64,000 nucleotides of DNA, taken from NCBI GenBank assembly GCA_003228915.1, contig QIGL01000102.1, positions 3,519 through 67,518 of the forward strand. The letters are read 5' to 3'. The notes under the pieces were generated by a model. That model was not told where the DNA came from and ran no database searches. It worked only from the letters and a program-made list of their open reading frames with translations. This document shows positions 1 through 64,000 of this stretch, piece by piece. The position numbers were made by a program, and so were the translations under genes. The DNA comes from Acidiferrobacteraceae bacterium. GTDB lineage: Bacteria; Pseudomonadota; Gammaproteobacteria; Acidiferrobacterales; SZUA-150. Within the stretch, counting starts at the first letter, position 1, and the number at the start of each line of letters is the position of its first letter.

Positions 1-2
1 TG

Positions 3-1460
3 TTGCCAGTTTATGGTGGCTCGGATTACAGCGGCCAAATTCGCGCACTGAAACGCGGCGTCCACGTGGTCGTGGGCACCCCCGGCCGGGTCATGGACCA
101 TATGCGCAAAGGCACCATGAAACTGGATCTTCTCAAGGCATTGGTGCTGGACGAAGCCGATGAAATGTTACGTATGGGTTTCATTGATGACGTGGAATGG
201 GTGCTGGAACAAACCCCGTCCGATAGACAAATCGCCCTGTTCTCTGCCACCATGCCGTCACAAATTCGTCGCATTGCCACAAAATATCTAAACAAACCCG
301 AACAAATTACGATTAAGAGTCAATCCGCCACGGTCGATGCCATTCGCCAACGATTCTGGCCTGTCAGCGGTGTCCATAAACTGGATGCCTTAACCCGCAT
401 CCTGGAAGCAGAAGATTTTGACGCCATTCTTATTTTTGTCCGTACCAAAACCGCCACGGTTGACCTGGCCGAAAAACTGGCGGCACGGGGTTATTCGTCC
501 GCAGCACTGAATGGCGACATACAACAAAAACAACGTGAGCGCACCATTGAGCAATTAAAAAAAGGCAAGCTGGATATCGTGGTGGCGACTGATGTCGCCG
601 CCCGTGGTCTCGATGTCCAACGTGTGAGCCACGTGATTAATTTTGACATTCCCTATGATGCGGAAGCTTACATTCACCGCATTGGTCGTACCGGTCGCGC
701 CGGTCGGACCGGTGATGCCATTTTGTTTGTCGCTCCACGGGAAAAACGCCTGTTACATGCCATTGAAAAAACCACCCGTAAAAAAATTGAAATGATGAGC
801 CTGCCTTCTACAGAAGTGATTAATGATCAGCGCGTTGTCAAATTCAAACAACGGATTACAGATGCACTGGCCACGGAAGAACTGGGCTTATTTTTCCCCC
901 TGGTTGAACAATACCAGCAAGAACATAATGTCCCGGCGCTGGAAATCGCCGCCGCCCTGGCCCAGCTGCTGCAGGGCGAGACACCCTTCCTGCTCAGCAA
1001 TAAACCAGAGCGACAATCAAAAATGAACTGGGACGATGATCGCCCTGGACGTAACGATCGCGGCCGGGATCGTGAGCGTGGCCCAAGAAAAAGCGGCGGC
1101 AGAGATCGACATCCCGATGCCGGTATGGCCCGTTATCGTATTGAAGTCGGTCATGATCACGATGTACAGCCGGGCAATATTGTTGGCGCCATAGCCAATG
1201 AAGCCGGACTTGATAGCAAAGACATCGGCCGCATTGTCATTCACGATGGCTACAGCACCGTTGATTTACCCGATGGCATGCCAAGAGAAAAACTCAATGA
1301 CTTGAAAAAAACCAGGGTCGTGGGCCAGGCATTAAGAATATCCCGTGAATCAAGTGGTGGTGATGCGAGAGGAAGTAAGCCGAGAAGTGGCGATCGTAAA
1401 GATTATAAAGCGAAAGATAAAAAACCAAAAAAGTTTAAGCCTAAAGTTGATCAAAATTAA
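3..1460 (+). CDS. deaD: DEAD-box ATP-dependent RNA helicase, DeaD/CsdA-like (5' end cut by window edge)
   Basis: ORF open to window start; motifs VLDEADEML (DEAD), FSATMP (SAT), HRIGRTGRAG (motif VI); DbpA-like C-terminal RNA-binding segment and R/K-rich tail. Confidence 0.9.
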   Translation: MPVYGGSDYSGQIRALKRGVHVVVGTPGRVMDHMRKGTMKLDLLKALVLDEADEMLRMGFIDDVEWVLEQTPSDRQIALFSATMPSQIRRIATKYLNKPEQITIKSQSATVDAIRQRFWPVSGVHKLDALTRILEAEDFDAILIFVRTKTATVDLAEKLAARGYSSAALNGDIQQKQRERTIEQLKKGKLDIVVATDVAARGLDVQRVSHVINFDIPYDAEAYIHRIGRTGRAGRTGDAILFVAPREKRLLHAIEKTTRKKIEMMSLPSTEVINDQRVVKFKQRITDALATEELGLFFPLVEQYQQEHNVPALEIAAALAQLLQGETPFLLSNKPERQSKMNWDDDRPGRNDRGRDRERGPRKSGGRDRHPDAGMARYRIEVGHDHDVQPGNIVGAIANEAGLDSKDIGRIVIHDGYSTVDLPDGMPREKLNDLKKTRVVGQALRISRESSGGDARGSKPRSGDRKDYKAKDKKPKKFKPKVDQN

Positions 1461-1697
1461 CCAAAGCCGAGAAAGCGGCTAAAAAGAAGAAAAATAAAGA
1501 CAAGGGCAAAAGAAGAGACAAGCTCAAGCTGAAGGTCAAACCTAAAGCAGAGAAAAAGGAAGAATAACTAGCACAAATCTGCGCTTTATGGGGGGGCTGC
1601 TTTATACTGAAAGCCTGCGGTCGGAAACGTTGAATTTATAACTCCAATATGCTTAAATGTGTATAATATAGTTGAATTATACACATTGGTGATTGCC

Positions 1698-1892
1698 ATG
1701 CGAACAAATATTGTAATAGATGATGAACTCATGGACGAGGCTCTTAAACTCTCTGAGACAAAAACAAAACGTGAAGTAGTTGAGCTTGGCCTTAAAGCCT
1801 TGATTAAGATAAAAAAACAAGAAAATATTAAGCAATTTAAAGGCAAACTGAAATGGACTGGCAACCTCAAAGCAATAAGAGCCAGTAGATGA
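1698..1892 (+). CDS. vapB: VapB-family type II antitoxin (start moved to internal ATG at 1698)
   Basis: MRTNIVIDDELMDEALKLS... is the typical VapB N-terminus; stop overlaps the vapC start in ATGA (1889-1892). Confidence 0.8.
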   Translation: MRTNIVIDDELMDEALKLSETKTKREVVELGLKALIKIKKQENIKQFKGKLKWTGNLKAIRASR

Positions 1893-2281
1893 TATTCGTC
1901 GATTCGAGCGTTTGGATTGATTATTTTAACGGTAATTCCTCCCCTGAAGTCGAAAAACTTGACGCACTGCTAGGAGCCGAACCAATATCTACGGGTGATC
2001 TTATATTGGCAGAAGTTCTCCAGGGCTTCAGAAATGACAAAGACTACAAAACGGCTAAAAGCCTTCTCACCTCTTTAACCATTTTCAATATGCTAGATAC
2101 TAATATTGCTATCAAGAGCGCTGATAATTTTAGACTACTAAGAAAAAAAGGCATTACCGTCAGGAAGACAGTAGATACAATAATTGCTACTTTTTGTATT
2201 CAAAATAAATTATCACTTCTTCATACAGATAAAGATTTTCGACCTTTCCATAAACACTTACGCTTAAAAAATGCCTTGTAG
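1889..2281 (+). CDS. vapC: VapC-family PIN-domain ribonuclease toxin
   Basis: MIFVDSSVWIDYF (first PIN acidic residue context), 130 aa, translationally coupled to the upstream antitoxin. Confidence 0.85.
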   Translation: MIFVDSSVWIDYFNGNSSPEVEKLDALLGAEPISTGDLILAEVLQGFRNDKDYKTAKSLLTSLTIFNMLDTNIAIKSADNFRLLRKKGITVRKTVDTIIATFCIQNKLSLLHTDKDFRPFHKHLRLKNAL

Positions 2282-2397
2282 CACATGACGATTAAGGCCA
2301 GCGGCTGTAAAGCCGTCCGACTGGGGCAATTTGTTAGACGACAACTTTATATTTAACATATTTAAAATCAGAGCAGAAACTTCTTTAACAAAAATCA

Positions 2398-2469
2398 AGT
2401 TTTGACTCTGACACTAAATATCTATTTCATAACCCAAGGATACTGAGTTTTGACTCTGGCCCTAAATAT
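2398..2469. repeat. Two 24-nt direct repeats (agttttgactctgRcMctaaatat) with 48-nt period
   Basis: 2398-2421 and 2446-2469 match at 21/24 positions; located at the point where base composition drops. Confidence 0.7.
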
Positions 2470-2483
2470 ATTTGAAGTGCTTG

Positions 2484-4598
2484 TTAGGCTTTTTCTCCAA
2501 AATATATTTCTTTTGCACGATCGGTAATCTTATTGACAGTAACATTGTCTTTAATTTCTTTGTCAACAAGATTTATGTCTTTTAATGTTTTCGTACGCCA
2601 CCCCACTAATTGATGTGACTTATCAATTAGCGCTGAAACCTCCCCAGCTCGCATTTCTCTATCTTCTGAATACAATACTTCCAGTATGTCCAGCTCAACC
2701 TCTTCGAGTTTTAAATCGTCATTTAGTGTTTGCAATTCATTTATATAGTCATCGGACAAAGACACTTCGCTACATCTTCCTTGTTTACATTCTCTACACT
2801 GCCAATCGAAGTATTTTATTTTATCTCTATCTTCTATAGGGTATGTTGCGTCACATATATCACATTTAATAGTCACTGTTGAAGCAAGAAACTGGTGAAT
2901 AACACTATTAAATGAAAAGCATCTTTGAACAAAATAGCTACGATCATCTCGACGACCCTTGGGATAACCCCACGCAAGCCTCTTGTCTTCACATAGGCCA
3001 TAATTCAAGCAGTAAACGGATACATCCTCGCCAGATTTATTCCTCATCTCGTGGTATTTTGTGACTAGAAAATTCAACTCCAATGAAGCTAACATGGGCT
3101 CTAATGTTGGGTAAATTGTAAAGTGACTCACGGGAGGATTACTTAATCTTTCAAAATACTTCCCTCCAACTTCACCTGTTGAGATTTTTGATTTTAATGA
3201 CCCAGCTTCCGAAGTCAGCTTTTCCAGTAGAATTTGTTGATTGCGACGGTCTAGCTTTCTTGAAAAAGGTTCAGTAGCAAAACGGTTTTTTCTATCAAAA
3301 TAAGCAGATAGCACTTTCTCATAATGCTTTTTTGAGGCAAGCCTAATGCTTTGTAAGGTTATTTTTTCACTTCGAGATATTTGATCAAGATAGCAAGTGT
3401 GAAGTATATGGCCAATTAACCTAGGGACATTAAAGGAAACCTGAAATAGTAGCGAGTAATATTCTTTTAATTCCACTGCTGATGAGAAGAAATCAACAGG
3501 GTTAATACCAAAAGATCGAAACCTATTTTCTAATAGCCTCTTAGTATAGTCAGTGGCCTTTTCCTCCATAGTCTGAACTTCACTGCTTTTATACAGGTTA
3601 AAAAAGTCCAAGTTAATGATGTCAATTTTTCCTGGGTCTATATTTCCGTAATAAACTCGCCCTGGGTAAGCAGCCACCTTTAGTTTTATCTTCTCATCAC
3701 TAGTATTGTTCAGCGGCGCAAGTATAACATCGACAAATAACCTTTGATCAATCCAATTTAGCTCTGAGAAATCGTCAAAAAATACAATCAGACTTGAAAA
3801 AGAAAGTTCATCCAATAATGACGAAAGTTTTATAATGAAATCTTGATAGGGGAAGGTTCTTAACACGGCGCTTGAATATTTAGAATATAATTCATCATCA
3901 TCAAGCACCTCATCGACACTACCTGATCTTAGGTTGAAGCTGCCTGTTGGAAGAACAGGGTTTGCTGAAACCTTAACTTCAGCCGACTCATCTTTTTTAT
4001 TTAATGATCGATGTCTATTTTTGGCCTCATTTTCTATAGATTGCAAGATCGGAATTTCGGTTTCGTTCATAATTCCACTTCTAACCTGCTCCTTGAGCTT
4101 ATTTAATTCTCTTTGCAGATCCTCGTACTTCCAATGCTTACCTAAAAATCTATCAACAATCCCTGTTTTTTTACAGATGCCATCTAATTCATCTATGAGC
4201 CTTGAGAACACCTCGATTAAAAATGATTTCCTAAGTAGGTGCGGCTGTATTACTTCATTATCAAACTCATAACCATCTGGAATTTTTGATAGAACGTCAG
4301 ATGTTTGTGAGCTTTCGTTAATAGATTTAACATCTAAGTAGACAGACAGAGATTCCTTTTTAGTTCTTATCTCTGATTGTGCTCTAGCTATTATCGTACT
4401 CTTTCCGGTGCCTTTTCGTCCAAACAAAAATGTCGTGTTGCCAGAAAGAACTGTGTCTAGGACGGCATTATTCTCAAGAGGGTCAACATAAACAGCGTCG
4501 ACGGGTCTATCGCCGAGCTCAGCCTCAAATTCTTTAAGTTCAGCTCTCTGAAATTTTCTTAGTGATTCCGCAACTCTTGAGAACTTTTTGTGTTCCAT
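2484..4598 (-). CDS. Large P-loop NTPase with 4-Cys ribbon and C-terminal winged-helix-like domain; family not recognised
   Basis: 704-aa ORF, ATG preceded by gaggaaggaag RBS; Walker A GRKGTGKST (aa 60-68, nt 4395-4421); Walker B-like LIVFFDDFSE (aa 270-279); CDIC...CRECKQGRC (aa 579-609); very AT-rich. Confidence 0.75.
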   Translation of the reverse strand: MEHKKFSRVAESLRKFQRAELKEFEAELGDRPVDAVYVDPLENNAVLDTVLSGNTTFLFGRKGTGKSTIIARAQSEIRTKKESLSVYLDVKSINESSQTSDVLSKIPDGYEFDNEVIQPHLLRKSFLIEVFSRLIDELDGICKKTGIVDRFLGKHWKYEDLQRELNKLKEQVRSGIMNETEIPILQSIENEAKNRHRSLNKKDESAEVKVSANPVLPTGSFNLRSGSVDEVLDDDELYSKYSSAVLRTFPYQDFIIKLSSLLDELSFSSLIVFFDDFSELNWIDQRLFVDVILAPLNNTSDEKIKLKVAAYPGRVYYGNIDPGKIDIINLDFFNLYKSSEVQTMEEKATDYTKRLLENRFRSFGINPVDFFSSAVELKEYYSLLFQVSFNVPRLIGHILHTCYLDQISRSEKITLQSIRLASKKHYEKVLSAYFDRKNRFATEPFSRKLDRRNQQILLEKLTSEAGSLKSKISTGEVGGKYFERLSNPPVSHFTIYPTLEPMLASLELNFLVTKYHEMRNKSGEDVSVYCLNYGLCEDKRLAWGYPKGRRDDRSYFVQRCFSFNSVIHQFLASTVTIKCDICDATYPIEDRDKIKYFDWQCRECKQGRCSEVSLSDDYINELQTLNDDLKLEEVELDILEVLYSEDREMRAGEVSALIDKSHQLVGWRTKTLKDINLVDKEIKDNVTVNKITDRAKEIYFGEKA

Positions 4599-4715
4599 TA
4601 TTCTTCCTTCCTCAAGGATAACTTACTTATATTCTGTGCGAGTGAGCCTAACAATTTGTAGTATTTAATGGAGTCAGCATTCTCACAAATTTATATCTAG
4701 AGACCACGTAATTAT

Positions 4716-5552
4716 TTAATTTTTCTTTGGATTCTCCGTCACATTCGTACCACCAGACACATCTGTTATTATTGAGCTAGGTCTTAACCCAAGTTCTGGA
4801 TCATGTAGACCTAATCCTGTAGGTCGAGTTAGTCCCAAGCTGGCTGGCCTAGAAATTCCAAAACCTACGTGTCTGTTATCCAAAAAATCTCCAAAACCGC
4901 CTAAGCCAATCCTTTTGTCCAATAATTCCTTTTCAAGAACAGCTATTTGTTTTTTCTTTTCTTTCACTTCATCATCAAGCCTTTTGCGCGCATCCTCTGA
5001 TGTTCCTTTTTTCTCAACTAGCTCATTTTTTAAACTTTGCAACTCTTCTCCCCTTCCATCTAGTTGTTGCTTTAAATCACTAATTAAACCAATCTGAGTT
5101 TTAATATCTGCTTCTGGCACAATATCCGTCCAATTCTCTACAGAATTAACAGTTTCTTCTTCTAATACGTTACATATTGCTATTATTTCTTCATAATTTC
5201 TCTTCGTGACTTCAGGATGAATTTTAATATCTCCATCACTGCCTATAAAAAGTGAAACTCTTTTCTCAAGTGCAGAAATATTTCGTAATAATAATTTAAG
5301 ACTACGGACTGCCGACTTACCACGAGCAACAACAACTCCACCATCTGAAATATCAACCCAATGTTTTGTAATTCGACCACCCAAGATCGCAGATGCTGCA
5401 GTAATTAAAACAAACAAAAGCGAAGTAATTTTCTTGTCTGTCTGATCAATTGAGAATAAAAATAGCAGCAGTACCCCGATACTCAGCACGAGAGTCCATG
5501 GATCCAAAGCAATACCAATAAACGATATCCACTTACTTTTTAAATTTTTCAT
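4716..5552 (-). CDS. Membrane protein with 2 predicted N-terminal TM helices, coiled-coil region and Gly/Leu-rich tail; family not recognised
   Basis: 278-aa ORF; hydrophobic stretches WISFIGIALDPWTLVLSIGVLLLFLFSI and ITSLLFVLITAASAILGG; charged heptad-like segment; 117 nt upstream of the NTPase gene on the same strand. Confidence 0.65.
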   Translation of the reverse strand: MKNLKSKWISFIGIALDPWTLVLSIGVLLLFLFSIDQTDKKITSLLFVLITAASAILGGRITKHWVDISDGGVVVARGKSAVRSLKLLLRNISALEKRVSLFIGSDGDIKIHPEVTKRNYEEIIAICNVLEEETVNSVENWTDIVPEADIKTQIGLISDLKQQLDGRGEELQSLKNELVEKKGTSEDARKRLDDEVKEKKKQIAVLEKELLDKRIGLGGFGDFLDNRHVGFGISRPASLGLTRPTGLGLHDPELGLRPSSIITDVSGGTNVTENPKKN

Positions 5553-5756
5553 TCAGAATTACTCTTGTTGGGTATAATAGAATACGTGGCTGCTTAACTT
5601 AATACTTCACCAGCTAGTAGAATACTCTCTCGTTACACAATCTTCTATAAAAATTTACCTGTACCTCAATTAAAATTAGGTCGTTCTTACAAAAATTCTG
5701 CTAGATTCCAATCAAACCTACCTTGGAATGGTTGCAACAGTGGCCTCAATAAATCT

Positions 5757-5971
5757 AACCCGCTCCCGAATTAACCCCTGAATATTCCTAAACGCCTGCT
5801 CACGATAACTGCCCTTCTATACAACAATCCAATACGTCTACTGGGTTTGGCATCTTTCTTTGTTTGCTTTTTGGGGCCTGCAAGCTCGGGCATGAGCGTT
5901 AGCCCCATCCCCTCGGCTACCATAAAGCGCAGGGTTTCCAGGCTGGATGCATGAAAGGCGGCGTTTTCTGT
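5757..5971 (-). pseudogene. Degenerate duplicate of the 3' end of oxyR
   Basis: Aligns to 8110-8352. The ~95-nt segment 5877-5971 vs 8258-8352 has 1 mismatch. The remainder is diverged with indels (about 28 nt shorter), so it cannot encode the OxyR C-terminus. Confidence 0.85.
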
Positions 5972-5982
5972 CTAAAATCTGG

Positions 5983-6049
5983 ATTCCCGTTTCCACGGGA
6001 ATGACGGGAAAGACGGGAAAGACGGGCAGATAATGTTGGAATGACGAGA
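5983..6049. repeat. ATTCCC-N8-GGGAAT hairpin followed by reiterated GACGGG units
   Basis: attcccgtttccacgggaat at 5983-6002, then gacgggaaagacgggaaagacgggcagataatgttggaatgacgag; same module recurs at 7871-7919. Confidence 0.8.
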
Positions 6050-6113
6050 CTTGTGATATTGGGTTGTGTGATACGCGCTTCCGAAATTAGCAGCACCTAT
6101 TCATACCTGGCTG

Positions 6114-7406
6114 CTATTTCTTGCTATTCAAGCCTTCAAAAGCAAAAGGATTTAAAAACTGTCGTCCCCAAAAAAGATTTCTATCCACTTTGCTTAACTC
6201 GGCCTCATCACAAACTTCTTGCCAGTATTTCTCAATTATTTCTTTTTGATGCTCAAAAATAGCCAGGGCTTCCTCTTTTGAGAGCAGGAAATGATGGGCA
6301 GCATCTATGCCGCTTGAAATCCTGCTCATGCGATTATCGCCAGCAATTAACATGGCCTGCGAGGCTTCATTACCAGTTCTGCCCTGGGGGCATATATCAT
6401 AGGCGGGGGTTAGGGAGAGCATTTTTCCATCCCAGAATGCCGCATGGTTGCGCGCATGATCATCAGTATTGCCGCATAAGATATTAAAAATTAAACGCGA
6501 GAATAATTCTTTCAGCGTAGCGGCAGGTGCTGTGAATTTATGGCGAATAATTTCTGTAAGGGTTTCATAGCTGGCATATCTTGCCATCATTTCGTCAAGA
6601 CCAAACAGTGTTAATGCTGAAATCATGGACTGACGTTGCCAGCCATTTTTTACTTTCTTGCGATCAAATCGTTCAACCAGCAAAACATCTTTACGGGATG
6701 CTTTCTTGAGCTTAACAGGGGCCACCTCTAAACCGACATGCTTTGCCAATCTCATGGCGATAAATTCTGCCTTGACGATGCTGTATAAATCAGAGCTTAA
6801 AGGAAATTTTGCGACATACTTTTTGTTTTCAGCCTCAATGAGTGCTTTTGGTCGGGCACCGCCAATCGCGCTGCCATGAAACAGGGCTTGATCTAATTCC
6901 GGCGTAAGCGGAACGCCTGCTTCAACACGTTCGGTTGATTTTAATAACTCGTCTAGCGCAACATTGACAGATGAGCGCGGCACATATTCGGTTGGTGACA
7001 ATTGAAAATCGAGCGCGCCAACACGGTCTGATCCAGATTCCAGTAGATAAGTTAGCTCATCAAGCCGGGTTGTATCTGTATCCGCGCCTTTCAGTCCCAG
7101 CTTTTTGTTAATAATAACACGCCGTCCCCATGCGTCTGGCGCACCATCCCTAATACATCCAGGCATGTTAAGACCATCCAGCAAAGGCAAAACACCTGCC
7201 CTTAATGGCAGCTCTTTTTCATAAATAGATATTGCCTGTTTTGTACCTGGCCCTGAATTGTTAGCGCGCTCCAAATAACTTTTGCCGTAATTGAACATAA
7301 GGCTGCCATTATCGGCTTCAAGCTTACCTGCGATCACAGGCGCTGTGTCCTGTGGCAGCCAAATCCAGACAAAGGCTTCGTTATGCGCTGCGTTAGAAAT
7401 CATCAT
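6114..7406 (-). CDS. hipA: HipA-family serine/threonine kinase toxin
   Basis: 430 aa; catalytic-loop-like GNTDDHARNHA; 14-nt overlap with the upstream XRE-HTH gene. Confidence 0.85.
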   Translation of the reverse strand: MMISNAAHNEAFVWIWLPQDTAPVIAGKLEADNGSLMFNYGKSYLERANNSGPGTKQAISIYEKELPLRAGVLPLLDGLNMPGCIRDGAPDAWGRRVIINKKLGLKGADTDTTRLDELTYLLESGSDRVGALDFQLSPTEYVPRSSVNVALDELLKSTERVEAGVPLTPELDQALFHGSAIGGARPKALIEAENKKYVAKFPLSSDLYSIVKAEFIAMRLAKHVGLEVAPVKLKKASRKDVLLVERFDRKKVKNGWQRQSMISALTLFGLDEMMARYASYETLTEIIRHKFTAPAATLKELFSRLIFNILCGNTDDHARNHAAFWDGKMLSLTPAYDICPQGRTGNEASQAMLIAGDNRMSRISSGIDAAHHFLLSKEEALAIFEHQKEIIEKYWQEVCDEAELSKVDRNLFWGRQFLNPFAFEGLNSKK

Positions 7407-7731
7407 CTACCGCCCTTATTTTTTTGCGCACGGATTTAGGCAGTAATGCCAATTTATCTTCAGTCTGACGGATATGCCTTGTGAGTCTTGTTGCATCGAC
7501 ATCAAACAGCTTGACGCCAACAAGCGTGGCAACTTCAAATACTGCACCGATCTCACATTTTAGATCACCTTTCTCTATACGTTGAAGTAGCCCTCTTGAG
7601 ATGCCTGCACGCTCAGCAACCTCCTGGGTTGTAAGCTTGCGCTCTTTTCTGGCAATCCTGATCAGATTGCTTATGAGCTGTACTGCTTCCCGGCTATACA
7701 GGGAATAGGTGCGTGTCTTTGATTTAGGCAT
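7393..7731 (-). CDS. hipB: HipB-like XRE-family HTH antitoxin
   Basis: 112 aa; LTTQEVAERAGISRGLLQRIEKGD helix-turn-helix; immediately upstream of and overlapping hipA. Confidence 0.8.
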   Translation of the reverse strand: MPKSKTRTYSLYSREAVQLISNLIRIARKERKLTTQEVAERAGISRGLLQRIEKGDLKCEIGAVFEVATLVGVKLFDVDATRLTRHIRQTEDKLALLPKSVRKKIRAVDDDF

Positions 7732-7870
7732 ATTTACGTATCTGGTCTATATATAACTCATAATACATCTTTGTGATCTCTATATAGATCAAATTAGCAC
7801 TAGAGTTGCGTGAAATCAAGAAAGTATGTCGATATGTGTGAAATTCCTGTCTTTTTTAACAAAACTCTGG

Positions 7871-8030
7871 ATTCCCGTTTCCACGGGAATGACGGGCAGA
7901 TAATGATGGAATGACGAGGTATGTCGTGCTGGAGTGACGGGGATGACGGGGATGACGAGGTAGGTCGGGTATGACGGGTATGACGGGCAGATAATGATGG
8001 AATGACGAGGTATGTCGTGCTGGAGTGACG
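7871..8030. repeat. Hairpin repeat plus 49-nt direct repeat and short (A/G)TGACG(G/A)G tandem units
   Basis: attcccgtttccacgggaat 7871-7890; gacgggcagataatgatggaatgacgaggtatgtcgtgctggagtgacg at 7891-7939 and 7982-8030; gatgacgggg/tatgacgggt units between them. Confidence 0.85.
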
Positions 8031-8097
8031 ACATCAGCAGCAATAAATCGCCAAGTTTTTTAGCTCTCGATGTCAGTGTGTAATATGGTTCTGTCAC

Positions 8098-8991
8098 TTA
8101 AAGGTCACCAACCCGCTCCCGAATTAACCCCTGAATATTCCTGAACGCCTCCGCACGATAGCTCCCCTTGCGATACAACATGCCGATGCGTCTGCTGGGT
8201 TTGGGTGCTTCGAATGGCAGGTAACGTATCGCATCTTTTTTTGATTGCTTTTTGGGCACTGCAAGCTCGGGCATGAGCGTTAGCCCCATCCCCTCGGCTA
8301 CCATAAAGCGCAGGGTTTCCAGGCTGGATGCATGAAAGGCTGCGTTTTCTGTGGCGCCGGCCATGAAGCAAACATCCAGCGCCTGGTCACGCAGGCAGTG
8401 GCCTTCTTCCAGTAATAGCATTTCACGGTTATTGAGATCGCCCATGGTTATCATTGGCTGGCTGGCCAGTGGCTCGCCCGCAGGGACTGCCAACAGAAAA
8501 GGCTCTTTAAATAACTCCAGCTCGCTGAATTCTTCGGTTTCCACCGGCAGGGCCAGTATCAAAAAATCCAGCTCGGCGCGGCGGAGCTTCTCAAGCAATA
8601 CCGAGGTCTGGTATTCATGGAGCCACAACTTGAGCTTTGGCCAGGTTTTACCGAGGGCAGGCATAATGGCTGGTAGCAGGTACGGCGCGATGGTGGGGAT
8701 CAGCCCTGCGTGCAATTCCCCGGCCATAGGGTCTTCAAAACTCTGGGCAATCTCCTGGATGCCTTTTACATCGGCCAGTACTTTTCTGGCCATTTCGGCC
8801 ACGGCTGAGCCAGCATTGGTCATGGCTACCTGCCGGGTATTACGCTCTACCAGTAATACGCCCAGCTCCTGCTCCAGCTTTTTTAGCTGGCCACTCAATG
8901 TGGGCTGGCTGACAAAACAACGGGCAGCGGCCTTGTGAAAATGGCGTTCTTCATCAATGGCGACCAGGTATAGCAATACTCGTAAATTCAT
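8098..8991 (-). CDS. oxyR: Hydrogen-peroxide-sensing LysR-family regulator OxyR
   Basis: N-terminal HTH ...VSQPTLSGQLKKLEQELG; EEGHCLRDQALDVCF keeps both redox cysteines (E. coli C199/C208 context); divergent from a peroxiredoxin gene. Confidence 0.9.
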   Translation of the reverse strand: MNLRVLLYLVAIDEERHFHKAAARCFVSQPTLSGQLKKLEQELGVLLVERNTRQVAMTNAGSAVAEMARKVLADVKGIQEIAQSFEDPMAGELHAGLIPTIAPYLLPAIMPALGKTWPKLKLWLHEYQTSVLLEKLRRAELDFLILALPVETEEFSELELFKEPFLLAVPAGEPLASQPMITMGDLNNREMLLLEEGHCLRDQALDVCFMAGATENAAFHASSLETLRFMVAEGMGLTLMPELAVPKKQSKKDAIRYLPFEAPKPSRRIGMLYRKGSYRAEAFRNIQGLIRERVGDL

Positions 8992-9147
8992 CGATTCTTA
9001 ATACCATCTCAATTGATTGTCTATACCTATCAATATAGTTGATTTAAACGATTTCTACAATCACTGCTTTGCGGCCATACTCCTCTTCGTAGACTGCTTT
9101 GATAGCAACTGAGAATAATTTTTTATCAACTTAACAGGAGATTTATA

Positions 9148-9891
9148 ATGTTAGAAAATCGTGAAAAACAAAAAATACCCGCAGTGACATTTCGTACCCG
9201 CCAGGATCATGAATGGGTAGATATGAGTAGTGACGAGGTGTTTAAGGGCAAGACAGTTATCGTCTTTTCTTTGCCGGGCGCGTTTACCCCCACCTGCTCT
9301 TCAACCCATGTACCGCGTTACAACAAATTGACGCCGGTTTTAAAGCAACATGGCGTTGATGAGGTGGTTTGTATTTCGGTGAATGATGCCTTTGTGATGA
9401 ACGAATGGCGCAATGAACAAAAAGCAGACAATATCACCTTCTTGCCTGATGGTAATGGTGACTTCAGCCGTGGTATGGGTATGTTGGTCGCCAAAAATGA
9501 TCTCGGCTTTGGTGATCGCTCATGGCGTTATTCCATGCTGGTGAAAGATGGCGTCATAGACAAGATGTTCATTGAGCCTGATGTGCCTGGCGATCCCTTT
9601 GAAGTTTCGGATGCCGATACCATGCTGGCCTATGTTGCGCCTGACGCGGACAAGCCGCTGGACATCACTGTCTTTAGTCGTGAGGGTTGTGCTTATTGTA
9701 TTCAGGCAAAAGGCATGTTGCGTGATGCCGGTTTAGAGTTTGATGAGCTGGTTCTGAATCGTGACTATAGCGAATCAACCATACGGGCTGTTTCTGGCAA
9801 GGCCAGTGTGCCCCAGGTATTTGTTAATGGTGATTACATCGGTGGCTCAGAAGAACTGGAGCAGTATCTTGCCGGTCGCGCTGCAGCATAA
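9148..9891 (+). CDS. Peroxiredoxin (Prx5-type)-glutaredoxin fusion protein
   Basis: PGAFTPTCS peroxidatic motif in the N-terminal half; C-terminal glutaredoxin with CAYC; RBS aggag upstream. Confidence 0.85.
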
Positions 9892-9904
9892 TTACAAAAT
9901 AGGT

Positions 9905-9938
9905 TATGAGGGTATGAAAATACCCTCGTAATTTTTTT
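9905..9938 (+). terminator. Rho-independent terminator after the prx-grx gene
   Basis: gagggtat-gaaa-ataccctc stem-loop followed by a T7 run. Confidence 0.75.
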
Positions 9939-9941
9939 ATA

Positions 9942-10754
9942 TTACATCCAGCTCCAGAGAAACCCACACATCGCCAACCCAAACACCTCGCCATTAAACA
10001 CCGTTTGAGCCGCCCTGCCAGTAACCGAACCCAGACAAACATGCAGAGGCATTAAATGTTCTTCCCGTGGGTGACAATAAAGGGCGTGTGGTGCCTGTTG
10101 CCAGTGAATTAATCGCTGGTAGCGTTCGTTATCGGTGATTGACCTACTGGTACAGGTTTCCATAAGCCAGTTATTAAAAATGATGCTTTTCTGCTTGCCG
10201 GATTGAATTGGCTGATTCGATTGACCGCTGGCCATGATGGTGCGCATATTATGAAACGAGGAGCCTGAGCCGATAATCAATACACCTTGCTCGTGAAGTG
10301 AAGTTAATGCTGCCCCCATTGTTATGTGTTGTTCAGGATCCAGGCCTTTGATTAACGATAATTGGACACAGGGAATGTCCGCCTCGGGGTACATTAGTTT
10401 TAGTGGCACAAACATACTGTGATCAAACCCACGTTCGGCATCCAGTTCGGCGTGGAATCCCTGTTCATTTAACAAAGCCTGAACCTGGCCTGCCAACTGC
10501 TTTGAGCCCGGCGCCGGATATTTGAGTTCGTAGGACGCCGGTGGAAAACCATCGTAATCGTAAATCAATGGTGGCTGCTCACTACTGGTTAAGGTGGGCC
10601 GTGGCAACTCCCAGTGGGCACTGATAATGAGAATCGCTGACGGTTTTTTAATCTGATCGGGAATTTTTCTCAGAAATGTGATTAATTCCTTGTGGGCGAC
10701 ATCACCCATTAAGAGTAAGGGGCCGCCGCCATGGGTGAGGTAAAGAGCTGACAT
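9942..10754 (-). CDS. Class III extradiol ring-cleavage dioxygenase (DODA/YgiD-like)
   Basis: 270 aa; LTHGGGP... and ILIISAHWE motifs typical of the YgiD/4,5-DOPA dioxygenase family. Confidence 0.7.
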   Translation of the reverse strand: MSALYLTHGGGPLLLMGDVAHKELITFLRKIPDQIKKPSAILIISAHWELPRPTLTSSEQPPLIYDYDGFPPASYELKYPAPGSKQLAGQVQALLNEQGFHAELDAERGFDHSMFVPLKLMYPEADIPCVQLSLIKGLDPEQHITMGAALTSLHEQGVLIIGSGSSFHNMRTIMASGQSNQPIQSGKQKSIIFNNWLMETCTSRSITDNERYQRLIHWQQAPHALYCHPREEHLMPLHVCLGSVTGRAAQTVFNGEVFGLAMCGFLWSWM

Positions 10755-10820
10755 AACGATATTGTCGCACCCAATCAGGTGAGACTAAAGCGCCGGTTAG
10801 TACGATTTTTATTTTTTAAA

Positions 10821-11918
10821 TTACAGCCCCCAGGAACGGGCCTGTAATTCATCACGCAGGCGTTGCACAGCAAGTTTTTCGGACCCGTCATAATTGCTCA
10901 ACCCCAGTGTCCAGAGGTAATATTTGAATTCTGCATTGCCAGACAGCCCGAACTCCAAAACCCATTGGTCGACCGTGGCCTCGTTGACATCATATTGCCA
11001 GGTAAAATCGATTAAGTTTATCCGATCCATATGTTTGTCCCAGGCCTTGAATACCGCGGATATAAAATCGGCCTGCAAGGCCTCGCTACTATTGTTAACC
11101 ATGCTCGATGGGTAACCACTTTCCTGAAGTAAGATTGGTTTAGTGATGATTGTGCTGGTCATTAAATCAAAATCAGCCGCGACTGTAGCAGGTGGTCGCA
11201 TGGTAAAATCTGCATTCAGCGGATAATAGGTAAGCGCCGCGCTATCAAGCTGGGGTAAAAAATTTAAATACTGCGTACGTACACCTATATTTTCCAGCGC
11301 GCTGAATTGAATAATGCTGCTGACTACTACGTTGGCGCCCCAAAGGCTTTTTATCTTGCTCTTAGCAGCCACAAAAAACGCTTGCCACTGAGACCACTTG
11401 GTCGCATCACTTCCGAGGCTGACATCAATTTCGTTACCCACATGAATCCATTTCAGTTTGCCAGTAACATTGAGTGTTGTCAGTTGACCGTGCAGGTTTG
11501 TCAAAAAATTACCGAAGGCGGTAATTACCAGCGGGTCATTAAAAGCTTTGCCTGCCAGGTCGCTGGGCAGGCTTGGCCCAATTGTATCCAGTGGCCGTAG
11601 AACCAGTGTGAGATCACCCGTTTGTATCGAATAAAAAGAATCGATAGTAGAGAGCAAGGTATTAATATAATTACCCTCCATAGGCTCAAGTGATGCCCAG
11701 TCCAAAGACACACTGACCTCGCGCACGCCCAGCGCCATGGCCTGATCGTACGCCATGGCATAACTGACAGTTGGCACAGATTTTATATCCATGCCAAGCA
11801 CACGCGTACCCTGTGCCGGTGGTGGGCCAGGATTATTTGAATTACCACCACCGCTGCTACCACAGCCGGCTATAAGCAATAAAAGAAAAATTAATATTAG
11901 ATTCTTAAATATCAACAT
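10821..11918 (-). CDS. Lipoprotein, clan GH-A-like glycoside hydrolase (TIM barrel)
   Basis: Lipobox LLLIAGCGSSGG; HVGNEID (acid/base NE) and LLQESGYPS (candidate nucleophile Glu) spaced as in GH5-like enzymes. Confidence 0.55.
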   Translation of the reverse strand: MLIFKNLILIFLLLLIAGCGSSGGGNSNNPGPPPAQGTRVLGMDIKSVPTVSYAMAYDQAMALGVREVSVSLDWASLEPMEGNYINTLLSTIDSFYSIQTGDLTLVLRPLDTIGPSLPSDLAGKAFNDPLVITAFGNFLTNLHGQLTTLNVTGKLKWIHVGNEIDVSLGSDATKWSQWQAFFVAAKSKIKSLWGANVVVSSIIQFSALENIGVRTQYLNFLPQLDSAALTYYPLNADFTMRPPATVAADFDLMTSTIITKPILLQESGYPSSMVNNSSEALQADFISAVFKAWDKHMDRINLIDFTWQYDVNEATVDQWVLEFGLSGNAEFKYYLWTLGLSNYDGSEKLAVQRLRDELQARSWGL

Positions 11919-12172
11919 ATTTTCCTTTTGTAATAACCCGGTAATAATTTAAATAGGCGTTATTTAGGCAGGCTGGGCAATCTATTTCCTGTCAACGCTT
12001 ACTAATAACCAGGACACTAATTCTGGAGAATTTTGAAAAATATTTATAAAAAGAACAGAAGTGCGATAATTAATCACGCATTTTAAAATGGTTTACAGAA
12101 ATGCGAACGATTCCTGCCGGGGGGTTCGTTTTATTACAACTGCTTGCGATTAGATCCAGGAATTGGTCGTGA

Positions 12173-12433
12173 TTATTCAATAGATAAACCACTAAAATCA
12201 TAGTTCATATCATCTACATCACACTCAGCACCAGTTTTATCAATTGCATCCTTGTATTTTTTGGCATCGTCAAGCGAAAGATTTTCTTTAATTATTTTCG
12301 GCGCAGAACATAATAATTCCTTGGCCTTTTCATGTGATATCTTGAAGAGTTTCGCAAGGTCTTCCTCAATATAATGCTCACCTTTACCGGCGGTGTAACC
12401 CTTCAAAACTACTTTATAATGTTCATCAGACAT
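12173..12433 (-). CDS. Small hypothetical protein (86 aa)
   Basis: Isolated ORF with a plausible ATG; no family recognised. Confidence 0.4.
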   Translation of the reverse strand: MSDEHYKVVLKGYTAGKGEHYIEEDLAKLFKISHEKAKELLCSAPKIIKENLSLDDAKKYKDAIDKTGAECDVDDMNYDFSGLSIE

Positions 12434-12658
12434 TGCCTTTCTCCACTCACCCTTGATTCAACATAATACTTTAAGCCAATTTCATGTGTGCGCCCGCTAC
12501 CTGAGATTGGCCATTATTAGCGCTATTTCTCAGGGACACTGGCCATATCTATGAGTTTAGATTAAAAATAGGGGTTGACACTCTTTTTTATCGATTTTTA
12601 AACCTTCCGACCCTGTTTAACAGTGTTTTTTTTATTTCGCAGGCCCTTTTAACAACAT

Positions 12659-14035
12659 TTATCGACTCGTCAGGGTTTTTTGCAATATATCCTGGTAATC
12701 CCTGATTCTCTGGACATAAAGTACCGGCTCGCGGCCGCGAGCATAACCATGTTTTAACCCTGGATAGTAGTTTTTGTCTGATAGTAATGGCAATACTTTG
12801 GATATTTCCCGCCATAAATCCGGATTTCTTTTAAGTTGGCGTGCCAATGTGCGGGCATCATAAATATGGCCCATACCGATGTTATAGGCGGCCAATGCAT
12901 ACCAACTGCGATCAGGCTCCTTGATGCTTTCGGGTAACCGTTGATATAAGTTGGCATAATATCTGGCCCCGCCACTAATACTTTGTGCCGGATCCTGGCG
13001 ATTTTCGATGCCGAGCCCCCTGGCAGTATTAAGCGTTAACATCATGATGCCCCGCACGCCCGTTGGGCTTTTGGCATTAGCTCGCCAGCGTGATTCCTGG
13101 TAGGCCTGGGCGGCAATTAGCATCCATTGCAGGTCATTTTCTTTTGCTGCTTGTTTAAACATATCCCGGTAAAGCGGCAAGATCTTCTCTATGCTGCGCA
13201 CGAAAGCACGGGTATTCACGTAATCGAATATCTTGATATAACCGTAATAGCGATTATCCAGTTCTGCTAGCTGACCGGATTTTTTAAATTTGTTAAACCA
13301 TTTTTTAATTTCCTGTTGCAGTGGTCTTGCCTTGGGACTCATAAGCCAGACCAAAGGTTCGGCTTTGGTAAGGCTAAAGCGAACTGATAGTTCAGGATAA
13401 TAACGACGGTTGATTGCGACAATATTTGAATCTGCTACCGTACAGTCCAGTTTCTTTAACCAGACTTGTTCCAGTAAAATTTCAGTGTTAAGCCCGGCGC
13501 CTGTTTGCCATTGCAGTTCTTTATATTTTTGTTTTAGGCGAATCAGATTTTCTTCATAGCTTGTATTTTCCGGAACAAGTATCTGCACATCAGTCAAGTC
13601 ATTAATATTTTTAGGTCGTTTGCCGCCATTTCGACAGACTACTTGCTGTTGTACTTTTTGGTATACCGGCCCGAATAAAAACTGGTCGTCTCGCTCTTTC
13701 GTTTTCGTCAGTCCAGCTGCCGCTATATGTGCCTCGCCATTGGTAATGGCTGAAATTATTTCAGCTGTAGATTCTTTTTCTATAAATTTTACTTTGACGC
13801 CAAGGTGCTCGGCAAATGCAAGGGCCATGTCATGCTCAAAACCCATCCATTCGTCATGCAGCTCATAGTAAGTAGTTGGTGCATTCCTGGTAACAACAAT
13901 GAGTTGTTTTTTTTCTTTAATAGACTGGAGCGCTTTTTCTCCAATTATTTTTTCCGAGCAGGCACTTAATACTACTAGCGCTAATATTGATGCCGATAAA
14001 TATAATAATTTTTTTCTATCTCGGTAGCGGGACAT
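12659..14035 (-). CDS. mltF: Membrane-bound lytic murein transglycosylase F
   Basis: Signal/lipobox region, periplasmic-binding-protein-like N-domain and SLT domain (QAYQESRWRANAKSPTGVRGIMMLT). Confidence 0.85.
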   Translation of the reverse strand: MSRYRDRKKLLYLSASILALVVLSACSEKIIGEKALQSIKEKKQLIVVTRNAPTTYYELHDEWMGFEHDMALAFAEHLGVKVKFIEKESTAEIISAITNGEAHIAAAGLTKTKERDDQFLFGPVYQKVQQQVVCRNGGKRPKNINDLTDVQILVPENTSYEENLIRLKQKYKELQWQTGAGLNTEILLEQVWLKKLDCTVADSNIVAINRRYYPELSVRFSLTKAEPLVWLMSPKARPLQQEIKKWFNKFKKSGQLAELDNRYYGYIKIFDYVNTRAFVRSIEKILPLYRDMFKQAAKENDLQWMLIAAQAYQESRWRANAKSPTGVRGIMMLTLNTARGLGIENRQDPAQSISGGARYYANLYQRLPESIKEPDRSWYALAAYNIGMGHIYDARTLARQLKRNPDLWREISKVLPLLSDKNYYPGLKHGYARGREPVLYVQRIRDYQDILQKTLTSR

Positions 14036-14131
14036 AGTTTTTAGAATGATACTTTATTTAATTAAATTTAGTTTAGATTAATTATAGAATTAAGGTAACT
14101 ACCAATAAAAACCGGCCTTAATATTCTGGAA

Positions 14132-14917
14132 TCATAATTCAAAAAGAACAATATGTCCTTTTCCATATTTCTTGGCCTGGAACATTGCAGTATCTGCTTC
14201 TGTAACAATTGTTTCGACTTTTGTTTTTTTGATACCAAAAATACGTACACCAAAACTGGTTCCAATTTGGAACTGTTTTCCTTCAAACTTAATTGGCTGA
14301 CTTAAACATAACTGCAATTTTTCAGCAACATCAAATGCTTCTTGTCCTGCCAAATCTGCATCATTGCCCAACCTGTCCAGAACGACAATAAACTCATCTC
14401 CACCCATGCGAACTACAAGATCACCTTCCCTGACGTTTGCCGATAAACGATTGGCAACTTCTACAAGTACCGCATCTCCGGCATTATGACCATAATTATC
14501 ATTAACGGGCTTAAAATTATCTAAATCCAGGAGCAATAACGAACTATAAAATTCATGCCTGACACTCTCAGCAATAATTTTTTCCATATATTTTGTCAAA
14601 AAACGCCGATTCGGTAACCCTGTTAATTGATCGCTATAGGCCATGCTCTCAAGTTTTACCAATGCTTCGTCACGGGCAACAACGAATGGCTTGATAACCC
14701 AGAGATAAATAATGGGCGTGCTTACAATCACCAGAATTACGGTGTCGATAAATACTTCCAGACTTGTTCCAAATGTATGTGGTATCAAAGCCAGGGAAAA
14801 CATAATCACCAACTCGACAATCGAGATAATTACGGTGATTCGGATAATTACCTGTTTTACAGTTAAGGTGGTCACAATTTTTCTTATAAAATTTTTTCGG
14901 GCGCGCCTGAATATCAT
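14132..14917 (-). CDS. Membrane-anchored GGDEF diguanylate cyclase (start moved to the ATG at 14917)
   Basis: RMGGDEFIVVL active site with RxxD I-site (REGD) five residues upstream; N-terminal hydrophobic helices; ATGA overlap with the upstream gene stop. Confidence 0.8.
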   Translation of the reverse strand: MIFRRARKNFIRKIVTTLTVKQVIIRITVIISIVELVIMFSLALIPHTFGTSLEVFIDTVILVIVSTPIIYLWVIKPFVVARDEALVKLESMAYSDQLTGLPNRRFLTKYMEKIIAESVRHEFYSSLLLLDLDNFKPVNDNYGHNAGDAVLVEVANRLSANVREGDLVVRMGGDEFIVVLDRLGNDADLAGQEAFDVAEKLQLCLSQPIKFEGKQFQIGTSFGVRIFGIKKTKVETIVTEADTAMFQAKKYGKGHIVLFEL

Positions 14918-15963
14918 GTAGAGTCTACTGCGCCTTCTGCAGCAGTAACAGGATAACGCTCCATTAAATAACAAAGACAATCCTGGCGTATGGCGCGTTC
15001 ATTTACAGTGAGCATAGAAGGCATAATCGGTGCGCGCAACCTGAGCTCACTATTTTTGATTTCAAAATAAAGATCCCGTACTTCCCGGCCCTGTTCGTCA
15101 CGCACATCAAGGGGCACATCAGTACGGCCGTTTACCCAACCCAGGGTAGTATTGGCAGGTAACTCTCGAAAATTCAAGTGATCCAGGTCATCAGGAAAAC
15201 GTATGTCACATTTCCCATGCTTGAAACAAAAACTCACATCGGGCAATACCTTGGCCACAGCCACAGTGTGGAATAAATCTATATCGTGGGCACTGACATC
15301 ATGATCAGGGATCCGGGATAAATGTAAACAGGCATCAATGAAATCCGTCGCATGGCTAACACCGTTGGCCTGACCTGGCTGGCCGCATTCTACTGTCAGT
15401 GCCGGACAAAATTCTGAAAATACAGAAGACTGCACCGTATCTGGACGAGTGAAATAAACCACCGTGCGACTGAATAGTGTTGCCAGGTGAAAAAAATGAT
15501 GGTCCAACCGGTTGACACAGGCATAATGGGGATTAATGCCGGTATTATTGTGAATATCAATACTGGCAAAAGGTTTGCGCTGGCGCATTATGTCAGTTAC
15601 CTGTTGCATCATTTTATGTTCAGGCAAAGTCTGGTCAGACTTATTGATGCGCCAAATACGATTGTAATCCGGTTGCTGGTCCAGGAAACGGACTTTGTGC
15701 CTGGCCGCCTCAATATTACCTATATATATTGATAAATCTCTTGGTAGCTTTTTATCCTGATATTTTTTGAAAATTGCTCTTAGCGCACACCAGCCAGTAT
15801 CCTCATTACCATGCAACAACACAGACAAAAATAATGGCGTTTTGTCTCGCCCTGGCAAATGAATCAGAGTAGGCCCCGGCAAATGTTTATGCAGGTCACT
15901 GGCTTCACAACCGAGCAAGGCCTCTGGTAAGTTATTGAGCACGTTTAACATCAAAGCCCCCAC
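14914..15963 (-). CDS. Succinylglutamate desuccinylase/aspartoacylase (AstE/AspA, M14-like) family protein
   Basis: LLHGNEDTGW zinc-ligand motif. The start is ambiguous: GTG at 15963, or ATG at 15951 sharing 1 nt with the upstream stop. Confidence 0.7.
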   Translation of the reverse strand: MGALMLNVLNNLPEALLGCEASDLHKHLPGPTLIHLPGRDKTPLFLSVLLHGNEDTGWCALRAIFKKYQDKKLPRDLSIYIGNIEAARHKVRFLDQQPDYNRIWRINKSDQTLPEHKMMQQVTDIMRQRKPFASIDIHNNTGINPHYACVNRLDHHFFHLATLFSRTVVYFTRPDTVQSSVFSEFCPALTVECGQPGQANGVSHATDFIDACLHLSRIPDHDVSAHDIDLFHTVAVAKVLPDVSFCFKHGKCDIRFPDDLDHLNFRELPANTTLGWVNGRTDVPLDVRDEQGREVRDLYFEIKNSELRLRAPIMPSMLTVNERAIRQDCLCYLMERYPVTAAEGAVDST

Positions 15964-17375
15964 TCATGCACCGGCTTGCCGGTACGTTGGTGTTCACGAT
16001 ATGCCATAGTCAGGGCCTGCATGTCGCGGCCATTGCGACGAACAAAGGCCTGTTGCCAGGCCGTGCCATTACGGTTTAACCCTACCCGTTCTTCTATAAT
16101 ATTCAGTAACAACTCTATATCACTGGCATCTATTTTTAGTTTTTCCAGCCCAACACGGGCCAGGGGAATTAACTGGGTCAATAATAAATCTTTAATATTG
16201 ATTTCCTTGCCATTGAGCCAGTGGATACGGGCCCCCAGACCATAACGGGCTGCGGTGTAAAAATTATTTTTAGCATGCTCAAATGGCAGGCAGGATTCCG
16301 GCGCCACCTCATCGGTGGATAACATATAGGTCAGGCCGTAAAACAGTGCTGCATTAGCAATGGTATCGACCAGGCTGGGTCCGGCCGGAATCACACGGTT
16401 CTCGATACGCAAATGAGGCTGGCCTTTATCATCGATACCGACAAGAGGCCGGTTCCAGCGCCAGATCGTACTATTGTGCAAACACAAGTGACTGAAGTAT
16501 GCAGGATTCTCATTGAGCATCTCTGGTAACAACACCGGGTAGCGTTTGATGTTTTCTGTAAAACATTCCATCAGTGACTCTTTAACATAACCCGTGCCGA
16601 AGGTGACTCGTGGTTCATTGTAATTATTTTCTGAAGACACTGAAACGGCTTGTTCGAATAACGGGATCCGTGTTTCATCCCATAAATCAGTGCCAAATAA
16701 AAATGGTGAATTGGCCGTAGCAGCAACCAGGGGGGCAGATAAAATAATAGCTGCATTGTAGGCCCGTGCTGCCTGACTTTGTCCTACTTGCAAATGCAAT
16801 TGAAACGAAGTGGCGGCAGATTCCAGCATCACATTTTCGTGAAAAGTGTGCAGGCGCTCCTGCCCTTCTATTTCCAATACCACTGGCTCGCCCTTACGCA
16901 GCCTCAACACTTGTTCGTTCAGCGCCCGGTAACGACACATGTCGGACATCGTGTCTAAACCCAGCAGGTCACTTTGCAGGGTTGGTAATATGCCGATGAT
17001 TAACATCTCGGCATCCAGTTCACCGGCGATCTCATTACATCGCGTCCAGTTATGCTCAAGCTCACGTAACATTTTATTAAAGACATTTCCCGTCAGGGTA
17101 CGTGGCAGACTGTTTAATTCGATGTTGTAACGGGATAATTCCGGTGACACCAGGTTGGTATCGATACGTTTTAAAAATTCTTCATTTTTAGGTGCTGGCT
17201 GGCAACTATCATCGATTAACCAGCTCTCAAGTTCAAACCCTGCCCGGGTATGGGAAATATCAAAAACATTCTTTTGAAAACATTCTGCCAGGTAGCGTGT
17301 CTCTGTTGCCAAGCGGGACTCAAACACGGAAAAATCGTGTTTATGAAAGTGGCCTTGAGCAATTTCCTGTCCCAT
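15951..17375 (-). CDS. Glutamate-cysteine ligase family 2 (GCS2)-like carboxylate-amine ligase
   Basis: 474 aa; FELESWLID, FQLHLQV, ATANSPF and RIENRVIPAGP resemble conserved GCS2/YbdK blocks. Confidence 0.6.
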   Translation of the reverse strand: MGQEIAQGHFHKHDFSVFESRLATETRYLAECFQKNVFDISHTRAGFELESWLIDDSCQPAPKNEEFLKRIDTNLVSPELSRYNIELNSLPRTLTGNVFNKMLRELEHNWTRCNEIAGELDAEMLIIGILPTLQSDLLGLDTMSDMCRYRALNEQVLRLRKGEPVVLEIEGQERLHTFHENVMLESAATSFQLHLQVGQSQAARAYNAAIILSAPLVAATANSPFLFGTDLWDETRIPLFEQAVSVSSENNYNEPRVTFGTGYVKESLMECFTENIKRYPVLLPEMLNENPAYFSHLCLHNSTIWRWNRPLVGIDDKGQPHLRIENRVIPAGPSLVDTIANAALFYGLTYMLSTDEVAPESCLPFEHAKNNFYTAARYGLGARIHWLNGKEINIKDLLLTQLIPLARVGLEKLKIDASDIELLLNIIEERVGLNRNGTAWQQAFVRRNGRDMQALTMAYREHQRTGKPVHEWGL

Positions 17376-17660
17376 ATCTGGTGTTTGTCAGTGTGATACT
17401 CAATTTCTGCTCTAATACTTAATCACAGTATGGCTGGTAAATTCAAAATTTACCTGATTTGACTCAATAAAATGGTTAAAAACAGTATCTTAGCGCCAGA
17501 GAAGCCCATTTAAAGCACGATAAACACATGATCCCTGTGAAATATTGGCTTAAATCTGAGATATCTGGCCAATCCTGTAGAATTGCGCCCTTACCAGATA
17601 TATTGACGCCCTGGATAACTGGATTACAGTTCATTTAAGTTCAAAGTTTATGGAGTTAGC

Positions 17661-18701
17661 ATGAGACCGGCACACATACTTGCAGTTTTGGAGCGGGAGT
17701 TTACGAGTACACTGGAAGGCCACCATACCCCGGTCATGCTTTGGGGTCCACCCGGTGTTGGTAAATCACAGATGGTTATTGAGGTAGCCAACAAACACGA
17801 CAAACCCGTGATTGATATTCGTCTTTCACAAATGGAGCCAACTGATTTGCGTGGCATCCCCTTTCGCTCTGATCAAGGTGTGGAATGGGCCGTGCCAGTA
17901 ATATTGCCCGATGCAGAACGCCACGGGCCCGAAGGTATTTTATTTCTTGATGAAATTACCTCGGCTGCACCTACCGTGTCGGCGGCGGCTTATCAACTCA
18001 TTCTCGACCGTCGCCTGGGTGAATACCAGGTACCTGACGGCTGGGCAATTTTTGCTGCCGGTAATCGACAGGGTGATCGTGGTGTCACCTACGCCATGCC
18101 GGCACCACTGGCGAATCGATTTTCTCACTTTGAGGTAGATACCCACCTGGATGACTGGGTGGCCTGGGCGTATGCCCATCAAATTGATGAGCGTGTGATT
18201 GCTTTTTTACGTTTCCGGCCAGAGCTTTTGTTTGATTTTGACCCGGCCCATAATCCCGTGGCTTTTCCTTCTCCTCGTTCCTGGGAGTTTGCCCACCGGG
18301 CATTGCAAAAATTTACTGGTGGTAATTTATTGTTGGAGTCAATACAGGCTTGTGTCGGCCCGGCTGCCGGTATCGAGTTAAATGCCTTTATTGATAATCT
18401 CGATAACCTGCCAGATATTGACGCTATCGTACAAGGTGAAGAAGCCTCGGTGCCAAAAGAAACTGACTTACAGTATGCCGTGGCTGCAGCGCTGGTCGGT
18501 CGCGCTATCCGGGTAAAAGATAATGGCCAGTCACAAGAAGTGTTTGGCCATATTCTTGATTACGCAGGCCGTTTCCCGCAACGGGAAATGGGCGTAATGC
18601 TGGTATCGGATATGCACCGGGCAGTTGGTCAGCCGCTTTTTGAAGTGCCCCAATTTACCAACTGGGCGAAAAAGATTGCTGATGTCATGTTGTTCGAGTA
18701 A
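17661..18701 (+). CDS. MoxR-like AAA+ ATPase (AAA_5 type)
   Basis: Walker A GPPGVGKS, Walker B ILFLDEIT, 346 aa; followed by a VWA gene. Confidence 0.85.
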   Translation: MRPAHILAVLEREFTSTLEGHHTPVMLWGPPGVGKSQMVIEVANKHDKPVIDIRLSQMEPTDLRGIPFRSDQGVEWAVPVILPDAERHGPEGILFLDEITSAAPTVSAAAYQLILDRRLGEYQVPDGWAIFAAGNRQGDRGVTYAMPAPLANRFSHFEVDTHLDDWVAWAYAHQIDERVIAFLRFRPELLFDFDPAHNPVAFPSPRSWEFAHRALQKFTGGNLLLESIQACVGPAAGIELNAFIDNLDNLPDIDAIVQGEEASVPKETDLQYAVAAALVGRAIRVKDNGQSQEVFGHILDYAGRFPQREMGVMLVSDMHRAVGQPLFEVPQFTNWAKKIADVMLFE

Positions 18702-18727
18702 TTGTTCGAGTAATCGACATAACCGAC

Positions 18728-20029
18728 ATGTCTCATGATACCGAAACAAAACTGGCCGCAGCCCGCACCCGGTTAATACTGGACAAGCCTTTTCTCGGCG
18801 CCCTGGTGTTACGATTACCATTAAAACTGGCGGACCCTGACTGGTGTCAGACAGTGGCCACGGATGCCCGTCATTTTTATTACAACAAAAGCTACATCGA
18901 CTCACTGTCCCTGGATCAGACCCAGTTCGTCCTGGCCCACGAAGCAATGCATTGTGCCCTGTCACATTTTGCCCGGCGCCAGCACCGGGTAAAAAAACGC
19001 TGGGACGTGGCCTGTGATTTTGCTATCAACCCATTACTCATCAATGATGGCCTCATTCCCGCGCCCAATGTTTTGTACATGAAAGAATATGAAGACATGA
19101 CTGCGGAAGAAATTTACCCGCTGATTGATGAGAATACCGAAGACGGCCCAATGGATGATCATTTATATGATGAGGGTGAAGGCGGAAATAACGGTGAAGG
19201 TTCGCAGCCACCGCCAAAACAGGCACAGCAAGATGAACAACAACAACCGCAAGGTGGTGACCAACACCATGACGAACGCCCCAATGATAATGATGATCAA
19301 AATGAAGGCGGGGGAAATGGCGGCAACAATGATGAAAATCAAACCAACCAAAATAATACCACCGGGGCCGCTAAACCACCGCCGCTGAACCAGAATGAAA
19401 TTGAGCAACTGGGCGTACAGTGGCAACAACGACTGGCCGGTGCCGCCCAACAGGCGCAACAAGCAGGCAAACTGGGTGGTAACATGGCGCGCCTGGTTGA
19501 TCATTTACTGCAACCACAATTACCCTGGCGCATGTTGTTATCACGCTATATGAATTACTCGGCCCGTGATGACTACAGCTTTACCCGCCCTTCCAGTCGA
19601 CGCCAGGGCGATGCCATCCTGCCCAGCCTGCATAGTGCCCAGGTCGAAGTAACCGTTATACTCGATACCAGCGGCTCGATTGGCCAAAAAGAAATGCACG
19701 AATTTTTATCTGAAGTTGATGCGCTCAAAGGGCAGATGCGGGCCCGGGTGACGCTTCAGGCCTGTGATGAAAAACTGGCCGATGATGGCCCCTGGCACTA
19801 TGAACCCTGGGACGAATTAAAATTACCGGCCTCCCTGCAAGGTGGTGGTGGTACACGTTTTACGCCGGCCTTTGAATGGGCAGAGCAACAGGACAAACTC
19901 CCGGACCTGATGCTTTATTTTACCGATGCCGAAGGCGAGTTCCCGGAAAACACACCGAACTTTCCGGTGATATGGCTGGTAAAGGGAAAAGCAAAAGTAC
20001 CCTTTGGCACCAGGATTCAGTTAAATTAA
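18728..20029 (+). CDS. VWA-domain protein with N-terminal HExxH metallopeptidase-like domain (DUF2201-like architecture)
   Basis: LAHEAMHCALSH (HExxH); MIDAS-like VILDTSGSI; long Q/N/D/G-rich linker between the domains. Confidence 0.75.
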   Translation: MSHDTETKLAAARTRLILDKPFLGALVLRLPLKLADPDWCQTVATDARHFYYNKSYIDSLSLDQTQFVLAHEAMHCALSHFARRQHRVKKRWDVACDFAINPLLINDGLIPAPNVLYMKEYEDMTAEEIYPLIDENTEDGPMDDHLYDEGEGGNNGEGSQPPPKQAQQDEQQQPQGGDQHHDERPNDNDDQNEGGGNGGNNDENQTNQNNTTGAAKPPPLNQNEIEQLGVQWQQRLAGAAQQAQQAGKLGGNMARLVDHLLQPQLPWRMLLSRYMNYSARDDYSFTRPSSRRQGDAILPSLHSAQVEVTVILDTSGSIGQKEMHEFLSEVDALKGQMRARVTLQACDEKLADDGPWHYEPWDELKLPASLQGGGGTRFTPAFEWAEQQDKLPDLMLYFTDAEGEFPENTPNFPVIWLVKGKAKVPFGTRIQLN

Positions 20030-20045
20030 TTAAAATAATATCATC

Positions 20046-21197
20046 ATGGAACTGTCACACGAAGATCAATTGCGACTCAATGTTTTACTAGCCAATCCCT
20101 TCGATGCCATACGCATTGATGATTCGCGCATGGTTGTTTATGCCCTGACCGGTGAAACCGAAGCGAAAATTCCGCTTAATCCCACTGGTCGCAACGATAT
20201 CTATTTAAAACAGGTCAGGGAATTGTTATCAGGTCATGCCCTGGGTTCGCCAGGGGGTTACCCGATTTACCTGAAACGATGGACACGCATGGGGCAGGCA
20301 CGAGATGATAATTTATCGGAGTTACTCAAACTGGGTGAGCCAGAAGCCGTCACCGCGGTGTCCGGTGCCAGTGGTTTAACCAACGAACTTGCTCGCCGTG
20401 TCTGGTGGGCAAACCCTTGTGCCGCTATTGCTCGTAGTATGCTGGAGAAAGAAGCGGTTATTACTGGTCCCATGGGTAAAATCCTGGCCCGGTATCTAGT
20501 GGAATTTTTGCCCTTTGAAACTGAATCAGAACTCATGATTGATTCGGTTCGCCTGGTATTACAGCCCGACCTGATTGATGACCAAACCCGGGAGCACCTG
20601 TGGGCCAAAGGCAAACAAAAACGAGCTTACCATATTGGTTTTTTGGCAGCACAGCCCAATAATTTGCCAGAACCACAACCTGCAAGAGCAGATATAAACC
20701 AATATAGTGACACCCTAATACAGGCAGGCGAAAATAATAATAATTTTGCCACGCTTCTCATCAAGCTGCTTGGCAAGGATGGCCAGTCATTCCTGGCTAT
20801 CGCTGAATCAATATTAAAAAAACCTGCCAATCAAGATGATGTCGTGATACTGCTAAATACACTGAAAAAATATTTTTCAGACGCCTGCATAAATCAAGAC
20901 AAGTGCCAGGACATAGAAAAAATTATGTCTGAAAGTGCGATCTTGTGTGAACAAAAAGAAACCACTCAAGCTAACAACGACCATCACCATAATAATCTGG
21001 CTACCATGTTGGCCAACCAACCAAATCTCAAAAATGAAATACATGCCATGCTGGTACTGGCTCGCTGCGACGAAGCCGTGGTTACACCCGTATTCGCCAG
21101 GACAACTGCCATTGGTACGGTCATGCGAAAAAAACTGGTGCCAATTACTGACCAACTACTTGTCATGTTTTCGCACTTACGAACGCCCAATTCGTAA
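20046..21197 (+). CDS. Conserved-looking hypothetical protein (383 aa); possibly DsrS-like, unverified
   Basis: 16 nt after the VWA gene. The size and N-terminus (MELSHEDQLRLNVLLANP) remind me of proteins annotated DsrS in sulfur oxidisers, but this is unverified recollection. Confidence 0.5.
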   Translation: MELSHEDQLRLNVLLANPFDAIRIDDSRMVVYALTGETEAKIPLNPTGRNDIYLKQVRELLSGHALGSPGGYPIYLKRWTRMGQARDDNLSELLKLGEPEAVTAVSGASGLTNELARRVWWANPCAAIARSMLEKEAVITGPMGKILARYLVEFLPFETESELMIDSVRLVLQPDLIDDQTREHLWAKGKQKRAYHIGFLAAQPNNLPEPQPARADINQYSDTLIQAGENNNNFATLLIKLLGKDGQSFLAIAESILKKPANQDDVVILLNTLKKYFSDACINQDKCQDIEKIMSESAILCEQKETTQANNDHHHNNLATMLANQPNLKNEIHAMLVLARCDEAVVTPVFARTTAIGTVMRKKLVPITDQLLVMFSHLRTPNS

Positions 21198-21198
21198 C

Positions 21199-21747
21199 AT
21201 GGCCGGCATCGCCATCATCAAAGTTTCGCTCACTGTCAATACCGTGTTATCGACAGAAACATTAATACAGGAATTTGGTGAATTAGCATTAGGCATGGGG
21301 CCAAGCTTGTCTGAACAGGTAAATCGTTATGCCCAGGAAAACAAGCTGGGTTATTATCCGGCGCTGGATTTTTTTAAACAAAACCAGGGTGTCGACCAGG
21401 AACTACTGGACACTGCCGAACACATAAGCTGGCTGGTTTGTGAATGGGCCCAGCGCCAGATAAGGCTTCGACTTCGAGAACCATTTTCTCACGTACAATT
21501 TGACCAGGTACAATCTGTGGCCTACTCCATGCCCAGGGTGCGCCCCAGCATGGCCGGGGCACAGGAATTATTATCAGAACATTTCACGCCAGATTCAGTC
21601 CGCCTGACCGTGATCACCTCGTCAATCGAGAGGTCGAATATTAACCTGGCGGGATATGAAAAACTCGCTGTCCACAAGTTCCGACGCTGGTTAGATACTG
21701 TTTTCGAGAGCATTAAAATTAGTGATGCCCACGTCATCAACAGCTAA
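21199..21747 (+). CDS. Hypothetical protein (182 aa; start at the internal ATG at 21199)
   Basis: ATG lies 1 nt after the upstream stop (taacATG). The longer ORF from 20935 would overlap the preceding gene by 263 nt. Confidence 0.5.
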   Translation: MAGIAIIKVSLTVNTVLSTETLIQEFGELALGMGPSLSEQVNRYAQENKLGYYPALDFFKQNQGVDQELLDTAEHISWLVCEWAQRQIRLRLREPFSHVQFDQVQSVAYSMPRVRPSMAGAQELLSEHFTPDSVRLTVITSSIERSNINLAGYEKLAVHKFRRWLDTVFESIKISDAHVINS

Positions 21748-21756
21748 ACCCGGGCA

Positions 21757-21784
21757 CTTGAAATATCTCCAGGCAGCCCCAATA
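21757..21784 (+). promoter_or_regulatory. Sigma-32 (RpoH)-type heat-shock promoter of htpG
   Basis: CTTGAAA (21757-21763), 13-nt spacer, CCCCAATA (21777-21784), against consensus CTTGAAA-N13-15-CCCCATNT; about 85 nt upstream of the htpG ATG. Confidence 0.6.
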
Positions 21785-21867
21785 GAATCAGTCTGAATAA
21801 TCAACTTTATACTTAAAAACTACACTCTTAACTCTTATTTTCAAAATACCTATTCGCAGGAGCCTTC

Positions 21868-23784
21868 ATGACCACAGATACACATAAAGAAACCCTTGGT
21901 TTCGAAACCGAAGTTACCCAGTTGCTGGATCTGATGATCCACTCATTGTACAGCAATAAAGAAATCTTCCTGCGAGAACTTATCTCCAATGCCTCAGATG
22001 CTGCTGATAAACTCCGTTTTGAGGCCCTGACCGACGATGCCCTGTTTGCGGGTGATTCAGATTTGCAGATTCTTGTCGATTACGACAAAAAGAAAAATAC
22101 CATCACGATCAGGGACAACGGTATCGGCATGACCCGTGCTGAAGTCATTGACAATATTGGCACCATTGCCAAATCCGGCACCCGCCAGTTTTTTCAGTCC
22201 CTGACCGGCGACGAGGCCAAAGATGCCAAGCTCATTGGTCAATTTGGTGTTGGTTTTTATTCCTCTTTTATCGTAGCTGACAAAGTTACATTAAGCACAC
22301 GACGTGCCGGCCTGGGGCCTGAACATGGCGTGCGCTGGAGTTCCGAAGGCAAGGGCAAGTACACACTGGAAACCGTTGATCTCGATCATCGTGGTACCGA
22401 AGTTACCCTGCATCTGAAAAAAGAGGCCAGCGATTTTGCAGACGGCTGGCGCCTGCGCAATATCATCAGCAAGTACTCTGATCATATTACCTTGCCGATC
22501 AAGATGGTAACTGAAAGTGAAGATTCAAAAAAAGAAGAAAAAAGTAAAGAGGATGAAAAGAAGCTCGAAACAGTAAACCGCGCCTCCGCTTTATGGACCC
22601 GTCCCAAAAAAGAAATTAAAGACGAAGAGTACAAGGAATTTTATAAACATGTTGCCCACGATTTTGAAGACCCCCTGGTATGGTCTCATAACCGGGTAGA
22701 AGGCAAACAGGAATACACTTCCCTGCTTTACATCCCGGCCCGCGCCCAATTTGATCTCTGGGACAGGAATAGCCGTCATGGCATAAAATTGTATGTCCAG
22801 CGTGTTTTTATTATGGATGATGCTGAGCAGCTTATGCCCACTTATTTGCGTTTTGTTCGTGGCGTAATTGACTCCAGCGATCTGCCTTTGAATGTTTCCC
22901 GTGAAATACTACAGGAAAGTCGGGAGATTGACGGTATTCGTGCCGGTTCAGTGAAAAAAGTTCTGGATAGCCTGAAGAATATGGCCAGAAAAAAACCGGA
23001 AGATTATGAAAAATTCTGGAATGAATTTGGTACCGTTTTGAAAGAGGGTCTTGCCGAAGATCAGAATAACAACAAAACACTGGCCAAACTTTTACGATTT
23101 GCCAGCACCAAAGACGATATTGAAAAACAAAATGTCTCCCTGGATGAATATATCGAGCGAATGAATAAAGAGCAGGAAAAGATCTATTACATTACTGCTG
23201 AAACCTTTGCTGCGGCAAAAAATAGCCCACACCTTGAAATTTTCAGGAAAAAAGGGATTGAGGTCTTATTATTAACCGATCGTGTTGACGAGTGGATGTT
23301 GTCTGGCCTGTCTGAATACGAAGACAAAAAACTGCACTCGGTATCCAAGGGCGATCTGGATCTTGGTGACCTGGAAGACAAAGAAGAAAAAAAGAAGCAA
23401 GAGGCGTCAGCTGAAGAATTTAAAAAAATAACTGATAGCATTAAGGCGGCACTGGGCGACAAGGTTAAAGATGTACGCGTTACCCACCGGCTCACTGACT
23501 CACCTTCATGCCTGGTATCAGAGGAACATGAAATGGGCGCTAACATGGAGCGCATTCTAAAAGCAGCCGGCCAGGATTTTAGCTCTGCCAAACCAATTTT
23601 GGAGATTAATCCCGAACACCCATTAACGAAAAAATTTGACAATGAGGCTGATGATAAAAGGTTAGCCGACTGGGCAAATATTCTTTTCGACCAGGCATTA
23701 TTAAGCGAAGGCGGTCAACTTGATGATCCAGCTGCTTTTGTGAAAAGGCTTAATAAACTGTTACTGGAAATAGATAAAAAGTAA
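21868..23784 (+). CDS. htpG: Molecular chaperone HtpG (Hsp90)
   Basis: 638 aa; [17 protein letters not shown] and GQFGVGFYS signatures. Confidence 0.95.
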
Positions 23785-23813
23785 AGTAATGAATTGCTTG
23801 ATCAATTATTTAA

Positions 23814-24128
23814 TTACTTATCTTTTTTTCGGATTTTAATATCGCTGATTGGCACAACGACGGTATCTGAAGGCTCATCAATAAATCCGGGCTTCATGCT
23901 GGCAGTGATGTTACTGTCAGCAAATAATTCTTGTTCCCGCGAGGTCAGCAGCATCAGACACTGACGAATATCTTCCTGGGTTAATTCTGACAAAGGATGT
24001 TTTAGTCCGGGTTTGGTCGTTGTGTCCTTAATTATGCCGGTCAAGGTTTGTTTCATGGCTTTTAAAACGCGCATTTCCTTGTCAGCGCTACCTGGCTCAT
24101 TACCCTTTGTGTCTGATGTGTCGCTCAT
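23814..24128 (-). CDS. Hypothetical protein (104 aa)
   Basis: ORF only; no family recognised. Confidence 0.4.
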   Translation of the reverse strand: MSDTSDTKGNEPGSADKEMRVLKAMKQTLTGIIKDTTTKPGLKHPLSELTQEDIRQCLMLLTSREQELFADSNITASMKPGFIDEPSDTVVVPISDIKIRKKDK

Positions 24129-24195
24129 TCATGCCCCTGTGATAATATAGAAATAATTTATATGTAAGAATAATACCTAACCATAAAAAAACATT

Positions 24196-24699
24196 CTACA
24201 TCAAGTCAATCATGATTGGTTGCAATATTTGGCGTAATACTGCCATAAATAAAACTGCACCCATCACAAATAGAATATCGCCGTAGCTCCAGGTGGAAAC
24301 AACCAGACCCAATGACAAGCCTGCTGCCGGGGCATGCTCTGTGTTTGTGATCACCATGCCAAAAATTGCACCCCCAACCGATAAAGCCGCGAAAATAATA
24401 AGCACGGTATCTGTCGAGACTGGTAACGACATCATCTCAGGTAACTGGGACAAGTAAAAAGATGTCGAGCCGACAACAATGCCAATGACATAACCGCCAA
24501 TTAATGGCCTGGGGCGTGAACCATAAGCGCGGGGCCGGGTAAAAACATGAAAGGCACTGGATCCCAGCACAGCAATGATTGCGATATGGGCCGTTATATC
24601 CATAAACAAGAGAATCAGGAGAATCGTAAGCGTCGCAAGCAGAGACTGGAAAATATATGCCCGTAAATTTGTTTTGACTTTTTTGTCAATTATATCCAT
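24196..24699 (-). CDS. HPP-family integral membrane protein
   Basis: 167 aa, four or more hydrophobic helices, PRPLIGGYVIG and NTEHAPAAG blocks resembling HPP-family motifs. Confidence 0.55.
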   Translation of the reverse strand: MDIIDKKVKTNLRAYIFQSLLATLTILLILLFMDITAHIAIIAVLGSSAFHVFTRPRAYGSRPRPLIGGYVIGIVVGSTSFYLSQLPEMMSLPVSTDTVLIIFAALSVGGAIFGMVITNTEHAPAAGLSLGLVVSTWSYGDILFVMGAVLFMAVLRQILQPIMIDLM

Positions 24700-24838
24700 G
24701 TAGTTTCCACTAAATTAACCCGATAATCATAAACCCGATTATCGAATGTTGCGGAAACAACTTACCGACAAAACCTGGACTTGGCAAATGATAGACGTGC
24801 GGGTTAAATACCCGAAAAATCAGATCAGGGTTGGTATT

Positions 24839-25471
24839 CTAAACATCTGAGCGGGCGAGCATCGCATAACGGCGTTTAAATTTCATTACCCGTTTTACAT
24901 ATCTCCTGGTTTCACGGTAGGGAGGAATACCTTTGTAACGCGTGACCGCACTTGGCCCGGCATTGTAAGCCGCTAACACCAGCTTGTGTTTGTTATTATA
25001 GCGTCCCATTAAATACTTAAGGTATTGGACGCCGGCTGAAACATTTTGCACGGGATCGTAAATATCTGTGACGCCATATTTTGCAGCCGTTTTTGGCATT
25101 AATTGCATTAAACCCGACGCCCCTTTTTTCGATGTCGCATAAGGGTTAAATGCCGATTCAACATGCATCACTGCCTTGACCAGTGCCGGGTCCAGGGCAT
25201 ACTCATTGGCAGTACGAATGATCAGGCGATCATAATAAGAAGGTCTGGAGCGAAATACCTGGCGACTGCTGCTGGCAGCCAGGGCACCAACACCACCGAT
25301 AGTTTTGCTGGCCCGGATTAGTTTGTAGTCACTACTCTTCAGCGCATGGTCACTAATAATCCGTGAGCCATCTGGCAATTGATACACGTAAATCGCGGCA
25401 TGGGCGCTGGGGACAACCCATACCAAACCCATAAAAAATCCTGTTAATAATGCTTTCCTGGCTTTGTTCAT
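24839..25471 (-). CDS. Secreted lytic transglycosylase (SLT domain)
   Basis: Signal peptide; VMHVESAFNPYATSKKGASGLMQLM catalytic-Glu motif; AYNAGP. Confidence 0.8.
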   Translation of the reverse strand: MNKARKALLTGFFMGLVWVVPSAHAAIYVYQLPDGSRIISDHALKSSDYKLIRASKTIGGVGALAASSSRQVFRSRPSYYDRLIIRTANEYALDPALVKAVMHVESAFNPYATSKKGASGLMQLMPKTAAKYGVTDIYDPVQNVSAGVQYLKYLMGRYNNKHKLVLAAYNAGPSAVTRYKGIPPYRETRRYVKRVMKFKRRYAMLARSDV

Positions 25472-25697
25472 TTTATTTTCCTAAGTTTATCCAGTCTCCA
25501 GGGAAACCTGCTGCAGGTATCATGCCAGTCTCTATACCCGTCATTAAATCGCCTGGTACATATAAGCCATTGATTTTTTATAGTACTTTGAATACTGGCT
25601 GGCAGAATAAAGTGCCACCACTGACAATTATTTCAAAAGGACAACAGGTTTGTGCCAGATTTGGTCCTCTTTCACAGTATAGCCCGGTTATTGACTG

Positions 25698-26843
25698 TTA
25701 CTTGTTGTCACCAGAACGAGACCATGCCTGGCTGTCTTCATCATGAATTTGATCCTCAAAGGGACGAAACACCAGCAATCGGGCAAAGGTAAAATTCAGT
25801 CCCAATCCGATTAAGACGCCAACCATGAGCGCATAAACATGATGTGCCTGGAAGAAAGGGACATACTCCGTCAGGACGACATAGGTTCCCCAGTTGAAAG
25901 CAAAACCAACCAGGGAGGTCAGGACAAAAGCCGGCCACTGGATGCGTTTCCTGGTTTTTTTACGATTGGAAAAAGTCAGCAGGCGGTTCCAGGCCCAGTT
26001 CCAGGATGCTGCCCCCCAAAAAGACATGCCACGGGCGAAAATATGCTGAATACCGAACAAGGATTGAAAGGCAAGATATAAAGACAAGTCGATAATAAAA
26101 CCTGTGGCGCCAACAAAAGCAAACTGAAAAAATTCTGACAAGAATGGAAAACGAAACTGGTAGAGCCTGCGCAAATGACGCAAGTACTTTACCTGTTCCT
26201 GCCAGGATAATTTACTTTCGCCATACTGGCGATCAATAAAATGTATTGCCACTTCGCCCGGTTGTTTGAATTCACCCTTGACCACCAGCTCCAGGCCAAT
26301 TTTATAACCGATGGGTGATAGCCGATGAGTTTCGGGCATATTGCTTTTGCGAAATGCAAAAAATCCGGACATGGGATCGCTAATGTGTGCAAGTGGTAAC
26401 GCCAGCCAGGTAGCCACAAGAGAATTAAAGCGACGGAAAAAACCCCAGTTCTCATCAAGTGAACCGCCTTTCACATAACGAGAACCGACAATAAAATCAT
26501 TCTGCCCGCTTTCCAGTTTGTCTATCATTTCTGGAATACGTTCAGCAGGATGAGACAAATCTGCATCCATCACGACTACAAATTCACCCACCGCCTGTTC
26601 AATACCACATACGACGGCAGTTGACAGGCCCCGTTCATTTTTTCTGACAATTATCCTGACCGGTATACTTGTTGCCAGTTGTTCAACTGCGGTCTCCGAA
26701 CCATCAGCGGAATTATCATCAACAAAAATTATCTCAAAATCAATTGCAGCAGCAGTCAAGGCATCACTAACCGCCCTGGTTATATGGGGTATGTTTTTAA
26801 CCTCTTTATAGGTTGGAATGACAACAGAAACTTTACAATACAT
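25698..26843 (-). CDS. Polyprenyl-phosphate glycosyltransferase (GT2, ArnC/DPM1-like) fused to a GtrA-like membrane domain
   Basis: VSVVIPTYKE, FVDDNSADGS, VVMDADLSHP motifs; C-terminal ~130 aa with four hydrophobic helices. Confidence 0.8.
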   Translation of the reverse strand: MYCKVSVVIPTYKEVKNIPHITRAVSDALTAAAIDFEIIFVDDNSADGSETAVEQLATSIPVRIIVRKNERGLSTAVVCGIEQAVGEFVVVMDADLSHPAERIPEMIDKLESGQNDFIVGSRYVKGGSLDENWGFFRRFNSLVATWLALPLAHISDPMSGFFAFRKSNMPETHRLSPIGYKIGLELVVKGEFKQPGEVAIHFIDRQYGESKLSWQEQVKYLRHLRRLYQFRFPFLSEFFQFAFVGATGFIIDLSLYLAFQSLFGIQHIFARGMSFWGAASWNWAWNRLLTFSNRKKTRKRIQWPAFVLTSLVGFAFNWGTYVVLTEYVPFFQAHHVYALMVGVLIGLGLNFTFARLLVFRPFEDQIHDEDSQAWSRSGDNK

Positions 26844-26847
26844 TATT

Positions 26848-27633
26848 CTATATTTTATTTGAAAGTAATAATCTTAATCCCGGTAATGATGCCAGTAAAC
26901 TTATAATTGCGATACTATATTGCATCAACATGGTTGAACCATGACCTGTATCTGGTCGTAACATTACCCAAAAAAAAGCTACTACGAGTAATATTGCAAC
27001 TGATAACTGGCCAGTTTTCGTTAAGCCCCATTGCCATCTGAAGACCAGGCGATCAGCAGCCACACCGGCCAGCCAGCCAAACAGCGCGCCAGCAGCAACA
27101 TCAAGCGGCCAATGGGCGCCCACTACCAAACGAGAATACCCAATCAGAACGACCAGTATCGTCGCTGGCAGGACCAGTAACATCGACACGCCGCGCAGCC
27201 AAAGTACACTCAAAATCGTAAAAGCTGCTGCGGTATGGCCAGAAGGGAAGCTTTTTTTCGACAATTCCGGCCCTATTACATAAACCGACTCTGGCCCCAG
27301 TACCGAAAACGGTCGAGGCAATCTCAGGCCATTTTTAAGCAATAATACAACAATGGTTGCCAGGATTGCGGCTAACACCATATGCCAGAGCAAGCGTGGG
27401 TTTTTCCCCACAAATGGCAGCAATAAAACTAATAAAATCGCGCTATCTCCCAACACGGTAATATGCAACCAAAAAAAGTCACCAAGAATTGGTTGGGCGG
27501 TATTGACCATGGCAAATAAAACCTTATTGCCGTTTATGCCGAGCACAATCAGGGATACCGCCGCCATTACCATGGGCAATAACCAGACACGGGCATCTCT
27601 CAAGGGCACAACGGTATCCTGTTTTTTACGCAT
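26848..27633 (-). CDS. PAP2-family lipid phosphatase (start moved to the ATG at 27633)
   Basis: PAP2 motifs KNGLRLPRP, PSGH, SRLVVGAHWPLD. The long ORF version would overlap the upstream gene by more than 300 nt; the trimmed version overlaps by 8 nt. Confidence 0.8.
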   Translation of the reverse strand: MRKKQDTVVPLRDARVWLLPMVMAAVSLIVLGINGNKVLFAMVNTAQPILGDFFWLHITVLGDSAILLVLLLPFVGKNPRLLWHMVLAAILATIVVLLLKNGLRLPRPFSVLGPESVYVIGPELSKKSFPSGHTAAAFTILSVLWLRGVSMLLVLPATILVVLIGYSRLVVGAHWPLDVAAGALFGWLAGVAADRLVFRWQWGLTKTGQLSVAILLVVAFFWVMLRPDTGHGSTMLMQYSIAIISLLASLPGLRLLLSNKI

Positions 27634-29104
27634 GATAATCTCTACAAATGTAAAATATAAACGTCGTAAATATTCTGCCGTTGACAACATATTCCATTTT
27701 TTCTTTTTCCAGGCAACTCTCAAATTGTTCTGCTTGTCCATTTGTTTTTGGCATGCGGCTATGAATCGGCAAAACCAATACGCCCCAATCTTTATCCTGG
27801 GCCGAACCGTACCACAGGTTAAATTGATTAAATTTTCTGTCAGTAACAAAAACAGCGTTGGGTCGTGCGTACCAGGCAAGACGGCTGGCCAAACTCCAGT
27901 TACTGACAAATAATCTAGCCGGCCGATCTGATTTAGTCGTTTCTGCATTTAATTGATCACGAATTTCAATCGCCCTGCCAGCCGCCTTTTCCCAGCCATA
28001 GAGTTGCTTAAACGGGTGCTTATTATCTGGTACTGGCATCCAGGGGTTAAAGAACTCACTAAAGATTAGAATAATGATTGGCAGGCCTATTACCGGGATA
28101 GACCAGGCCAGAATTTTTACGCCCCTGTTTTGCCAATGGCATAACATCCATCTGGCTGCTAATGGTATTACACCCAGCCAGGCAAGAGCCGTCCAATGGG
28201 GCAGGGTCGCCTGGAAACCTGATCCCCAGGCGAATAATAAAAACACCGGTGCAGCTAACAAGACCAATAACTGGACGCCGGCATGGTTACGCTCATGCCA
28301 TGCTGCAATTAATGCCGCAATCGAAGCGATATACAGGCCCGGTGTGTAAACAACAAATTGAGCACCCTGGCTTGCGCCGAAAAGCTTTATTGACCAGGGT
28401 CTTGGTTTGAAGCCGTGATTGAGCTGGTAACTAAACGAAATCCAGTCATGATTCATGTTCCAGTAAAACACGGGAGAAATTATCACGGCCGCGATTAACG
28501 TGGCCGCCCAGATACCAGGTTTTTGAAATACGGATAGTCGTTGTTGCCAGATTAAATATAACACCATCGTAACGACCAGTGTCACTGCCGTGTACTTAGA
28601 GAGTCCGGCCAGTCCCAGGAACAAACCAACTGCAAGCCAGTCTGTTAATTTTTCATGTTCAAGGGCGCGCAGGAAAAAAATTAAAAATAATATCGTCAGC
28701 AATAACAACGGGACTTCCGGCAACATGGATATCCCCATTAGCTGGAACATGATTCCCAGGTTAAACAGGGCCACACTAATCAGTGGTAATTTTTCATTTT
28801 CATACGGAAAAAGTATTTGCACCAGTCGATACAAAGCGGCACTGGTCGCTATAGCAATCAAGATCGGGAATAGTCGTAACGCAAACTCACTGTCAGACAC
28901 TGTTAAAATAATTGCCTGTAACCAGCCAACCAGGGGCGGGTGATCAAAATAACTCCAGTCCAGGTAATAACCATAAAGTGCATAATGGGCTTCATCAGAA
29001 CCAAGCCCGCCATTACCTGCTACCAACAAGTGCATGATTGCACTGGCTGCAATAATAATTGATGCTTGTTTAGCGGGTGACAGGTTCATAACTATCCAAG
29101 CCAT
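27626..29104 (-). CDS. ArnT/PMT-like membrane glycosyltransferase (GT39/GT83 type)
   Basis: 492 aa, 10 or more hydrophobic helices, N-terminal [22 protein letters not shown] loop typical of the family. Start is 29104 (overlapping the purL stop) or the ATG at 29089. Confidence 0.75.
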
Positions 29105-32100
29105 AACCGGGCATTCCTGAATATACGCATCCAGGCACTGTCTTCACCCCAGTCATTGGGATGCCATGAATTGGTAACGGTACGGAACATGCGCTCGGGA
29201 TGGGGCATCATAATCGTAAAACGACCATTATTGGTTGTCACACCGGTAATGCCAAGGGGGGAACCATTTGGGTTAGCGGGATATTTTTGCGTTAATTGAT
29301 CGTAATTATCCACATAACAAACTGTAACTTCTTTGCGTAAAACCAGATCCGCTGCCCCATCGTTACTCCTGAATTCGGCACGGCCTTCCCCGTGGGCGAT
29401 CACGACAGGTAACATTGAACCATTCATGCCCTGGAATAAAATTGAAGAATTCTCGGGAATTTGAACCCGCACCAGTCGCGCCTCAAACTGCTCGGATAAA
29501 TTTCTGACAAAATGAGGCCAACGTTCTGTTCCCGGTATTAATTCCCGTAAATTTGACATCATCTGGCAACCATTACAGATACCAAGCGCGAAGGTATCGT
29601 CCCGGTGAAAGTATTGTTGAAAAACATCCCGCGCCTGATTATTAAACAGGATTGATTTTGCCCAACCCTCGCCCGCCCCCAGCACATCACCAAAAGAAAA
29701 CCCGCCACAGGCTACCAAACCTTTGAAATCATCCAGCGTTTTGCCGCTGTCTATAATATCGCTCATGGTAAGGTCGACGGCAGCAAAACCTGCTCGATCA
29801 AAGGCCGCAGCCATTTCAATGTGGCCGTTAACACCCTCTTCTCTCAGGATTGCGATCTTGGGTCGGATGCCCGTTTTGATAAAGGGCGCGCTCACGTTTT
29901 CGCCTGGATTAAATGTTAGCTTGGCAGACAACCCGGGATTAGCAGACTCCAGCAAACTATCGAACTCTTCCTGGGCACTTTCAGGATTATCACGCAACTT
30001 CTGTATTTGATAGGTGGTCTCGGACCACGCGCGATGTAAATTTGTCCGGCTATCAACAAAAACCAGCTCGCCACGGTCAAGGATAGTGATATTGTCATCG
30101 TCACATAACGTACCAATAACATGGGTATGACGTACCAGGCCGGCCTTTTTTAGCGCGCCAATAATGCCTACACGATGATTGCGCGGTACTTGTAAAACAG
30201 CGCCCAACTCTTCAGTAAACATTGCTGCGATTGGGTCACGCCCCAGTTTGTCGATATCAACCACAATGCCGGTTTTACCGGCGAACGCCATTTCACACAA
30301 CGTGGCGAACAAACCACCGTCTGACCGATCATGGTAGGCAAGCAGGTAGCCCAGTTCATTTAGTGCCTGGATGACATGGAAAAAAAGCCGCAGTATCTTG
30401 GGGTCATCCACATCGGGGGACTCGCTTCCCATTTCATTTTGGGTTTGCGCCAGGATCGAACCACCCATCCTGTGTTTACCTTTACCCAAATCGACAAGTA
30501 TTAAATCGGCTTGACCGCAATCGGTTCGTAATTGTGGTGTCAGGGTTTTTCGTACATCGATTACCGGTGCGAAGGCAGAAACAATTAATGATACTGGTGC
30601 GGTCACTGACTGAGCTTCGCCATCATTTGATTGCCAGACCGTTTTCATGGACATGGAATCTTTGCCCACGGGAATCGAGATGCCTAGCTGCGGACATAAT
30701 TCTGCAGCCACCGCTTTGACCGTGTCAAACAAAGCCGCGTCTTCGCCCGGGTGCCCTGCCGGTGCCATCCAGTTTGCAGACAGTTTCACATCGGGTAGTT
30801 TTTCAATACGACTGGCGGCAATGTTCGTCAGCGCCTCGCCAATTGCCATGCGCCCGCTTGCCGCCGGGTTGATCAACGCAAGCGGCGTGCGTTCTCCCAT
30901 GCTCATGGCTTCACCGTTATATCCCTGGTAACCGGCACAAGTAACCGCAACATCAGCGACTGGCACTTGCCAGGGGCCAACCATTTGCTCGCGGCTAACC
31001 AGGCCGGTCACACTTCGATCACCGATTGTTATCAGAAAACTTTTACTGGCAACAGTAGGGTGTCGCAAAATACGGTAAACCGCCTCCTTAAAATCAATAT
31101 TTTTGGTTTTGAATTTTGATAATTTTCGTTTTATTCGTTTTACGTCACGGGTCATTTTTGGGGGCTTACCAAGTAACACATCTAAATCCATGTCAATGGG
31201 TCTTGCCTGTCGCTTTTTTTCTTCAGTATCCAGGTTATTATCTTTCTCTATATTTTGAGAAAAATAACTGTCCTCGACTACGAGCTGATTATCGTCGGTG
31301 GCAGTGCCAACAACAGCAAATGGGCACCGCTCTCGCCTGCACATTGCTTCAAATAATTCCAGCTGTGAATTATCTATGGCAACAACATATCTTTCCTGGG
31401 CTTCGTTACACCAAAGTGCCAGTGGAGTCATGCCCGGGTGATCATTGGGCACGTCTCTTAAATTAAATTTACCGCCCATACCAGCATCATGAATCAGTTC
31501 TGGCAACGCATTGGATAAGCCACCGGCACCAACATCATGAATAAACAAAACAGGATTCTCGTCTCCCAGTGCGCAGCATCGGTCTATCACTTCCTGGCAA
31601 CGACGCTCCATTTCCGGATTGCCCCGTTGCACAGAGGCAAAATCCAGGTCTTCATGGCTGCTGCCCGAGGTCATACTGGAGGCGGCGCCACCGCCCAGAC
31701 CTATTAACATGGCAGGCCCACCCAAGACCACGATAACAGTACCGGCCGGATACAATTCTTTTTTTACATGTTGCGGGCGAATGTTACCCAGCCCCCCCGC
31801 CAACATGATTGGCTTGTGGTAACCACGCACTTCACCAGCGACTTCCTGTTCAAAAACCCGAAAGTACCCGCCTAAATTTGGCCGGCCAAATTCGTTATTG
31901 AATGCAGCAGCACCGATTGGCCCTTCGAGCATTATCTCCAGGGCACTGGCAATTCTTGATGGCTTGCCATGATCTATTTCCCAATCCCGGGTTGCGCCGG
32001 GTAACCGCAGGTTTGAAACAGAAAAACCGGTAATACCAGCCTTGGGTTTAGCGCCACGACCCGTGGCACCCTCATCCCTGATTTCTCCTCCCGACCCGGT

Positions 32101-33039
32101 AGCTGCACCCGGAAATGGTGAGATGGCCGTCGGGTGATTGTGAGTTTCAACCTTCATGACAATATGTGCAGGCTCGTCAAGGGCACGGTATTCGTTTGTT
32201 TTAGGATTCGAAAAAAAACGATACGAGGTTGTACCTTCAATAACTGCCGCATTATCTGAATAGGCCACCAGTGTTCCGCCTGGAGTTTGTGCGTGGCTGA
32301 AACGAATCATGGAAAACAGGGTCTCACGCTGCTTCTGTTTATTGATAATCCAGTCAGCATTAAATATTTTGTGACGACAATGTTCGGAGTTGGCCTGGGC
32401 AAACATCATTAACTCTATGTCAGTGGGATTGCGATCAATCCTGTTAAATGCTTCCAGCAAATACTCAATTTCATCTTCAGATAATGCCAGGCCCATTTTT
32501 TTATTTGCTGCGATTAATGCTTTGCCACCATCAGCTTTAATGTCCACTATTGTAAGCGCTGCCGGTTTGGCTTCTTCGAATAATTTTCCTGGAAGGGCTG
32601 GATCATCAGTGACAATTTCTGTCATTCGATCGTATATGGGCTCAAGAATTTCTGATAACTTTTCTTCTGGTAATACTTTTCCGCTTTTGGTTTCAATATG
32701 CCAGGCAATACCTCTCTCCATACGAATGATATTATCCAGGCCACAACAATGGGCAATATCCGTTGCCTTGGTAGACCATGGAGAAATTGTCCCGAGCCTG
32801 GGAATAACCAGGTACATTTTTGAATTTGTATTTTTTGATTCGCGATCAGGGCCATACCTGAGTAACCGATCCAGAATTTTAAGGTCGGTTTTACCGGGAG
32901 ATTTCTTTACGGAAATAAAGTGCCAAAACTCTGCATAGATTTCAGTAATGTCCTGATCTTTTGTTTGTAATAACGACAGCAACTGTTCGGCACGAAAAGC
33001 TGACAAAACAGGCTGGCCTTTAAGCGATATAATATCCAT
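29092..33039 (-). CDS. purL: Phosphoribosylformylglycinamidine synthase (large single-chain form)
   Basis: 1315 aa; full-length architecture with C-terminal glutaminase (GICNGCQ, HGEGR). Confidence 0.95.
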
Positions 33040-33093
33040 TTCTTGAGAGTACTCAGGCTTGTTTTATTTTTAATATCATTTAGTTTGTTCCTG

Positions 33094-33888
33094 TTAACTA
33101 ATTTCTCGCCAGGACAAGCCGGTTTCCTGATCAGCTATAGCGACCCACTCAGGTGTACATTCAACGGCATCACTCAACGCTTCTTTGGCCAAACAGGACT
33201 CATTATTTTTTTCACTCAAATGGGCAGCAACAATATGTTGCAGATTACTGGTTTCCAGTTTAGAGACTAATTCTGAAGCGGTTTCATTATCAAGATGGCC
33301 CTGGTTTCCGCTTACACGTAATTTTAAACTTTCCGGGTAACTGCCATTCATCAGCATTTCAAGGTCATGATTGCACTCCATAACCAGCGCATCGCAACCT
33401 GACAGGATTGCTTCGATATGTGGTGTACTGCAACCCGTGTCAGTCAGGATGCCCAGGCGATGATGGCCATTTGTAAAAACAAACTGGGCAGGTTCACGGG
33501 CATCGTGGGGAACTGGAAATGGCTGGAGCATTAAATCATTAATCTCAAAATTCTTGTGTGGATCAAAAATATTTACCTGGGGCACGTCACCCATTCTTTG
33601 TTTGATAACCCTGTAGGTTCCGGCAGTTGTCCAAATCGGGATTTGATAGTGACGTGCTACCACACCAGCTCCACTGATGTGATCACTGTGCTCATGAGTA
33701 AGCACAATAGCAGTAATCTGCTTACCCTCAATATCAAGCCTTGTTAATCGACTTGCAGTTTCCCGGGCCGAGAAACCACAGTCGAGCATGACACAGGTGC
33801 CATTAGACTGGATAAGCGCAGCATTACCCTTGCTGCCGCTCCCCAGGTATGCAAATCGAAAAGCGGGTTGTTTGATTTGCGTCACCAA
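33094..33888 (-). CDS. MBL-fold metallo-hydrolase
   Basis: LTHEHSDH (HxHxDH) motif; 264 aa. Confidence 0.75.
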   Translation of the reverse strand: MVTQIKQPAFRFAYLGSGSKGNAALIQSNGTCVMLDCGFSARETASRLTRLDIEGKQITAIVLTHEHSDHISGAGVVARHYQIPIWTTAGTYRVIKQRMGDVPQVNIFDPHKNFEINDLMLQPFPVPHDAREPAQFVFTNGHHRLGILTDTGCSTPHIEAILSGCDALVMECNHDLEMLMNGSYPESLKLRVSGNQGHLDNETASELVSKLETSNLQHIVAAHLSEKNNESCLAKEALSDAVECTPEWVAIADQETGLSWREIS

Positions 33889-33903
33889 GTAAATTATTTG
33901 TAT

Positions 33904-35031
33904 TTATTTTAGCTGTTTATATAATATTTTCAGGATACGAAGGCCGTCTTCATCCTCAAGGGTATCGCCTGCTTTATCCCTTATTTCAACAATTGTGCCA
34001 TCCACAACTTTGCTTAATACTACCTGGTAATACTGTGGCCCTTCCGGCTCATCATCGCCAATGATTGACGAGAAAAAGCCCTTTTCAGCTTCAGCATTCG
34101 GGTTAAAGTATTTTACATAATAGATTGAAACTGTACGATCACGATCCTGGACAGTGAAATAAGACCGGTCAAGTGAAATACCCACTCGCCGCCAGGCACG
34201 ATCCAGTTTTTCACCCATCCACAAAATTGTTATATTATCTTCATTCTTCTTTAATTTTACTTTTTCCAGTGACTGGATATCTTTTGCAATAGTATCTGCT
34301 TTTACTTCAGACGTTCCCAGGTGATACATTAATAACCGCAGGACTTCTACTTCCAGCTCCGGATCAGAAGCTCGCGGCTGCCAGATGGTTTCGGCAGCAT
34401 CAACAAAACCGCCAGCTGCCAGGACTTCTTCCATGCCACGGTGACTGACATAAACTTCCATTGTTCCCGGCTCATCACCACGCTCCAGCCGAAAACGATA
34501 TTGATCACGCTTATCTGTAGCATAAAAACTACCCAATGCAGATGAGAGAAACCCCGCAGTTTTACCTAACACTAATGGTTTTTTAGTTTTCCAGTTTGTT
34601 TCCATGATGCCGGTTTCAGGCGTCTGAACCGTAATTTCAAAATCAATTAATTTTATGAATTTTCGAATACTAAACCATAATGGCTCAGCTTCACTTCTAA
34701 CAACCAGCCATTGTTGTGAACCCGCTTTGTAGATTTTGACTGCTTCAAATTCAGGTAATAGTGGTTTCGTAAGTTTTACGATCGGATCATTACTGCGAAC
34801 CTTTTGTTGTTCTTTCTCGGAATAGGTCGAGTACTTTGCCTGTTGGTTCAGGAAACCACTACTAAGTGAATCTTCCGGGGGCAGCGATGATAAATCTGGC
34901 GGCACTTCCAGGGGACGCGCCAACTGCTCGGGCGTTTTATCTTTTTCTGGTGTAGAAGAACAACCAGCCAGGCCCAGTACTGAAACAAGCACTGGCAGGA
35001 TTAATAGTAGTGAAAAATTTGAATATCGCAT
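33904..35031 (-). CDS. bamC: Outer membrane protein assembly factor BamC (lipoprotein)
   Basis: Lipobox LGLAGCSS; sits immediately downstream of dapA as in E. coli dapA-nlpB. Confidence 0.7.
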   Translation of the reverse strand: MRYSNFSLLLILPVLVSVLGLAGCSSTPEKDKTPEQLARPLEVPPDLSSLPPEDSLSSGFLNQQAKYSTYSEKEQQKVRSNDPIVKLTKPLLPEFEAVKIYKAGSQQWLVVRSEAEPLWFSIRKFIKLIDFEITVQTPETGIMETNWKTKKPLVLGKTAGFLSSALGSFYATDKRDQYRFRLERGDEPGTMEVYVSHRGMEEVLAAGGFVDAAETIWQPRASDPELEVEVLRLLMYHLGTSEVKADTIAKDIQSLEKVKLKKNEDNITILWMGEKLDRAWRRVGISLDRSYFTVQDRDRTVSIYYVKYFNPNAEAEKGFFSSIIGDDEPEGPQYYQVVLSKVVDGTIVEIRDKAGDTLEDEDGLRILKILYKQLK

Positions 35032-35073
35032 GCTTGTTTATTTCAACCCTTTTGAGAATCCGATCACAATATT

Positions 35074-35952
35074 TTAGTTTAATACATCCGCCGCGCGCAG
35101 CGCCTTGCAAATAACATCATGCTTGTCATCCGATAAAGGCGTCAGGGGCAAACGAATGCCGGCACCAATTAATCCCATTTTAGCCAGTGCCCACTTTACC
35201 GGGATTGGGCTGGTCTCAATAAACAGGTTCGTATGCAGGGCTTGCAGTTGCTCATTTATTTTTAGTGCCGTCTGTTTGTCGCCCTCCAGGGCCGCCATGC
35301 ACATTTGACTCATCTTGGCCGGTGCCACATTGGCTGTCACTGAAATATTTCCTTTACCGCCAATGAGCATCATTTCAACGGCCGTGTCGTCATCGCCAGA
35401 ATAAATTTCAAATCCTTCCTGGCAACTGTCCATAATTTCCCGCGCCCGGCCCATGTCACCGGTTGCCTCCTTGATGCCAATAATATTATCTATGCCTGAT
35501 AGTCGGGCAACGGTAGCAGGCAACATATCGCAACAGGTACGACCAGGGACATTATAAAGAATCTGGGGTACTGCCACCGCTTCGGCCACGGCCCGGTAAT
35601 GCAGGTACAGTCCCTCCTGGGTGGGTTTATTATAGTATGGCGTCACCAATAAACAGGCATCGACACCAGACTGGGCTGCACAAGTCGTCAGCTCAATGGC
35701 TTCACTGGTTGAATTGGCGCCGGTACCGGCGATGACAGGTATGCGGCCATTAACATAATCAACGGTATGCTTGATGACGCCACAATGTTCGTCCATGTTC
35801 AAAGTGGCAGACTCGCCCGTTGTGCCCATAGAAACAATGGCATGGGTGCCATTGCCCAGGTGGAAATCAAGCAGCTTATCAAGCGCCGGAAAATCAACAG
35901 AACCATCGCCCTGCATCGGCGTAACTAAAGCGACCATACTGCCTTGAAACAT
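35074..35952 (-). CDS. dapA: 4-hydroxy-tetrahydrodipicolinate synthase (start at the internal ATG at 35952)
   Basis: MFQGSMVALVTPM matches the canonical DapA N-terminus; GTTGES and IKEA(T/S)G blocks. Confidence 0.9.
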   Translation of the reverse strand: MFQGSMVALVTPMQGDGSVDFPALDKLLDFHLGNGTHAIVSMGTTGESATLNMDEHCGVIKHTVDYVNGRIPVIAGTGANSTSEAIELTTCAAQSGVDACLLVTPYYNKPTQEGLYLHYRAVAEAVAVPQILYNVPGRTCCDMLPATVARLSGIDNIIGIKEATGDMGRAREIMDSCQEGFEIYSGDDDTAVEMMLIGGKGNISVTANVAPAKMSQMCMAALEGDKQTALKINEQLQALHTNLFIETSPIPVKWALAKMGLIGAGIRLPLTPLSDDKHDVICKALRAADVLN

Positions 35953-36191
35953 CTGATTACACACGAAAAACTGATAAATTAGGGAAACCGCATGGTACTT
36001 ATCCTCCCTGATAAAGACAAGCAAACCCGCCATTACGCAGCATCAACAGCATATTCCACAATAATTTTATAAGAAATTAAGATTATATTGATGCAGCTAA
36101 AAATAGTTTTTAATAGGAATTTTAACCATAACTGCTAGGCTGGCCCGCTGTAAACGCCAAAGCCATTCCAGCGCCAAAAAGAGCCATAAGC

Positions 36192-37304
36192 ATGAAAAAA
36201 CCAGCAACTAATAATACAGATAACCCGGAAACTGAACTGCGAGAGATTCGCATTAATCCCATTGTGCCCACCGAGTCAGTGCTGGTGGCCACGGCCCGCG
36301 GCATGCGCCCCAAAAAGGCCGAACAACCCGCCCCTCGTGAAACCAGAAATCACGTTGAGACCTGCCCGTTTTGCCGCGGTAATGAAGACATGACACCCCC
36401 GGCCATTACCACCTTCCCGGAACAAGGGCCCTGGGACATTCGCATCGTGGAAAATCTTTATCCAATTCTGGGTGATGACCGCCAGACGCCAAACCTGGCG
36501 TTTGGCCTGCAACAAACCATAGATGGCTATGGTCGCCATGAAGTCATTATTGATAACAGTAATCATGGTCTTGCGGTCCATGAAATGACTGAGCAACATT
36601 TATCGAATCTATTCGGTATTTACCGCAATCACATGGAGTCGCTTTATCGTTCCGACAACCGTTTGCAGTATGTGCTGGTTTTTAAAAACTTTGGCCCGGC
36701 GGCCGGGGCCAGCATCCCCCACACCCACAGCCAGATTATTGCCACGCCGGTAATTCCGGATAATGTCCTGGCCGAAGTCCAGAACAGTCGCAATTATTTT
36801 CAGAAACAACATCAATGTATATTCTGTACGCTCATTGATGAAGCGCTTACTTTTGAGGCTACGATTTATGATCGTGAGTCAGGACATATCCGAAGAAAAA
36901 TAGATGTTGGCCAATATGTCGTCGAGCGCGGTAAAAAATTTGTTGCCATCAAACCCTTCGCCAGTCGTTATGAATGGGAGGTGCATATCCTGCCACTCAA
37001 ACACCAGGCGGATTTTTTGCAACTTACCGAAGAAGACCGTGACGACCTGGCACGGGTGCTGCGCCGAACCATGGCCCGCCTCGATGCCGTTTTAGGCGGT
37101 GTTCAATACAACTATTTTCTGCATTCTTTACCGCACACCAGTGACTGCCTGGAATGTGATGCCAGCTACCATTGGCATCTTGAAATTTGTCCACGCACCA
37201 GCATTCCCACGGGCTTTGAACTGGGTTCCGGTTTATTCGTGAACACGGTCAGCCCGGAAATTGCCGCTGAGCAACTGCGTAATGCCCAAATAGACCCGGC
37301 ATAA
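36192..37304 (+). CDS. GalT-family (HIT superfamily) nucleotidyltransferase/phosphorylase-like protein
   Basis: CPFCRGNE zinc motif and IPHTHSQI (HxHxQ) active-site motif; 370 aa. Confidence 0.65.
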   Translation: MKKPATNNTDNPETELREIRINPIVPTESVLVATARGMRPKKAEQPAPRETRNHVETCPFCRGNEDMTPPAITTFPEQGPWDIRIVENLYPILGDDRQTPNLAFGLQQTIDGYGRHEVIIDNSNHGLAVHEMTEQHLSNLFGIYRNHMESLYRSDNRLQYVLVFKNFGPAAGASIPHTHSQIIATPVIPDNVLAEVQNSRNYFQKQHQCIFCTLIDEALTFEATIYDRESGHIRRKIDVGQYVVERGKKFVAIKPFASRYEWEVHILPLKHQADFLQLTEEDRDDLARVLRRTMARLDAVLGGVQYNYFLHSLPHTSDCLECDASYHWHLEICPRTSIPTGFELGSGLFVNTVSPEIAAEQLRNAQIDPA

Positions 37305-37306
37305 TT

Positions 37307-37765
37307 TTAGTCCTCTTGCTTCGCTAACTCTACCCGAAGTATTGCCCCGTCAACTTCGATAACCCGGACACCCTTTCCAACCGGGGCATCTTCGCCGCTT
37401 ACCTTCCAGAGCGTATCATCAACTTTTATTTTCCCAACGCCATTAACAATGGCATCTGTGAGTGTGAACACCCGGCCAACATATTGCTGACCACGGCGAT
37501 TCAGGGTCGGGGCATCGCTTTTAATCGGGTTGTTTTTTAAATACACGCGCCAGGCGATAACACTGATTATTGATAAAATTGTAAAAGTAAATAACTGCAG
37601 CTCCCACGAAACGGTGGGTATGACCAGCAACAAGAGACCGACAGCGCCTGCCGAGATGCCCATCCAGAGAAAAAATGCACCGGGCGCAAGTATTTCAAGA
37701 ATGATAAGCAAGGCGGCGGCTATCCACCAGTGCCAAAACTCCAGCGCAGCTAAAAACTCAATCAT
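37307..37765 (-). CDS. NfeD-family membrane protein
   Basis: 152 aa, N-terminal hydrophobic helices plus C-terminal OB-like domain; 4-nt overlap with the upstream SPFH gene. Confidence 0.75.
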
Positions 37766-38700
37766 GCCTGACCCCCGGCTTTGTCTTTACCAAATGCCGC
37801 TTTGGCCAACTCGCCGATGCCCGCAAGCGAACCAATGACACTGCTGGCTTCAAGCGGCATTAATAACACCTTCTGGTTAGGCGAGGTGGCGATATCCTTA
37901 ATCGCGTCAATATACTTAGTGGCAACAAAATAATTGATTGCCTGAATATCACCACTGGCGATTGCCTGTGACACCATATTCGTTGCTTTGGCTTCTGCTT
38001 CGGCCTGGCGTTCACGGGCCTCGGCATCACGAAATGCCGCCTCACGACGACCTTCGGCATCCAGTATCACTGCCCGTTTTTCACCATCAGCGCGTAATAT
38101 TTCTGATTGTTTATCACCCTCTGCCGTCAGGATCGTTGCTCGTTTGTCTCGTTCTGCCTTCATTTGCCTGGCCATGGCATCTGCCAAATCTTTCGGTGGC
38201 GTTATATCCTTGATCTCGATACGCGTTACCTTCACGCCCCAGGGTGCAGTCGCCTCATCAACCACGTGTAACAAGCGCGCGTTAATAACATCCCGCTTGG
38301 ATAACAACTCATCAAGATCCATTGATCCCATAACCGTTCGAATATTGGTCATGGTTAAATTTAATATTGCGCGCGATAAACGATTGACCTCGTAGGCCGC
38401 CTTGGCGGCATCAAGCACCTGGAAAAAAACAATGCCATCAACCTGGATCATGGCATTATCCTTGGTAATGACTTCCTGCGATGGCACCTCGGTAACCGTT
38501 TCCATCATATTCATTTTCGCACCGATTTTGTCAATGAATGGCGTGATAATATGGAGCCCAGGCGGCAGTGTTTTCGTGTATTTGCCAAACCGCTCAACGG
38601 TAAACTCATAACCCTGGGTGACGGTTTTAACACCCAGTAAAATAAGAATAATACCCAGGCTAACGAATGCGAATATAAAAATAGTGCTAATTTCAACCAT
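37762..38700 (-). CDS. SPFH/band 7 (stomatin/QmcA-like) protein
   Basis: N-terminal TM helix, SPFH core, A/E-rich coiled-coil C-terminal region; paired with NfeD. Confidence 0.85.
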
Positions 38701-38758
38701 GTTAATCTCCTAATGTAGTGTTTTAATTTATATTATGCGATCTTTCTATCGACAACTG

Positions 38759-39316
38759 TTAATTTTCCGAAAAACTCTCTGTTGTATAACGCTGGATTTG
38801 CAAATCACCTGACCAGTAATTTTTTTCAAGACCTGCCTTGACCTTTAACTGCGCCAGGAACTCGTTAGGATCACCCAACGACTCCCAGACAGCAGGCAGA
38901 AATGTCCCGCGGTGATGGTTGTCCTGCAAAATAAGGCCATCTTCGTGGGGTCTTAACTGGCCAATCAAATCCGTTTCGGAACTAAAATCAATTTTTTCAG
39001 GCTTGCTCAATATTGATATGCTAATCCTTAGTAACTCAAGATCACTATGGATGACAGGCGCAAATCTCGTATCCTGAAATGCCGCAGCAAAAGCATTCTC
39101 TGCTACATCCAGAACCAGCGGTCTCCTGGCCTGGAGACTGCCGATACAACCTTTCAATTGCTTGTTAATTTTTAGCGTTACAAACGATGCGCTTTGTTCT
39201 TGTAATACAGGTGAATAATTTTCGAAATTAATGTCATTCTTTTTTGCTTCGGTACCCAGAGTAATCGTCTCCCGTGCCAGCTTTAGTAATTCCGATTTTT
39301 TTGATTCAGCCAGCAT
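38759..39316 (-). CDS. AMMECR1-domain protein (AmmeMemoRadiSam system protein A type)
   Basis: LKGCIGSL signature; 185 aa; adjacent to Memo and radical SAM genes. Confidence 0.8.
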   Translation of the reverse strand: MLAESKKSELLKLARETITLGTEAKKNDINFENYSPVLQEQSASFVTLKINKQLKGCIGSLQARRPLVLDVAENAFAAAFQDTRFAPVIHSDLELLRISISILSKPEKIDFSSETDLIGQLRPHEDGLILQDNHHRGTFLPAVWESLGDPNEFLAQLKVKAGLEKNYWSGDLQIQRYTTESFSEN

Positions 39317-39325
39317 ATCTGATAA

Positions 39326-40225
39326 TTAGTGTAAAACATACGCGCCATAACCCACGACACGGTCATGCTCACCTGATACGTCACCTGAATTTTGCAGGGC
39401 GAGATTCTGTATTTGAAGGTTTTTTTTCCTGGCAAAATATAATAACCCGTTTAACGGGTTGCGGCCGCAAGCGTCCCCGTAATTAATATTTTCATAATCC
39501 AGGTTTTTGATGAATACATTGGTATTTCGATCATGGCTGGTTGCATTTTCATAAGTTTCAAAATGACTTAAATCCGTGCTAATGACCAGCAGGGTGTTCC
39601 GATCCCCGGATACATTATTAGAAAAAAAATTTAACACGGTATAAACATCTTCCGGGCTGGTCTCGCCAACCACAATGGGTACCAGTTTAAATTCACCTAA
39701 CACCTCTTGCAAAAAAGGCAACTGCACTTCCAGGCTGTGCTCAAGCGCATGGGCATCGTTATTGACGACTACCTGGGGCAATGAACCCAAGTGCGTGTTC
39801 GCTGCTTTATCCAGGGGGATAGTGCCGAGTGGTGTCTGGAAATTGTCTGCTGAAGATAGGGCCATACCCCGCAACGCAACTCTATGGGCAGGACCGAGCA
39901 ATACTACCCGGTTAATTTCATTCGCTGATGGTTGAATGCTGGCATAGGCCCGGGCGGCCACCTGGCCAGAATAGACATACCCCGCATGGGGCACAATGAG
40001 TGCGTCAGGATTTTTTATTAATGCCACGTTTGCCAGATTATTTGACGCGGCCGATGCTGAAAGCATTTCCCTGACCATGTCGCGCAGTGCAACCGGATTA
40101 GAAGGGTAAAAAGTACCTGCTACAGCTGGACTACGGTCGGTCGACAATCGCCCCCCCCCTTCATGCTCACGATGAGTTAACGATATGGGGCCAGAGAAGT
40201 AAAATTCAAGAGAAGTGAAATTCAA
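39326..40225 (-). CDS. MEMO1-family protein (AmmeMemoRadiSam system protein B type)
   Basis: PAVAGTFYP and VPHAGYVYSG motifs. Confidence 0.8.
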   Translation of the reverse strand: MNFTSLEFYFSGPISLTHREHEGGGRLSTDRSPAVAGTFYPSNPVALRDMVREMLSASAASNNLANVALIKNPDALIVPHAGYVYSGQVAARAYASIQPSANEINRVVLLGPAHRVALRGMALSSADNFQTPLGTIPLDKAANTHLGSLPQVVVNNDAHALEHSLEVQLPFLQEVLGEFKLVPIVVGETSPEDVYTVLNFFSNNVSGDRNTLLVISTDLSHFETYENATSHDRNTNVFIKNLDYENINYGDACGRNPLNGLLYFARKKNLQIQNLALQNSGDVSGEHDRVVGYGAYVLH

Positions 40226-40341
40226 GATTCTCTATTCACTGAGATTGCAGTTAAAACTTGAACTGGCCACAGACAATCATCATTATGATATAGGTAAGCG
40301 TGATAAAGATAGCGCCACATTCATAAAGTTTCGAGAAAATA

Positions 40342-41418
40342 ATGGACAGTATTATCCCGACAAAATATTGGCACCAAACTGATGATGGACGCATCCAGTG
40401 TGACGTTTGCCCGCGCGCCTGCAAACTACATGAAGGCCAGCAAGGCCTGTGTTATGTGCGCGCCTGTTTAAATAATGAAATTGTCCTCACCACTTACGGT
40501 CGCTCCAGTGGTTTTTGCGTCGACCCTGTTGAGAAAAAGCCACTCAATCATTTTATGCCGGGTACTGGCACACTGTCGTTTGGCACTGCCGGTTGTAACC
40601 TGGCATGTAAATTCTGCCAAAACTGGGATATCAGCAAATCAAGAGAAATGGATACCCTGGCAGATGAAGCCGCACCGGAAAAAATTGCCGCTGTTGCTAA
40701 ATCAGCAGGCGCCAAAAGCGTTTCTTTTACCTATAACGATCCCGTTATTTTTATGGAGTACGCAATAGATGTTGCCAGGGCCTGCCATACCCTGGGTCTG
40801 AAAACGATTGCGGTCAGTGCCGGTTACATTTGCCCGGAACCGCGCAAGGCGTTCTTCAGTTATATCGATGCAGTCAACATTGATTTAAAAGCATTCACCG
40901 ATGAATTTTATTTTAAACAAACGGGCGCCCACCTGGCACCAGTACTGGAGACACTGGAATATATAAAGAATGAAACCAGTGTCTGGCTGGAAATCACCAC
41001 CCTGCTAATACCCGGGCTCAATGATTCGGATACTGAAATCAATGCCCTCAGCCAGTGGATTAAAAATCATCTTGGACCTGATGTTCCCCTGCACTTTTCA
41101 GCCTATCATCCCGACTGGAAAATGCGTGCCATTCCCGCCACCCCCGCAGACACCCTGGTACGGGCGCGCAGTATTGCCCTCAAGAACGGTTTGCATTATG
41201 TCTATACGGGAAATATCCACAATGAAGAAGGGGACAGCAGTTACTGTCATCATTGCGGCAAAAAAGTAATTGGCCGGGACTGGTATAAGCTCACTGACTG
41301 GCACCTGGACAAGAAAGGAAACTGCGAGGTCTGCAATGCGAGTTTTGCGGGCGTAATTCTTCCGGCCCCGGGAGACTGGGGCCCGCGACGACTACCGATA
41401 CAAATGAAATATCAGTGA
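40342..41418 (+). CDS. AmmeMemoRadiSam-system radical SAM enzyme
   Basis: CNLACKFCQNW (CxxxCxxC) cluster, additional N-terminal CDVCPRAC and C-terminal CHHC...CEVC cysteines; divergent from the Memo gene. Confidence 0.8.
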   Translation: MDSIIPTKYWHQTDDGRIQCDVCPRACKLHEGQQGLCYVRACLNNEIVLTTYGRSSGFCVDPVEKKPLNHFMPGTGTLSFGTAGCNLACKFCQNWDISKSREMDTLADEAAPEKIAAVAKSAGAKSVSFTYNDPVIFMEYAIDVARACHTLGLKTIAVSAGYICPEPRKAFFSYIDAVNIDLKAFTDEFYFKQTGAHLAPVLETLEYIKNETSVWLEITTLLIPGLNDSDTEINALSQWIKNHLGPDVPLHFSAYHPDWKMRAIPATPADTLVRARSIALKNGLHYVYTGNIHNEEGDSSYCHHCGKKVIGRDWYKLTDWHLDKKGNCEVCNASFAGVILPAPGDWGPRRLPIQMKYQ

Positions 41419-41496
41419 GCAATCTTCTGCCATAATAAAAAACCAAAAATAACAAAAACCAATATCAGTTACAGTTTCTTTCAATCGTTACTTATT

Positions 41497-41733
41497 GTCA
41501 CTGCTGTCCCGTTAACTCCCTCTCCCTCAGGGAGAGGGTAGGGGTGAGGGGGTCATTACAAGTAACGCGTTGATTTATATATCCCCTCATCCTGGCCTTC
41601 TCCCTAAGGGAGAAGGGATGGCTCCGTTTATTGGTTGCATGAATTCATGTCCCAATATCATGTATCACATTGTTTGTCCTGATAATTAGACTATTACAGC
41701 TTATCAAGATTATATTAACGGGACAGCAGTGAC
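41497..41733. mobile_element. MITE-like element with 19-bp perfect terminal inverted repeats
   Basis: gtcactgctgtcccgttaa (41497-41515) is the exact reverse complement of 41715-41733; internal palindromes ccctctccctcagggagaggg and ccttctccctaagggagaagg; no ORF. Confidence 0.7.
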
Positions 41734-41826
41734 TTAATTATATAACATAAATATATGACACATCTTCATATCGTGATGGGTATATAATACCGACATAAAA
41801 TCAGCATAAATTCATTTTAAAAAATC

Positions 41827-42315
41827 ATGGCAACTCAAAAAAAATCACCCAATAATCCCAGAACTGGTTATAAAGCCCCTGACTGCAATCTCCTGACCAC
41901 AGGCGATAAAGCTTTCAAGCTGTCAACACTGCGGGGCAGCCGCGTTGTATTATATTTTTACCCAAGGGATAACACTTCAGGCTGCACAACTGAGGGGCAA
42001 GACTTCAGGGACTATGCCGAAAAATTCAAACGTAACAATACGATCATACTGGGCGTTTCCCGGGACAGCCTTGAATCCCATGAAAAATTCAAGAAAAAAT
42101 ATAAATTTTCTTTCGATCTTGTCAGCGATCCCGATGAAATTCTCTGTAAAAAATATGATGTTATTAAAATGAAAAATATGTACGGTAAAAAATCCCTGGG
42201 TCTCGAAAGAAGCACGTTTATTATTGATGAAACCGGCACCCTGGTAAAAGAATTCAGAAAAGTCAGGGTTAATGGCCACGTGGCAGCTGTGTTTGAGGTC
42301 ATTAAAGCCCTCTAG
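41827..42315 (+). CDS. bcp: Thioredoxin-dependent thiol peroxidase (Bcp-type peroxiredoxin)
   Basis: YFYPRDNTSGCTTE peroxidatic Cys context; 162 aa. Confidence 0.85.
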   Translation: MATQKKSPNNPRTGYKAPDCNLLTTGDKAFKLSTLRGSRVVLYFYPRDNTSGCTTEGQDFRDYAEKFKRNNTIILGVSRDSLESHEKFKKKYKFSFDLVSDPDEILCKKYDVIKMKNMYGKKSLGLERSTFIIDETGTLVKEFRKVRVNGHVAAVFEVIKAL

Positions 42316-42405
42316 TGGAACTGTTTTAAATTTAAATGCATACTGGGTCTATCTAAGAAACCTGAATGACCCTGGTTTATCTCGTACTCGTAAAATTAAT
42401 TTATT

Positions 42406-43797
42406 TTGAAACCTTCTAATAAGAAAATTTTTGTCCTCGACACCAATGTGTTGATGCACGACCCTGCTTCCATTTTCAGATTCCAGGAGCATGATGTTTA
42501 TATTACAATTGCTGTATTAGAAGAACTTGATAAACACAAAAGAGGGCTTTCTGAAGTCGCCAGAAATGTCCGCCAGGCAACCCGTTATCTCGATGACCTG
42601 GCAAAAACTGCAAACGGGGATATTTCCAAAGGCATTCCGCTTTCCCAACAGCTGGATAAAAGCTCTGGCGGTAACCTGTACTTTTATGTTGAAGCCTCAC
42701 GCAGTCCACTGCCTGCCGGACTGGAGATTGCGGGTACAGATAATGCCCTGCTTGGCATCACCCATGATCTTGACAAGCATCACCCGGATAATGAAGTCAT
42801 CCTTGTAACCAAGGATATCAACTTGCGTATCAAGGCCCACGCATTACATATCCAGTGTGAAGATTACACGAGTGACCAGGTAGTAGAAGACGCCGATTTA
42901 CTGCACACAGGCACAACCTGTCTCGCTAATGATTTCTGGGATGAACATGGCAAGGAAATGGAGTCATGGCAAGAAGAAGGACGGACATTCTACCGAATAA
43001 CCGGCCCACTGATAACAAGCTGGCACCCAAATGAATTTATCTATACTGAAGACGACAGTTTCCAGGCCATTGTCAAAGAAATCAAAAATGATTCTGCCGT
43101 TATCGAAACTCCGAAAGATTACACCTCGGATAACAACAGTGTTTGGGGAATCGTTGCCCGTAACAGGGAGCAGAACTATGCTTTGAACCTGTTACTGGAT
43201 CCGGAAATTGATTTTGTCTCTTTACTTGGCGCTGCAGGCACCGGTAAAACACTGTTATCCCTTGCGGCCGGGCTGACACAGACCCTGGAACATAAAATAT
43301 ATAATGAGATAATTGTTACCCGGGTAACCATACCCGTCGGTGAAGACATTGGTTATTTGCCCGGCACGGAAGAGGAAAAAATGGGCCCCTGGATGGGCGC
43401 ACTGGAAGACAATCTTGAAGTACTGCAAAACTTCCAGCAACAGGAACATGGGTCATGGGGCCGGGCAGTGACCGAAGATTTGCTAAAACAAAGAATTCAC
43501 ATCAAGTCTGTTAGCTTTATGCGGGGCCGGACTTTTCTGCGCAAGTTATTAATAATTGACGAGGCACAAAACCTGAGCCCGCAACAAATAAAAACCCTGG
43601 TCACCCGGGCCGGGCCTGAAAGTAAAATCATTTGCCTGGGCAATTTGTCACAAATCGATACCCCTTATCTCACGGAAACCACCAATGGCCTGGCCTATGT
43701 CGTCGATCGTTTCCGCCAATGGCAACACAGTGGACATATTACATTACAACGTGGCGAGCGCTCGCGCCTGGCGGATTTTGCAAACGAAGCCTTGTAA
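42406..43797 (+). CDS. PhoH-like ATPase with N-terminal PIN domain (YlaK-type); TTG start
   Basis: FVLDTNVLMHD PIN start; Walker A GAAGTGKT; IIDEAQN Walker B; ORF begins with TTG at 42406. Confidence 0.8.
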   Translation: MKPSNKKIFVLDTNVLMHDPASIFRFQEHDVYITIAVLEELDKHKRGLSEVARNVRQATRYLDDLAKTANGDISKGIPLSQQLDKSSGGNLYFYVEASRSPLPAGLEIAGTDNALLGITHDLDKHHPDNEVILVTKDINLRIKAHALHIQCEDYTSDQVVEDADLLHTGTTCLANDFWDEHGKEMESWQEEGRTFYRITGPLITSWHPNEFIYTEDDSFQAIVKEIKNDSAVIETPKDYTSDNNSVWGIVARNREQNYALNLLLDPEIDFVSLLGAAGTGKTLLSLAAGLTQTLEHKIYNEIIVTRVTIPVGEDIGYLPGTEEEKMGPWMGALEDNLEVLQNFQQQEHGSWGRAVTEDLLKQRIHIKSVSFMRGRTFLRKLLIIDEAQNLSPQQIKTLVTRAGPESKIICLGNLSQIDTPYLTETTNGLAYVVDRFRQWQHSGHITLQRGERSRLADFANEAL

Positions 43798-43835
43798 ATA
43801 AATAAAAATCAGACTACTGCTACAGACATCATGGA

Positions 43836-44192
43836 TTAGATTTTTTCTTTTTTAGCCGCCTGCAAGACTTCATATCGATCCTGAAATAATTTTTCGAGTT
43901 TATCGATTACTTCTTTGGCAGGTTTGCCACCGACAATATTCTGTGACATCAGCTCCGAGGTTTGGCTTAACATGTCAGAGGGCTCCAGCATTGGATAAGT
44001 CTGGGTTAGTCGCTGGATGGCTTTGACCACGGACTCTGTTGCGGGCCTGGTGATATCTTGCCGGGCCAGCCCGGTTCGATCCTCGCCATAGCGCTGAAAA
44101 AGAAACTCGCCGAACTCCAGTAATTGCCGGGCCTGCTTTTCAGGCAAAGCGTTTATGATTTCTTTTAAACGAGACTGCAGATTTTTAGCCAT
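43836..44192 (-). CDS. Hypothetical protein with DUF2281-like N-terminal motif
   Basis: INALPEKQARQLLEFGEFL resembles the LP..Q.E.LDF.EFL pattern; 118 aa. Confidence 0.45.
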   Translation of the reverse strand: MAKNLQSRLKEIINALPEKQARQLLEFGEFLFQRYGEDRTGLARQDITRPATESVVKAIQRLTQTYPMLEPSDMLSQTSELMSQNIVGGKPAKEVIDKLEKLFQDRYEVLQAAKKEKI

Positions 44193-44221
44193 TACCAGGT
44201 AACGAATGGACTGGGTAAGCG

Positions 44222-45133
44222 TTAGCCGTCTTGTGACGAACGTTTTTCACAATGATCGCGGGCGAACTCCATAAACTCTTCCATGGCGCGCAAGCGAAAT
44301 TTTTGGCGCTGATGGACGATTGAAAATGGCCGTTCAAGATTTGGCTCCAGGGGAATCGCCGCCAGGGTCTCCAGTTTTATTTCTTTATGGACGGTCGCAC
44401 TTGAAACAATTGAAATACCAAGACCAGCCTCGACCGCACTCTTGACCGCTTCCGGGCTGCCGACTTCCAGGCTGATATTATACTCTTGCAGGGATATGCC
44501 ATTTTCAAATAAATGATTACGAATAAACTCCAGGGTACCCGACCCCTCTTCGCGCATAATAAATGGCAAATCAGCCAGGGCCTCTGGTTTAATCACTTTT
44601 TCTTTTGCCAGGGGATGATCAGGCGGACAAATAAATACCAGCTGGTCATGCCAGCAAACTTCCACGGCCAGGTTTTTATTCGAAATCGGTGACTCGACCA
44701 CCCCGACATCAACCGTATTATTTTCCACCATATGAACCACGCCCATGGAATTGGACACATTCAGGCGAATATTAACGCTTGGGTATAATTGCTTGAATTC
44801 ACCCAACAGGCTCGGCAGGACATATTCTGCAATCGTGGTACTGGCCCCGATGACAAGAATGCCACTGACATCGCCGGTCATTTCGCGGACACGATTATCC
44901 ATTTCGTTGTAGAGCTCGATAATACGATCTGAATATTCAAACACGCGCTCACCCGCCGCCGTCAGGTTGATTCGGTTATGGGTCCGGTCAAACAGGCGGG
45001 TATTGAAAAATTCCTCCAGCTGGCGAATTTGAAAAGTGACTGCTGGCTGGGTCATGTGCAGGGTTTCCGCTGCCTTGGTAAAACTAAGCAAACGCGCAAC
45101 GGTATGAAATACTTGAAGCCGACGATCGGCCAT
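44222..45133 (-). CDS. LysR-family transcriptional regulator
   Basis: FTKAAETLHMTQPAVTFQIRQLE HTH; 303 aa. Confidence 0.85.
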   Translation of the reverse strand: MADRRLQVFHTVARLLSFTKAAETLHMTQPAVTFQIRQLEEFFNTRLFDRTHNRINLTAAGERVFEYSDRIIELYNEMDNRVREMTGDVSGILVIGASTTIAEYVLPSLLGEFKQLYPSVNIRLNVSNSMGVVHMVENNTVDVGVVESPISNKNLAVEVCWHDQLVFICPPDHPLAKEKVIKPEALADLPFIMREEGSGTLEFIRNHLFENGISLQEYNISLEVGSPEAVKSAVEAGLGISIVSSATVHKEIKLETLAAIPLEPNLERPFSIVHQRQKFRLRAMEEFMEFARDHCEKRSSQDG

Positions 45134-45278
45134 AAGATGCCCCCAGTGTTATGACAGGTGTTATGACAGGTATAAATTCATGGCCGAAATAAAAGGCGCA
45201 TGATTCATTAATTATTCTTATAGAGAGCAGTATGACCCAGTTTAGCCGCGGGCTCCAGTGGCGACACTTTTATGAGCC

Positions 45279-46385
45279 CTAAAACCCTTCCAGTTTGAGC
45301 TTGAGGTCGGTCGGGCTACTGGCATATTGCAAGGCCGTTTCTTCATCAATGGTGCCCCTTTTGACCAGGTCATAGAGGCTGTTGTCAAAACTCATCATAC
45401 CTTCGGCCTTGGTGCCTTTTTTCACGACATCGCCTAATTCTTTCATTTTAAGGGGATCAAGAATTAATTCACGACACAGGGCAGAGACCGTCATTACCTC
45501 GGTTGCCACCGTCCTGCCCGTGCCGCCCACCTTGGGCACCAGGCGCTGGGAAATAATCCCGCGCAGGTTCTGGGATATCTTGGCGCGAACACTCTGCTGC
45601 GCTTCCGGTGGAAAGGCGGTCACGATCCGGGAAATGGTCTCTGCGGTTGCCGGTGAATGAACAGTCGACAGCACCAGGTGGCCGGTTTCAGAAGCAGTCA
45701 AGGCCGTTTCAATGGTTTCCGGATCACGCATTTCGCCCAGTAGTATCACGTCGGGATCTTCACGCATGGCCGCGCGCATGGCATCGGCAAAGGTATTGGT
45801 ATCAATGCCAATTTCACGCTGGGTAATAATGCATTTCTTTTCCGTGAATAAAAATTCAATGGGGTCTTCGATGGTAATAATGTGCTTGGCTTTGGCGACA
45901 TTAATCACATTCAGCAAGGCCGCCAGGGAGGTAGATTTACCAGAACCGGTGGCACCGGTGAACAAGACCAGTCCCCGTTCGTGCTGGAGCAAGGGCAATA
46001 CAATATCCGGCAGACCCAGCTCCTGGGGACTGGGAATGACACTGCTAATCACACGTAACACCATGCCAATACTGCCGCGCTGATAAAAAATATTGGCACG
46101 TACCCGGCCAATGTCCTTAAAACCGATGGATAAATCCACCTGGCGCTTGTTATCAAATTCATCTGAATTGCGGGGCGTCATCATGGTCCGGGCCAGTCGT
46201 TCCATAAAATCAGCCGGAAATGGTGTAATGTCTTTGACCGGCCTTAAAACACCATCGACACGCAGGATCGGGTGATTCTTGGTGCGCATGTGAATATCAG
46301 ACGCCTTGTGGCGTACCGCCAGGGCCAGTATTTGTCCCAGGACTTTAAGGGGATCATCGATTGCTGCGCTTGCCGCTGTACTCAT
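45279..46385 (-). CDS. Type IV pilus retraction ATPase, PilT/PilU family
   Basis: Walker A GATGSGKST, ITIEDPIEF, His-box region; 368 aa. Confidence 0.85.
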   Translation of the reverse strand: MSTAASAAIDDPLKVLGQILALAVRHKASDIHMRTKNHPILRVDGVLRPVKDITPFPADFMERLARTMMTPRNSDEFDNKRQVDLSIGFKDIGRVRANIFYQRGSIGMVLRVISSVIPSPQELGLPDIVLPLLQHERGLVLFTGATGSGKSTSLAALLNVINVAKAKHIITIEDPIEFLFTEKKCIITQREIGIDTNTFADAMRAAMREDPDVILLGEMRDPETIETALTASETGHLVLSTVHSPATAETISRIVTAFPPEAQQSVRAKISQNLRGIISQRLVPKVGGTGRTVATEVMTVSALCRELILDPLKMKELGDVVKKGTKAEGMMSFDNSLYDLVKRGTIDEETALQYASSPTDLKLKLEGF

Positions 46386-46506
46386 GGTCTGTCTCTTTAT
46401 TATTGTCTAATTACTTCGTTAATCATTATATAGGGTAATTCAAGCAACAGTTTGGCCAACATGCAATGTCCAATCAATAATAATTGATTATGGGGGTTTT
46501 TATCCT

Positions 46507-46723
46507 GTAAAGAGCCGAATGGCACTGGCTTAAACAAAAAGCACCGTCATTCTGCGCGAAACGAAGTGCAGACCCGGAATCCAGAGGTTTAAAACATTGT
46601 CGGTTGGTCGCATGGGTAACATTCACGAGGCCGGTCGATGGCATACCCTGGATTCCCGTTGCCACGGGAATGACACTGCTCCACATCTCCTGGGCTTAAG
46701 TCAGTGCCATTCAGTAAAGAGCC
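46507..46723. mobile_element. MITE-like element: 17-bp TIRs flanked by a 10-bp direct repeat, with nested hairpin repeats
   Basis: gtaaagagcc at 46507-46516 and 46714-46723; gaatggcactggcttaa (46517-46533) vs ttaagtcagtgccattc (46696-46712), 16/17 complementary; contains attcccgttgccacgggaat (46652-46671). Confidence 0.65.
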
Positions 46724-46741
46724 CGGTTAAAAATCTGGCAT

Positions 46742-46776
46742 AAAAAAAGGGCCGAAACACAGTTTCGGCCCTTTTT
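46742..46776 (-). terminator. Rho-independent (bidirectional-looking) terminator after the FadL-like gene
   Basis: gggccgaaac-aca-gtttcggccc stem-loop flanked by A7 and T5 runs. Confidence 0.8.
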
Positions 46777-46805
46777 GTCTCACTTAGTTCTTTCTAATAA
46801 TTAAC

Positions 46806-48365
46806 TTAGTAGGTAAAGCTATACACTAATTGCCAGTTCGTTTGGCCATGGGTAATATCGATTTTATCTCCAAATGCGCCCGTACCAGCATTGGTTACTT
46901 GGCCATAATCCGTTGTCTGATCAACTGCAGGTGCGAATGCCAGTGAAAAATCGATGGCGTGGGCCTTGGTAAACCCATAGCCAAAGCCCAGGGTGATGTG
47001 ATTTTTAACGATGGCCGGGAACAACGGGTTTAAGTATTCATCAGGCACCGGGTTATTAGCGAGATTCAAGCCCCCTCTTAGGGTAAATGCTTCAGTGAAC
47101 TTATATCCTGCACCCAATAACAGCACGTTCTGGTCTTTCCAGTCCTGGTAGAGCGTCATGTCCATTTGGGTACCGCCAAATTGAGCGCCTGAGGTCGCGT
47201 CTGCCTGGCCTGCATCTGCAGTAAACACCATGGAAAAATCTTGCATTACCTTGGACCAGTTTAGCCTTTTATAATCAGCAACCAACAAAAGCTTTTGGGT
47301 CGCCTCGAAAGCTACACCAATGCCAATTATTTCAGGCCATTGAAAGTCTTTTACTCTTACCTTGCCTTTAAGATCAATGACCCGAGCCGCACCGACGGTA
47401 CCCACCGCAGCATCATTAGCATTAACACTAAATGACACGTTAGCATCAGATGATTTCATGTCCCCCAAGCTTGTTTTACTCTGGTAAGTAGCACCAAGTC
47501 TGAATGTCGGGCTGAATTTATAAACAGCACCTAACTTACCGGCAAGCCCAGTACTGCCTGCCGACCCGGTAAAATCACTGCTATCAGAAAAATCAACACG
47601 ACCCCAGTTCACGCCCCCATCAGGATCTAAACCGGGAGCAACGAAGCCGCCAAAGGTATTTATCAGGCTGCCACTGACAGTCCCGAATTGGTTATTGCCG
47701 CCAAAGCTCGGCCCAACTAAATCGGCGAACTGGAGACCGCTGAGATCCATTTGTATGTCCATGCCACCCCAGACAAAATCCACGGAACCGCCCATGGTAA
47801 AGTTATTGGTCACGTCGTAGGTAAGGGGGATAACCAAGCGACCGACGCCGACTTCTGAACGAACCGTTTGGCCAGAGTAAGCATTAGGAGCTGTTGGATT
47901 CGGACCATTTCCGGTCATGAACTTACCATTGTCATATTCAGTACCCATGCCACCCTGGGAGAATATGCCAACACCATAACTCATTCTGCCTTTTTTTTGT
48001 GCCCAGCCTACGGCAGGCATAAAAAATGAATCTGCCGAAGAGGTTTCTTTTCCGCTTGGTGATTCAGATGTAATGGCAGGCCTCAGGTTACCGACCCCGA
48101 CCTCCAGTTTGCTTTCGCCATCTTCCATCAGGCCCAGCGTGGCCGGGTTACTCATGACTGCCCCGGTACCGTTATCGTAAGCCATGGCAGCACCGCCCAT
48201 GCCTGTAGATATCGCGCCATAACCCTCCATGTTCATACCATTGGTGGCCGAGCTGATTTGCGGGATAGTCATCAGGCTTGCCGTGGCAAGCACGAGTATA
48301 GATTTCAGCACAGGTCTGGATGTGCTGAATTTTTTTGGACTAAATATATTTGGCGTGTTTAGCAT
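46806..48365 (-). CDS. FadL/TodX-family outer-membrane hydrophobic-compound channel (start at the ATG at 48365)
   Basis: gaggagga RBS before the ATG at 48365; signal peptide; GYGAISTGMGGAAMAY N-terminal hatch motif; C-terminal aromatic residue. Confidence 0.75.
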   Translation of the reverse strand: MLNTPNIFSPKKFSTSRPVLKSILVLATASLMTIPQISSATNGMNMEGYGAISTGMGGAAMAYDNGTGAVMSNPATLGLMEDGESKLEVGVGNLRPAITSESPSGKETSSADSFFMPAVGWAQKKGRMSYGVGIFSQGGMGTEYDNGKFMTGNGPNPTAPNAYSGQTVRSEVGVGRLVIPLTYDVTNNFTMGGSVDFVWGGMDIQMDLSGLQFADLVGPSFGGNNQFGTVSGSLINTFGGFVAPGLDPDGGVNWGRVDFSDSSDFTGSAGSTGLAGKLGAVYKFSPTFRLGATYQSKTSLGDMKSSDANVSFSVNANDAAVGTVGAARVIDLKGKVRVKDFQWPEIIGIGVAFEATQKLLLVADYKRLNWSKVMQDFSMVFTADAGQADATSGAQFGGTQMDMTLYQDWKDQNVLLLGAGYKFTEAFTLRGGLNLANNPVPDEYLNPLFPAIVKNHITLGFGYGFTKAHAIDFSLAFAPAVDQTTDYGQVTNAGTGAFGDKIDITHGQTNWQLVYSFTY

Positions 48366-48738
48366 GTTTCTCCTCCTCAGAAGTCCGATCACAATGAATA
48401 TTTTTTGTCTTTAACTGTCTGGATAGTTGTATTCCCGAATCCCTATATTATTCTGTTCCTGGAGTTTCGAATATTACCCCGTGTCCTACGAGCTACAAAC
48501 CGACACATTATTATTTTATTGATTTTATTATTTTTAAAGTGATATCAGTGATAGTTAATAATTCCTTAAGTTAGCAATTACTTATGGAAGCTTACCTCCT
48601 GTGTTTTCATGTATCTGTGATTATTGTTACTTAACCCTAACAAAATTTTTTTTATGACGAGTACAATATACAATATTAAAAAATATTAATAACTCATTTT
48701 TTAACAAAACCGTTTAAAATAACCAAAAATCAAACAAT

Positions 48739-48767
48739 AAAAAAGAGACATTTCTGTCTCTTTTTTA
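48739..48767 (-). terminator. Rho-independent terminator after the DsrE-family gene
   Basis: agagaca-tttc-tgtctct stem-loop with flanking A/T runs. Confidence 0.7.
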
Positions 48768-48801
48768 TTTTCTTCATACTTAACATGTTTCGGTCTGGTT
48801 T

Positions 48802-49281
48802 TTAAACAAACAGTGACACGTCCGAATCGCCGGCAAAACCCATAAACGTCGAGGCCCCGCCAAATGTTACACCGTCAATAAAATCGCTTGGTTTAAAATC
48901 AAACAGGTCAACCGTCATTTGACAGCCAATCATTCTAACGCCGGCCTCAAGACTCAGGCTGCGTAACTCGTCAACACTGGCCACGCCCTTTGATTTCATT
49001 TTTTGTTTCATCATCATGGTCATGACGCTTTCCATGCCAGGCAGTGCTGTGCCCAGTACCGGAAACCATTTATCCATGGCCATGGGCATGGGCATACCAG
49101 GATTGCCCAATGGGCTGACCTTGAGATTGAGGTCTTTTTTCAAAAGCTGGAGACCGTAGAATGTAAAAAAGATCTCGACTTCATAACCCAGGGCAGCGGC
49201 TGTGGAAGCCAGGATAAACGGGGGATAGGCCCAATCCAGCGTGCCCTTGGTTGCGATTAAAGCCATTTTCTTATCTGCCAT
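48802..49281 (-). CDS. DsrE/DsrF-like family sulfur-relay protein (soluble, COG2210-like)
   Basis: 159 aa; ALIATKGTLDWAYPPFILASTAA N-terminus typical of this family; downstream of tusA. Confidence 0.65.
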   Translation of the reverse strand: MADKKMALIATKGTLDWAYPPFILASTAAALGYEVEIFFTFYGLQLLKKDLNLKVSPLGNPGMPMPMAMDKWFPVLGTALPGMESVMTMMMKQKMKSKGVASVDELRSLSLEAGVRMIGCQMTVDLFDFKPSDFIDGVTFGGASTFMGFAGDSDVSLFV

Positions 49282-49395
49282 ATTTCTCTCCTGGTACGTT
49301 CTGTTGGTAGTTCTGTTAATTTTTTCTTTATTATGAGTTACAAATTAACCAATGCTAAAGAAAACCTCGAAACAACAAAAAAGCGAGCTAACAAG

Positions 49396-49629
49396 TCAGC
49401 CCGCTTTTTTGATTAAAAATGTAAATTCACCATCTGTTTCACCGGATTCCAGTAACTCGTTACCGGTTTGCCTGGTAAAGGCCTGAAAATCTTTCACCGA
49501 TCCCGGATCAGTGGCAACAATTCGCAGTACCTGGCCACCATCAAGGTCGTTCAAGGCCTTTTTGGCCCTTAATATGGGTAGCGGGCAATTGAGTCCACGT
49601 GCGTCGAGCTCTTGATCAAAATTGGACAT
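49396..49629 (-). CDS. tusA: Sulfurtransferase TusA
   Basis: LDARGLNCPLPILRAKKAL with the conserved CPxP cysteine motif; 77 aa. Confidence 0.85.
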   Translation of the reverse strand: MSNFDQELDARGLNCPLPILRAKKALNDLDGGQVLRIVATDPGSVKDFQAFTRQTGNELLESGETDGEFTFLIKKAG

Positions 49630-49794
49630 TAATTCTCCTCAAGAAATTCTTATTCCAACTTGCTGCCGTATACATTATAAAATAAGAATATTATAAGATA
49701 CGGATGCGGGCAGCTTACCCCCATTTTTTATAAGAATCGAGTCTCGAAATAACGTCTTGAAATACAAGCAAATAAACCGCAATCTAGTACCCTG

Positions 49795-51309
49795 ATGACC
49801 AGTTATTTCAAACCATTCTTTATGTCTAAAACAACCGCACACTACTTAAATACGGGCCTGATTTTCCTGGGCCTGGTGCTGCTGGTATTCATTGCTGGTA
49901 ACACGAAATTATATGCCCACCAGGAAACGGCGCTACCCGACCTGGGGGATTCATCGGGCGCCTTAATCTCACCGGCGCAAGAACTGGCACTTGGTCAAAA
50001 TTTCATGCGCCAGGCAATACAACAACTAAAATTTAGCGATGATCCGGAGTTAGTTCAGTATATTCGGGGAGTTGGCAACCGTATTGCCGCCCAAAGTGAC
50101 CGTATCCGACACCCTTTTTCCTTCTATATTGTTGATGATCCAGCACTTAATGCCTTTGCCGTGCCGGGTGGTTTTATTGTCGTTAATACCGGGCTGATTT
50201 TGACAACTGAATCTGAGGACGAACTGGCCTCGGTGCTGGCCCATGAAATCGCCCATATCAACCAGCGTCATATTCCACGCATGATGGTGGCCCGGGAGAA
50301 AGGCGTCGGCGCATCCATGCTCGGCATACTCGCGGCATTGCTATTATTCCAGGCCGGTGAAACCCAGGCGGGAGCGGCAGCCATTGCGTTATCGACTGCA
50401 GGAAGCACGCAAAATCAAATTAATTTTACCCGGGCCTATGAAGAAGAAGCCGATCGACTGGGTATAGAGTTACTGGTCAAGGCAGGCTACGACGCCCAGG
50501 CCATGCCCCGCTTCTTTAAAAAAATGCTGAACTGGAGTCGCTTGTATGACACAAATTTACCCGAATTCCTCCGGACTCACCCGTTAACTACCAGGCGAAT
50601 TGCCGAAACACAAGATCGTGCCGATCGGTACAAGGGCAAAAAATCACGCCAAAGCAGTGCTTTTCACCATATACGTGCAAAAATTCGCGCCCAAAGTGAA
50701 GAGGTCGCACGCACGGCCGTGGCAAGATTTGCCAGCAACCTGGACCAGAAACGTTATTTCAATAAAAATGCTGAGGAATATGGTTATGCCATCGCCCTGA
50801 CTCGCAACCAACAGTACGACAAGGCTCGAACGGTTATTGATCAACTTCGTGGCCGTAAACCGGGGCAAATTAACTATCAAATTATTGAAGCCGAAAACGA
50901 ATTACAGGCCGGTAAAACAGCATTGGCGGTAAAATTAATACAAACCGCTTATAAAAAAGCACCCACGAACACGGCCTTGCAGAATAGTTACATTGAAACC
51001 CTGATCGCGGCAAAAAAACCCAAAAAAGCCATTAGAGTTCTGAAATTTACTATTAAACAGCGTCCCGATGACCCGGCTTTATACAAAATATTGTCCCAGG
51101 CGGCAGGTAGTATTGGTGATAAATTCACCAGTCATCAAGCCCTTGCCGAATATCATTACCTGACCGGGTCGCCCTTTAAAGCGGTCAGACAATTTCAGCT
51201 GGCTATAAAATTTGCGGGTGATAACAAGTACTTAAAGGCCGGGCTTGAGGCGCGTATCCGGGAACTGCACGGCCCCGGGACCACAGAAGAGGCCAAACAA
51301 TCCCACTAG
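49795..51309 (+). CDS. M48-family periplasmic metalloprotease with TPR repeats (BepA-like)
   Basis: HEIAHINQRH (HExxH), EEEADRLG; C-terminal TPR-like helices; alternative start at 49825. Confidence 0.8.
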   Translation: MTSYFKPFFMSKTTAHYLNTGLIFLGLVLLVFIAGNTKLYAHQETALPDLGDSSGALISPAQELALGQNFMRQAIQQLKFSDDPELVQYIRGVGNRIAAQSDRIRHPFSFYIVDDPALNAFAVPGGFIVVNTGLILTTESEDELASVLAHEIAHINQRHIPRMMVAREKGVGASMLGILAALLLFQAGETQAGAAAIALSTAGSTQNQINFTRAYEEEADRLGIELLVKAGYDAQAMPRFFKKMLNWSRLYDTNLPEFLRTHPLTTRRIAETQDRADRYKGKKSRQSSAFHHIRAKIRAQSEEVARTAVARFASNLDQKRYFNKNAEEYGYAIALTRNQQYDKARTVIDQLRGRKPGQINYQIIEAENELQAGKTALAVKLIQTAYKKAPTNTALQNSYIETLIAAKKPKKAIRVLKFTIKQRPDDPALYKILSQAAGSIGDKFTSHQALAEYHYLTGSPFKAVRQFQLAIKFAGDNKYLKAGLEARIRELHGPGTTEEAKQSH

Positions 51310-51537
51310 CCCAGGATGGCCCTGACAGGATCCTATAAATTAGTGTATGTATCCCGCAATATTGATGATTGTCACTAGAACTGTCATGCAGGGTTTGCCC
51401 TGACGGCTGAGTCATGTATGCTACTCGTCCTGTCAGTGGCCACTGTTTTTCCAACAGCGGGTGCCGCCAGAAACAAAGTCCGTGTTAAACGGATTACCCT
51501 ATAAAAAACATACTAATTAGTTAGTTTAGGAGGAGAA

Positions 51538-51951
51538 ATGCGGTATACCGCTCAAATAATTGCAGGGGCAAGCGCCCTCGCCATCATCCTTGGCAGCACT
51601 TTTTTTCCTACAGTTACCTTTGCAGGTGGCGAGTTGCCAAGCAAGAAAGCCTGTAAATCACCTAGTGATGCCGTTGTTAAGGGTAGCTGCTTAGTGACTG
51701 ATCGTAAAAAAGGTAATTGTGCAGCGTGCCACCAGTTTAAGGGATTGGAAAAAACTCGTCTCCAGGCTGGTAATATCGCACCACCACTTGTTGCCATGAA
51801 ACAACGCTTTCCCGATAAAGCAAAACTCAGAAAACAAATTTACGACTCAACATCAGTCAACAAAAGATCAGCCATGCCGCCTTTTGGCAGACATGAGATC
51901 TTGTCTGATAAAGAAATCGATAACATTGTCGAATTTTTGTACACGTTATAG
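51538..51951 (+). CDS. soxX: Sulfur oxidation c-type cytochrome SoxX
   Basis: Signal peptide, single CAACH heme motif, 137 aa, first gene of the soxXYZAB order. Confidence 0.8.
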   Translation: MRYTAQIIAGASALAIILGSTFFPTVTFAGGELPSKKACKSPSDAVVKGSCLVTDRKKGNCAACHQFKGLEKTRLQAGNIAPPLVAMKQRFPDKAKLRKQIYDSTSVNKRSAMPPFGRHEILSDKEIDNIVEFLYTL

Positions 51952-52036
51952 TTTTTTTACTGCATTTAATCTTGTTAAAGACTGATTGCTAAAAACTTAA
52001 TACATTATTACTCACCCGATTTTTAGGAGAATAGTT

Positions 52037-52510
52037 GTGAATACCATAAGACGTAGAACATTTCTCAAGGGCTCAGTCGCTACTGGTTTTGCTGCCGTAG
52101 CAGCAACAAGCGGCCTGCTTCGACCCACAGAAGTTTTGGCAGCTGCCTGGCCAAAAAGTGCATTCAAGTCCAAAAAGCTGGACAAAAGCATCAAAAACCT
52201 TTTTGGCAGTAGCAAGGTAACCGCTAGCAAAGCCATTAAAATTAAAGCGCCCATCCAGGCTGAAAATGGTGCAGTGGTCCCATTGTCAGTATCAACTACG
52301 CTGGCAAATGTTACAGCCATAGGTGTTTTTGTTGAAAAAAACCCGTCTCCCCTTGCGACATCTGTCGATTTGCCAGGCGCGACGGCTTTCTACAGTGCCC
52401 GCATTAAAATGGGTAAAACTTCAGCGATCCACGTGATCGTTAAATCAGGCGGCAAACTTCATGTTGCCAAGAAAACAATCAAAGTCACTGTTGGCGGCTG
52501 CGGCGGTTAA
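52037..52510 (+). CDS. soxY: Thiosulfate oxidation carrier protein SoxY
   Basis: GTG start after aggaga RBS; Tat signal RRRTFLKGS; diagnostic C-terminus VTVGGCGG. Confidence 0.9.
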   Translation: MNTIRRRTFLKGSVATGFAAVAATSGLLRPTEVLAAAWPKSAFKSKKLDKSIKNLFGSSKVTASKAIKIKAPIQAENGAVVPLSVSTTLANVTAIGVFVEKNPSPLATSVDLPGATAFYSARIKMGKTSAIHVIVKSGGKLHVAKKTIKVTVGGCGG

Positions 52511-52552
52511 GCAGTTTTTCATCAAAAAACAGAATTTATAGAGGAATAAACA

Positions 52553-52864
52553 ATGGCAAGACTAACCAAAATCAAGACCCGTAAAAAAGGCGGTGCGACT
52601 GAAATCCTGGTACTGGTTAACCATCCAATGGAAACTGGTCAGCGTAAAAACAAGAAGACCAAGAAAAAGATCCCGGCCCATTACATCCAGAAGATGTTCT
52701 TCAAAATTGATGGCAAAGACGTCGCGGATGCAAATCTTGGTCCTGCAGTCTCCAAAAACCCGCTGGTAGGCATTCGGGTTACTGGCGTCAAAAAAGGTGC
52801 CACTGTGAAAGTCACCTGGAGCGATAACAAGGGTGAAAGCGGCAAAGCACAAACAACCGTATAA
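52553..52864 (+). CDS. soxZ: Thiosulfate oxidation carrier complex protein SoxZ
   Basis: 103 aa, LVNHPMETG block, immediately after soxY. Confidence 0.85.
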   Translation: MARLTKIKTRKKGGATEILVLVNHPMETGQRKNKKTKKKIPAHYIQKMFFKIDGKDVADANLGPAVSKNPLVGIRVTGVKKGATVKVTWSDNKGESGKAQTTV

Positions 52865-52881
52865 ACCAGAAACAGAATAAT

Positions 52882-52916
52882 GCCCCTTGCCTGATCTCTG
52901 GTCAGGAATAAGGGGC
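52882..52916 (+). promoter_or_regulatory. Intercistronic stem-loop between soxZ and soxA
   Basis: gcccctt g cctga tctctgg tcagg aat aaggggc nested inverted repeat, no T-run. Confidence 0.35.
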
Positions 52917-52936
52917 AACCACAGGAGGAGTCAACA

Positions 52937-53770
52937 ATGAAAAAAATTATACTGGCACTGACCGCCTTCAGTCTGATTAGCGGGTTAACAGCCATAGCGC
53001 AAGCCAGCCCGCAGTCTGACCTGAAGGAGTTCAGGAGCTATTTTAAGAAGAAGTTCCCAAGCATCAAGTTTGACGAGTATCGAAACGGCATGTACGCATT
53101 GCCGGTTGCTGCTGATCGGCGTGCAGAATGGGAAGCTATTATGGAATTCCCGCCTTATGAATTGTCTCTCGACTTAGGTAAAAAATTCTGGGATAAAAAT
53201 AAACTGGCCACTTGCTTCAAAAATGGCGGCCGGGGCATTGCCCATAAATACCCTCGCTGGGACAAGAAAAAGAATGAAGTTCGCACTTTAATCGCCGATA
53301 TCAATGCCTGCCTGGTTAAAAAGGGTAAAAAACCCATTAAAAACCTGAAAAAAGGCAAAATGGCCCAGGTCGAGGCCTATGTCCGTTCTATGGCCAGGGG
53401 CAAACGCATCAAGCCTGACATTGATTTCAGTAACAAAAAAGCATTGGCCGTTTACGAGAAGGGCAAGCAGTTTTACTGGGCACGACGTGGCCAGCTAAAC
53501 TTTTCTTGCGCTAGCTGTCATGTCGGCAATGCTGGTAAAAGAGTGGGCGGCAACATTCTCAGTGCCGGCCTGGGACACACCGCTGGTTTTCCGGTTTATC
53601 GCTCTAAATGGGGTGGCTTGGGTACCCTGCACCGTCGTTATGGTGGCTGCAACAAGCAGGTTCGCGCCAAACCGCTTAAGGCTCAGAGTGAGGCATACAC
53701 CGCGCTTGAGGTATATGAAACTTACATGAGTACTGGTATCCCGCTAGCTGCGCCTTCACAGCGCTTCTAG
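52937..53770 (+). CDS. soxA: Sulfur oxidation cytochrome SoxA
   Basis: Signal peptide; one CASCH heme motif; conserved Cys in RRYGGCN region; 277 aa. Confidence 0.85.
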   Translation: MKKIILALTAFSLISGLTAIAQASPQSDLKEFRSYFKKKFPSIKFDEYRNGMYALPVAADRRAEWEAIMEFPPYELSLDLGKKFWDKNKLATCFKNGGRGIAHKYPRWDKKKNEVRTLIADINACLVKKGKKPIKNLKKGKMAQVEAYVRSMARGKRIKPDIDFSNKKALAVYEKGKQFYWARRGQLNFSCASCHVGNAGKRVGGNILSAGLGHTAGFPVYRSKWGGLGTLHRRYGGCNKQVRAKPLKAQSEAYTALEVYETYMSTGIPLAAPSQRF

Positions 53771-53792
53771 ACACTACCAGGCACAAGCATCT

Positions 53793-53823
53793 AACCCGGC
53801 TCATTATGAGCCGGGTTTTTTTT
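53793..53823 (+). terminator. Rho-independent terminator after soxA
   Basis: aacccggctc-attat-gagccgggtt followed by a T8 run. Confidence 0.8.
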
Positions 53824-53996
53824 GCCAAATTTATTTAAATAAAAATACTGCTTATTGGGTCAATTTGGAATGATAACAGGAGTCAAAACGTCGTATGATA
53901 CGGCATCAAATCCTAGTAGTATTTATGCGCCACCAGATAAAGCAACAAAGACAAAACTAAAGATAATTACAATTCAGGTATTCCGGAGGATCTAAC

Positions 53997-55733
53997 ATGA
54001 GTTTTTCACGACGCGAATTTCTGCAAATGCTGGCTGTTGCCAGCGCGGCAGGAGTCAATTTATCGGGCTGTAGCAAAAAATCCAGCAACCAAAGTTCCAG
54101 CGGTGTCGACAACATTTACGATATACCGACATTCGGCAATGTTTCCCTGCTTCACTTTACTGATTGTCACGCGCAACTCATGCCTGTTTATTATCGTGAA
54201 CCCAACATTAATATTGGCGTGGGCGACGCCTTTGGCAAACCCCCACATGTTGTCGGCGAAGCCTTACTCAAAGAATTCGGGATTGTGCCTGATTCACTCA
54301 AGGCCCATGCCTTTACCTATCTCAATTTTGAAGAGGCGGCCCGCAAATATGGCAAGGTTGGTGGTTTTGCCCACCTGTCAACACTGATCAAACAAATGCA
54401 AGGGCCTCGCCAGGGCCGTAGTCTCTTGCTCGATGGTGGCGATACCTGGCAAGGCTCGGCAACTGCCTTGTGGACCAATGGCCAGGACATGGTTGATGCC
54501 ACCAAGTTACTGGGTGTCGATATCATGACCGGTCACTGGGAATTTACTTACGGTGCCGAACGTGTGCTCGAGATTATTAACAAGGAGCTCAAGGGTAGTA
54601 TCGAGTTTCTGGCTCAGAATGTGGTCGATAACACATTCGAAGACCCGATTTTCAAGGCTTACTCATTGCGCGAAATTAACGGCGTCCAGGTTGGAATTAT
54701 TGGCCAGGCTTTCCCCTACACGCCGATTGCCAACCCCAGGTACAAGATTCCCGACTGGAGCTTTGGTATCCGTGATGAGCGCATGCAGGAGACGGTCAAC
54801 GAAGTAAGAAGCAAGGGTGCGTCACTGGTTGTCGTACTCTCACACAATGGTGCTGACGTCGATATCAAGATGGCCAGTCGTGTTACCGGTATTGATGCCA
54901 TTCTCGGTGGTCATACCCATGATGCTATTCCTGGCCCCACACATGTTAAAAATGCGGGTGGGACTACCGTGGTCATTAATTCAGGCTCCAATGGTAAATT
55001 CCTGTCCGTGGTGGATTTTGATGTCCGGGACGGCAAAATGAAGGATTTCCGTTATAATTTGTTACCGGTGTTCTCGAACCTATTGCCCGCTGACCCGGAA
55101 ATGTCGGCTTATATCGACAAGGTCCGTGCACCCTTTAAAGAAAAGCTGTCAGAGAGCCTGACGATCACAGACAGCCTGCTCTACCGACGCGGTAACTTCA
55201 ACGGCACCTTTGATCAAATGATCTGTGATGCCATGATAGCGGTTCAAGGGGCTGAGATTGCCTTCTCGCCCGGCTTTCGCTGGGGTACATCCTTGTTACC
55301 AGGAGATGCCATCACAACCGAAAGACTCATGGACCAAACAGCGATTACTTATGGTGAGTCCACGCTAAACAAACTTAGTGGCGAAACAATTAAGATCATA
55401 CTTGAGGATGTGGCTGACAACCTGTTCCATCCAGATCCTTACTATCAAATGGGCGGTGATATGGTCAGGGTTGGTGGCCTGAAATACTCAATCGCACCGA
55501 ACAACAAGATTGGCAGCCGTATTACAGATATGGAATTAAATGGCAAACCACTCGATGCCAATAAAAAATATCTCGTAGCCGGCTGGGCCAGTGTTCGGGA
55601 ACAACCGGAAGGTAAAATGATTTGGGACGTGGTCTCTGAGTACTTACGGGACCAGAAAACAGTCTCCGTTAAAGAGCTTAATACACCAAAAATCAAGGGG
55701 TTGGGGGCAAACCCGGGTTATAAGAAGATTTAG
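53997..55733 (+). CDS. soxB: Thiosulfohydrolase SoxB
   Basis: Tat signal SRREFLQML; 5'-nucleotidase/metallophosphoesterase fold motifs (FTDCHAQ, GGDTWQGS, SHNG); 578 aa. Confidence 0.9.
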   Translation: MSFSRREFLQMLAVASAAGVNLSGCSKKSSNQSSSGVDNIYDIPTFGNVSLLHFTDCHAQLMPVYYREPNINIGVGDAFGKPPHVVGEALLKEFGIVPDSLKAHAFTYLNFEEAARKYGKVGGFAHLSTLIKQMQGPRQGRSLLLDGGDTWQGSATALWTNGQDMVDATKLLGVDIMTGHWEFTYGAERVLEIINKELKGSIEFLAQNVVDNTFEDPIFKAYSLREINGVQVGIIGQAFPYTPIANPRYKIPDWSFGIRDERMQETVNEVRSKGASLVVVLSHNGADVDIKMASRVTGIDAILGGHTHDAIPGPTHVKNAGGTTVVINSGSNGKFLSVVDFDVRDGKMKDFRYNLLPVFSNLLPADPEMSAYIDKVRAPFKEKLSESLTITDSLLYRRGNFNGTFDQMICDAMIAVQGAEIAFSPGFRWGTSLLPGDAITTERLMDQTAITYGESTLNKLSGETIKIILEDVADNLFHPDPYYQMGGDMVRVGGLKYSIAPNNKIGSRITDMELNGKPLDANKKYLVAGWASVREQPEGKMIWDVVSEYLRDQKTVSVKELNTPKIKGLGANPGYKKI

Positions 55734-55755
55734 TCCTGCCCACTAAAAAACTTTA

Positions 55756-55784
55756 AAAAACCCGGCCTGGTGCCGGGTTTTTTA
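55756..55784 (+). terminator. Rho-independent terminator after soxB
   Basis: cccggc-ctggt-gccggg followed by a T6 run. Confidence 0.8.
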
Positions 55785-55800
55785 ATATAACCAATGTCTT

Positions 55801-56026
55801 CATACCGGCGAAAGCCGGTATGAAGAAACTTAAACCCTGGACTCCGGCGTTCGCCGGAGTGACGCGGGTTGTCATTCCATCACCCCGTCATTCCTGTGGA
55901 AGCAGGAATCCAGGGTTTGATCTTTTAAATTACAACAAAGGAGTTCAAATGCCTTAATTCTCTGGATGCCGGCTCGTAGGCCGGCATGACAGTGCTTTTT
56001 GTTCAAGCTAGTGCCATTCGGCTTGT
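55801..56026. repeat. Cluster of four short hairpin (REP-like) repeats plus a 41-nt module shared with the 46.5 kb element
   Basis: cataccggcgaaagccggtatg (55801-22), actccggcgttcgccggagt (55841-60), attcctgtggaagcaggaat (55890-909), atgccggctcgtaggccggcat (55966-87); 55985-56026 is ~36/41 identical to the reverse complement of 46511-46552. Confidence 0.75.
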
Positions 56027-56063
56027 GCCGGGTTTTTTCTGGCTTATGGTTTTAAATCAACAG

Positions 56064-56477
56064 TCATTTTATTACTTGAAAGCGGTCACCCTGTTTTTTG
56101 CTGAGCTGAACCTTGACCTTGTCAGCAGACCAGCCGTGTTTCTTGTCGTGGGCCTCCACGTAAACAATGTCTAAGGCAACCGGAATCTTGATACTACTCA
56201 GGCTACGGGTAAAAGGCTGCTCGTCCACATGGGGGTGAAACAAGGTCCGGGTGCCCAGGATATTCCCTTTGCCATCAACCACACGCCAGGCATCGGCATA
56301 ATGCTGCCAGCCTGTATCTTGATGTTGGAGTGTGGTCGCCACCGTCCAATTGCCGCCTTTGCTTTCGAAAACAACCCTTTTTATCGTGACCTCGCCCGCT
56401 TGCACTTGGGCGCCAATAAAACCTGAAAAAACTAAAAATATTAAGGTTTTCATTGTTACTTTGGCTTTACTTCGCAT
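56064..56477 (-). CDS. Small exported hypothetical protein (start at the ATG at 56477)
   Basis: aggggga RBS 5 nt before the ATG; signal peptide KTLIFLVFSGFIGAQVQA; no family recognised. Confidence 0.5.
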   Translation of the reverse strand: MRSKAKVTMKTLIFLVFSGFIGAQVQAGEVTIKRVVFESKGGNWTVATTLQHQDTGWQHYADAWRVVDGKGNILGTRTLFHPHVDEQPFTRSLSSIKIPVALDIVYVEAHDKKHGWSADKVKVQLSKKQGDRFQVIK

Positions 56478-56709
56478 CTGGTTCCCCCTGGTTACTGAAT
56501 AATTATTAAGGCTGTGGTTGATTATGATGATTATCCTGGCTGGCACTCAAGCGACATCAGGATAAAGTTAAGCAAAAAACCTAAGTTATTGTTTTTTATC
56601 GAATATTTAAGTAAAAAAAAACCAATAATTAGCCCCTGGCCATGGCATCTGGTTCTCACCTTGTTGTAGAATGCGCCTTCGCGAATTTTAGGTTTATTGG
56701 AGTACATTC

Positions 56710-57573
56710 ATGTCAGCTAAACATCCAATTGTTGCTATTACAGGCTCTTCAGGCGCCGGCACAACAACAGTCAAAAGAGCATTCGAACACATTTTCTGGC
56801 GTGAAAAAATACACCCGGTCATTATTGAAGGTGACAGTTTTCATCGTTATGACCGCAATGAGATGAAACAAAAAGTGGCTGAATCTGAGGGTGTAAAACC
56901 TTTTAGTCACTTTGGTGAAGATGCCAATTTATTCGACAAGCTTGAGGAACTGTTTCATCAGTATGGCAAAAACGGGACGGGTGAACGTCGTTACTATTTG
57001 CACAGTGATGAAGAAGCAGAGCCCTACAAGCAAGAACCTGGCACCTTTACCCCCTGGGAAGCCCTGCCAGACAATACAGATTTATTATTTTACGAAGGTT
57101 TGCATGGTGGTGTCGCCACTGATAAATCAAATGTAGCCCAATGGGTAGATCTGCTGGTGGGTGTGGTGCCAATCGTGAACCTGGAATGGATCCAGAAAAT
57201 CCACCGTGACACGGCAGAGCGGGGTTATTCGCCAGAGGTCGTTGCTGATACCATCCTGCGACGTATGCCTGACTACGTGACTTGCATCACACCGCAATTT
57301 TCACGTACCCACATTAACTTTCAGCGCGTACCAACAGTTGATACCTCAAACCCGTTCATTGCCCGGGACATCCCTACCCCGGATGAGAGTTTCGTGGTGA
57401 TCCGGTTTAAAGACCCGGAAAAACAGGATTTTCCCTATTTGCAGAATATGATCAGTGATTCCTTCATGTCGCGACCCAATATTCTGGTGGTACCAGGCAG
57501 TAAAATGGGTTTTGCCATGGAAATCATCCTGACACCGATGATTCATGAACTGATGAAAAACAAACGCGCGTAA
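56710..57573 (+). CDS. cbbP: Phosphoribulokinase
   Basis: MSAKHPIVAITGSSGAGTTTVKRAFEHIF... is the classic bacterial PRK N-terminus and P-loop; 287 aa. Confidence 0.9.
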   Translation: MSAKHPIVAITGSSGAGTTTVKRAFEHIFWREKIHPVIIEGDSFHRYDRNEMKQKVAESEGVKPFSHFGEDANLFDKLEELFHQYGKNGTGERRYYLHSDEEAEPYKQEPGTFTPWEALPDNTDLLFYEGLHGGVATDKSNVAQWVDLLVGVVPIVNLEWIQKIHRDTAERGYSPEVVADTILRRMPDYVTCITPQFSRTHINFQRVPTVDTSNPFIARDIPTPDESFVVIRFKDPEKQDFPYLQNMISDSFMSRPNILVVPGSKMGFAMEIILTPMIHELMKNKRA

Positions 57574-57731
57574 CGAATCTCGCCCAAAATACGGGGGAAA
57601 CGCTTATTATTAAGCGCTTCCCCCGCTTATCTCATTGCTTTGTAAGTATAAATTATTGGCACACTCCCTGCGTGTGCTAAAGTTTACTGGTCGCAATTTA
57701 AACCATCTTTAAAAATGCGTTCAAAAACTTT

Positions 57732-59060
57732 ATGAGAAAAAAGATCCCCGTTTCTGCAATCAAGACAGGTATGTATATCCTTGAACTGGATCGTCCCTGG
57801 ATAGAAACTTCCTTTCTCTTCCAGGGTTTTGAAGTGATGGATGATGAGGACATAGCCAAATTAACCAAACACTGTGAATACGTCTTCATAGACACCGAGC
57901 AAGGCCTGGATATTGATGTGAGCGCGGGTCTTGGCGAGAGTGATGGCGATGGCGATAATTTGGGTCCCTGGCACATTGACTTAATGTCACAGGAGTCTGA
58001 AGCCGATACTTCACGACGCCTGGAACAGGAAATGAAAGCCGCCGTGGCCTCCTCGGCATCACGACCACCCCGATACCAGGATAAATCCTCCCTGGAAGAG
58101 GAGCTGGAGATCGCCTCCGAAACAACCGTTAAAACCAGGAATGTTATTCGCAGCATTCTTGATGACGTCCGGCTGGGCAAGAGCATTGATACTGAAGGCG
58201 CCAAAAAAGCCGTCGGTAACATGGTGCAAAGCATTATCCGCAACCCGGACGCCATGGTGTGTCTGGGCCAGCTAAAAGTTAAAGATGAATATACTGCCCT
58301 CCACAGCCTCAGGGTCTCAATATTGGCCCTGGCATTTGGTCGCCACCTGGGATTTGATGAAGCACAGTTGAACCTACTGGGTTTGGGTGCGCTATTACAC
58401 GATGTCGGCAAAATGAAGGTTCCGAATGACATTATAAACAAGCCCGGACGCCTGACTGAACAAGAGTTTGATATCATGCGCAGCCACGTTCCTGAGGGGG
58501 TCAAAATCCTGGAGGCAACCTCTGGCGTCCACACAGTTGCCATAGACGTGGCCCGCTACCACCACGAGCGATCTTCCGGTGCAGGCTACGCCAAGGGCCT
58601 GAAAGAAGCGGAGATTTCACACTTTGGCAAAATAGGCGGGATTGTCGACTGTTACGATGCCATCACCAGTGACCGCGCCTATCACCAGGGCATGTCTTCC
58701 CATGGTGCCCTGAAAAAAATGTATGAATGGCGCAATACGGATTTCGACCCCAAATTAATCGAACAATTTATACAATGTATGGGCATTTACCCCATTGGCA
58801 GCCTGGTAGAGATGACCACGGGCAGTATTGGTGTCGTGGCCACGATTAACCGCGAACGGCGCCTGAAACCCAAGGTGGTCATGATTCTGACTGAAAGCAA
58901 AATACCCATGAAACCCCCTAAAGTTATAGATTTAATAGAAGACCTGCCGGGTTTGGAGGGTAAACCACTGGCAATCAAGGCCGTATTGCCCTCCGGCACC
59001 CATGACATCAATCCGACCGATTTTCTGCCGATCCGGGAGGACTTGTTCAAATCTGGTTAA
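57732..59060 (+). CDS. HD-GYP-domain protein (putative c-di-GMP phosphodiesterase) with variant GYP motif
   Basis: LLHDVGK and HHERSSGAGYAKGL motifs; N-terminal PVSAIKTGMYILELDRPW (DUF3391-like) region. Confidence 0.8.
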   Translation: MRKKIPVSAIKTGMYILELDRPWIETSFLFQGFEVMDDEDIAKLTKHCEYVFIDTEQGLDIDVSAGLGESDGDGDNLGPWHIDLMSQESEADTSRRLEQEMKAAVASSASRPPRYQDKSSLEEELEIASETTVKTRNVIRSILDDVRLGKSIDTEGAKKAVGNMVQSIIRNPDAMVCLGQLKVKDEYTALHSLRVSILALAFGRHLGFDEAQLNLLGLGALLHDVGKMKVPNDIINKPGRLTEQEFDIMRSHVPEGVKILEATSGVHTVAIDVARYHHERSSGAGYAKGLKEAEISHFGKIGGIVDCYDAITSDRAYHQGMSSHGALKKMYEWRNTDFDPKLIEQFIQCMGIYPIGSLVEMTTGSIGVVATINRERRLKPKVVMILTESKIPMKPPKVIDLIEDLPGLEGKPLAIKAVLPSGTHDINPTDFLPIREDLFKSG

Positions 59061-59094
59061 AATTGCCAGCAATATTCTCAAGTAATTGAGCCTG

Positions 59095-59116
59095 GCCGGG
59101 TCTGATCAGACCCGGC
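59095..59116. other. 22-bp perfect palindrome downstream of the HD-GYP gene
   Basis: gccgggtctgatcagacccggc; followed by an A-run rather than a T-run, so it is not a canonical terminator. Confidence 0.4.
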
Positions 59117-59362
59117 AGAAAAAAATCAAACTGCTGCTGGATATAACCAGGACTAAAAATTCGGCTTATTCGCTACTTTATTTAGTGATTATACCCCTAC
59201 TTCCCGCATCAACTTGAGCAAGTAAATGAAGTATCTGCGCTATATAACGAATTTTCTTATATTTTTTCTTTACAAAGACAAATCCCTAGCTTATTCTCAA
59301 ATTACATATTCGTGGTTTTTATGGCGTTTATAGACAATTTTTAACTGCTGAAGGAGATAATT

Positions 59363-60004
59363 ATGCGAGCAATCATCACATTTAGTGTTTTAGTGATGTG
59401 GCTTGTTGCGCCTTCCTTATACGCGCAGGGCGACTTTAGCAGGGAAACCCCGAGATTTTATTTTGGCATTGACCTCCAAACCAACAGCACCAATTTCAGC
59501 CAATACGAAACTGATTATAGTGACGCATTAGGCGCCACCATCCCACTTACAATCAATGATTCATTTTCTAATGATGGCGAAGTTAGCGGGCTGGGACTAA
59601 AGTTCGGCTTTCACTTTACCAATTTTTTTGCTGCCGAAATCCAGTACGTCAAGGTTCAGGAAGTAGAGCTGGATACCGGGCAAAAATTTAACATAGATTT
59701 AATGACATCGGCGTTTTTGAGATTTGATCTCCCGTTTCGAAGTGTCGTGCCCTACGTAATCGCTGGCGGCACCTACATGAATTGGCGTTATGAAGATCCA
59801 ACCGGGGCAGGCCTGATAAAAATACGGGAGACATCTTTTGGGCCAGCATTTGGTGGCGGTGTTGAGATTTATGGCGGTGAATATACCGCGTTTAATATAA
59901 ACTGGACCCGTTATATGTTTAACCCTGACGGCCTGAATCACGATGCCATCAGCTTTGGCATTGTTCACTGGTTTGAATTTCCCAGTTTGTATCGAAGGTT
60001 TTAA
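59363..60004 (+). CDS. Small outer-membrane beta-barrel protein (OmpW/OmpA-barrel-like)
   Basis: Signal peptide ending SLYAQG; alternating amphipathic strands; C-terminal aromatic-rich segment; ggagataatt RBS. Confidence 0.6.
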   Translation: MRAIITFSVLVMWLVAPSLYAQGDFSRETPRFYFGIDLQTNSTNFSQYETDYSDALGATIPLTINDSFSNDGEVSGLGLKFGFHFTNFFAAEIQYVKVQEVELDTGQKFNIDLMTSAFLRFDLPFRSVVPYVIAGGTYMNWRYEDPTGAGLIKIRETSFGPAFGGGVEIYGGEYTAFNINWTRYMFNPDGLNHDAISFGIVHWFEFPSLYRRF

Positions 60005-60075
60005 TTCTCTCCCTGTCCAGCGTAGCTGGCCACACGAAAAAGTTTTATCAACTCCAGCGCCGCCTTATGCGGAAA

Positions 60076-61095
60076 CTAATCTGGTTTTTTACTATTTTTA
60101 ATTAAGGTTCTCAAATCTTTCATCATCCCGGGCAGCCTGCCAACACACGCCTGCTCTTTCATCACCTGCTTAATATTATGGGCAGGTATACCCCAAACCA
60201 TATCACCGGCTTCAACATCCCGGGCAACCCCTGATGCGCCAGCAATAATCGCAGCTTCACCAACCGTAACGTGATCAGAAATTGCCGAATTACCACCCAC
60301 AAGCACGCCCTTCTTGATAATTGCGCTGCCAGCAACGCCAGATTGTGCTGATATAGCGATGTGTTCGCCCAGGTCCACATTATGGGCAATCTGCACCAGG
60401 TTATCGAGTTTGGTGCCCCGCCCGATGCGGGTGACGCCAAACGTGGCCCGGTCAATACAAACATTACTGCCCATTTCTACGTCATCTTCAATCACGATAC
60501 TGCCAAGCTGTGGAATCTTGACCTGATTTTCACCGTCTCGGGCATAACCAAAACCATCGGCACCGACCACGGTACCGGCATGAATAATGACTCGATTACC
60601 CAGGGTGCACCTCGCCTGCAGGGTCACATTCGGACCGATCCGGCAATCCTCGCCTATGGTCACATTGACGCCAATATGACAGCCAGAATCAATACGGCAG
60701 CCTTTGCCTACTTTGACACCAGCGCGTATAACGACGCACTCAGCAATGGCCACATCATTAGCTATCTCGGTATCAGGATCAATGACTGCACTTTTATGAA
60801 CACCCTCTGCAGGGCCGTCATCTTCCTGGTACAAAACCATGATCTGTGCAAAAACCACTTTCGGGTTTTTTACTTTTAATAAATTTTTGTTTTTTGTCTC
60901 GGGAAAATCCTCACCAACAATAACCAACCCGGCAACTGATGCCGCAACTTGATCCTGGTGTTTATTCTTCTCGGCAAAGGTGATTTCGCCTGCTTTGGCA
61001 TGGTCCAGGCTATTGATGCCAGTCAAAATTGTTTCGTGGTCACCTATGAGTTCTCCCCCAAATTTTTCCTGGACTTCCCTGGCTGTAATTGACAT
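60076..61095 (-). CDS. lpxD: UDP-3-O-acylglucosamine N-acyltransferase
   Basis: 339 aa; N-terminal LpxD domain followed by many hexapeptide (LbH) repeats. Confidence 0.85.
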   Translation of the reverse strand: MSITAREVQEKFGGELIGDHETILTGINSLDHAKAGEITFAEKNKHQDQVAASVAGLVIVGEDFPETKNKNLLKVKNPKVVFAQIMVLYQEDDGPAEGVHKSAVIDPDTEIANDVAIAECVVIRAGVKVGKGCRIDSGCHIGVNVTIGEDCRIGPNVTLQARCTLGNRVIIHAGTVVGADGFGYARDGENQVKIPQLGSIVIEDDVEMGSNVCIDRATFGVTRIGRGTKLDNLVQIAHNVDLGEHIAISAQSGVAGSAIIKKGVLVGGNSAISDHVTVGEAAIIAGASGVARDVEAGDMVWGIPAHNIKQVMKEQACVGRLPGMMKDLRTLIKNSKKPD

Positions 61096-61367
61096 TGGTT
61101 TCTGCTTTGTTGTTGACGATTGGTAAATTTATATCAAATTTGGCCGTGGAAAACTAAAATTTTTCTTGTTCTTGGCTGATAGATCATAGGATTTTTTTAA
61201 CACTTTACCGCAATTTCAGTGAAAACTCAGGCCTAGAATTCTTCATGCCGTGACCTCTACTTTTGGCATCAGTTATAAAAGTGGGGGTAGTCTAATTTGA
61301 CCCCTTTTATTCTTTTAACACCTTTTTAAATTATCGGTGTCCCTTTATTCCAAATGGAATAAAAAAA

Positions 61368-61634
61368 CTAATCATCATGCAATTTTTCCTGCAACCATAC
61401 TTTTATCAGGGACTGATAGGGTACATCACGGGCATGTGCCGCTGATTTTATAGAGTCCAGAAGATGTTGAGGAAGGCGCAGCGAGATTGTTTTCGTTGTC
61501 GGTTTCAGGTTCGGCATAACCACCTGTCTTGCTTTATCCCAATCCAGGTAGTCTGAGGAATCATTTTGCTCCCAGAAGCGTTTTTCCTCTTCTTCACTTG
61601 CAAAGTGTGGTATCGCTTTAAGTCGTTTTTTCAT
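61368..61634 (-). CDS. brnA: BrnA-type antitoxin
   Basis: 88 aa; C-terminal ribbon-helix-helix-like ISLRLPQHLLDSIKSAAHARDVPYQSLIKVWLQEKL; overlaps the brnT stop. Confidence 0.8.
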   Translation of the reverse strand: MKKRLKAIPHFASEEEEKRFWEQNDSSDYLDWDKARQVVMPNLKPTTKTISLRLPQHLLDSIKSAAHARDVPYQSLIKVWLQEKLHDD

Positions 61635-61917
61635 ATATTGCTCGCTCTTTTTTGTGCATATCCCTGGCTGATATTACGCGAATATTTTTTCCAGCATGTC
61701 GCAGTGTAAACGTGATGTGTAATTGCCGTTTATCATCTGATTTACCTAATGCGTGGAAGCGGGGTTCCTGAGTATTGTGTTTGAAATCTTCCAGTATCAG
61801 TAATGGTGCATTGAAAAAAATCTGTTCCGCCTCCGCCATTGAAACACTGTGCTTTTCGTTCTTTCGGACGTTTCCTTCGTCCCAATCGAACCCCGTGATA
61901 TTCGCTAAACTTATCAT
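61618..61917 (-). CDS. brnT: BrnT-family ribonuclease toxin (DUF497)
   Basis: FDWDEGNVRKNEKHSVSMAEAEQIF matches the BrnT signature (F-WD..K...N..KHGV). Confidence 0.8.
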   Translation of the reverse strand: MISLANITGFDWDEGNVRKNEKHSVSMAEAEQIFFNAPLLILEDFKHNTQEPRFHALGKSDDKRQLHITFTLRHAGKNIRVISARDMHKKERAIYEKTT

Positions 61918-62227
61918 TAATGTATATTATGATAATATACAAAAATGATGAGGTCAATAGTCATGAACATACAACAAAGGGGACACCGATAACTTAAGCA
62001 TTAACCAACTCACCCCACTCTAATCCTTGTTGTTGGCTGTATTGCGCACCCCGTTTACTTGCCTTTGAGATTGCAGGTTGACTAATTCCCAGGTAATTTG
62101 CTATTCCTGTGGACAATTAAACCTCCCCCACTTCAACGGATACTTTTAATCAGAGACAATAGTCTCTCAAAGGAGTGCCCCTTCCTTTTGGCATCAGTTA
62201 TAAAAGGGGTGATTACCATGCCATATT

Positions 62228-62578
62228 TTATTTTTCTTGTTGTTTCGTTAATGCCTGTTCCAATTTTGGCAGATCCTGCTCCACGACACTCCAGATTGCA
62301 TCCAAATCAACGCCCAGATAATCATGAACAAGGATATTGCGAAATCCAGAAATTTCTTTCCAGGGAATATCCGGATAGGTCTTCTTTACATCACCAGCCA
62401 AACGCTGACTGGACTCCGCCATGACTTGCAAATTCCTGACGACGGCATCTTGCACTAAATGAGAGCTATAAAACTGCTCCTTATTTTCAACATACTCATC
62501 AATACGCTGGACACAGTCCAGCATGTGCTCAATATAAATCGAGTCGTCCTTCGTGGTCTCCTTACCTTTTCTATTCAC
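62228..62578 (-). CDS. hepT: HepT-family (DUF86) RNase toxin
   Basis: R-x4-H motif in GFRNILVHDY; 116 aa; 4-nt overlap with the upstream nucleotidyltransferase gene. Confidence 0.8.
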   Translation of the reverse strand: MNRKGKETTKDDSIYIEHMLDCVQRIDEYVENKEQFYSSHLVQDAVVRNLQVMAESSQRLAGDVKKTYPDIPWKEISGFRNILVHDYLGVDLDAIWSVVEQDLPKLEQALTKQQEK

Positions 62579-63177
62579 AGCGCTCTCGCTTCATGCAGCA
62601 CTTTATCTCTTATCCTGGGGTGCAATGATTTTTCTGTCACCACATCTACTTTGCGGTGAACAAGTTCAGATACATCAGCCAAGAACCCGCCCAGCGCCAA
62701 ACCCGATTTACCTTTTTCAATATCGACCAGCAAGTCCAGGTCACTATCCGACCGGGCTTCATTACGTGCCATCGAGCCAAACACCCGTACATTGCGGACA
62801 CCATTTTCACGTGCAATCGTTAATATCTGGCTCCGATATTGTTCAACAATGTTGTTCATCTTCGTTTGCTGGCCCTTGCTCTCCTCCATGACCTGGCCGG
62901 TGAGTTTCAGCAGCATCCGGCTCAACTCTTCATAAACCGGGCACTCGGTATTTGCACGATACTGAACCTGGTTGCCCACCGCCTTCTTCATCAACACGCC
63001 AGCCTCTGCCAACCGGGTCAACTCCTTATGCAGGGTACCGGCCACCGTCCCGGTTAGCCGGGCAATTTCCCGGACGTGATAATGCCTGTCAGGATGGAGT
63101 AGTAGTAAACCCAGAACACGCCTGCGATAATCCCTGAAAAGTAACTCTGCTAGTTTGGAAGACACGATAGACCTCAA
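62575..63177 (-). CDS. mntA: MntA-type nucleotidyltransferase antitoxin with N-terminal wHTH extension
   Basis: GSMARNEARSDSDLDLLVD (GS-x9-12-DxD NTase motif) in the C-terminal half; ArsR/MarR-like wHTH in the N-terminal half. Confidence 0.75.
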   Translation of the reverse strand: MRSIVSSKLAELLFRDYRRRVLGLLLLHPDRHYHVREIARLTGTVAGTLHKELTRLAEAGVLMKKAVGNQVQYRANTECPVYEELSRMLLKLTGQVMEESKGQQTKMNNIVEQYRSQILTIARENGVRNVRVFGSMARNEARSDSDLDLLVDIEKGKSGLALGGFLADVSELVHRKVDVVTEKSLHPRIRDKVLHEARAL

Positions 63178-63596
63178 GTGTTGCTTTACTTGCTACAATT
63201 GTAGCTATTATTGCTACATATTCAAGTTATCAACGATATTGCTCATGTAATCAGCTAGTTAGTAGATAGCATGCCATATTTCTATCCCGCTGAGACTTAC
63301 TTTTTAGTCCCCTCTGCTTTCAGCTCCTCAATCCACTCTTTCATCGCCTTGTCCAGCCACAGGCACTCGCTGCCTTTCATCCCCTTGGTGGTCACCGGGC
63401 GATAATTCAATCTGGTAGAAACAGAATAAATCAGAATGGGGAGCTGCCACCACTTTCAGAGGCGTATTGTGTGCTCTATGTAACACCAGAGAGAAAAACT
63501 GGCATAAAATACTGGATCACTAAAACCTTTGGCATGATGAAATGATTTATAAAAAGAGTCATTGATACCTGACCCGGGTTTTGATGAAGAAAAAAA

Positions 63597-63672
63597 TGGT
63601 GGGGCGTGCAGGAATCGAACCTGCGACCATCGGATTAAAAGTCCGGTGCTCTACCAACTGAGCTAACGCCCC
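63597..63672 (-). tRNA. tRNA-Lys (anticodon UUU)
   Basis: Reverse complement GGGGCGTTAGCTCAGTTGGTAGAGCACCGGACTTTTAATCCGATGGTCGCAGGTTCGATTCCTGCACGCCCCACCA folds as a cloverleaf; anticodon loop CTTTTAA; encoded CCA. Confidence 0.95.
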
Positions 63673-64000
63673 CGTAGCATTAACCGTGATAGTTAACTGT
63701 GGGGTAAATCGCCTGACCAGCAACTCTCTGTCTGGTCAGGATAGAACGCCTGAAAATATTCCCTGGTATTATTCAAGTTCCACAAAGGAAGGGAAAGACC
63801 AAAAACGGCGGCATTATCCAAGGCCAGTGGCGAACTGTCAATCAGATAAACTCAATCCACCTGGCCTTGTTAAACCAGCTTTTTTCGGTGGCTGTTTTAG
63901 CTTCCTTTTGGCAGCAATTTCATTTCTGCGAGAGAACGCCGCAAGGCCGCAAAAAAGCCGATGTCATCCATCAAGGCAAACTGAACTTTCATGGTCAGTG

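Follow-up and report, generated by a model that had tools for sequence, protein, structure and literature searches.

The window, a 64-kb stretch of DNA, carries two co-directional minus-strand genes, one for a P-loop NTPase (hereafter the ATPase) and one for a two-helix membrane protein, separated by a spacer of 117 nt in which no terminator is predicted (Table 1). The pair lies between vapBC and hipBA, as described in the initial annotation. The GC content of the two-gene stretch is 36.7% (mean over its 60-nt lines, 36.8%); that of the 64-kb window is 45.5%, of deaD 50.4%, of hipBA 45.4% and of oxyR 54.0%. The vapB-vapC pair, opposite in orientation, is similarly low (35.6%). The initial annotation had placed the most AT-rich part of the window here, which is correct for the lowest-GC 3 kb (region starting at about 1400–2500), but its value of 28–33% GC is reached in only 31% of the 60-nt lines. 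Its description of the pair as compositionally foreign holds in other loci as well as here: gene GC lies below that of the flanks in 77 of 78 ATPase loci (mean −12.6 points) and in 33 of 36 membrane-protein loci (mean −7.3 points).

Table 1. Features of the two-gene stretch and its flanks (window coordinates; aa, residues of the respective protein).
Feature	Position	Strand	Basis or remark
vapB-vapC TA pair	1659..2281	+	Pfam VapB_antitoxin 3.9e-16, PIN 1.3e-12
Weak attC-like hairpin downstream of ATPase	2280..2339	-	R'' GTCTAAC; R' mutated to GTCATGT
Inverse-core-like GCCTAAC(AAG), putative start of decayed attC	2483..2489	-	overlaps ATPase stop codon
ATPase CDS, 704 aa, stand-alone P-loop NTPase of unnamed family	2484..4598	-	ORF, homologues, AF2 model
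ATPase C-terminal MarR/ArsR-type wHTH, aa 633-699	2502..2702	-	AF2 model; Pfam/NCBIfam matches in homologues
ATPase four-Cys zinc ribbon, aa 575-613 (C579, C582, C601, C604, plus C609)	2760..2876	-	invariant Cys
ATPase middle alpha/beta domain, winged-helix-like, aa 476-573	2880..3173	-	alignment; model secondary structure
ATPase helical lid domain, aa 341-434	3297..3578	-	AF2 model; reciprocal HMM alignment with DS-41 family lid
ATPase P-loop NTPase core, aa 51-335	3594..4448	-	invariant columns; strand/helix order of model; Foldseek; weak Pfam
ATPase Walker B, aa 270-279	3762..3791	-	
ATPase helical insert between Walker A and B, ~165 aa (aa 100-265)	3804..4301	-	
ATPase Walker A, aa 60-68	4395..4421	-	
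ATPase N-terminal helical segment, aa 1-50	4449..4598	-	alignments; four short helices in AF2 model
Core-site-like GTTAGGC, proposed 5' boundary of ATPase cassette	4646..4652	-	47 nt before ATPase ATG
Membrane-protein CDS, 278 aa, separate orphan family	4716..5552	-	ORF, homologues, alignment, AF2, hydropathy
Membrane protein, disordered G/L-rich tail, aa 219-278	4719..4898	-	non-conserved
Membrane protein, charged helical hairpin, ~aa 151-218	4899..5078 (aa 159-218)	-	
Membrane protein, conserved cytoplasmic helical domain, aa 66-158, with SIENWTDIVPEADIKTQIG	5079..5357	-	alignment
Membrane protein, two TM helices, aa 9-62	5367..5528	-	hydropathy
Core-site-like GTTAAGC, possible 5' boundary of membrane-protein cassette	5592..5598	-	39 nt before ATG
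oxyR-like gene 3' end, degraded copy	5757..5971	-	direct repeats, 92-94% identical to 8110-8352
hipA-hipB (HipA_C + HTH protein)	6114..7731	-	HipA_C 2e-47, HTH_3

The AF2 model of the ATPase has a pLDDT of 81 and a pTM of 0.76; conservation was read from a 56-sequence family alignment. The N-terminal segment has invariant S12, L13, R18 and A19 and no Pfam match, and is a possible adaptor or effector surface. Walker A (GRKGTGKST) is invariant from G60 to T68, and the Walker B stretch (LIVFFDDFSE) at F273 and D275–E279. Weak Pfam matches of the family over the NTPase core are to ORC-CDC6-like, AAA_16 and nSTAND3/5. An invariant N-V-P-R (R393) in the lid may be a sensor-2-like or GxP-like motif. 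The middle domain contains a near-invariant WGYPxGRRDDRSYFVQRCF; the corresponding fragment matches no Pfam family. All five cysteines of the ribbon are invariant, and weak Zn_ribbon and HypA matches cover it in homologues. The C-terminal wHTH is modelled as helices 633–645, 651–658 and 662–674, strands 678–683 and 686–691, and helix 693–699. A plasmid homologue scores 29.6 bits with MarR_2, above the Pfam cutoff of 27; MarR/ArsR matches are below threshold in most family members, NCBIfam gives Lrs14/ArsR matches, and small phage wHTH proteins superpose on the domain. As predicted from the model, the protein combines a P-loop NTPase of ORC/Cdc6- and STAND-like type with, in this order, a helical lid, a winged-helix-like domain, a zinc ribbon and a wHTH; this architecture is fixed across the family. 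Its C-terminal half (alpha/beta domain, ribbon, wHTH) would bind nucleic acid.

The membrane protein has two hydrophobic segments, at about aa 9–39 and 41–62 (Kyte-Doolittle 19-residue mean >1.6), and a content of 45.7% K/R/D/E in aa 149–218. The AF2 model has a pLDDT of 80 and no fold match in the PDB. Homologues number 110, the best being 67% identical over 77% of the query (5.8 billion clusters searched). Three of 35 family members match EAD9 at about the Pfam cutoff (24.8–25.5 bits), over the charged coiled-coil hairpin; EAD9 serves as an adaptor domain in conflict systems built around an NTPase (PMC7159879). No neighbour is conserved across the family loci. Adjacent genes include integrases (four), NYN (three), Mrr_cat (two), GmrSD_N (two), AAA_15/AAA_21 (two), AccI, HinP1I, Type ISP and MazF; the family occurs in defence or mobilome contexts. 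For both proteins the initial annotation was accurate in its structural reading: the two ORFs and their spacing, the Walker motifs, the four-Cys ribbon (aa 579–609) and winged helix of the longer product, and the hydrophobic helices, charged coiled-coil-like segment and glycine-rich tail of the shorter one are all present.

Neither protein could be named by the initial annotation, and none of Pfam, PADLOC v2, PHROGs and PDB gave a significant match to either; NCBIfam matches were sub-threshold only. NF047389 (Sll1717 family, NCBIfam) matches the window ATPase at E 2.1e-10 and 55 of 56 family members (best 4.3e-14), and the DS41_1 profile matches 24 of 56 (best 8.5e-10). Scores are far under the curated cutoffs (Sll1717, 40 vs 75 bits; DS-41, 34 vs 370 bits), and hhalign of the ATPase family against the DS-41 family gives a probability of 7.7%, confined to the lid. 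DS-41 relatives themselves carry the name Sll1717 family. By sequence comparison the ATPase appears to be an uncharacterised distant cousin of DS-41, remotely related to Sll1717-family ATPases and placed with DS-41 in the wider Sll1717 P-loop ATPase superfamily. DS-41 ('AAA2', WP_033812887.1, Escherichia coli) is a validated single-gene anti-phage system from DefensePredictor (PMC13092281). Both are stand-alone genes with no conserved partner; both have a segment of about 50 aa before Walker A, a helical insert between Walker A and Walker B (209 aa apart in the ATPase, 195 aa in DS-41), a collinear lid (aa 353–437 against aa 329–420 in reciprocal HMM alignment) with a (V/S)-P-R motif, and a weak ORC-CDC6-like Pfam signal in their families. 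The ATPase is about 200 aa longer, and its alpha/beta domain, zinc ribbon and MarR-type wHTH do not align to the DS-41 profile.

Structural matches of the ATPase model are to further NTPases. The best Foldseek E-value, 1.2e-4, is to RdrA (PDB 8hra/8hrb), the ring-forming defence-island ATPase of RADAR, with a likeness over the NTPase region (TM-score only ~0.2); PADLOC gives no RdrA match, and an adjacent RdrB deaminase or other conserved neighbour is absent. Archaeal Orc1/Cdc6 (PDB 2qby, 1fnn) matches at E 2.4e-4 (probability 1.0, target-normalised TM 0.44) with a sequence identity of 10–13%. Like Orc1/Cdc6, the ATPase carries its AAA+-type NTPase, helical lid and DNA-binding winged helix on one chain; it differs from Orc1/Cdc6 in the large helical insert of its NTPase, in an additional zinc ribbon and a second winged-helix domain, and in being cassette-borne, patchily distributed and, in most loci, without a link to a replication origin or replicon. 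The modelled order of nucleotide-binding domain, helical domain and winged helix resembles that of Avs/bNACHT proteins and STAND regulators. Family matches to nSTAND3/5, AAA_16 and NB-ARC are weak, with no Pfam STAND model at cutoff; DS-41, for its part, has been scored as remotely homologous to Avs1B. Unlike Avs/bNACHT proteins, the ATPase has no long repeat sensor (TPR, WD40, LRR) and no N-terminal enzymatic effector, and at 704 aa it is short for an Avs protein.

The initial annotation had joined the two genes into one module, an NTPase switch with a membrane effector, and had counted a lack of co-occurrence of the two families elsewhere as refuting this; such a lack is what the loci show. 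Upstream sequence is available for 75 ATPase loci, none of which has the membrane protein, and downstream sequence for 39 membrane-protein loci, none of which has the ATPase. The closest ATPase relatives examined by locus (90% and 79% identity) have different neighbours and are bracketed by attC as single-ORF cassettes; upstream of the 90%-identical gene lies a DEAD-box helicase. The two proteins are not a working pair, and each gene moves alone between bacteria, often within an integron cassette.

Integron-type cassettes are found for both families. The ATPase gene is directly attC-flanked in loci L173, L172, L015 and L011 (attC sites are seen at only 4–5 of 92 ATPase loci), and the membrane-protein gene in L085, L132, L150, L104, L099, L100, L157 and L121, with a less close site in L151. 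All 72 attC matches at E ≤ 0.1 are on the strand of the gene. Among the 11 attC sites of L173, 7 of 10 stem pairs show compensatory changes. In the window, GTTAGGC lies between the two genes. L172, which carries the 90%-identical ATPase and a significant attC, has the same GTTAGGC-TCAC 45 nt before the gene; past this core the two loci are identical at 31 of 47 positions, and before it they are unrelated. In L173, GTTAGGT ends the attC upstream of the ATPase. The 7-mer GTTAGGC is not rare alone (7 per 4.3 kb). At or just past the ATPase stop, GCCTAAC-AAG (L172) or ACCTAAC-AAG (L173) opens a significant attC. The hairpin downstream of the window ATPase is the best attC-like match of the window (CM R1 16.7 bits, E 0.1; CM R2 E 1.8) and is not significant alone; a weaker match lies at 2424–2489(−) (E 9.8). 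The GTTAAGC motif before the membrane-protein gene, by itself weak evidence, agrees in position with bona fide cassettes of that gene (L085, L132, L150; core 22–46 nt before the ATG). Since the attC-like matches in the window are non-significant (E 0.1 to 9.8) and no integrase turned up in a crude motif scan of the 64 kb, its cassette status rests on the boundary match with relatives. Relatives of both genes are single-ORF, attC-bounded and co-oriented in arrays beside TA cassettes, as is usual for integrons; unlike in intact arrays, the attC sites of the window would be decayed. Given the shared boundaries and attC-flanked relatives, the co-orientation and 117-nt spacer would stem from an array of cassettes that has decayed rather than from an operon. 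Non-defence functions are also common in integron cassettes, most of which are of unknown, diverse function.

The reading favoured, with moderate confidence, is that of two independent accessory genes that neighbour each other in a small integron-type array, now decayed, which also holds vapBC and is bounded by deaD and the oxyR fragment, the ATPase being a self-contained switch and the membrane protein unrelated to it. For the ATPase, a putative single-protein role against phages or mobile elements is the best guess, with about even confidence. Integron cassettes are well established as a source of phage-defence genes, small membrane proteins included (10.1101/2024.07.02.601719; 10.64898/2026.03.17.712381); neither family is among the integron-borne defence systems named in the parts of this literature consulted. 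Clustered at 90%, the ATPase family has more than 805 homologues; clustered at 50%, it has 570 representatives, full-length members being about 660–730 aa; closest relatives reach 93% identity (5.8 billion clusters searched). Fixed architecture and unusual conservation, unlike those of many fast-evolving immune sensors, weaken the case for defence. No neighbour of the ATPase is conserved across its family loci, and many immediate neighbours are housekeeping genes (raw counts: DnaE, three; Hsp70; GlnRS). In line with a foreign origin, the ATPase also occurs on a 6-kb mobilizable plasmid, and each of the two families is found on 5–6 IMG/VR viral or proviral contigs.

An ATP-dependent regulator of host-gene transcription (MalT/AfsR-like STAND), with both genes plain accessory cargo and no role in phage or plasmid conflict, is considered unlikely. 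It agrees with the MarR/ArsR-type wHTH, with the label 'transcriptional regulator' given to homologues by several sources, with the diversity of integron cassettes and with the existence of non-immune STAND regulators interspersed with defence clades (10.64898/2026.01.04.697583). The distribution in bacteria and archaea is, however, patchy, and members from different phyla are about 50% identical; the GC deficit persists in nearly all hosts; no conserved target gene or operon adjoins the gene; and a regulon would have to travel with its regulator, whereas a single-ORF cassette carries none.

Still less probable is a role for the ATPase not in immunity but in the replication, partition or maintenance of mobile elements, as an ORC/Cdc6-like initiator or its helper. 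The Orc1/Cdc6 structural match and weak ORC-CDC6-like Pfam matches point this way, as do a homologue on a 6-kb mobilizable Enterobacter hormaechei plasmid, overlapping the rep stop by 4 nt, and an N-terminal fragment encoded by the filamentous Vibrio phage KSF-1phi. Yet only 1 of 72,556 plasmid records carries the ATPase, nearly all of its roughly 90 loci are chromosomal with no conserved replicon or element genes around it, and a promoterless-type integron cassette is not a usual site for replication initiators. It stands alone between core genes in Aeromonas veronii (guaB and xseA) and Serratia marcescens (ssb-uvrA).

Very improbable is a single abortive-infection system in which the DNA-binding tail lets the NTPase detect infection and switch on the membrane protein encoded upstream, which then disrupts the membrane: co-orientation, the short spacer with no predicted terminator, shared AT-richness and the few near-cutoff EAD9 matches accord with it, but neither family has a conserved partner, co-occurrence is zero in the 75 plus 39 informative loci, the closest ATPase relatives are single-ORF cassettes with other neighbours, a proposed cassette boundary falls between the genes, and the ATPase N-terminus carries neither EAD9 nor another shared adaptor, EAD9 itself being matched on a charged coiled-coil hairpin in so few members.

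Under the favoured reading of two independent genes, the ATPase would act as a self-contained molecular switch. Dependence on ATP, binding to DNA and oligomerisation are inferred for it, as is a phenotype in defence. Its C-terminal module would most likely recognise either foreign DNA or an intermediate in phage or plasmid replication, and ATP binding would lead to oligomerisation on the recognised ligand. The output is speculative, as no catalytic effector domain is recognisable in the ATPase: the assembly itself might block replication or transcription of the invader, or use the conserved N-terminal 50 aa to recruit a host factor. The two-TM coiled-coil protein, unrelated to the ATPase, likewise travels in single-ORF cassettes, among restriction, TA and integrase genes; as a small protein of its own, it probably acts at the membrane in defence or exclusion. 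Taken singly, either gene could plausibly serve in defence.

The ATPase gene and the membrane-protein gene are each a single-ORF integron cassette in several lineages. As described in the initial annotation, they are co-oriented minus-strand ORFs separated by a spacer of 117 nt and flanked by vapBC and hipBA (Table), and the motifs claimed for the ATPase are found at the residues given. Within the window, GC is lowest over the 3 kb of the gene pair, as claimed; the hand-counted GC values were too low, the measured value being 36.7%, and that of the whole window 45.5%. In nearly all loci the composition of both genes is foreign: the ATPase gene has a GC content below its flanks in 77 of 78 (mean −12.6 points), the membrane gene in 33 of 36 (mean −7.3 points). 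A promoter and terminator scan gave fewer sites than in shuffled sequence and is uninformative. hipBA sits between a degraded copy of the 3' end of a LysR/oxyR-like gene and the intact gene; this arrangement suggests that hipBA was inserted there and that the oxyR 3' end was duplicated in the process. On both sides hipBA is bracketed by a dispersed, REP-like repeat, which has a hairpin (CTGGATTCCCGTTTCCACGGGAATGACGGG) and repeated GGAATGACGAGGTATGTCG units.

Positions of features in the window, in the ATPase protein (domain limits from the AF2 model) and at loci of relatives
Feature	Position	Strand	Remarks
Window: vapB-vapC	1659-2281		
Window: attC-like site	2280-2339	−	weak; E 0.1 (R1), 1.8 (R2)
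Window: 24-nt direct repeats	2398-2421; 2446-2469		AGTTTTGACTCTGACACTAAATAT; 92% identical, 48 nt apart
Window: attC-like site	2424-2489	−	weak; E 9.8
Window: GCCTAAC-AAG	2483-2489		overlaps ATPase stop codon
Window: ATPase gene	2484-4598	−	704 aa
Window: GTTAGGC-TCAC	4646-4652		47 nt before ATPase ATG
Window: membrane gene	4716-5552	−	278 aa
Window: GTTAAGC	5592-5598		39 nt before membrane-protein ATG
Window: degraded copy of oxyR 3' end	5757-5971		aligned to 8110-8352; 92-94% identical, ~28 nt deleted
Window: REP-like repeat	5964-6069; 7852-8030		
Window: hipA-hipB	6114-7731		
Window: LysR/oxyR-like gene	8098-8991		intact
Window: second low-GC dip	11750-12750		36.6-39.8% GC in 500-nt windows
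ATPase: conserved helical N-terminus	aa 1-50		without family match
ATPase: P-loop core	aa 51-335		~165-aa helical insert between Walker A and Walker B
ATPase: helical lid	aa 341-434		invariant NVPR
ATPase: alpha/beta, winged-helix-like domain	aa 476-573		near-invariant WGYPxGRRDDRSYFVQRCF
ATPase: four-Cys zinc ribbon	aa 575-613		
ATPase: MarR/ArsR-type wHTH	aa 633-699		
L097, Enterobacter hormaechei plasmid NZ_CP058193	2830-4986		718-aa ATPase homologue, 40% identity
L098, Vibrio phage KSF-1phi (NC_006294)	6520-6900		open frame for first ~125 aa of ATPase-family protein, then stop
L095, contig of homologue P0013	2136-5760		75%-identical ATPase and neighbouring genes
L103/L104, membrane-protein loci	8001-9612		212-aa ORF 1 nt after membrane gene

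Small co-oriented ORFs follow one another as an array along the contig of the 79%-identical ATPase (L173), with imperfect palindromes of ~90-125 nt between them; each palindrome opens with RYYYAAC-like boxes and closes with GTTRRRY-like ones. Eleven of these sites align, with compensatory changes in 7 of 10 stem pairs. Such boxes, together with a structured palindrome showing covariation, are the defining features of attC recombination sites. One covariance model (R1) was trained on the 11 L173 sites and another (R2) on 41 sites drawn from 13 loci. attC sites directly adjoin the ATPase gene on both sides in L173, L015 and L011 and downstream in L172 (90%-identical ATPase); in L080 an attC array lies near it. 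They directly adjoin the membrane gene on both sides in L085, L132 and L150 and on one side in L104, L099, L100, L157 and L121; the site in L151 is less close. E-values at the relatives' genes are 4e-11 to about 0.015, and all 72 matches at E ≤ 0.1 are on the strand of the gene. The cassette nature of each gene follows from these adjoining, co-stranded sites and would account for the spread of a single ORF on its own. The non-coding flanks of close ATPase relatives, not conserved beyond ~50 nt upstream, had at first suggested that the ORF alone is the mobile unit. In the array of L103/L104 the additional ORF precedes the next attC, so that this cassette carries two ORFs; the second is not conserved in other membrane-protein loci.

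In the window itself the attC-like matches are weak, and a crude six-frame motif scan of the 64 kb found no tyrosine-recombinase box motifs. The putative cassette boundaries are traced by their boxes. The GTTAGGC-TCAC upstream of the window ATPase has a counterpart 45 nt before the ATG in L172; from core to ATG the two sequences are identical at 31 of 47 positions, and before the core they are unrelated. The inverse-core box at the ATPase stop codon recurs at or just past the stop in L172 and L173, where it opens a significant attC. The proposed GTTAGGC boundary falls between the ATPase and membrane genes. Cassette-type 7-mers are not rare (7 per 4.3 kb), so the argument rests on the positional correspondence with relatives. 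The two 24-nt direct repeats occupy the interval from the end of vapC to the end of the ATPase gene, within the expected attC of the ATPase cassette. Window positions ~1500-5750, between deaD and the oxyR fragment, are concluded to be a probable decayed cassette array of vapBC, an ATPase cassette and a membrane-protein cassette. Such an array would account for the co-orientation, short spacer, shared low GC and toxin-antitoxin neighbour without functional coupling.

The initial annotation had proposed instead that the two genes form one candidate defence/abortive-infection module, an NTPase with a membrane protein, and had itself named a lack of co-occurrence as refuting. The sample comprised 80 genome loci of the ATPase with further contigs of its closest relatives, and 76 membrane-protein loci from metagenomes, IMG/VR and contig look-ups. 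Among 75 ATPase loci with 1.2 kb or more of upstream sequence none has a membrane-protein homologue, and among 39 membrane-protein loci with 2.5 kb or more of downstream sequence none has the ATPase; the families are never neighbours in the sampled loci. All-against-all clustering of neighbouring ORFs gave no conserved neighbour for either. In Aeromonas veronii the ATPase gene stands alone as an insertion in the guaB-xseA interval; in Serratia marcescens it lies between an SDR gene and ssb-uvrA, and in the 90%-identical relative a DEAD-box helicase gene is upstream. The best membrane-protein relative anywhere is 67% identical (77% of query covered); ATPase relatives reach 93%. The interpretation as a pair is refuted. 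Coupling through EAD9, as in EAD-coupled conflict systems (Kaur et al. 2020), is rejected as well, no effector-associated domain being common to both proteins: of 35 membrane-protein homologues, 3 score 24.8-25.5 bits for EAD9 (cutoff 25), EAD9 is not among the Pfam matches of the window membrane protein at E ≤ 1, and no EAD match is present in the ATPase N-terminus.

The membrane protein has two hydrophobic segments (~aa 9-39 and 41-62), a charged helical hairpin and a disordered Gly/Leu-rich tail, which bears out its first description. Its family comprises at least 110 clusters, with a layout of two TM helices, a conserved cytoplasmic helical domain (ARGKSAVRSLKLL...SIENWTDIVPEADIKTQIG), charged hairpin and variable tail. 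In some homologues (including P0201, P0204, P0205, P0210, P0212, P0227 and P0228) a CxxC...CPxC zinc-ribbon-like ending replaces the disordered tail (columns 300-360 of the family alignment A3). Foldseek found no PDB fold match for the model; the best was AhlC at E 0.5, and a pore-forming-toxin fold is not claimed on such a match. Neighbours of the gene are rich in mobilome and defence functions: integrases, NYN, Mrr, GmrSD, AAA_15/AAA_21, AccI, HinP1I, Type ISP and MazF.

The window ATPase has matches in more than 805 clusters at 90% identity; an exhaustive profile search of 1.84 billion representatives gave 570 proteins at E ≤ 1e-3, of which 207 reach E ≤ 1e-30, and 185,579 species genomes yielded 276 loci. 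Hosts are Proteobacteria, Firmicutes, Bacteroidota, Cyanobacteria, Actinomycetota, Planctomycetota, Verrucomicrobiota, Acidobacteriota, Chloroflexota and some archaea. Blastn with the plasmid gene detected no homologue in 5,426 complete Escherichia coli genomes. Full-length members, ~660-730 aa long, align to the profile over its whole extent, which indicates no domain shuffling; identity among members is ~50% across many groups. Invariant in the 56-sequence alignment are G60 to T68 of Walker A (GRKGTGKST), F273 and D275-E279 of the Walker B stretch, and C579, C582, C601, C604 and C609. The AF2 model (pLDDT 81, pTM 0.76) is divided into six parts (Table). Pfam MarR_2 scores above cutoff in one homologue. 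No nuclease motif, PD-(D/E)xK-type or other, was found in aa 440-575 by eye against the model secondary structure.

That neither protein belongs to a named family, as initially stated, holds: searches of Pfam, PADLOC v2, PHROGs and PDB (single sequence and profile) yielded no significant match to either protein, and NCBIfam gave only sub-threshold matches for the ATPase. Literature searches on Sll1717 and combined architecture terms returned nothing relevant. The NCBIfam model 'P-loop ATPase, Sll1717 family' (NF047389) matches the window ATPase at 40.3 bits (E 2.1e-10, below the 75-bit cutoff), aa 30-434 aligning to profile positions 10-358 of 454; 55 of 56 family members match it at E ≤ 1e-3, the best at 4.3e-14. 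'DS41_1 anti-phage protein' (NF053860, equivalog) matches at 34.1 bits (E 1.5e-8; cutoff 370), and only 24 of 56 members match. The DefensePredictor study (PMC13092281) validated DS-41 ('AAA2', WP_033812887.1, 502 aa) as a single-gene defence against several phages; its homologues carry the NCBI name 'Sll1717 family', some with Pfam ORC-CDC6-like. At 370 bits as the threshold of orthology to WP_033812887.1, the window ATPase is not a DS-41 orthologue. Like DS-41, it is a single gene without conserved partner (80 loci). The insert between Walker A and Walker B is ~200 aa in both families (ATPase K66 to D275, 209 aa; DS-41 K58 to D253, 195 aa), and a collinear lid is common to both in reciprocal HMM alignments, in which only the lid aligns (5-12 bits). 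hhalign gives 7.7% probability for the ATPase family (A2) against the DS-41 family (A5), and low probabilities against single DS-41 or DefensePredictor sequences, so the relation is called superfamily-level only. The Sll1717 link is consistent but remote, and the ATPase family is a longer, architecturally distinct branch. A predicted defence protein in supplement file 9 of the same study (MSSLVKAFSRNRAEEMG...) has Walker A GGRGCGKT and a Walker B context, VFVDEYESF...Q..FVN..L, resembling FFDDFSEL..DQRLFVDVIL of the ATPase family; hhalign against this single protein is weak (E 0.008, probability 4.8%).

Among solved structures the best Foldseek matches of the ATPase model are RdrA of RADAR (E 1.2e-4) and Orc1/Cdc6 (2qby_B, E 2.4e-4, probability 1.0), with low whole-chain TM-scores; among viral structures only generic AAA+ and small wHTH matches were found. 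Unlike RADAR, the ATPase has no adjacent RdrB adenosine deaminase or any conserved neighbour, and PADLOC gave no RdrA match. The STAND order of nucleotide-binding domain, helical domain and winged helix fits the model. Pfam nSTAND3/5, NB-ARC and AAA_16 are weak on the family (12-17 bits vs cutoffs 23-34), which was not placed within the 589-clade STAND survey. From the defence STAND proteins Avs and bNACHT it differs at both ends, with an alpha/beta domain, zinc ribbon and wHTH at the C-terminus and a 50-aa helical segment without family match at the N-terminus. The ATPase is an architecturally new variant among already known single-gene P-loop ATPase defence candidates.

Other elements also carry the family. 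The plasmid L097, the sole match among 72,556 plasmid records, is a 6-kb MOBP mobilizable plasmid with ccdAB, in which the start of the homologue overlaps the rep stop by 4 nt. The fragment in the filamentous phage KSF-1phi consists of the N-terminal helices and GRKGTGKST, with 47% identity over aligned aa 5-108, and could be a captured host fragment or possibly a decoy. In L095 the ATPase lies beside HEPN_RiboL-PSP, Polbeta nucleotidyltransferase and HTH genes in a small defence/TA-like islet that abuts the ilv operon.

The chances are about even that the ATPase acts as a single-protein, ATP-switched, nucleic-acid-sensing immunity or exclusion factor. This candidate role is suggested by carriage on cassettes and a plasmid, a foreign composition, occurrence as a solo gene, relatedness to DS-41 and the documented use of integron cassettes as defence stores (10.1101/2024.07.02.601719; 10.64898/2026.03.17.712381). 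Against it count the absence of a detectable effector domain, an unusually high sequence conservation and the many neighbours that are housekeeping genes. A rival is that the ATPase is a replication or maintenance factor of mobile elements: it shares with Orc1/Cdc6 an AAA+ fold and a C-terminal winged helix, a likeness at fold level only (Pfam ORC-CDC6-like 15-18 bits vs cutoff 27), and differs in not being tied to an origin or replicon, with varied chromosomal contexts, single-ORF cassettes and one plasmid case beside rep. Another rival is that it is a host regulator or other cargo. The pair model is refuted by the partner counts, and two uncharacterised cassette-borne families remain as the finding. 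Within the immunity reading, a new kind of effector-less single-protein immunity appears improbable. An ORC/Cdc6-like ATP switch would recognise invading DNA directly via zinc ribbon and winged helices; driven by ATP, it would then assemble there and stop the invader by blocking an origin or DNA end; no nuclease, NADase or membrane effector would be needed; and a 2.2-kb integron cassette would carry the gene from phylum to phylum.

AT-rich genes that share an orientation and lie close together beside toxin-antitoxin pairs resemble an operon, and such sets can be adjacent integron cassettes that are transferred and function separately. For current cassette-based phage-defence screens, both families are concrete candidates that are cheap to include. 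If the ATPase is protective, a widespread compact immunity gene (~2.1 kb, of fixed architecture, in bacteria and archaea) would be added to those already known. Its output could then not be a conventional enzymatic effector, and it could reveal how an ORC/STAND-type switch alone stops a phage or plasmid.

Follow-up and report, generated by a model that had tools for sequence, protein, structure and literature searches.

The 3′ end of the oxyR gene is present twice in the analysed DNA (the whole stretch of 64,000 nucleotides, hereafter the window), and the two copies bracket a complete hipB–hipA gene pair. The locus can be explained, with about an even chance that the explanation is right, as the scar of one old insertion into oxyR through homologous combined with illegitimate recombination, that is, by displacement of the 3′ end of the gene. 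It appears to be an old, fixed and decaying feature, since a relative diverged by 3.5% shares both the junction and the deletion and has frameshifts of its own. Such a scar is of a known kind and reveals no new mechanism, and no sign of present-day mobility was detected. Still, it is a clean natural case in which a core regulator gene would have survived an insertion in its coding end because the incoming DNA supplied a working substitute.

The gene which received the insert codes for a LysR-type regulator. Its product scores 357 bits against the NCBIfam OxyR equivalog NF008361 (cut-off 329), and the translation contains the redox cysteine pair GHCLRDQ...C (motif GHCLRDQALDVC). Taken together with the adjoining gene for a peroxide-detoxifying protein (table 1), these features assign the predicted protein to the OxyR class.

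Table 1. Features of the oxyR–hipBA locus and its surroundings, in window coordinates
Feature	Position	Strand	Basis and remarks
AT-rich accessory block (36% GC): vapBC, 704-aa P-loop ATPase, 278-aa protein	1461..5756		Composition; flanked by the remnant and the DEAD-box helicase gene
Displaced oxyR 3′ end, apparently the native one; pseudogene fragment, nt 640 to former stop	5741..5971	-	Alignments; 27-nt deletion common to L021; 1-nt frameshift restricted to the window
Repeat block R′: same hairpin as R (5983-6002), three ACGGGAAAG units, one diverged 57-nt unit	5972..6069	+	Abuts the remnant
hipA, 430-aa HipA-family kinase toxin	6114..7406	-	Pfam HipA_C, E 2e-47; weak Couple_hipA
hipBA cassette extent, promoter to hipA stop, common to unrelated contexts	6129..7822	-	blastn versus L068, L069 and L070, 77-85% identity; homology stops at these limits
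hipB, 112-aa HTH antitoxin	7393..7731	-	Pfam HTH_3/HTH_31; 14-nt overlap with hipA
Repeat block R: hairpin ATTCCCGTTTCCACGGGAAT (7871-7890), short GACGG-type repeats, two 57-nt units (7883-7939, 7974-8030)	7852..8030	+	
Unique 67-nt spacer right behind the oxyR stop codon	8031..8097	-	Conserved in L021
oxyR, 297 aa, intact; apparently chimeric (native to ~nt 733, imported allele for the last ~150 nt)	8098..8991	-	NCBIfam OxyR equivalog; Pfam HTH_1 and LysR_substrate; nt 736-883 enriched in lineage-specific sites
oxyR outer duplicated part, nt 734-882; substitute 3′ coding end, probably imported	8110..8258	-	~12% different from remnant; excess of lineage-specific sites
oxyR inner duplicated part, nt 640-733	8259..8352	-	One mismatch versus 5878-5971
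prx-grx, peroxiredoxin-glutaredoxin (Redoxin-Glutaredoxin)	9148-9891	divergent from oxyR	

Pairwise alignment and a repeat finder placed a degenerate copy of oxyR positions 8110–8352 at 5757–5971, in direct orientation. A blastn search of oxyR against the whole window recovered this copy (243 nt aligned, 81.9% identity, E 2e-70) and no third oxyR fragment, which would have indicated tandem islands. The inner segments (5877–5971 and 8258–8352) differ at a single position and the outer parts (5757–5876 and 8110–8257) are ~88% identical, i.e., they diverge by ~12% over 120 nt of the copy. The step in identity is found at oxyR nt 733/734, with 1/93 differences before it and 16/122 after it (Fisher P = 7e-4). 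The copy is 28 nt shorter than the oxyR end due to one 27-nt deletion and one frameshifting 1-nt deletion. It begins at oxyR nt 640, where it meets repeat block R′, and weak homology continues for ~15 nt beyond position 5757, across the former stop codon, being clearer in the closest relative. The interval separating the two copies (5972–8097; 2,126 nt) consists of a spacer, REP-like repeat blocks and intact hipB–hipA. The initial annotation of this DNA had described the same second copy at the same coordinates, with an inner ~95 nt that differ at one position, a diverged extreme 3′ end and a total length reduced by about 28 nt through indels, and it had given the order as intact oxyR, insert and displaced remnant; all these elements were reproduced, and the similarity of the copies was not weaker than it had been described.

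Scans of genomes and metagenomes for OxyR provided one close relative (locus L021, the same as L023) and two at 90–91% identity (L001 and L072). Exact-protein look-ups of OxyR, HipA and Prx-Grx of the window had no match, and the respective search for HipB returned L021 only. The close relative (VAPH01009739.1, GCA_006240795.1) is an independent assembly, whose core flank and insert are each 96.5% identical to those of the window. The source contig of the window is probably metagenome-derived, as an assembly artefact would have it, but the same structure in this independent assembly refutes an artefact, and the E value of the alignment opposes chance similarity; the probability of either is practically negligible.

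The age of the insertion follows from the same relative. In L021, repeat block R′ is joined to oxyR nt 640 exactly as in the window and the 27-nt deletion is identical, thus the event is older than the split of the two lineages. The frameshifts of the two remnants are independent, and the remnants are 91–93% identical compared with 96.5% for the flanks, which is an indication of neutral decay. Within the inner block, nt 671–733 are identical in all four copies (intact and remnant, window and L021), and nt 649–670 show six transitions in L021. At nt 865–880, the remnant of the window resembles the intact gene whereas that of L021 resembles the outgroups, a pattern which appears to result from patchy gene conversion between the copies. 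The old oxyR end can be regarded as a fossil that can be dated; two lineages show frameshifts in it that arose independently, together with putative conversion patches.

Loci lacking the insert are also found. In L001 and L072, the oxyR end occurs only once and hipBA is missing; their downstream DNA is unrelated. In the genome and metagenome OxyR scans, there was no empty site at within-species distance, as the sole close relative carries the insert. Both hipBA and the duplication are likewise missing from ~60 other oxyR loci, taken from GTDB genomes and JGI metagenomes. The annotation had expected oxyR loci without the insert in related genomes if an element had integrated here, and had considered that an ancient, fixed duplication lacking empty-site alleles would speak against such an element. 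The outcome lies between the two: loci without the insert exist, the nearest at the distance of L001 and L072, and the duplication is shared across 3.5% divergence. Its further expectation, hipBA-bearing elements with an integrase at oxyR, was not borne out among the ~60 loci.

In order to polarise the differences between the two ends, the oxyR genes of L001 and L072 were used as outgroups, being the nearest relatives outside the lineage by their OxyR identity. The last ~150 nt of the intact gene carry 19 lineage-specific sites in 148, compared with 27 in 640 for the rest of the gene (P ~5e-4); the expected number is 7.8, hence a 2.4-fold excess. The respective value for the remnant is 9 in 120, where 6.3 are expected. 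Of the fixed differences, the intact copy has the derived state in seven and the remnant in one, with the remnant being clade-typical at 7/8. Twelve codons differ between the ends; eight of these changes are synonymous and the other four are conservative (S/T, M/L, A/E and E/Q; P 0.003 versus random decay). The predominance of synonymous changes shows that both ends were once functional alleles, which were part of working genes in separate lineages. The excess of derived sites, the clade-typical remnant and the synonymous pattern support the view that the intact oxyR carries an imported end and that the remnant is the native one, as the annotation had proposed in suggesting a replacement 3′ end. 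Alternatively, the excess of changes in the distal part of the intact gene could be due to its faster evolution after the event. GC3 is slightly higher in the imported end (54–59% versus 46–49%), a difference that is not significant on 39 codons.

The same sites bear on a local tandem duplication of the segment that starts at oxyR nt 640 and includes hipBA and R′, after which the second hipBA would have been deleted and the ends would have diverged in place. Tandem duplications are common, this one would yield exactly the observed joint of R′ with oxyR nt 640, and the almost identical inner 93 nt fit with it. On the contrary, at least three events are required (duplication, deletion and divergence), decay in place leaves the mostly synonymous differences (8/12 codons) unexplained, and the derived states should not be in the functional copy but in the pseudogene. 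The sharp step at nt 733/734 is not accounted for either. With the allelic pattern against it, this scenario is improbable.

Displacement of the native end by recombination would proceed as follows. The donor would be a related bacterium with DNA in the order oxyR end, short spacer, REP-like repeats and hipBA cassette, and this DNA would have entered the resident oxyR by recombination. Of the resident gene, the first ~733 nt would have been retained and extended by the imported ~150 nt as a new end, and its own last ~250 nt would have been shifted 2.4 kb downstream, where they became the frameshifted fragment. On one side, the joint may have been a homologous exchange within oxyR and on the other an illegitimate join of the R′ end to oxyR nt 640, performed by the general recombination of the cell with no dedicated integrase. 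Both this pathway (either a Campbell-type crossover, for which the fragment would have been circularised, or homology-facilitated illegitimate recombination) and the gene order of the donor are what we infer from the observed structure, age and polarity of the ends and from the lack of a recombinase. As a single event brings the inner 93 nt of donor and native origin together, their near-identity, for which later gene conversion between the copies or the crossover region itself is the best account, would otherwise need a donor that was coincidentally identical.

Several observations count against this model. The candidate microhomology at the junction, as read from the sequence, is a possible overlap of only 4 nt (ACAG) between the R-type flank (7840–7851) and oxyR nt 640–643. 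Among the sampled loci, neither the donor arrangement (oxyR–hipBA without remnant) nor the recipient arrangement (a remnant-type oxyR end in a locus free of hipBA) was encountered. No sampled OxyR C-terminus or 3′ DNA is closer to the imported end than those of L001 and L072, so the donor is hypothetical. A comparison of the DNA downstream of either copy with that of the L001 oxyR, which could have revealed the native flank, gave no significant similarity, and this applies to the spacer as well.

A comparable displacement of 3′ ends has been proposed for Rhs, CDI and T6SS loci through homology-facilitated illegitimate recombination, according to the account in PMC5361080, citing Jackson et al. 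2009. In these systems, the incoming DNA is anchored in the conserved part of the gene and brings a 3′ end with adjacent genes, and the orphan end is pushed downstream without an integrase. The oxyR locus has the same arrangement: the conserved 5′ part continues into a new 3′ end and genes, followed by a gene-internal orphan. However, Rhs, CDI and T6SS loci code for polymorphic toxins, whose new tips are functionally distinct and selected and whose orphans lie in arrays, whereas oxyR is a housekeeping regulator with equivalent allelic ends, an unrelated toxin–antitoxin cargo and a single orphan.

The cargo fits a HipBA type II toxin–antitoxin module, as predicted from the HipA_C toxin and the overlapping upstream HTH gene. 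The HipB protein is 100% identical in L021, and hipA is intact in L021 (98%) and L022 (96%). Besides these genes, the interval between the copies contains only a 93-aa ORF inside the repeats with no Pfam match. Rfam, promoter and terminator scans found nothing above background in 5400–9200. hipBA cassettes of 77–86% identity occur in unrelated contexts (among them L068, L069 and L070), with no oxyR fragment or mimic and no flanking direct repeat around them; hairpins of the R/R′ type are also absent from these related cassettes.

This distribution is relevant to the site-specific integrative element that the initial annotation had favoured, with the two oxyR segments as attL and attR. Such an element, of the type of e14 or phage 21 at icd, would carry an attP mimicking the oxyR 3′ end, and its tyrosine or serine recombinase would have been lost later or would act in trans. 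In Escherichia coli, as reported in PMC13626634 citing Hill et al. 1989, the e14/phage 21 insert supplies an alternative 3′ end of icd with mostly silent differences, and icdC is the displaced native end. The topology is alike: a coding gene is kept working by an insert-borne 3′ end while the native end is a pseudogene on the far side in direct orientation. Further in favour of integration are the divergent substitute end beside a native-like remnant, the 93-nt near-identical block as a possible crossover region, the bracketing of the insert by direct repeats of the 3′ segment of its target and its absence from L001 and L072. However, e14 is a 15-kb prophage remnant which has its own integrase and still excises, while the oxyR insert measures merely 2.1 kb, holds only repeats and hipBA, and constitutes a scar fixed and decaying in two lineages, with neither excision nor an empty site seen. 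From deaD to oxyR, recombinase domains are lacking, and none of the window ORFs with 150 aa or more codes for a recombinase or transposase domain, in agreement with the annotation, which had also noted this lack. Moreover, the identity block is not maintained, as its six transitions in L021 indicate, the related hipBA cassettes have no oxyR mimic, an insertion with duplication occurs at none of the ~60 other oxyR loci, and neither HipA nor the DNA of the oxyR end retrieved anything related from IMG/VR. A site-specific origin is thus unlikely, and the attL/attR reading was not sustained.

The repeats offer another possible route. The R and R′ blocks are 75–89% alike, and L021 has only one 57-nt unit in block R. 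Further members of their hairpin family are located at 46650 and 55886, four in all in the 64 kb; the 20-bp formula ATTCCC-N8-GGGAAT is matched at 5983, 7871 and 46652 (0.28 expected), and long arrays are absent. In neisserial NIMEs, 20-bp dRS3 inverted repeats of this formula flank RS units in arrays and are targets of a Piv-like recombinase (PMC1797815). The hairpins on either side of hipBA match this formula exactly, with short repeat units behind them, and the whole resembles a minimal mobile element in being a small accessory cassette between conserved genes. However, the host, a sulfur oxidiser of the Gammaproteobacteria near Acidiferrobacteraceae, represents another phylum-level lineage, long arrays are lacking and no recombinase was found in window ORFs of at least 150 aa. 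The resemblance to dRS3 may be convergent.

If the repeats themselves served as recombination sites, a recombinase specific for the hairpins, comparable to the one acting on dRS3 in Neisseria, would have transferred hipBA and one hairpin block as a unit to a hairpin located downstream of oxyR, and the oxyR fragment would have arisen incidentally. The direct copies of the ~100-nt block around hipBA, each opening with the dRS3 formula (PMC1797815), and the dispersal of the family within the window agree with this. But the duplication of oxyR remains unaccounted for, the recombinase is absent from window ORFs of at least 150 aa, the related hipBA cassettes lack such hairpins and the two blocks are only partly alike, all of which makes this route very doubtful. 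There is an equally slight chance that the 2.4-kb unit of substitute oxyR end, dRS3-like hairpin blocks and hipBA is a minimal integrase-less mobile cassette circulating among related sulfur oxidisers, with either the hairpins or the 3′ end of oxyR serving as sites for a recombinase encoded elsewhere. If so, it would represent a NIME-like cassette exchange outside Neisseria which placed a persistence toxin beside the oxidative-stress regulator.

Beyond the remnant lies the AT-rich accessory block, which is a neighbor of the scar and outside the insert; it has a VapC equivalog match and weak matches to Sll1717/antiphage ATPases, and the flank beyond the remnant of L021 is unrelated to it. A toxin–antitoxin cassette has been fixed directly behind oxyR, in a stretch where vapBC and a possible defence ATPase represent further accessory genes, and this suggests that the oxyR–deaD interval is a local hotspot of accessory DNA in this uncultured sulfur-oxidiser lineage. 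At four distant loci (L015/L041, L055 and L056), a DEAD-box helicase gene is convergent just downstream of oxyR; at 34–37% identity another paralogue is possible, and these loci hint that the adjacency of deaD and oxyR is ancestral.

The feature at oxyR and hipBA is real, old and fixed. The 297-aa regulator scores 357 bits against the NCBIfam OxyR equivalog cut-off of 329, and its translation includes the GHCLRDQ...C cysteine pair. In OxyR scans the window sits near uncultured Acidiferrobacteraceae, and its Sox, DsrE and phosphoribulokinase genes are consistent with a sulfur oxidiser. No genes other than hipB and hipA are found between the two oxyR copies.

Features of the oxyR/hipBA locus, the adjacent AT-rich block and the related hairpins (window positions)
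Feature	Position	Strand or order	Assignment
vapB-like/vapC	1699-2280		VapC equivalog, E 7e-49
704-aa P-loop ATPase	within 1461-5756		weak Sll1717-family and DS41 antiphage matches, under cut-offs
Second copy of oxyR nt 640-883 (remnant)	5971-5757	minus-strand order, abuts R' directly	
Repeat block R'	5972-6069	after hipA	
hipA	6114-7406	minus, after hipB	HipA_C, E 2e-47
hipB	7393-7731	minus, after R	
Repeat block R	7852-8030	next after spacer	
Spacer, 67 nt	8031-8097	directly downstream of oxyR	
oxyR, 297-aa LysR-type regulator	8098-8991	minus	NCBIfam OxyR equivalog
Peroxiredoxin-glutaredoxin gene	9148-9891	divergent from oxyR	
Intergenic hairpins	5983-6002, 7871-7890, 46652-46671		exact dRS3 formula
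Diverged hairpin	55886-55911		same family

The remnant matches oxyR with E 2e-70 and is the sole extra oxyR fragment within the 64 kb. Its inner 93-95 nt show one difference from the intact gene, against ~12% in the outer 120 nt, and the step at oxyR nt 733/734 is sharp (1/93 vs 16/122 differences, P = 7e-4). A 27-nt deletion has removed nine codons from the remnant, and the loss of a further base shifts its frame. With this alignment, match and identity step, the duplicated oxyR end described in the initial annotation proved right in every detail.

Three of the relatives retrieved by the OxyR scans were informative. The first, L021 (VAPH01009739.1, one contig with L023), matches the window at 96.5% DNA identity over the stretch that runs from the ligB-like gene through oxyR and hipBA to the remnant. 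In L001 (OxyR 90% identical) the genes upstream of oxyR are those of the window; downstream lies an unrelated 428-aa ORF, with neither hipBA nor a second oxyR piece. The contig of L072 (OxyR 91% identical) stops 227 nt past oxyR. About 60 further oxyR loci showed neither downstream hipBA nor a duplicated oxyR end. In four distant relatives (L015/L041, L055 and L056) a convergent DEAD-box helicase gene follows oxyR after ~0.5-1.3 kb, and deaD would adjoin oxyR likewise in the window if 1461-8097 were taken out. This adjacency may be ancestral, although the identity amounts to just 34-37%.

Differences fixed between intact copies and remnants (nt 736-883) were polarised with L001 and L072 as outgroups: the intact gene has the derived state at seven of them and the remnant at one, and another is ambiguous. 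Lineage-specific sites in intact oxyR amount to 27/640 in the first 640 nt and 19/148 in the distal part, where 7.8 are expected after scaling by the 1.25-fold faster outgroup rate of that segment (P about 5e-4). In the remnant 9/120 sites are lineage-specific, with 6.3 expected. Eight of the 12 codons differing between the window's two ends are synonymous and the rest are S/T, M/L, A/E and E/Q exchanges, a pattern unlike random decay (P = 0.003). Together, the polarity, the site excess and the mostly synonymous codons show that the two ends are alleles which diverged while each was part of a working gene. The remnant acts like the vertically inherited end, and the end in use by oxyR is the outlier. 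These three lines support the core idea of the initial annotation, that the insert supplied a replacement oxyR end, and its structural reading is upheld by the layout and the polarised differences. L001 and L072 were as near to the imported end as any sampled OxyR came; a same-clade relative outside the sample would be the donor.

Every single-event model leaves a donor and a resident copy of nt 640-733 next to each other, and the identity of this block therefore needs explaining. At nt 865-880 the window's remnant equals the intact gene whereas the L021 remnant keeps outgroup-like states, a visible case of gene conversion between the oxyR copies. Conversion, or a donor nearly identical there, would be the simplest account of the nt 640-733 identity.

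The junction of R' with oxyR nt 640 and the 27-nt deletion are common to L021 and the window. The L021 remnant does not have the window's 1-nt deletion, carries a different one, and shows six transitions in nt 649-670. Identity between the two remnants is 91-93%, against 96.5% for the surrounding DNA. Since the insert (96.6%) is as diverged as the core flank (96.5%), the event predates the window/L021 split; inheritance has been vertical since then, while the remnant drifted as a pseudogene. All similarity between L021 and the window ends beyond the former stop codon of the remnant (L021 4673-4753 vs window 5600-5745), and thus a second variable boundary, one of recombination, lies exactly at the old end of oxyR.

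The hipBA genes are flanked by direct block copies, 75-89% identical, in the order hairpin ATTCCCGTTTCCACGGGAAT, short GACGG-type units and a 57-nt unit. Diverged members recur at two further intergenic sites in the window, and the relatives' oxyR loci have none. The wider hairpin consensus is CTGGATTCCC...GGGAATGACG. Like the dRS3 repeats of Neisseria, the hairpins obey ATTCCC-N8-GGGAAT (PMC1797815), with three exact matches in the window vs 0.28 expected; this may be mere convergence, and NIME-type repeats are reported as unseen outside Neisseria (PMC1797815). The likeness does not by itself account for the oxyR duplication. Within R, a 91-nt tandem duplication (7883-8064) yields two 57-nt units; L021, collinear apart from this, lacks the duplication, and the array thus varies in length among close lineages.

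The topology equals that of e14 at icd, an integrase-type gene-end replacement in E. coli (PMC13626634), and the initial annotation labelled the repeats attL/attR of an integrative element. For the oxyR locus the defining recombinase, recurrence at the target, and empty or excised forms were not found, and the label is unproven. Recombinase and transposase domains are absent from every ORF of 150 aa or more in the whole window, no recombinase is found among the genes of the AT-rich block 1461-5756, and IMG/VR held no relative of the insert. Cassettes of hipBA 77-86% identical in DNA sit in unrelated contexts (loci L068-L070), with homology confined to the stretch from hipB promoter to hipA stop (window 7822-6129) and no oxyR fragment, flanking direct repeats or hairpin blocks. 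3'-end displacement at Rhs, CDI and T6SS loci (PMC5361080) gives the same topology without an integrase. On balance an integrative element is less likely than recombination-driven displacement, and integrase-free displacement of the Rhs/CDI/T6SS kind would be the most likely route. A possible 4-nt ACAG overlap may mark an illegitimate junction, and a hairpin-forming repeat is located right at the R'/oxyR junction. The scar is a fresh example of an already known type, a neat instance in which the end of a core regulator gene was replaced and a TA cassette became fixed within an accessory-gene hotspot.

The 4.3-kb AT-rich block (1461-5756; ~36% GC vs ~50% around) separates the DEAD-box helicase gene from the remnant and looks like a small defence/TA islet. 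Its 704-aa ATPase has a C-terminal zinc-ribbon-like CxxC pair, and its 278-aa protein matched no family. Two more GC dips to 36-40% occur at 11800-12600 and 13200-14000, near genes for 365-aa and 458-aa proteins. By the related hipBA cassette of L069, a tandem array of the CATCTGA heptamer and three copies of the CCTGGCAGTGTCCTACTTT motif are found (1560-1600 and 3319-3743), and a PIN-domain TA pair lies directly upstream of hipB.

Follow-up and report, generated by a model that had tools for sequence, protein, structure and literature searches.

A role in maturation or remodelling is established for MoxR/VWA pairs, NorQD being one example (PMC9976466, PMC13036017), and MoxR-vWA couples are also known from ternary conflict systems that contain VMAP, iSTAND, FtsH or beta-propeller components (Kaur et al. 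2020, PMC7159879). The function of DsrS, in turn, has been described as unresolved (PMC3368242), and dsrS has already been reported away from the dsr cluster in Sulfurifustis, Sulfuricaulis and Thioalkalivibrio (PMC5024460, PMC5328954), so location in a dsr operon is not strictly defining for DsrS. No paper in the literature searched was found to mention dsrS alongside MoxR, VWA or AAA+.

The window, a 64-kb stretch of DNA, encodes SoxY, a DsrE-family protein and a phosphoribulokinase (PRK), suggesting that its host is an autotrophic sulfur oxidiser. It contains four same-strand genes at 17661-21747 with spacers of 26, 16 and 1 nt, a layout given in the initial annotation and in agreement with the ORF coordinates. 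The features of the locus are as follows.

17661..18701, + strand: gene 1, MoxR-type AAA+ ATPase (AAA_5), 346 aa
18728..20029, + strand: gene 2, zincin (DUF2201_N) plus VWA-like (DUF2201) protein, 433 aa
20046..21197, + strand: gene 3, DsrS homologue, 383 aa
21199..21747, + strand: gene 4, member of a small dsrS-associated family, 182 aa
17603..17630, + strand: candidate sigma-70-type promoter, TTGACG-16-TACAGT, predicted from consensus only (9/12 positions)
21757..21784, + strand: sigma-32-type promoter of htpG, CTTGAAA-13 nt-CCCCAATA, read from sequence

Spacing, strand and conserved gene order suggest that genes 1-4 form one operon, within or 3' of which no convincing terminator was found. 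The candidate sigma-70-type promoter lies in the 285-nt divergent intergenic region 5' of gene 1, while htpG follows gene 4 across a 120-nt gap holding the sigma-32-type motif, a putative promoter that delimits the cluster on its 3' side. With up to 3 mismatches allowed, this motif recurred 64-111 nt 5' of htpG in 9/9 related loci, compared with 2.4% of random 250-nt stretches, which bears out the earlier proposal that htpG is set apart by a sigma-32-type promoter of its own.

Gene 3, which had no match in Pfam or NCBIfam, has thousands of full-length homologues, several of which (52-54% identity) are named 'sulfur reduction protein DsrS' by NCBI, a name also applied to the Thiocapsa orthologue of Alvin_1265 (PMC10892978). 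Over about 378 aa, its product shares 50% identity with that of the last gene of a dsrK-L-J-O-P-N-R-S cluster (locus L047), in which the DsrK, DsrJ, DsrP, DsrN and DsrR positions carry the expected Pfam domains and the DsrL and DsrO positions, lying outside the scanned ORFs, were assigned from ORF size and sequence only. The resemblance to DsrS that had initially been suggested for gene 3 is thus upheld by full-length homology. The 64-kb window contains neither dsrAB nor any homologue of dsrK, L, J, O, P, N or R, placing this dsrS outside any dsr operon. An AlphaFold2 model (pLDDT 86.8, pTM 0.83) predicted an all-alpha, helical-repeat architecture preceded by a small three-stranded sheet at the N-terminus; no significant PDB match was found by sequence or fold, and the invariant columns of the family include no cysteine. 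Such a predicted helical-repeat scaffold without a conserved cysteine would fit a protein acting as adaptor or client better than one with a redox or sulfur-carrier role.

Gene 1 scored 37.4 bits against the Pfam AAA_5 model (cut-off 22) and also exceeded the cut-off of the AAA model. Its Walker A (GPPGVGKS, G29-S36, nt 17745-17768) and Walker B (LFLDE, D97-E98, nt 17949-17954) motifs are kept across 33 orthologues, and orthologues bear the name 'MoxR family ATPase', consistent with the first assignment of gene 1 as a MoxR-type AAA+ protein; by analogy, it is expected to act as a remodelling ATPase of the MoxR class. The nearest PDB relatives, midasin AAA modules and CbbQ, match the AAA core only. 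We rejected membership in the CbbQ/NorQ subfamily, as the likeness is confined to this core, with CbbQ matches spanning only residues 22-117 and no CbbQ_C domain matched in Pfam. A class I chelatase motor of the BchI/ChlI or CobS type, partnered by BchD or CobT, was also rejected (Mg_chelatase, 11.5 bits against a cut-off of 20.3, E = 0.2), and a match to phrog_249 'porphyrin biosynthesis' (4e-8) covers only ~100 residues of the AAA core.

Gene 2 contains both domains first proposed for it, an HExxH metallopeptidase-like N-domain and a MIDAS-bearing VWA domain, corresponding to DUF2201_N 'putative metallopeptidase' (PF13203; aa 6-301, 158.6 bits, cut-off 23.2, 3e-46) and DUF2201 'VWA-like' (PF09967; aa 308-432, nt 19649-20023, 79.5 bits, cut-off 26.4, 3e-22). 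The HExxH motif (HEAMH, aa 71-75, nt 18938-18952) and the MIDAS motifs (DxSxS as DTSGS, aa 313-317, nt 19664-19678, plus GGGT and TDAEG) are kept in 35 orthologues, among which an acidic, Q-, N- and G-rich linker (about aa 135-235, nt 19130-19432) is not conserved. The VWA gene lay directly 3' of the AAA gene in 50/50 determinable metagenome loci and in all pair-bearing loci, and ATPases from Gamma- and Betaproteobacterial loci share 72-83% identity. Both proteins keep all catalytic motifs, suggesting, as far as sequence can tell, that they are working enzymes.

To what extent the pair and dsrS belong together was assessed from both sides. In a species-level set of 76 dsrS loci, each from a different species, the VWA and AAA genes lay immediately 5' of dsrS on the same strand in 42/76, with gaps of 3-831 nt; in the reverse test, dsrS directly followed the VWA gene in 30/50 determinable metagenome loci retrieved with the ATPase. 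The pair was not nearby in the other 34/76 dsrS loci, and dsrS was not nearby in 20/50 ATPase loci, the unlinked cases including a Ca. Thiodiazotropha genome. The linkage is therefore frequent in both directions and obligatory in neither. At least 8 different sets of flanking genes surround the AAA-VWA-DsrS trio, which is present in Betaproteobacteria (Sulfuricella, Nitrosomonadales) and several gammaproteobacterial orders. Loci with both partners or only one share the same flanks, DUF6866...Sel1-[AAA-VWA]-DsrS or htpG-Hsp15-AAA-VWA-[DsrS]-HDOD-adk, pointing to an ancestral joint block. In a DsrS tree, loci with and without the ATPase pair fell largely into separate clades, so much of the adjacency could be inherited synteny rather than the product of selection.

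The ORF lister began gene 4 at a GTG at 20935, overlapping gene 3, but the alignment showed that all homologues begin at the ATG at 21199, in line with the 182 aa of the initial annotation. Gene 4 had no match in Pfam, NCBIfam, PADLOC or PHROG, and its relatives amount to only 172 representatives (50% identity) among 1.84 billion, all stand-alone proteins of about 180 aa, with the family carrying conserved GYYPALD and MPRVRP motifs. AlphaFold2 predicted an alpha/beta fold (pLDDT 94.2), and the model had no PDB fold match at E <= 0.001. Gene 4 homologues were located 20-330 nt 3' of dsrS in 31 loci, whether the ATPase pair was present or absent (20/39 loci with the pair vs 11/31 without; Fisher p = 0.23), suggesting that gene 4 tracks DsrS and not the ATPase pair. 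Of the linkage first drawn between the MoxR/VWA pair and both genes 3 and 4, the part concerning DsrS holds, whereas gene 4 follows DsrS.

Taking these observations together, the cluster is best explained as a chromosomal operon, inherited vertically in a chemoautotrophic sulfur oxidiser and comprising an ATPase, its obligate VWA partner, dsrS and a small dsrS-associated gene. From gene context, there is about an even chance that the MoxR/VWA-zincin pair acts in remodelling or processing within reverse-Dsr sulfur oxidation, with DsrS as a component that it uses or as its target. The named hosts of close orthologues are all sulfur-oxidiser lineages, and the recurrence of the pair with dsrS across many sulfur oxidisers provides a testable lead on the role of DsrS.

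The neighbourhood of htpG raises the alternative that the AAA+/VWA-zincin pair is a stress chaperone-protease of general proteostasis with many substrates, in which case the dsrS adjacency would reflect a stable block near htpG and adk, with DsrS and gene 4 functioning independently. We consider this rather unlikely, though it is the likeliest of the alternatives: in many loci, with dsrS present or absent, the pair has htpG and/or Hsp15 (hslR) no more than a few kb away (among 20 dsrS-less metagenome loci, Hsp15 in 12 and htpG in 9), a cyanophage homologue adjoins Hsp20, dsrS is missing beside the ATPase gene in 40% of its loci, and the pair (72-83% identity) is far more conserved than DsrS (47-61%). 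However, htpG always has a sigma-32-type promoter whereas the AAA gene has no conserved one, motifs with up to 3 mismatches occurring 5' of it in 6/34 loci at inconsistent positions; htpG is near in only about 10/42 dsrS-linked loci, on either side; and the AAA-VWA-DsrS adjacency persists without heat-shock genes nearby, in Betaproteobacteria as well. The order htpG-adk-hemH is also ordinary gammaproteobacterial synteny, as in E. coli, and the restriction of named hosts to sulfur oxidisers speaks against a general role.

If the pair instead serves DsrS, genes 1 and 2 would be expected, by analogy with other MoxR/VWA pairs, to carry out ATP-driven remodelling of one dedicated target. The ATPase hexamer would dock the VWA protein, whose MIDAS site would grip an acidic residue of the target; ATP hydrolysis would then remodel the target, which the zincin domain may also cleave. 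DsrS could itself be the client, or it could act as a specificity adaptor, delivering to the machine a client from the Dsr pathway such as rDsrAB or a different dsr-encoded protein. The gene 4 protein could partner DsrS constitutively, and the reverse-Dsr sulfur-oxidation machinery would as a result be matured, repaired or turned over in a controlled manner. We infer the physical interaction, the identity of the client, the direction of the effect and any part of gene 3 or gene 4 as client or effector from gene context. Deletion of dsrS in A. vinosum reportedly slows the oxidation of stored sulfur, and gene fusions are said to have suggested a post-transcriptional effect of dsrS on dsr expression, both in work of Grimm, Franz and Dahl from 2011; such a phenotype would fit an assembly or turnover factor.

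The other contexts of dsrS support this explanation and also bear on a more specific version of it. In the canonical operon of L047, dsrN (siroheme amidase type) and dsrR (A-type carrier-like) lie directly 5' of dsrS, and in 19-22 loci a glutaredoxin and the siroheme synthase CysG are encoded directly 3' of it, so that all other DsrS contexts point to Dsr cofactor or assembly functions. Accompanied by the precedent of metal insertion driven by MoxR/VWA pairs in NorQD (PMC13036017), these neighbours would fit a cofactor-insertion machine akin to class I chelatases or to NorQD and CoxDE. The AAA protein would be its motor, the VWA protein its bridge and DsrS its large helical subunit for binding the substrate or target, and the machine would deliver or insert siroheme/siroamide or an Fe-S cluster into reverse DsrAB. 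Yet gene 1 stays below the Mg_chelatase cut-off, neither chelatases nor NorD have a counterpart of the zincin domain, and DsrS combines the lack of a conserved cysteine with no fold likeness found to BchH, CobN or any tetrapyrrole-binding protein; moreover, linkage to CysG is restricted to a single clade in the DsrS tree, where it could reflect inherited synteny. We therefore regard cofactor insertion as improbable.

Genes 1 and 2 constitute a COG0714/COG3864 pair and match phrog_1297 and phrog_1314 over their full lengths (5e-94 and 2e-87), with relatives in 849 phage records and 132 plasmids. Together with the known MoxR-vWA ternary conflict systems (PMC7159879), this would accommodate a mobile-element-derived or anti-phage system in which DsrS or gene 4 would serve as effector or sensor, an option raised at first annotation that found no support in a PADLOC search of genes 1-4, where genes 2-4 had no matches and gene 1 only sub-threshold generic AAA matches. 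The bpMoxR model likewise stayed under its cut-off on gene 1 (13.9 bits against 27), and the relatives in phages and plasmids share no more than 30-45% identity and have unrelated partners: no DsrS or gene 4 relatives were found beside these pairs, and a 309-aa plasmid partner is unrelated to both. The pair also evolves slowly and shares synteny with housekeeping genes, it has no integrase or transposase beside it, the G+C is in the range of the remaining window, and DsrS belongs to an energy-metabolism operon, making a conflict system highly improbable. No description of the function of the phage and plasmid pairs was found in the literature searched, where mentions of DUF2201 concern unrelated topics.

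Compared with known systems, gene 3 is a full-length homologue, similar in size, of DsrS of Allochromatium vinosum, which is encoded by the last gene of dsrABEFHCMKLJOPNRS; unlike that gene, dsrS here lies between a MoxR/VWA pair on its 5' side and a small partner gene on its 3' side. The phage and plasmid COG0714/COG3864 pairs (N4-like phages, cyanophages, Burkholderia and Cupriavidus plasmids) have the same two-gene architecture with full-length domains. The cluster resembles ternary conflict systems in that a MoxR-vWA couple is joined by further conserved components, and some conflict vWA proteins carry peptidase domains, but it has no VMAP, iSTAND, FtsH or beta-propeller component, and, unlike diversifying conflict systems, its genes are highly conserved in a housekeeping setting. 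As in NorQ/NorD, CbbQ/CbbO, CoxD/CoxE and RavA/ViaA, an AAA_5/MoxR ATPase gene adjoins a VWA gene with an intact MIDAS, beside a candidate client gene. Gene 2 belongs to the DUF2201 (COG3864) family with an N-terminal HExxH zincin domain, a domain that, to our knowledge, NorD, CbbO, CoxE and ViaA do not have, and DsrS as a candidate client or adaptor is new for the MoxR/VWA class.

The cluster comprises four plus-strand open reading frames separated by 26, 16 and 1 nt, confirming the layout given in the initial annotation, with the promoter of htpG downstream:

17661-18701, plus strand: gene 1, MoxR-type AAA+ ATPase (AAA)
18728-20029, plus strand: gene 2, DUF2201_N/DUF2201 zincin and VWA protein (VWA)
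20046-21197, plus strand: gene 3, DsrS homologue
21199-21747, plus strand: gene 4, 182 aa
21757-21784: sigma-32-type promoter of htpG, CTTGAAA-13 nt-CCCCAATA, in the 120-nt gap 5′ of htpG

This spacing, together with the conserved gene order, suggests that genes 1-4 are transcribed as one operon. The open reading frame lister placed the start of gene 4 at GTG 20935, in another frame and overlapping gene 3; all gene 4 homologues begin at the position of ATG 21199, and the 182-aa reading made originally is therefore right. The 285-nt divergent intergenic region upstream of gene 1 contained sigma-70 matches at consensus level only. On its far side, the minus strand (14914-17375) encodes two proteins, one of the GCS2 family (glutamate-cysteine ligase 2; 474 aa) and the other AstE/AspA-like (349 aa), a gene pair found at the same position in four comparison loci (L001, L009, L039 and L045); the Pfam matches were seen in the orthologues, the window copy giving none at E ≤ 1e-5. 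The proposed separate heat-shock promoter of htpG was borne out, as the sigma-32-type motif, with up to 3 mismatches, lies 64-111 nt upstream of htpG in all nine related loci having that gene, against a background rate of 2.4% of random 250-nt stretches. No conserved sigma-32 motif was found upstream of the AAA gene, where matches with up to 3 mismatches occurred at scattered positions in 6 of 34 loci, and control of the cluster by an htpG-like sigma-32 promoter was rejected on this ground.

Gene 1 matched the Pfam families AAA_5 and AAA above threshold, and its orthologues are annotated as MoxR family ATPases. Its nearest solved relatives are the midasin AAA modules and CbbQ, with the similarity confined to the AAA core, and 33 orthologues retain Walker A, Walker B and other conserved motifs. 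The exact protein is on record from short metagenome contigs. Gene 2 matched DUF2201_N ("putative metallopeptidase", 3e-46) and DUF2201 ("VWA-like", 3e-22) in Pfam, and both its HEAMH motif (aa 71-75) and its MIDAS residues DTSGS (aa 313-317), GGGT and TDAEG are conserved in 35 orthologues, among which the acidic/Q/N/G-rich linker of ~100 aa is not. This low-complexity linker (19130-19432), rich in Q, N, D, E and G and differing in length and sequence between orthologues, gives rise to spurious long antisense reading frames such as 19163-19504 on the minus strand (cluster c11 in other loci). In at least four loci that otherwise differ, namely L018, L062, L076 and L001 (8136-8603), a small PDDEXK_3-family gene (127-155 aa), absent from the window, separates AAA from VWA; L001 is the window's closest relative (gene 3 84% identical). 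The inserted gene resembles a selfish element that has repeatedly entered this one site.

Gene 3 gave nothing significant in Pfam, NCBIfam, PADLOC, PHROGs or a PDB sequence search, and its exact protein is not on record. It has thousands of full-length homologues, several of which, at 52-54% identity, carry the NCBI name "sulfur reduction protein DsrS". Scanning one genome per species with the DsrS alignment recovered relatives in at least 545 genomes, and among the best 80 loci, which were kept, two (L047 and L064) displayed the end of a classical dsr operon. At L047, a dsrK-L-J-O-P-N-R-S cluster, a Pfam scan of five reading frames upstream of dsrS gave the expected components, with DsrL and DsrO assigned by size and sequence only, outside that scan:

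512 aa: Fer4 and CCG (Pfam), as expected for DsrK
131 aa: multihaem CxxCH (Pfam), as expected for DsrJ
403 aa: NrfD (Pfam), as expected for DsrP
466 aa: CobB/CobQ-type amidotransferase (Pfam), as expected for DsrN
110 aa: Fe-S_biosyn (Pfam), as expected for DsrR
651 aa and 250 aa: at the DsrL and DsrO positions

The DsrS homologue coming after the DsrR frame in this operon shows 50% identity to gene 3. Gene 3 is thus DsrS, bearing out an earlier hunch. A dsrS outside the dsr cluster has been recorded for Sulfurifustis, Sulfuricaulis and Thioalkalivibrio (PMC5024460, PMC5328954), and the function of DsrS has been described as unresolved (PMC3368242).

In the AlphaFold2 model of DsrS (pLDDT 86.8, pTM 0.83), a small three-stranded sheet at the N-terminus precedes ~20 helices that pack into a helical-repeat scaffold. 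A Foldseek comparison with the PDB returned nothing significant, the best matches being generic alpha-solenoids with E ≥ 0.04 and TM ≤ 0.34. The invariant columns of the family include many acidic and aromatic residues and no cysteine, making a role as sulfur carrier or Fe-S protein unlikely; a role as adaptor or client fits better.

To determine how regularly dsrS accompanies the AAA-VWA pair, we surveyed gene neighbourhoods from both sides. Starting from DsrS, with 83 non-redundant species-level or metagenome loci, 42 had VWA immediately upstream of dsrS in the same orientation, 3-831 nt away, and preceded by AAA; neither gene occurred within at least 2.5 kb upstream in 34, and seven contigs were too short to tell. 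The same-strand gap between pair and dsrS was mostly below 200 nt, and over half the lineages sampled had this arrangement. Starting from the ATPase, with 80 metagenome loci of 76-83% identity plus the window's own contig, 50 loci were determinable: VWA adjoined AAA in every one, dsrS came right after VWA in 30, and dsrS was absent within at least 2.2 kb in 20. Three long contigs picked for length alone agreed with this, one having dsrS and two lacking it, the latter including that of Ca. Thiodiazotropha (L093), in which the pair sits near soxYZ. At this locus (7001-13064), the pair lies ~3 kb from soxY-soxZ and adjoins a gene for an M48/TPR (BepA-like) protease, an order also seen at L135, L138, L152 and L171. 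The AAA-VWA-DsrS trio occurred in at least eight different flanking contexts across Gamma- and Betaproteobacteria (Sulfuricella, Nitrosomonadales), and gene context supports the conserved linkage on which the original interpretation depended. The 40-45% of loci in which the genes are unlinked, together with the recurrence of heat-shock neighbours, lend some weight to the main rival explanation, under which the pair would act as a general proteostasis module of the htpG-Hsp15-adk region, with dsrS no more than its long-standing neighbour.

Loci missing one partner have the same flanks as loci with both, either <DUF6866 ... Sel1 > [AAA > VWA >] DsrS > gene 4 > glutaredoxin > CysG or htpG > Hsp15 > AAA > VWA > [DsrS >] HDOD ... 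adk. The simplest history would be an old joint block from which dsrS or the pair moved away in some lineages, the end of the dsr operon being one destination of a moved dsrS. A neighbour-joining tree of DsrS placed pair-bearing and pair-less loci largely in separate clades, suggesting a modest number of independent events, with part of the signal being inherited synteny.

Gene 4 had no match in Pfam, NCBIfam, PADLOC or PHROGs. Its homologue follows dsrS by 20-330 nt at 20 of the 39 loci that have the pair and at 11 of the 31 that lack it (Fisher p = 0.23); gene 4 accompanies DsrS. An exhaustive profile search of 1.84 billion proteins returned 172 representatives (50%-identity clusters), all stand-alone proteins of ~180 aa or fragments, with no fusion to provide Rosetta-stone evidence. 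The AlphaFold2 model, a confident one (pLDDT 94.2), adopted an alpha/beta architecture with no fold match in the PDB at E ≤ 0.001 by Foldseek; the best match, MoaC (E = 2e-3, TM about 0.2-0.27), was regarded as noise.

Elsewhere dsrS keeps other company. In the canonical dsr operon it is preceded by dsrN and dsrR; in the clade lacking the pair, a Sel1-repeat gene precedes it, the stop codon of the one often overlapping the start codon of the other, and genes for glutaredoxin, the CysG siroheme synthase and a thiopurine-methyltransferase-family protein come after it. These neighbours have to do with supplying DsrAB with siroheme and Fe-S clusters; the linkage to CysG, found in a single clade, is suggestive only. 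The pair-less locus L088 (9531-14095) and ~20 others (for example L015, L026, L031 and L037) share a conserved block, Sel1-repeat > DsrS > (gene 4) > glutaredoxin > CysG > TPMT-family methyltransferase > membrane VWA protein, with <2OG-Fe(II) oxygenase and <DUF6866 upstream, of which we found no earlier description in the literature. The 64-kb window contains no dsrAB, and dsrKLJOPNR were not found in it; it encodes the following:

48802-49281, minus strand: DsrE/DsrF/DsrH-like (DsrE-family) protein
51538-52510, plus strand: c-type cytochrome, then SoxY
52037-52510, plus strand: SoxY
56710-57573, plus strand: phosphoribulokinase

The SoxY, DsrE-family and phosphoribulokinase genes indicate that the host is an autotrophic (chemoautotrophic) sulfur oxidiser.

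The pair also has a wider family: genes 1 and 2 are matched along their entire length by phrog_1297 and phrog_1314, and 849 phage records and 132 plasmids contain relatives of 30-45% identity. The pair is annotated as COG0714 and COG3864 in N4-like phages, and on a Burkholderia plasmid type IV secretion genes adjoin it; in cyanophage S-TIM66 a MoxR/DUF2201 pair directly follows Hsp20. No relative of DsrS or gene 4 was found beside the phage and plasmid pairs, and the idea that either is a diverged form of the 309-aa partner on Burkholderia plasmids was rejected (hhalign probability 0.1-0.2%). The DsrS-linked chromosomal pair is thus a slowly evolving branch of a two-gene module that is widespread and for whose function we found no description in the literature, papers naming DUF2201 dealing with unrelated topics. 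At two phage loci, L091 (4992-6128) and L092 (4984-6132), the DUF2201/COG3864 protein is labelled "HNH endonuclease" (phrog_1314, RefSeq), apparently a misannotation that has been propagated, the protein being an HExxH zincin-VWA protein. That the cluster is a conflict system is poorly supported, given its conserved housekeeping setting, a bpMoxR model below threshold, and PADLOC results limited to sub-threshold AAA matches for gene 1 with no match for genes 2-4.

Since the mid-2000s, dsrS has been counted among the textbook dsr genes of sulfur-oxidising bacteria. In the work of Grimm et al. 2011, dsrS mutants were reportedly slower at oxidising stored sulfur and are said to have displayed a post-transcriptional effect on dsr expression. 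The best-supported reading of our data is that, in the reverse-Dsr pathway, the MoxR/VWA-zincin remodelling module has DsrS, together with gene 4, as its adaptor or client, and a role as assembly or turnover factor would account for this phenotype. Both the DsrS identity and the recurrent linkage support the overall interpretation first offered for the cluster. Judged from gene context, a functional coupling of the pair with DsrS is plausible, with about an even chance of being real. A bolder reading, in which DsrS and gene 4 form the substrate-recognition subunit of a hitherto unrecognised three- or four-component ATP-dependent MoxR/VWA-zincin machine that matures or proteolytically controls the reverse Dsr pathway, is rather unlikely; such a machine might, for example, license siroamide or Fe-S loading of DsrAB, or alternatively clear damaged Dsr proteins. 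If true, it would explain the long-puzzling post-transcriptional phenotype and provide the first cellular function for the widespread COG0714/COG3864 pair.

If the link is synteny only, the finding shrinks to the correct annotation of gene 3 as dsrS. Three findings, namely a pair with intact catalytic motifs upstream, a dedicated partner of ~180 aa, and siroheme- and Fe-S-related genes at other loci, turn the orphan DsrS into a concrete hypothesis open to genetics and pull-downs, and the linkage gives the pair, common in phages and plasmids, a first cellular context. Our literature search returned no paper tying dsrS to MoxR, VWA or AAA+. DsrS is a new candidate partner for a known kind of system, the MoxR/VWA module, with precedents in NorQD, CbbQO and CoxDE (PMC9976466, PMC13036017); the cluster described here would be of the same remodelling-module type as these, from which it differs by its added zincin domain.

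Follow-up and report, generated by a model that had tools for sequence, protein, structure and literature searches.

Two toxin-antitoxin operons and three probable relics of one TIRtron derivative between tRNA-Lys(UUU) and lpxD in an Acidiferrobacteraceae genome

We analysed a stretch of 64,000 nucleotides from an Acidiferrobacteraceae bacterium (hereafter, the window). The region between tRNA-Lys(UUU) and lpxD in this window is probably a variable spot, which holds two toxin-antitoxin (TA) operons and three relics of one TIRtron derivative and in which no integrase was found. TIRYTs are TIR-associated tyrosine (Y1, HUH) transposases, and TIRtrons possess inverted repeats with the motif GGGGWSAS at their ends (Di Nocera et al. 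2013, PMC3733652). Subclass 2.1 of the TnpAREP-like proteins has a Bac_DnaA_C or HTH C-terminus (HTH_23 / HTH_28 type; Quentin et al. 2018, PMC6006769). In both papers, a TIRtron is a single gene, and its TIRs are solo, dimeric or grouped; neither describes internally deleted derivatives alternating with TA operons, as are found here.

The features of the region are listed in Table 1. On the minus strand, the order between the tRNA and lpxD is mntA-hepT and then brnT-brnA; the earlier note had placed both pairs on this strand, and gene calls and Pfam searches confirmed this. A YeeE-like membrane protein is encoded upstream of tRNA-Lys. In a sister species (L003), the order is YeeE-tRNA-Lys-(~550 nt)-lpxD with zero TA genes between, the lpxD product has 82% amino acid identity to that of the window, and the downstream synteny is conserved. 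Homology between L003 and the window extends on the tRNA side as far as 63569, and the stretch from 61243 onward, within the decayed fragment next to copy 1, is also common to both. As both break points (63569 and 61243) lie immediately beyond the outer repeats, copies 3 and 1, these delimit the array of ~2.3 kb, which is an insertion. The contig of a further relative (L100) stops at the boundary equivalent to ~61237. Furthermore, the inter-cassette segment varies between strains (L084 and the window). The tRNA-Lys-lpxD intergenic region is a permissive spot, which varies by strain and species. At less than 75% identity, lpxD homologues had lost the synteny and yielded no further relatives. 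An Rfam scan of the window gave the tRNA and no other match.

Table 1. Features between lpxD and tRNA-Lys(UUU), in window coordinates
Feature	Position	Strand	Evidence and remarks
lpxD paralogue	60076-61095	-	Pfam LpxD + Hexapep; right conserved anchor
Decayed TIRYT fragment running on from copy 1	61200-61260	-	reads AKSRGHGMKN; AKRGHGMKN in P0158
Repeat copy 1	61261-61281	-	exact 21-mer TTTTGGCATCAGTTATAAAAG
TIRtron left-TIR relic AAGGGGTCAAAT-TAGACT	61289-61306	-	17/19 vs L109 left TIR, p=0.004 against shuffles
Inverted repeat, left arm	61326-61346	.	GGG end towards brnA
brnA, antitoxin	61368-61634	-	CopG_antitoxin (PF12441) 1e-33; 17-nt overlap with brnT
brnT, toxin	61618-61917	-	BrnT_toxin (PF04365) 4.2e-22
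Predicted promoter and overlapping palindrome, brnTA	61910-61957	-	promoter 61957-61929, 10/12; palindrome 61910-61952
Inverted repeat, right arm AAGGGGACACCGATAACTTAA	61977-61997	.	starts GGGGACAC, fits GGGGWSAS 8/8; GGGG end towards brnTA
Segment V, frameshifted TIRYT 3'-end pseudogene (DnaA_C-type HTH)	61987-62185	-	right TIR core lost
Repeat copy 2	62186-62206	-	exact 21-mer TTTTGGCATCAGTTATAAAAG; gene strand TTT ATA ACT GAT / GCC AAA AG
hepT, toxin (HEPN RNase family)	62228-62578	-	HepT-like (PF01934) 2.3e-27; 4-nt overlap with mntA
mntA, antitoxin (nucleotidyltransferase)	62575-63177	-	NTP_transf_2 (PF01909) 5.4e-14; Polbeta 9e-11
Predicted sigma-70 promoter and overlapping palindrome, mntA-hepT	63179-63225	-	promoter scan 63225-63198; palindrome 63179-63218
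AAATATGGCATG[C/G]TA, second copy	63267-63281	-	14/15; first copy immediately before repeat copy 2
ORF remnant, 37 aa	63297-63410	-	no Pfam match
Repeat copy 3, degenerate	63528-63556	-	CTTTTTATAA-[ATCATTTCA]-TCATGCCAAAGG; X/GCCAAA junction kept, 9-nt insertion
Terminator-like hairpin and T-run	63556-63575	-	terminator scan; directly after tRNA; T-tail enters repeat copy 3
tRNA-Lys(UUU)	63597-63672	-	ARAGORN; Rfam tRNA 77.6 bits; left conserved anchor

The 21-mer and the transposase fragments

The earlier note had described an exact pair of 21-mers and a degenerate third copy with an insertion. Copies 1 and 3 were found where it had placed them, and copy 2 lies one nucleotide further on than the 62185-62205 given there. 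A search of the 64 kb at ≤3 mismatches detected zero further copies, with 0.01 expected. The similarity between copies 1 and 2 reaches 35 nt at 86%, and in L084 the repeat is 43 nt long at 91%. The composite pattern TTTATAA-N0-14-ATGCCAAA, which was designed post hoc, occurs three times in the window, all on the minus strand and one per junction (expected 0.02). Repeat copy 3 is conserved in the strains L001 and L086. The earlier note had named a ubiquitous, dispersed 21-mer as a finding that would speak against its reading. Apart from this locus, a metagenome scan with a 19-mer gave chance matches on 8 contigs, all of the same context, in a single unrelated conserved gene, as well as 4 singletons, which ruled out a dispersed repeat; the sequence GGGGTCA is also not enriched in the window. 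A sigma-54 or sigma-70 promoter within the 21-mer was rejected, because the match is poor by eye and was not called by the promoter scan.

On the gene strand of copy 2, the 21-mer consists of 13 nt of untraced origin followed by TIRYT codons 250-252 (AKR). L084 carries an intact 66-aa version in place of segment V. There, the repeat and the 66-aa ORF share one reading frame, and the 66-aa piece matches Bac_DnaA_C at 0.0015. When an intact TIRYT of 322 aa (P0158) was compared with the L084 version, 68 of 73 residues were identical (93%), and the alignment starts exactly at AKR, the GCC AAA AG of the repeat. In addition, tblastn with the intact TIRYT of L109 covered nt 780-1031 of L084 (E=2e-29). 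The homology to the transposase fragment extends 60-230 nt beyond the repeat. It should be mentioned that transposase 3'-end profiles built without L084 did not detect the window repeat and the V region. The homology inside the window itself comprises ~10 codons after copy 1, the TIR relic (17/19) and the synteny with L084. The flanks of L084 and the window are 96-97% identical and segment V is ~50% identical; the DNA similarity of the two V versions has p=0.007. Moreover, what follows copy 1 in the window is similar to what follows copy 2 in L084 (z=7.1). The left-end relic (GGGGTCAAAT...) precedes the lpxD-side copy 1, in the orientation expected upstream of a transposase fragment.

No Y1 domain was detected in the window, where the best tblastn match of the full-length protein has E=1.5; the locus therefore holds relics and not an element. 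Copy 2 has no left TIR, the window V has no right TIR core and copy 1 has no right end. Because each of them is missing ends, the present units are not transposition-competent. A circular or excised form, a donor locus and an intact TIRYT in the same genome were not seen. In other loci, the transposase is truncated at aa 204, 209, 257 and 259. In contrast, the copies at this locus all share the junction at aa 250, and thus the three copies probably have a single origin. The 21-mer is accordingly read from these alignments as the unique junction of one TIRtron deletion derivative, present in three direct-orientation copies that alternate with the two TA operons. Because the derivative is present three times, the 21-mer punctuates the array. 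Beyond copy 3, no similarity to the transposase fragment was detectable, and therefore the third relic is recognised by the junction motif alone. The earlier note had counted one gene remnant between the TA pairs and the tRNA; we found two, segment V and the 37-aa ORF remnant.

TIRYT elements in related loci

The intact 322-aa protein matches Y1_Tnp (2e-13) and Bac_DnaA_C (5e-8), both over the Pfam cut-offs, and Y1_Tnp was seen in L108 and L109. The intact element is 1017 bp long and has perfect 33-nt TIRs. In the related loci, the long TIRs begin with GGGGTCAA, which fits GGGGWSAS at 7 of 8 positions, and the right TIR overlaps the 3' end of the gene. Six loci (L084, L105, L106, L108, L109 and L110) have an identical TIR core of 24 nt, and the transposases that share it diverge by ~30%. 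This invariance of the core despite the divergence of the transposases suggests selection on the ends. The window/L084, L108, L105, L107 and L109 show an alternation of toxin modules with directly oriented relics or copies, and toxin modules are present in 5 of the 6 TIRYT contexts seen, a raw count with no control set. Public data contain more than 5,000 TIRYT homologues, around 5,300 in number. Matches on plasmids have 33-37% identity only, and viral contigs contain no match to the TIR core. In pdif-type (XerC/D) modules, dif-like sites of 28 bp (11-6-11) flank the module as inverted copies. The ATATGTTAAGT of the TIR agrees by eye at 9 of 11 positions with the XerD arm of E. coli dif; no XerC arm is apparent, and the dif of this lineage may differ.

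How the array may have been assembled

The route that we favour would start from a TIRtron of ~1 kb, which encodes a 322-aa Y1/HUH TIRYT with a C-terminal DnaA_C-type HTH and is bounded by 33-nt TIRs. Most likely, segments made up of a relic and the adjacent TA operon would have been looped out and in when the directly repeated relics recombined with each other, and the identical patch of 21-43 nt would be the crossover scar. By an alternative route, a non-autonomous derivative may have transposed repeatedly. The difference of segment V between strains could be due to gene conversion by other TIRtron copies, and the TA operons would function independently of the relics. We infer that the array was assembled by recombination between relics or by their transposition, and recombination based on homology or on a transposase is more likely than recombination by an integrase.

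It is also possible, although rather doubtful, that an active platform exists in which a Y1 transposase acting in trans pairs the left end of one copy with the right end of another. Units of relic and toxin module would then move, composite TIRtrons would carry the toxins as cargo, and transposition, not host recombination, would have built the array. The alternation with toxin modules in the loci named above, the perfectly kept TIR core and the common aa-250 junction, which means that a derivative multiplied, are in line with such a platform. However, the window has no intact TIRYT and its units are missing ends, an identical brnTA or mntA-hepT unit was searched for in a second genomic context and not found, and neither PMC3733652 nor PMC6006769 was found to contain experiments on TIRYT activity. 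Integrase-mediated tandem accretion of the CIME type is quite unlikely. In that case, the 21-mer would be the att core of a recombinase (tyrosine or serine) with its gene elsewhere, and the TA units would be decayed integrative elements. Direct repeats do stand at every junction and delimit the variable region, and in L001 and L086 the 3' end of tRNA-Lys is separately duplicated over 20 nt, a classical att scar, which indicates that integrases have used this tRNA. However, this duplication does not bound the TA units, and the 21-mer is unrelated to the tRNA, whose 3' end is present in a single copy in the window; a loose likeness by eye (CCCCAC...TTTT) had raised the idea of a repeat derived from the tRNA 3' end, which was rejected. 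Moreover, the repeat lies inside a transposase-gene fragment with homology far past a plausible core, has no dyad-symmetric binding arms and, apart from the chance matches, is restricted to this locus in the metagenome scan. Among the 30 window ORFs there were zero integrase family matches at E≤1e-5, in agreement with the earlier note, and none of that kind lies between the tRNA and lpxD.

An integron-type array that has lost its integrase (CALIN), with the repeats as attC sites, is extremely improbable and largely refuted. The cassettes are small, co-oriented and rich in TA genes, a repeat lies 3' of each, and an integrase is absent nearby, as in CALINs. The attC core consensus is GTTRRRY, and the GTTATAA/TTATAAC of the motif is loosely like it. 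However, when single-stranded DNA of the three junctions was folded on both strands, no imperfect hairpin of 55-140 nt was obtained (Z-scores -2.2 to +0.07). The sole hairpin, GTT...AAC, has the polarity opposite to R''(RYYYAAC)...R'(GTTRRRY), and the repeat is coding-derived. Moreover, most integron cassettes have no promoter and are expressed from a shared one, whereas a separate promoter is predicted for each TA operon. It is very unlikely that the repeats arose separately, by convergence of terminator or regulatory motifs or by chance. A hairpin or T-run precedes each copy, CTTTTATAA could serve as a terminator tail, and the AAATATGGCATG repeat is near chance level. Against this stand the 21/21 identity with 0.01 matches expected, the 43-nt repeat of L084, the likeness that persists past the repeat, and the coding origin of the repeat. 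This reading is refuted for copies 1 and 2 and may hold for parts of copy 3. Serial accretion, as proposed in the earlier note, is a fair description of the outcome, and the TA units are inserted relative to L003; the tRNA-proximal attachment site is not borne out. The repeated unit is a transposon relic, and the motif does not stem from the tRNA and shows no fold of the attC kind.

Several known systems can be compared with the locus. IS26, a DDE element, has a conservative reaction of its own. Its translocatable units, each made of one copy and the adjacent DNA, can loop out and re-enter at another copy, after which the copies are chimeric and bear a crossover patch; in the resulting arrays, direct IS26 copies alternate with resistance genes. 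By analogy, the window may be likened to these arrays, because its cargo modules are found between direct copies of one element; unlike in IS26, the copies here are dead Y1/HUH fragments, and their recombination would more likely be RecA-dependent. CIMEs arise by tandem accretion at tRNA genes, for example tRNA-Lys in streptococci, and their repeats are att sites from the 3' end of the target gene. The window likewise has an integrase-less array of small units beside tRNA-Lys with direct repeats between them, but here the repeat is a transposase-gene junction at least 40 nt downstream of the tRNA. Integron arrays and CALINs share the small co-oriented TA units with a repeat after each, and differ in the points given above (attC structure, own predicted promoters and a coding-derived repeat). 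With TIRtrons, the window shares the 3' gene fragment and the left-TIR relic of the family; it differs in that the fragments are decayed and have no Y1 domain. According to the part of PMC6006769 that cites Ton-Hoang et al. 2012, the E. coli REPtron locus is replaced by a toxin/antitoxin operon in some strains. As described there, and as in the window, one variable chromosomal spot serves both a TA operon and a transposase locus, here of the Y1 (RAYT) type; unlike the window, it is a replacement at one locus with no alternating relic array, and the Y1 subclass is different, with REPs instead of TIRs.

The locus itself belongs to a known class, a tRNA-adjacent hot spot with TA operons and transposon scars, and is fairly ordinary. 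The repeat is accounted for to the codon level, and the apparent new integrase-less cassette system is dissolved. The TIRYT/TIRtron family of single-strand-DNA transposons is published but little studied. Its signs of a mobile life are the intact 1-kb element with perfect 33-nt ends, the invariant TIR core and the multiplied internal-deletion derivatives. We propose, tentatively and as a rather unlikely reading, that TIRtrons are an HUH-transposase accretion platform, whose directly repeated copies or derivatives take up TA and polymorphic-toxin/immunity modules, loop them out and insert them again, or prefer TA loci as targets, and so give repeat-punctuated toxin arrays in Acidiferrobacterales-like sulfur-oxidising Gammaproteobacteria. 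If true, such a platform would be the Y1 counterpart of IS26 translocatable units or integron cassette arrays. Should a controlled survey bear out the link to toxin modules, TIRtrons would gain a first biological context, and a new route of TA-array assembly would be added.

The TA operons and the minor repeats

Both domains of BrnT/BrnA score above the cut-off, and the toxin gene comes first in an overlapping operon, as in type II TA systems. In MntA/HepT, a minimal nucleotidyltransferase antitoxin gene is followed by a HEPN-type hepT gene, as in type II (type VII) systems. Judged by domains and gene order, brnTA and mntA-hepT are self-contained type II TA operons, each with a predicted promoter and a putative palindromic operator. 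The palindromes at 61910-61952 and 63179-63218 are likely the operators of brnTA and mntA-hepT, respectively, a function assigned by position. The earlier note had called MntA wHTH-fused. An N-terminal extension of ~100 aa is present, and its HTH-type matches are weak and sub-threshold (DUF4423 6e-4, MarR_2 0.007).

The inverted repeats that were said to bracket brnTA are real: a 21-nt inverted repeat (19/21) flanks the operon. It was not found elsewhere among 110 loci, and the brnTA of L107, at 63% DNA identity, is without such a repeat. Because its GGGG ends face the operon, we read it as the facing ends of two neighbouring elements, and not as the ends of a brnTA cassette. For the same reason, the idea that brnTA is the cargo of a MITE or MIC bounded by inverted repeats was rejected; the GGGG ends of the M-type TIR relics also face the operon. 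The fit to GGGGWSAS, which is the sole basis for such an assignment, suggests that the repeat may be a second TIR type. A source of the GGGGTC... ends in the Tn3 family or TIMEs had been considered and was superseded by the literature motif GGGGWSAS (PMC3733652).

The catgccatattt that the earlier note had seen after both hepT and the remnant is part of a 15-nt repeat (14/15), located at 62214-62228 and 63267-63281, which by estimate is borderline chance. The hairpin directly after the tRNA weakly resembles a GGGGTCAG-type TIR, with p=0.03-0.07 only against TIR-like sequences of L105.

Toxin-antitoxin operons and repeats beside tRNA-Lys

Downstream of tRNA-Lys(UUU), the gene order on the minus strand is mntA, hepT, brnT, brnA and an lpxD paralogue. 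A promoter and an overlapping palindrome were predicted at each TA operon (mntA-hepT and brnTA). The earlier note described MntA as a wHTH fusion: the N-terminal extension (about 100 aa) is present, but its wHTH identity is plausible rather than established, the matches to DUF4423, DUF7342 and MarR_2 (wHTH-type) all being below threshold. The lpxD gene is solitary and does not lie within a bamA-skp-lpxD-fabZ-lpxA cluster. Its nearest relatives outside its own lineage are at most 50% identical, and lpxD homologues at 72-74% identity have no synteny with the window; this lpxD is probably a horizontally acquired paralogue. Elsewhere, the window encodes a HipA_C kinase toxin homologue as well as a PIN_4-PhoH fusion protein, and toxin-type genes seem abundant in the genome. 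The Rfam search found the tRNA alone and no other family. On the strand opposite tRNA-Lys, a 'Plastid-ycf2 5'UTR' match stayed below threshold (39.7 bits vs gathering score 65.7) and is almost certainly artefactual, that model containing tRNA-like sequence.

Positions of features in the window and in related loci
Feature	Sequence	Position	Strand	Match
tRNA-Lys(UUU)	window	63597-63672	minus	
mntA	window	63177-62575	minus	NTP_transf_2, 5e-14
hepT	window	62578-62228	minus	HepT-like, 2e-27
brnT	window	61917-61618	minus	4e-22
brnA	window	61634-61368	minus	CopG_antitoxin, 1e-33
lpxD paralogue	window	61095-60076	minus	
HipA_C kinase toxin homologue	window	6114-7406	minus	2e-47
PIN_4-PhoH fusion	window	42406-43797	plus	
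'Plastid-ycf2 5'UTR' match	window	63599-63672	plus	sub-threshold
tRNA-Lys 3' end	window	63612	minus	
tRNA-Lys 3'-end copies	L001	1242-1261, 1307-1326		
tRNA-Lys 3'-end copies	L086	42-61, 107-126		
REPIN	L003	5545-5713		
REPIN 30-nt arms	L003	5594-5623, 5646-5675		
Intact TIRtron	L109	5952-6968		
MITE-like element	L105	2984-3139		
Repeat-punctuated toxin array	L105	5894-8357		
End of RHS-repeat core, tip and small membrane ORFs	L108	19-1460		

The 21-mer is exact at 61261-61281 (copy 1, lpxD side) and 62186-62206 (copy 2, after hepT), and the similarity of these copies extends over 35 nt at 86%. No further copy with up to 3 mismatches was found in the 64-kb window (expected 0.01). The composite pattern TTTATAA-N0-14-ATGCCAAA, which was drawn up after the data had been seen, occurs three times in the window, always on the minus strand and at the three junctions (expected 0.02). 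This supports the degenerate copy 3 near tRNA-Lys. The inverted repeat flanking brnTA is 21 nt long with 19/21 matches. Thus, the TA cassettes with repeats beside tRNA-Lys, the third copy and the inverted repeat reported in the earlier note were all confirmed; of its two 21-mer positions, the first was correct and the second was off by one. That note had also proposed checking whether the repeat is dispersed in the genome and relatives. A dispersed repeat was rejected: in a metagenome scan, the 19-mer TTATAACTGATGCCAAAAG was present at the tRNA-Lys-lpxD locus and otherwise as chance matches in an unrelated conserved gene. Eight metagenome contigs (L087-L090, L092, L095, L097 and L099) carry one copy each in one common conserved context, apparently the coding region of a widespread gene; here homology has multiplied a single chance match.

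The array has been inserted into a variable spot. L003, a MAG of a related Acidiferrobacteraceae species (lpxD 82% identical), matches the window on both flanks (YeeE-like gene and tRNA-Lys on one side; lpxD, OMP gene and HD-GYP gene on the other) and possesses no TA genes between tRNA-Lys and lpxD. DNA homology ends at 63569, 13 nt outside copy 3, and restarts at 61243, 18 nt outside copy 1. Where the window has the TA array, the L003 spacer holds a GTAG-tagged REPIN, the 30-nt perfect inverted arms of which are nested inside 27-nt arms. Therefore, this spot also takes Y1-mobilised repeats in that species. In L100, a relative with 86% identical lpxD, the contig breaks exactly at the lpxD-side boundary. 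The array is common to the near-identical strains L001, L002 and L086. The tRNA-Lys 3' end (CCTGCACGCCCCACCATTTT), single-copy in the window, is duplicated in L001 and L086, two independent assemblies of near-identical strains, with the second copy about 42 nt after the first. This duplication is a classical att scar of an integrase-type element and is unrelated to the 21-mer.

The 21-mer and the TIRYT transposase gene

The related loci L108 and L109 encode a full-length 322-aa protein, which passes the Pfam cut-offs for Y1_Tnp (2e-13) and Bac_DnaA_C (5e-8); the NCBIfam model that fits it best, 'REP-associated tyrosine transposase', is matched below its cut-off. More than 5,300 homologues (E<=1e-30), mostly of 322 aa, were found in Acidiferrobacteraceae, Methylococcales, Thiotrichaceae, Thiodiazotropha and others. 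L109 and L110 contain an intact 1017-bp element with perfect 33-nt terminal inverted repeats (TIRs; TAAGGGGTCAAATCTTGACTTAACATATTAAAG), and in L109 the right TIR overlaps the stop codon of the transposase gene. The 24-nt TIR core is identical across L084, L106, L108, L109 and L110. The transposase and element belong to the TIRYT/'TIRtron' class with TIR motif GGGGWSAS (Di Nocera et al. 2013, PMC3733652) and to subclass 2.1, with a DnaA_C or HTH C-terminus (Quentin et al. 2018, PMC6006769). In the literature searched, the TIRYT/TIRtron name occurred nowhere beyond these two papers.

Over mntA-hepT and brnTA, strain L084 and the window share about 96-97% identity. Segment V (about 200 nt, from copy 2 to the brnTA promoter) is replaced in L084 by an approximately 50%-identical sequence with a 66-aa ORF, and the breakpoints of this replacement between strains lie at the 21-mer and at GTGTCCCC. 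The ORF is a member of a family of 57-104-aa fragments, all ending ...LSQDLTP, which are 3' pieces of the 322-aa protein. In tblastn, the match of L109 transposase aa 241-322 to L084 nt 780-1031 spans the repeat (E=2e-29). The alignment of P0158, an intact 322-aa TIRYT that clusters with the L084 ORF at 90%, has 68/73 identity and begins exactly at AKR250, which on the gene strand is GCC AAA AG, the 8 nt that close the 21-mer. No TIRYT derivation is recognisable for its first 13 nt (TTTTATAACTGAT). The window frame through copy 1 reads AKSRGHGMKN vs AKRGHGMKN in P0158, and the 60 nt following copy 1 are similar to those following copy 2 in L084 (z=7.1). Moreover, a left-TIR relic, AAGGGGTCAAAT-TAGACT, precedes copy 1 (17/19 match to the L109 TIR, p=0.004), oriented as a left end upstream of the transposase gene should be. 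Segment V of the window is frameshifted and related to that of L084 (p=0.007). Profiles built without L084 did not detect the window copies, and nothing transposase-like was found after copy 3. At other loci the transposase is truncated at aa 204, 209, 257 or 259, whereas the codon-250 junction is common to all copies at the window locus. Therefore, the copies descend from one deletion derivative. The repeat is a TIRtron relic junction and not an attachment site.

Assembly of the array

In L084, the right TIR core (…TTTGACCCC) followed by …GTGTCCCC stands before the brnTA promoter, and GGGACAC… followed by GGGGTCAAAT… stands after brnA. The GGGG ends point toward the operon in every case. Therefore, two successive relics flank brnTA, one with its right end and the next with its left, and an inverted-repeat-bounded brnTA cassette was rejected. 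Likewise, an inside-out 37-nt repeat surrounds two small ORFs in L108; these lie between truncated and full TIRYT copies in direct orientation, which have a 227-nt repeat (98%) in common. The 21-nt repeat GGGGACACCGATAA… fits GGGGWSAS and was found at the tRNA-Lys-lpxD locus only among the 110 loci compared.

The earlier note proposed serial accretion of cassettes at a tRNA-proximal attachment site. Its view of the region as an array accreted at a variable spot next to the tRNA stands. Its mechanism and its reading of the repeat do not: the repeat is a codon-250 TIRYT junction. The repeat is not derived from the tRNA, and an attC reading was rejected, no attC-like fold being present. The statement that the window lacks an integrase is supported: no integrase family match was obtained among 30 window ORFs of 160-474 aa. 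We infer that the array grew by recombination between directly repeated relics, a 'relic + TA operon' unit being looped out and then looped in. IS26 translocatable units offer an analogy for this route. It would account for the make-up of both copies: at copy 2, resident upstream DNA (hepT) would have been joined to a fresh transposase fragment, and at copy 1, incoming upstream DNA (brnTA with the left-TIR relic) to the old, L003-like fragment. The 21/21 identity of these two copies at their meeting point, and their divergence past it, would be accounted for as well. Alternatively, a non-autonomous derivative might have transposed repeatedly with TIRYT supplied in trans. That TIRYT elements actively assemble toxin-module arrays is, in our judgement, unlikely.

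TIRYT copies or relics adjoin toxin modules in five of the six contexts seen, a count without a control set and thus a lead rather than a result. These are the window with L084 (two TA operons), L105 (PemK, VapBC-like, PemK and HepT-MntA units punctuated by three direct GGGGTCAGAG… repeats), L107 (brnTA, 63% DNA identity), L108 (RHS-type toxin tip and small membrane ORFs) and L109 with L110 (RHH gene and truncated PIN gene 16 nt from the right TIR); the L106 context contains no toxin module. The truncated PIN gene in L109 is VapC-like (85 aa) with an RHH partner, which suggests that the TIRtron inserted into or beside a TA locus. L105 thus holds another toxin array punctuated by repeats, built with a TIR variant that differs: GGGGTCAGAGTAACATTAATTAGCATTTTCT, present in three direct copies, and a 117-nt repeat punctuate PemK, PEP-CTERM and HepT-MntA units. 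L105 also carries a 156-nt MITE-like element with 29-nt inverted repeats (GGGGTCAGACTCAATGCCAGTAAGTTAAG). In L108, the end of an RHS-repeat core (…YDPSIGRFISADP…) has a C-terminal tip matching no assigned family; after it, directly upstream of the truncated and full TIRYT copies, come two small membrane ORFs that are paralogous and immunity-like.
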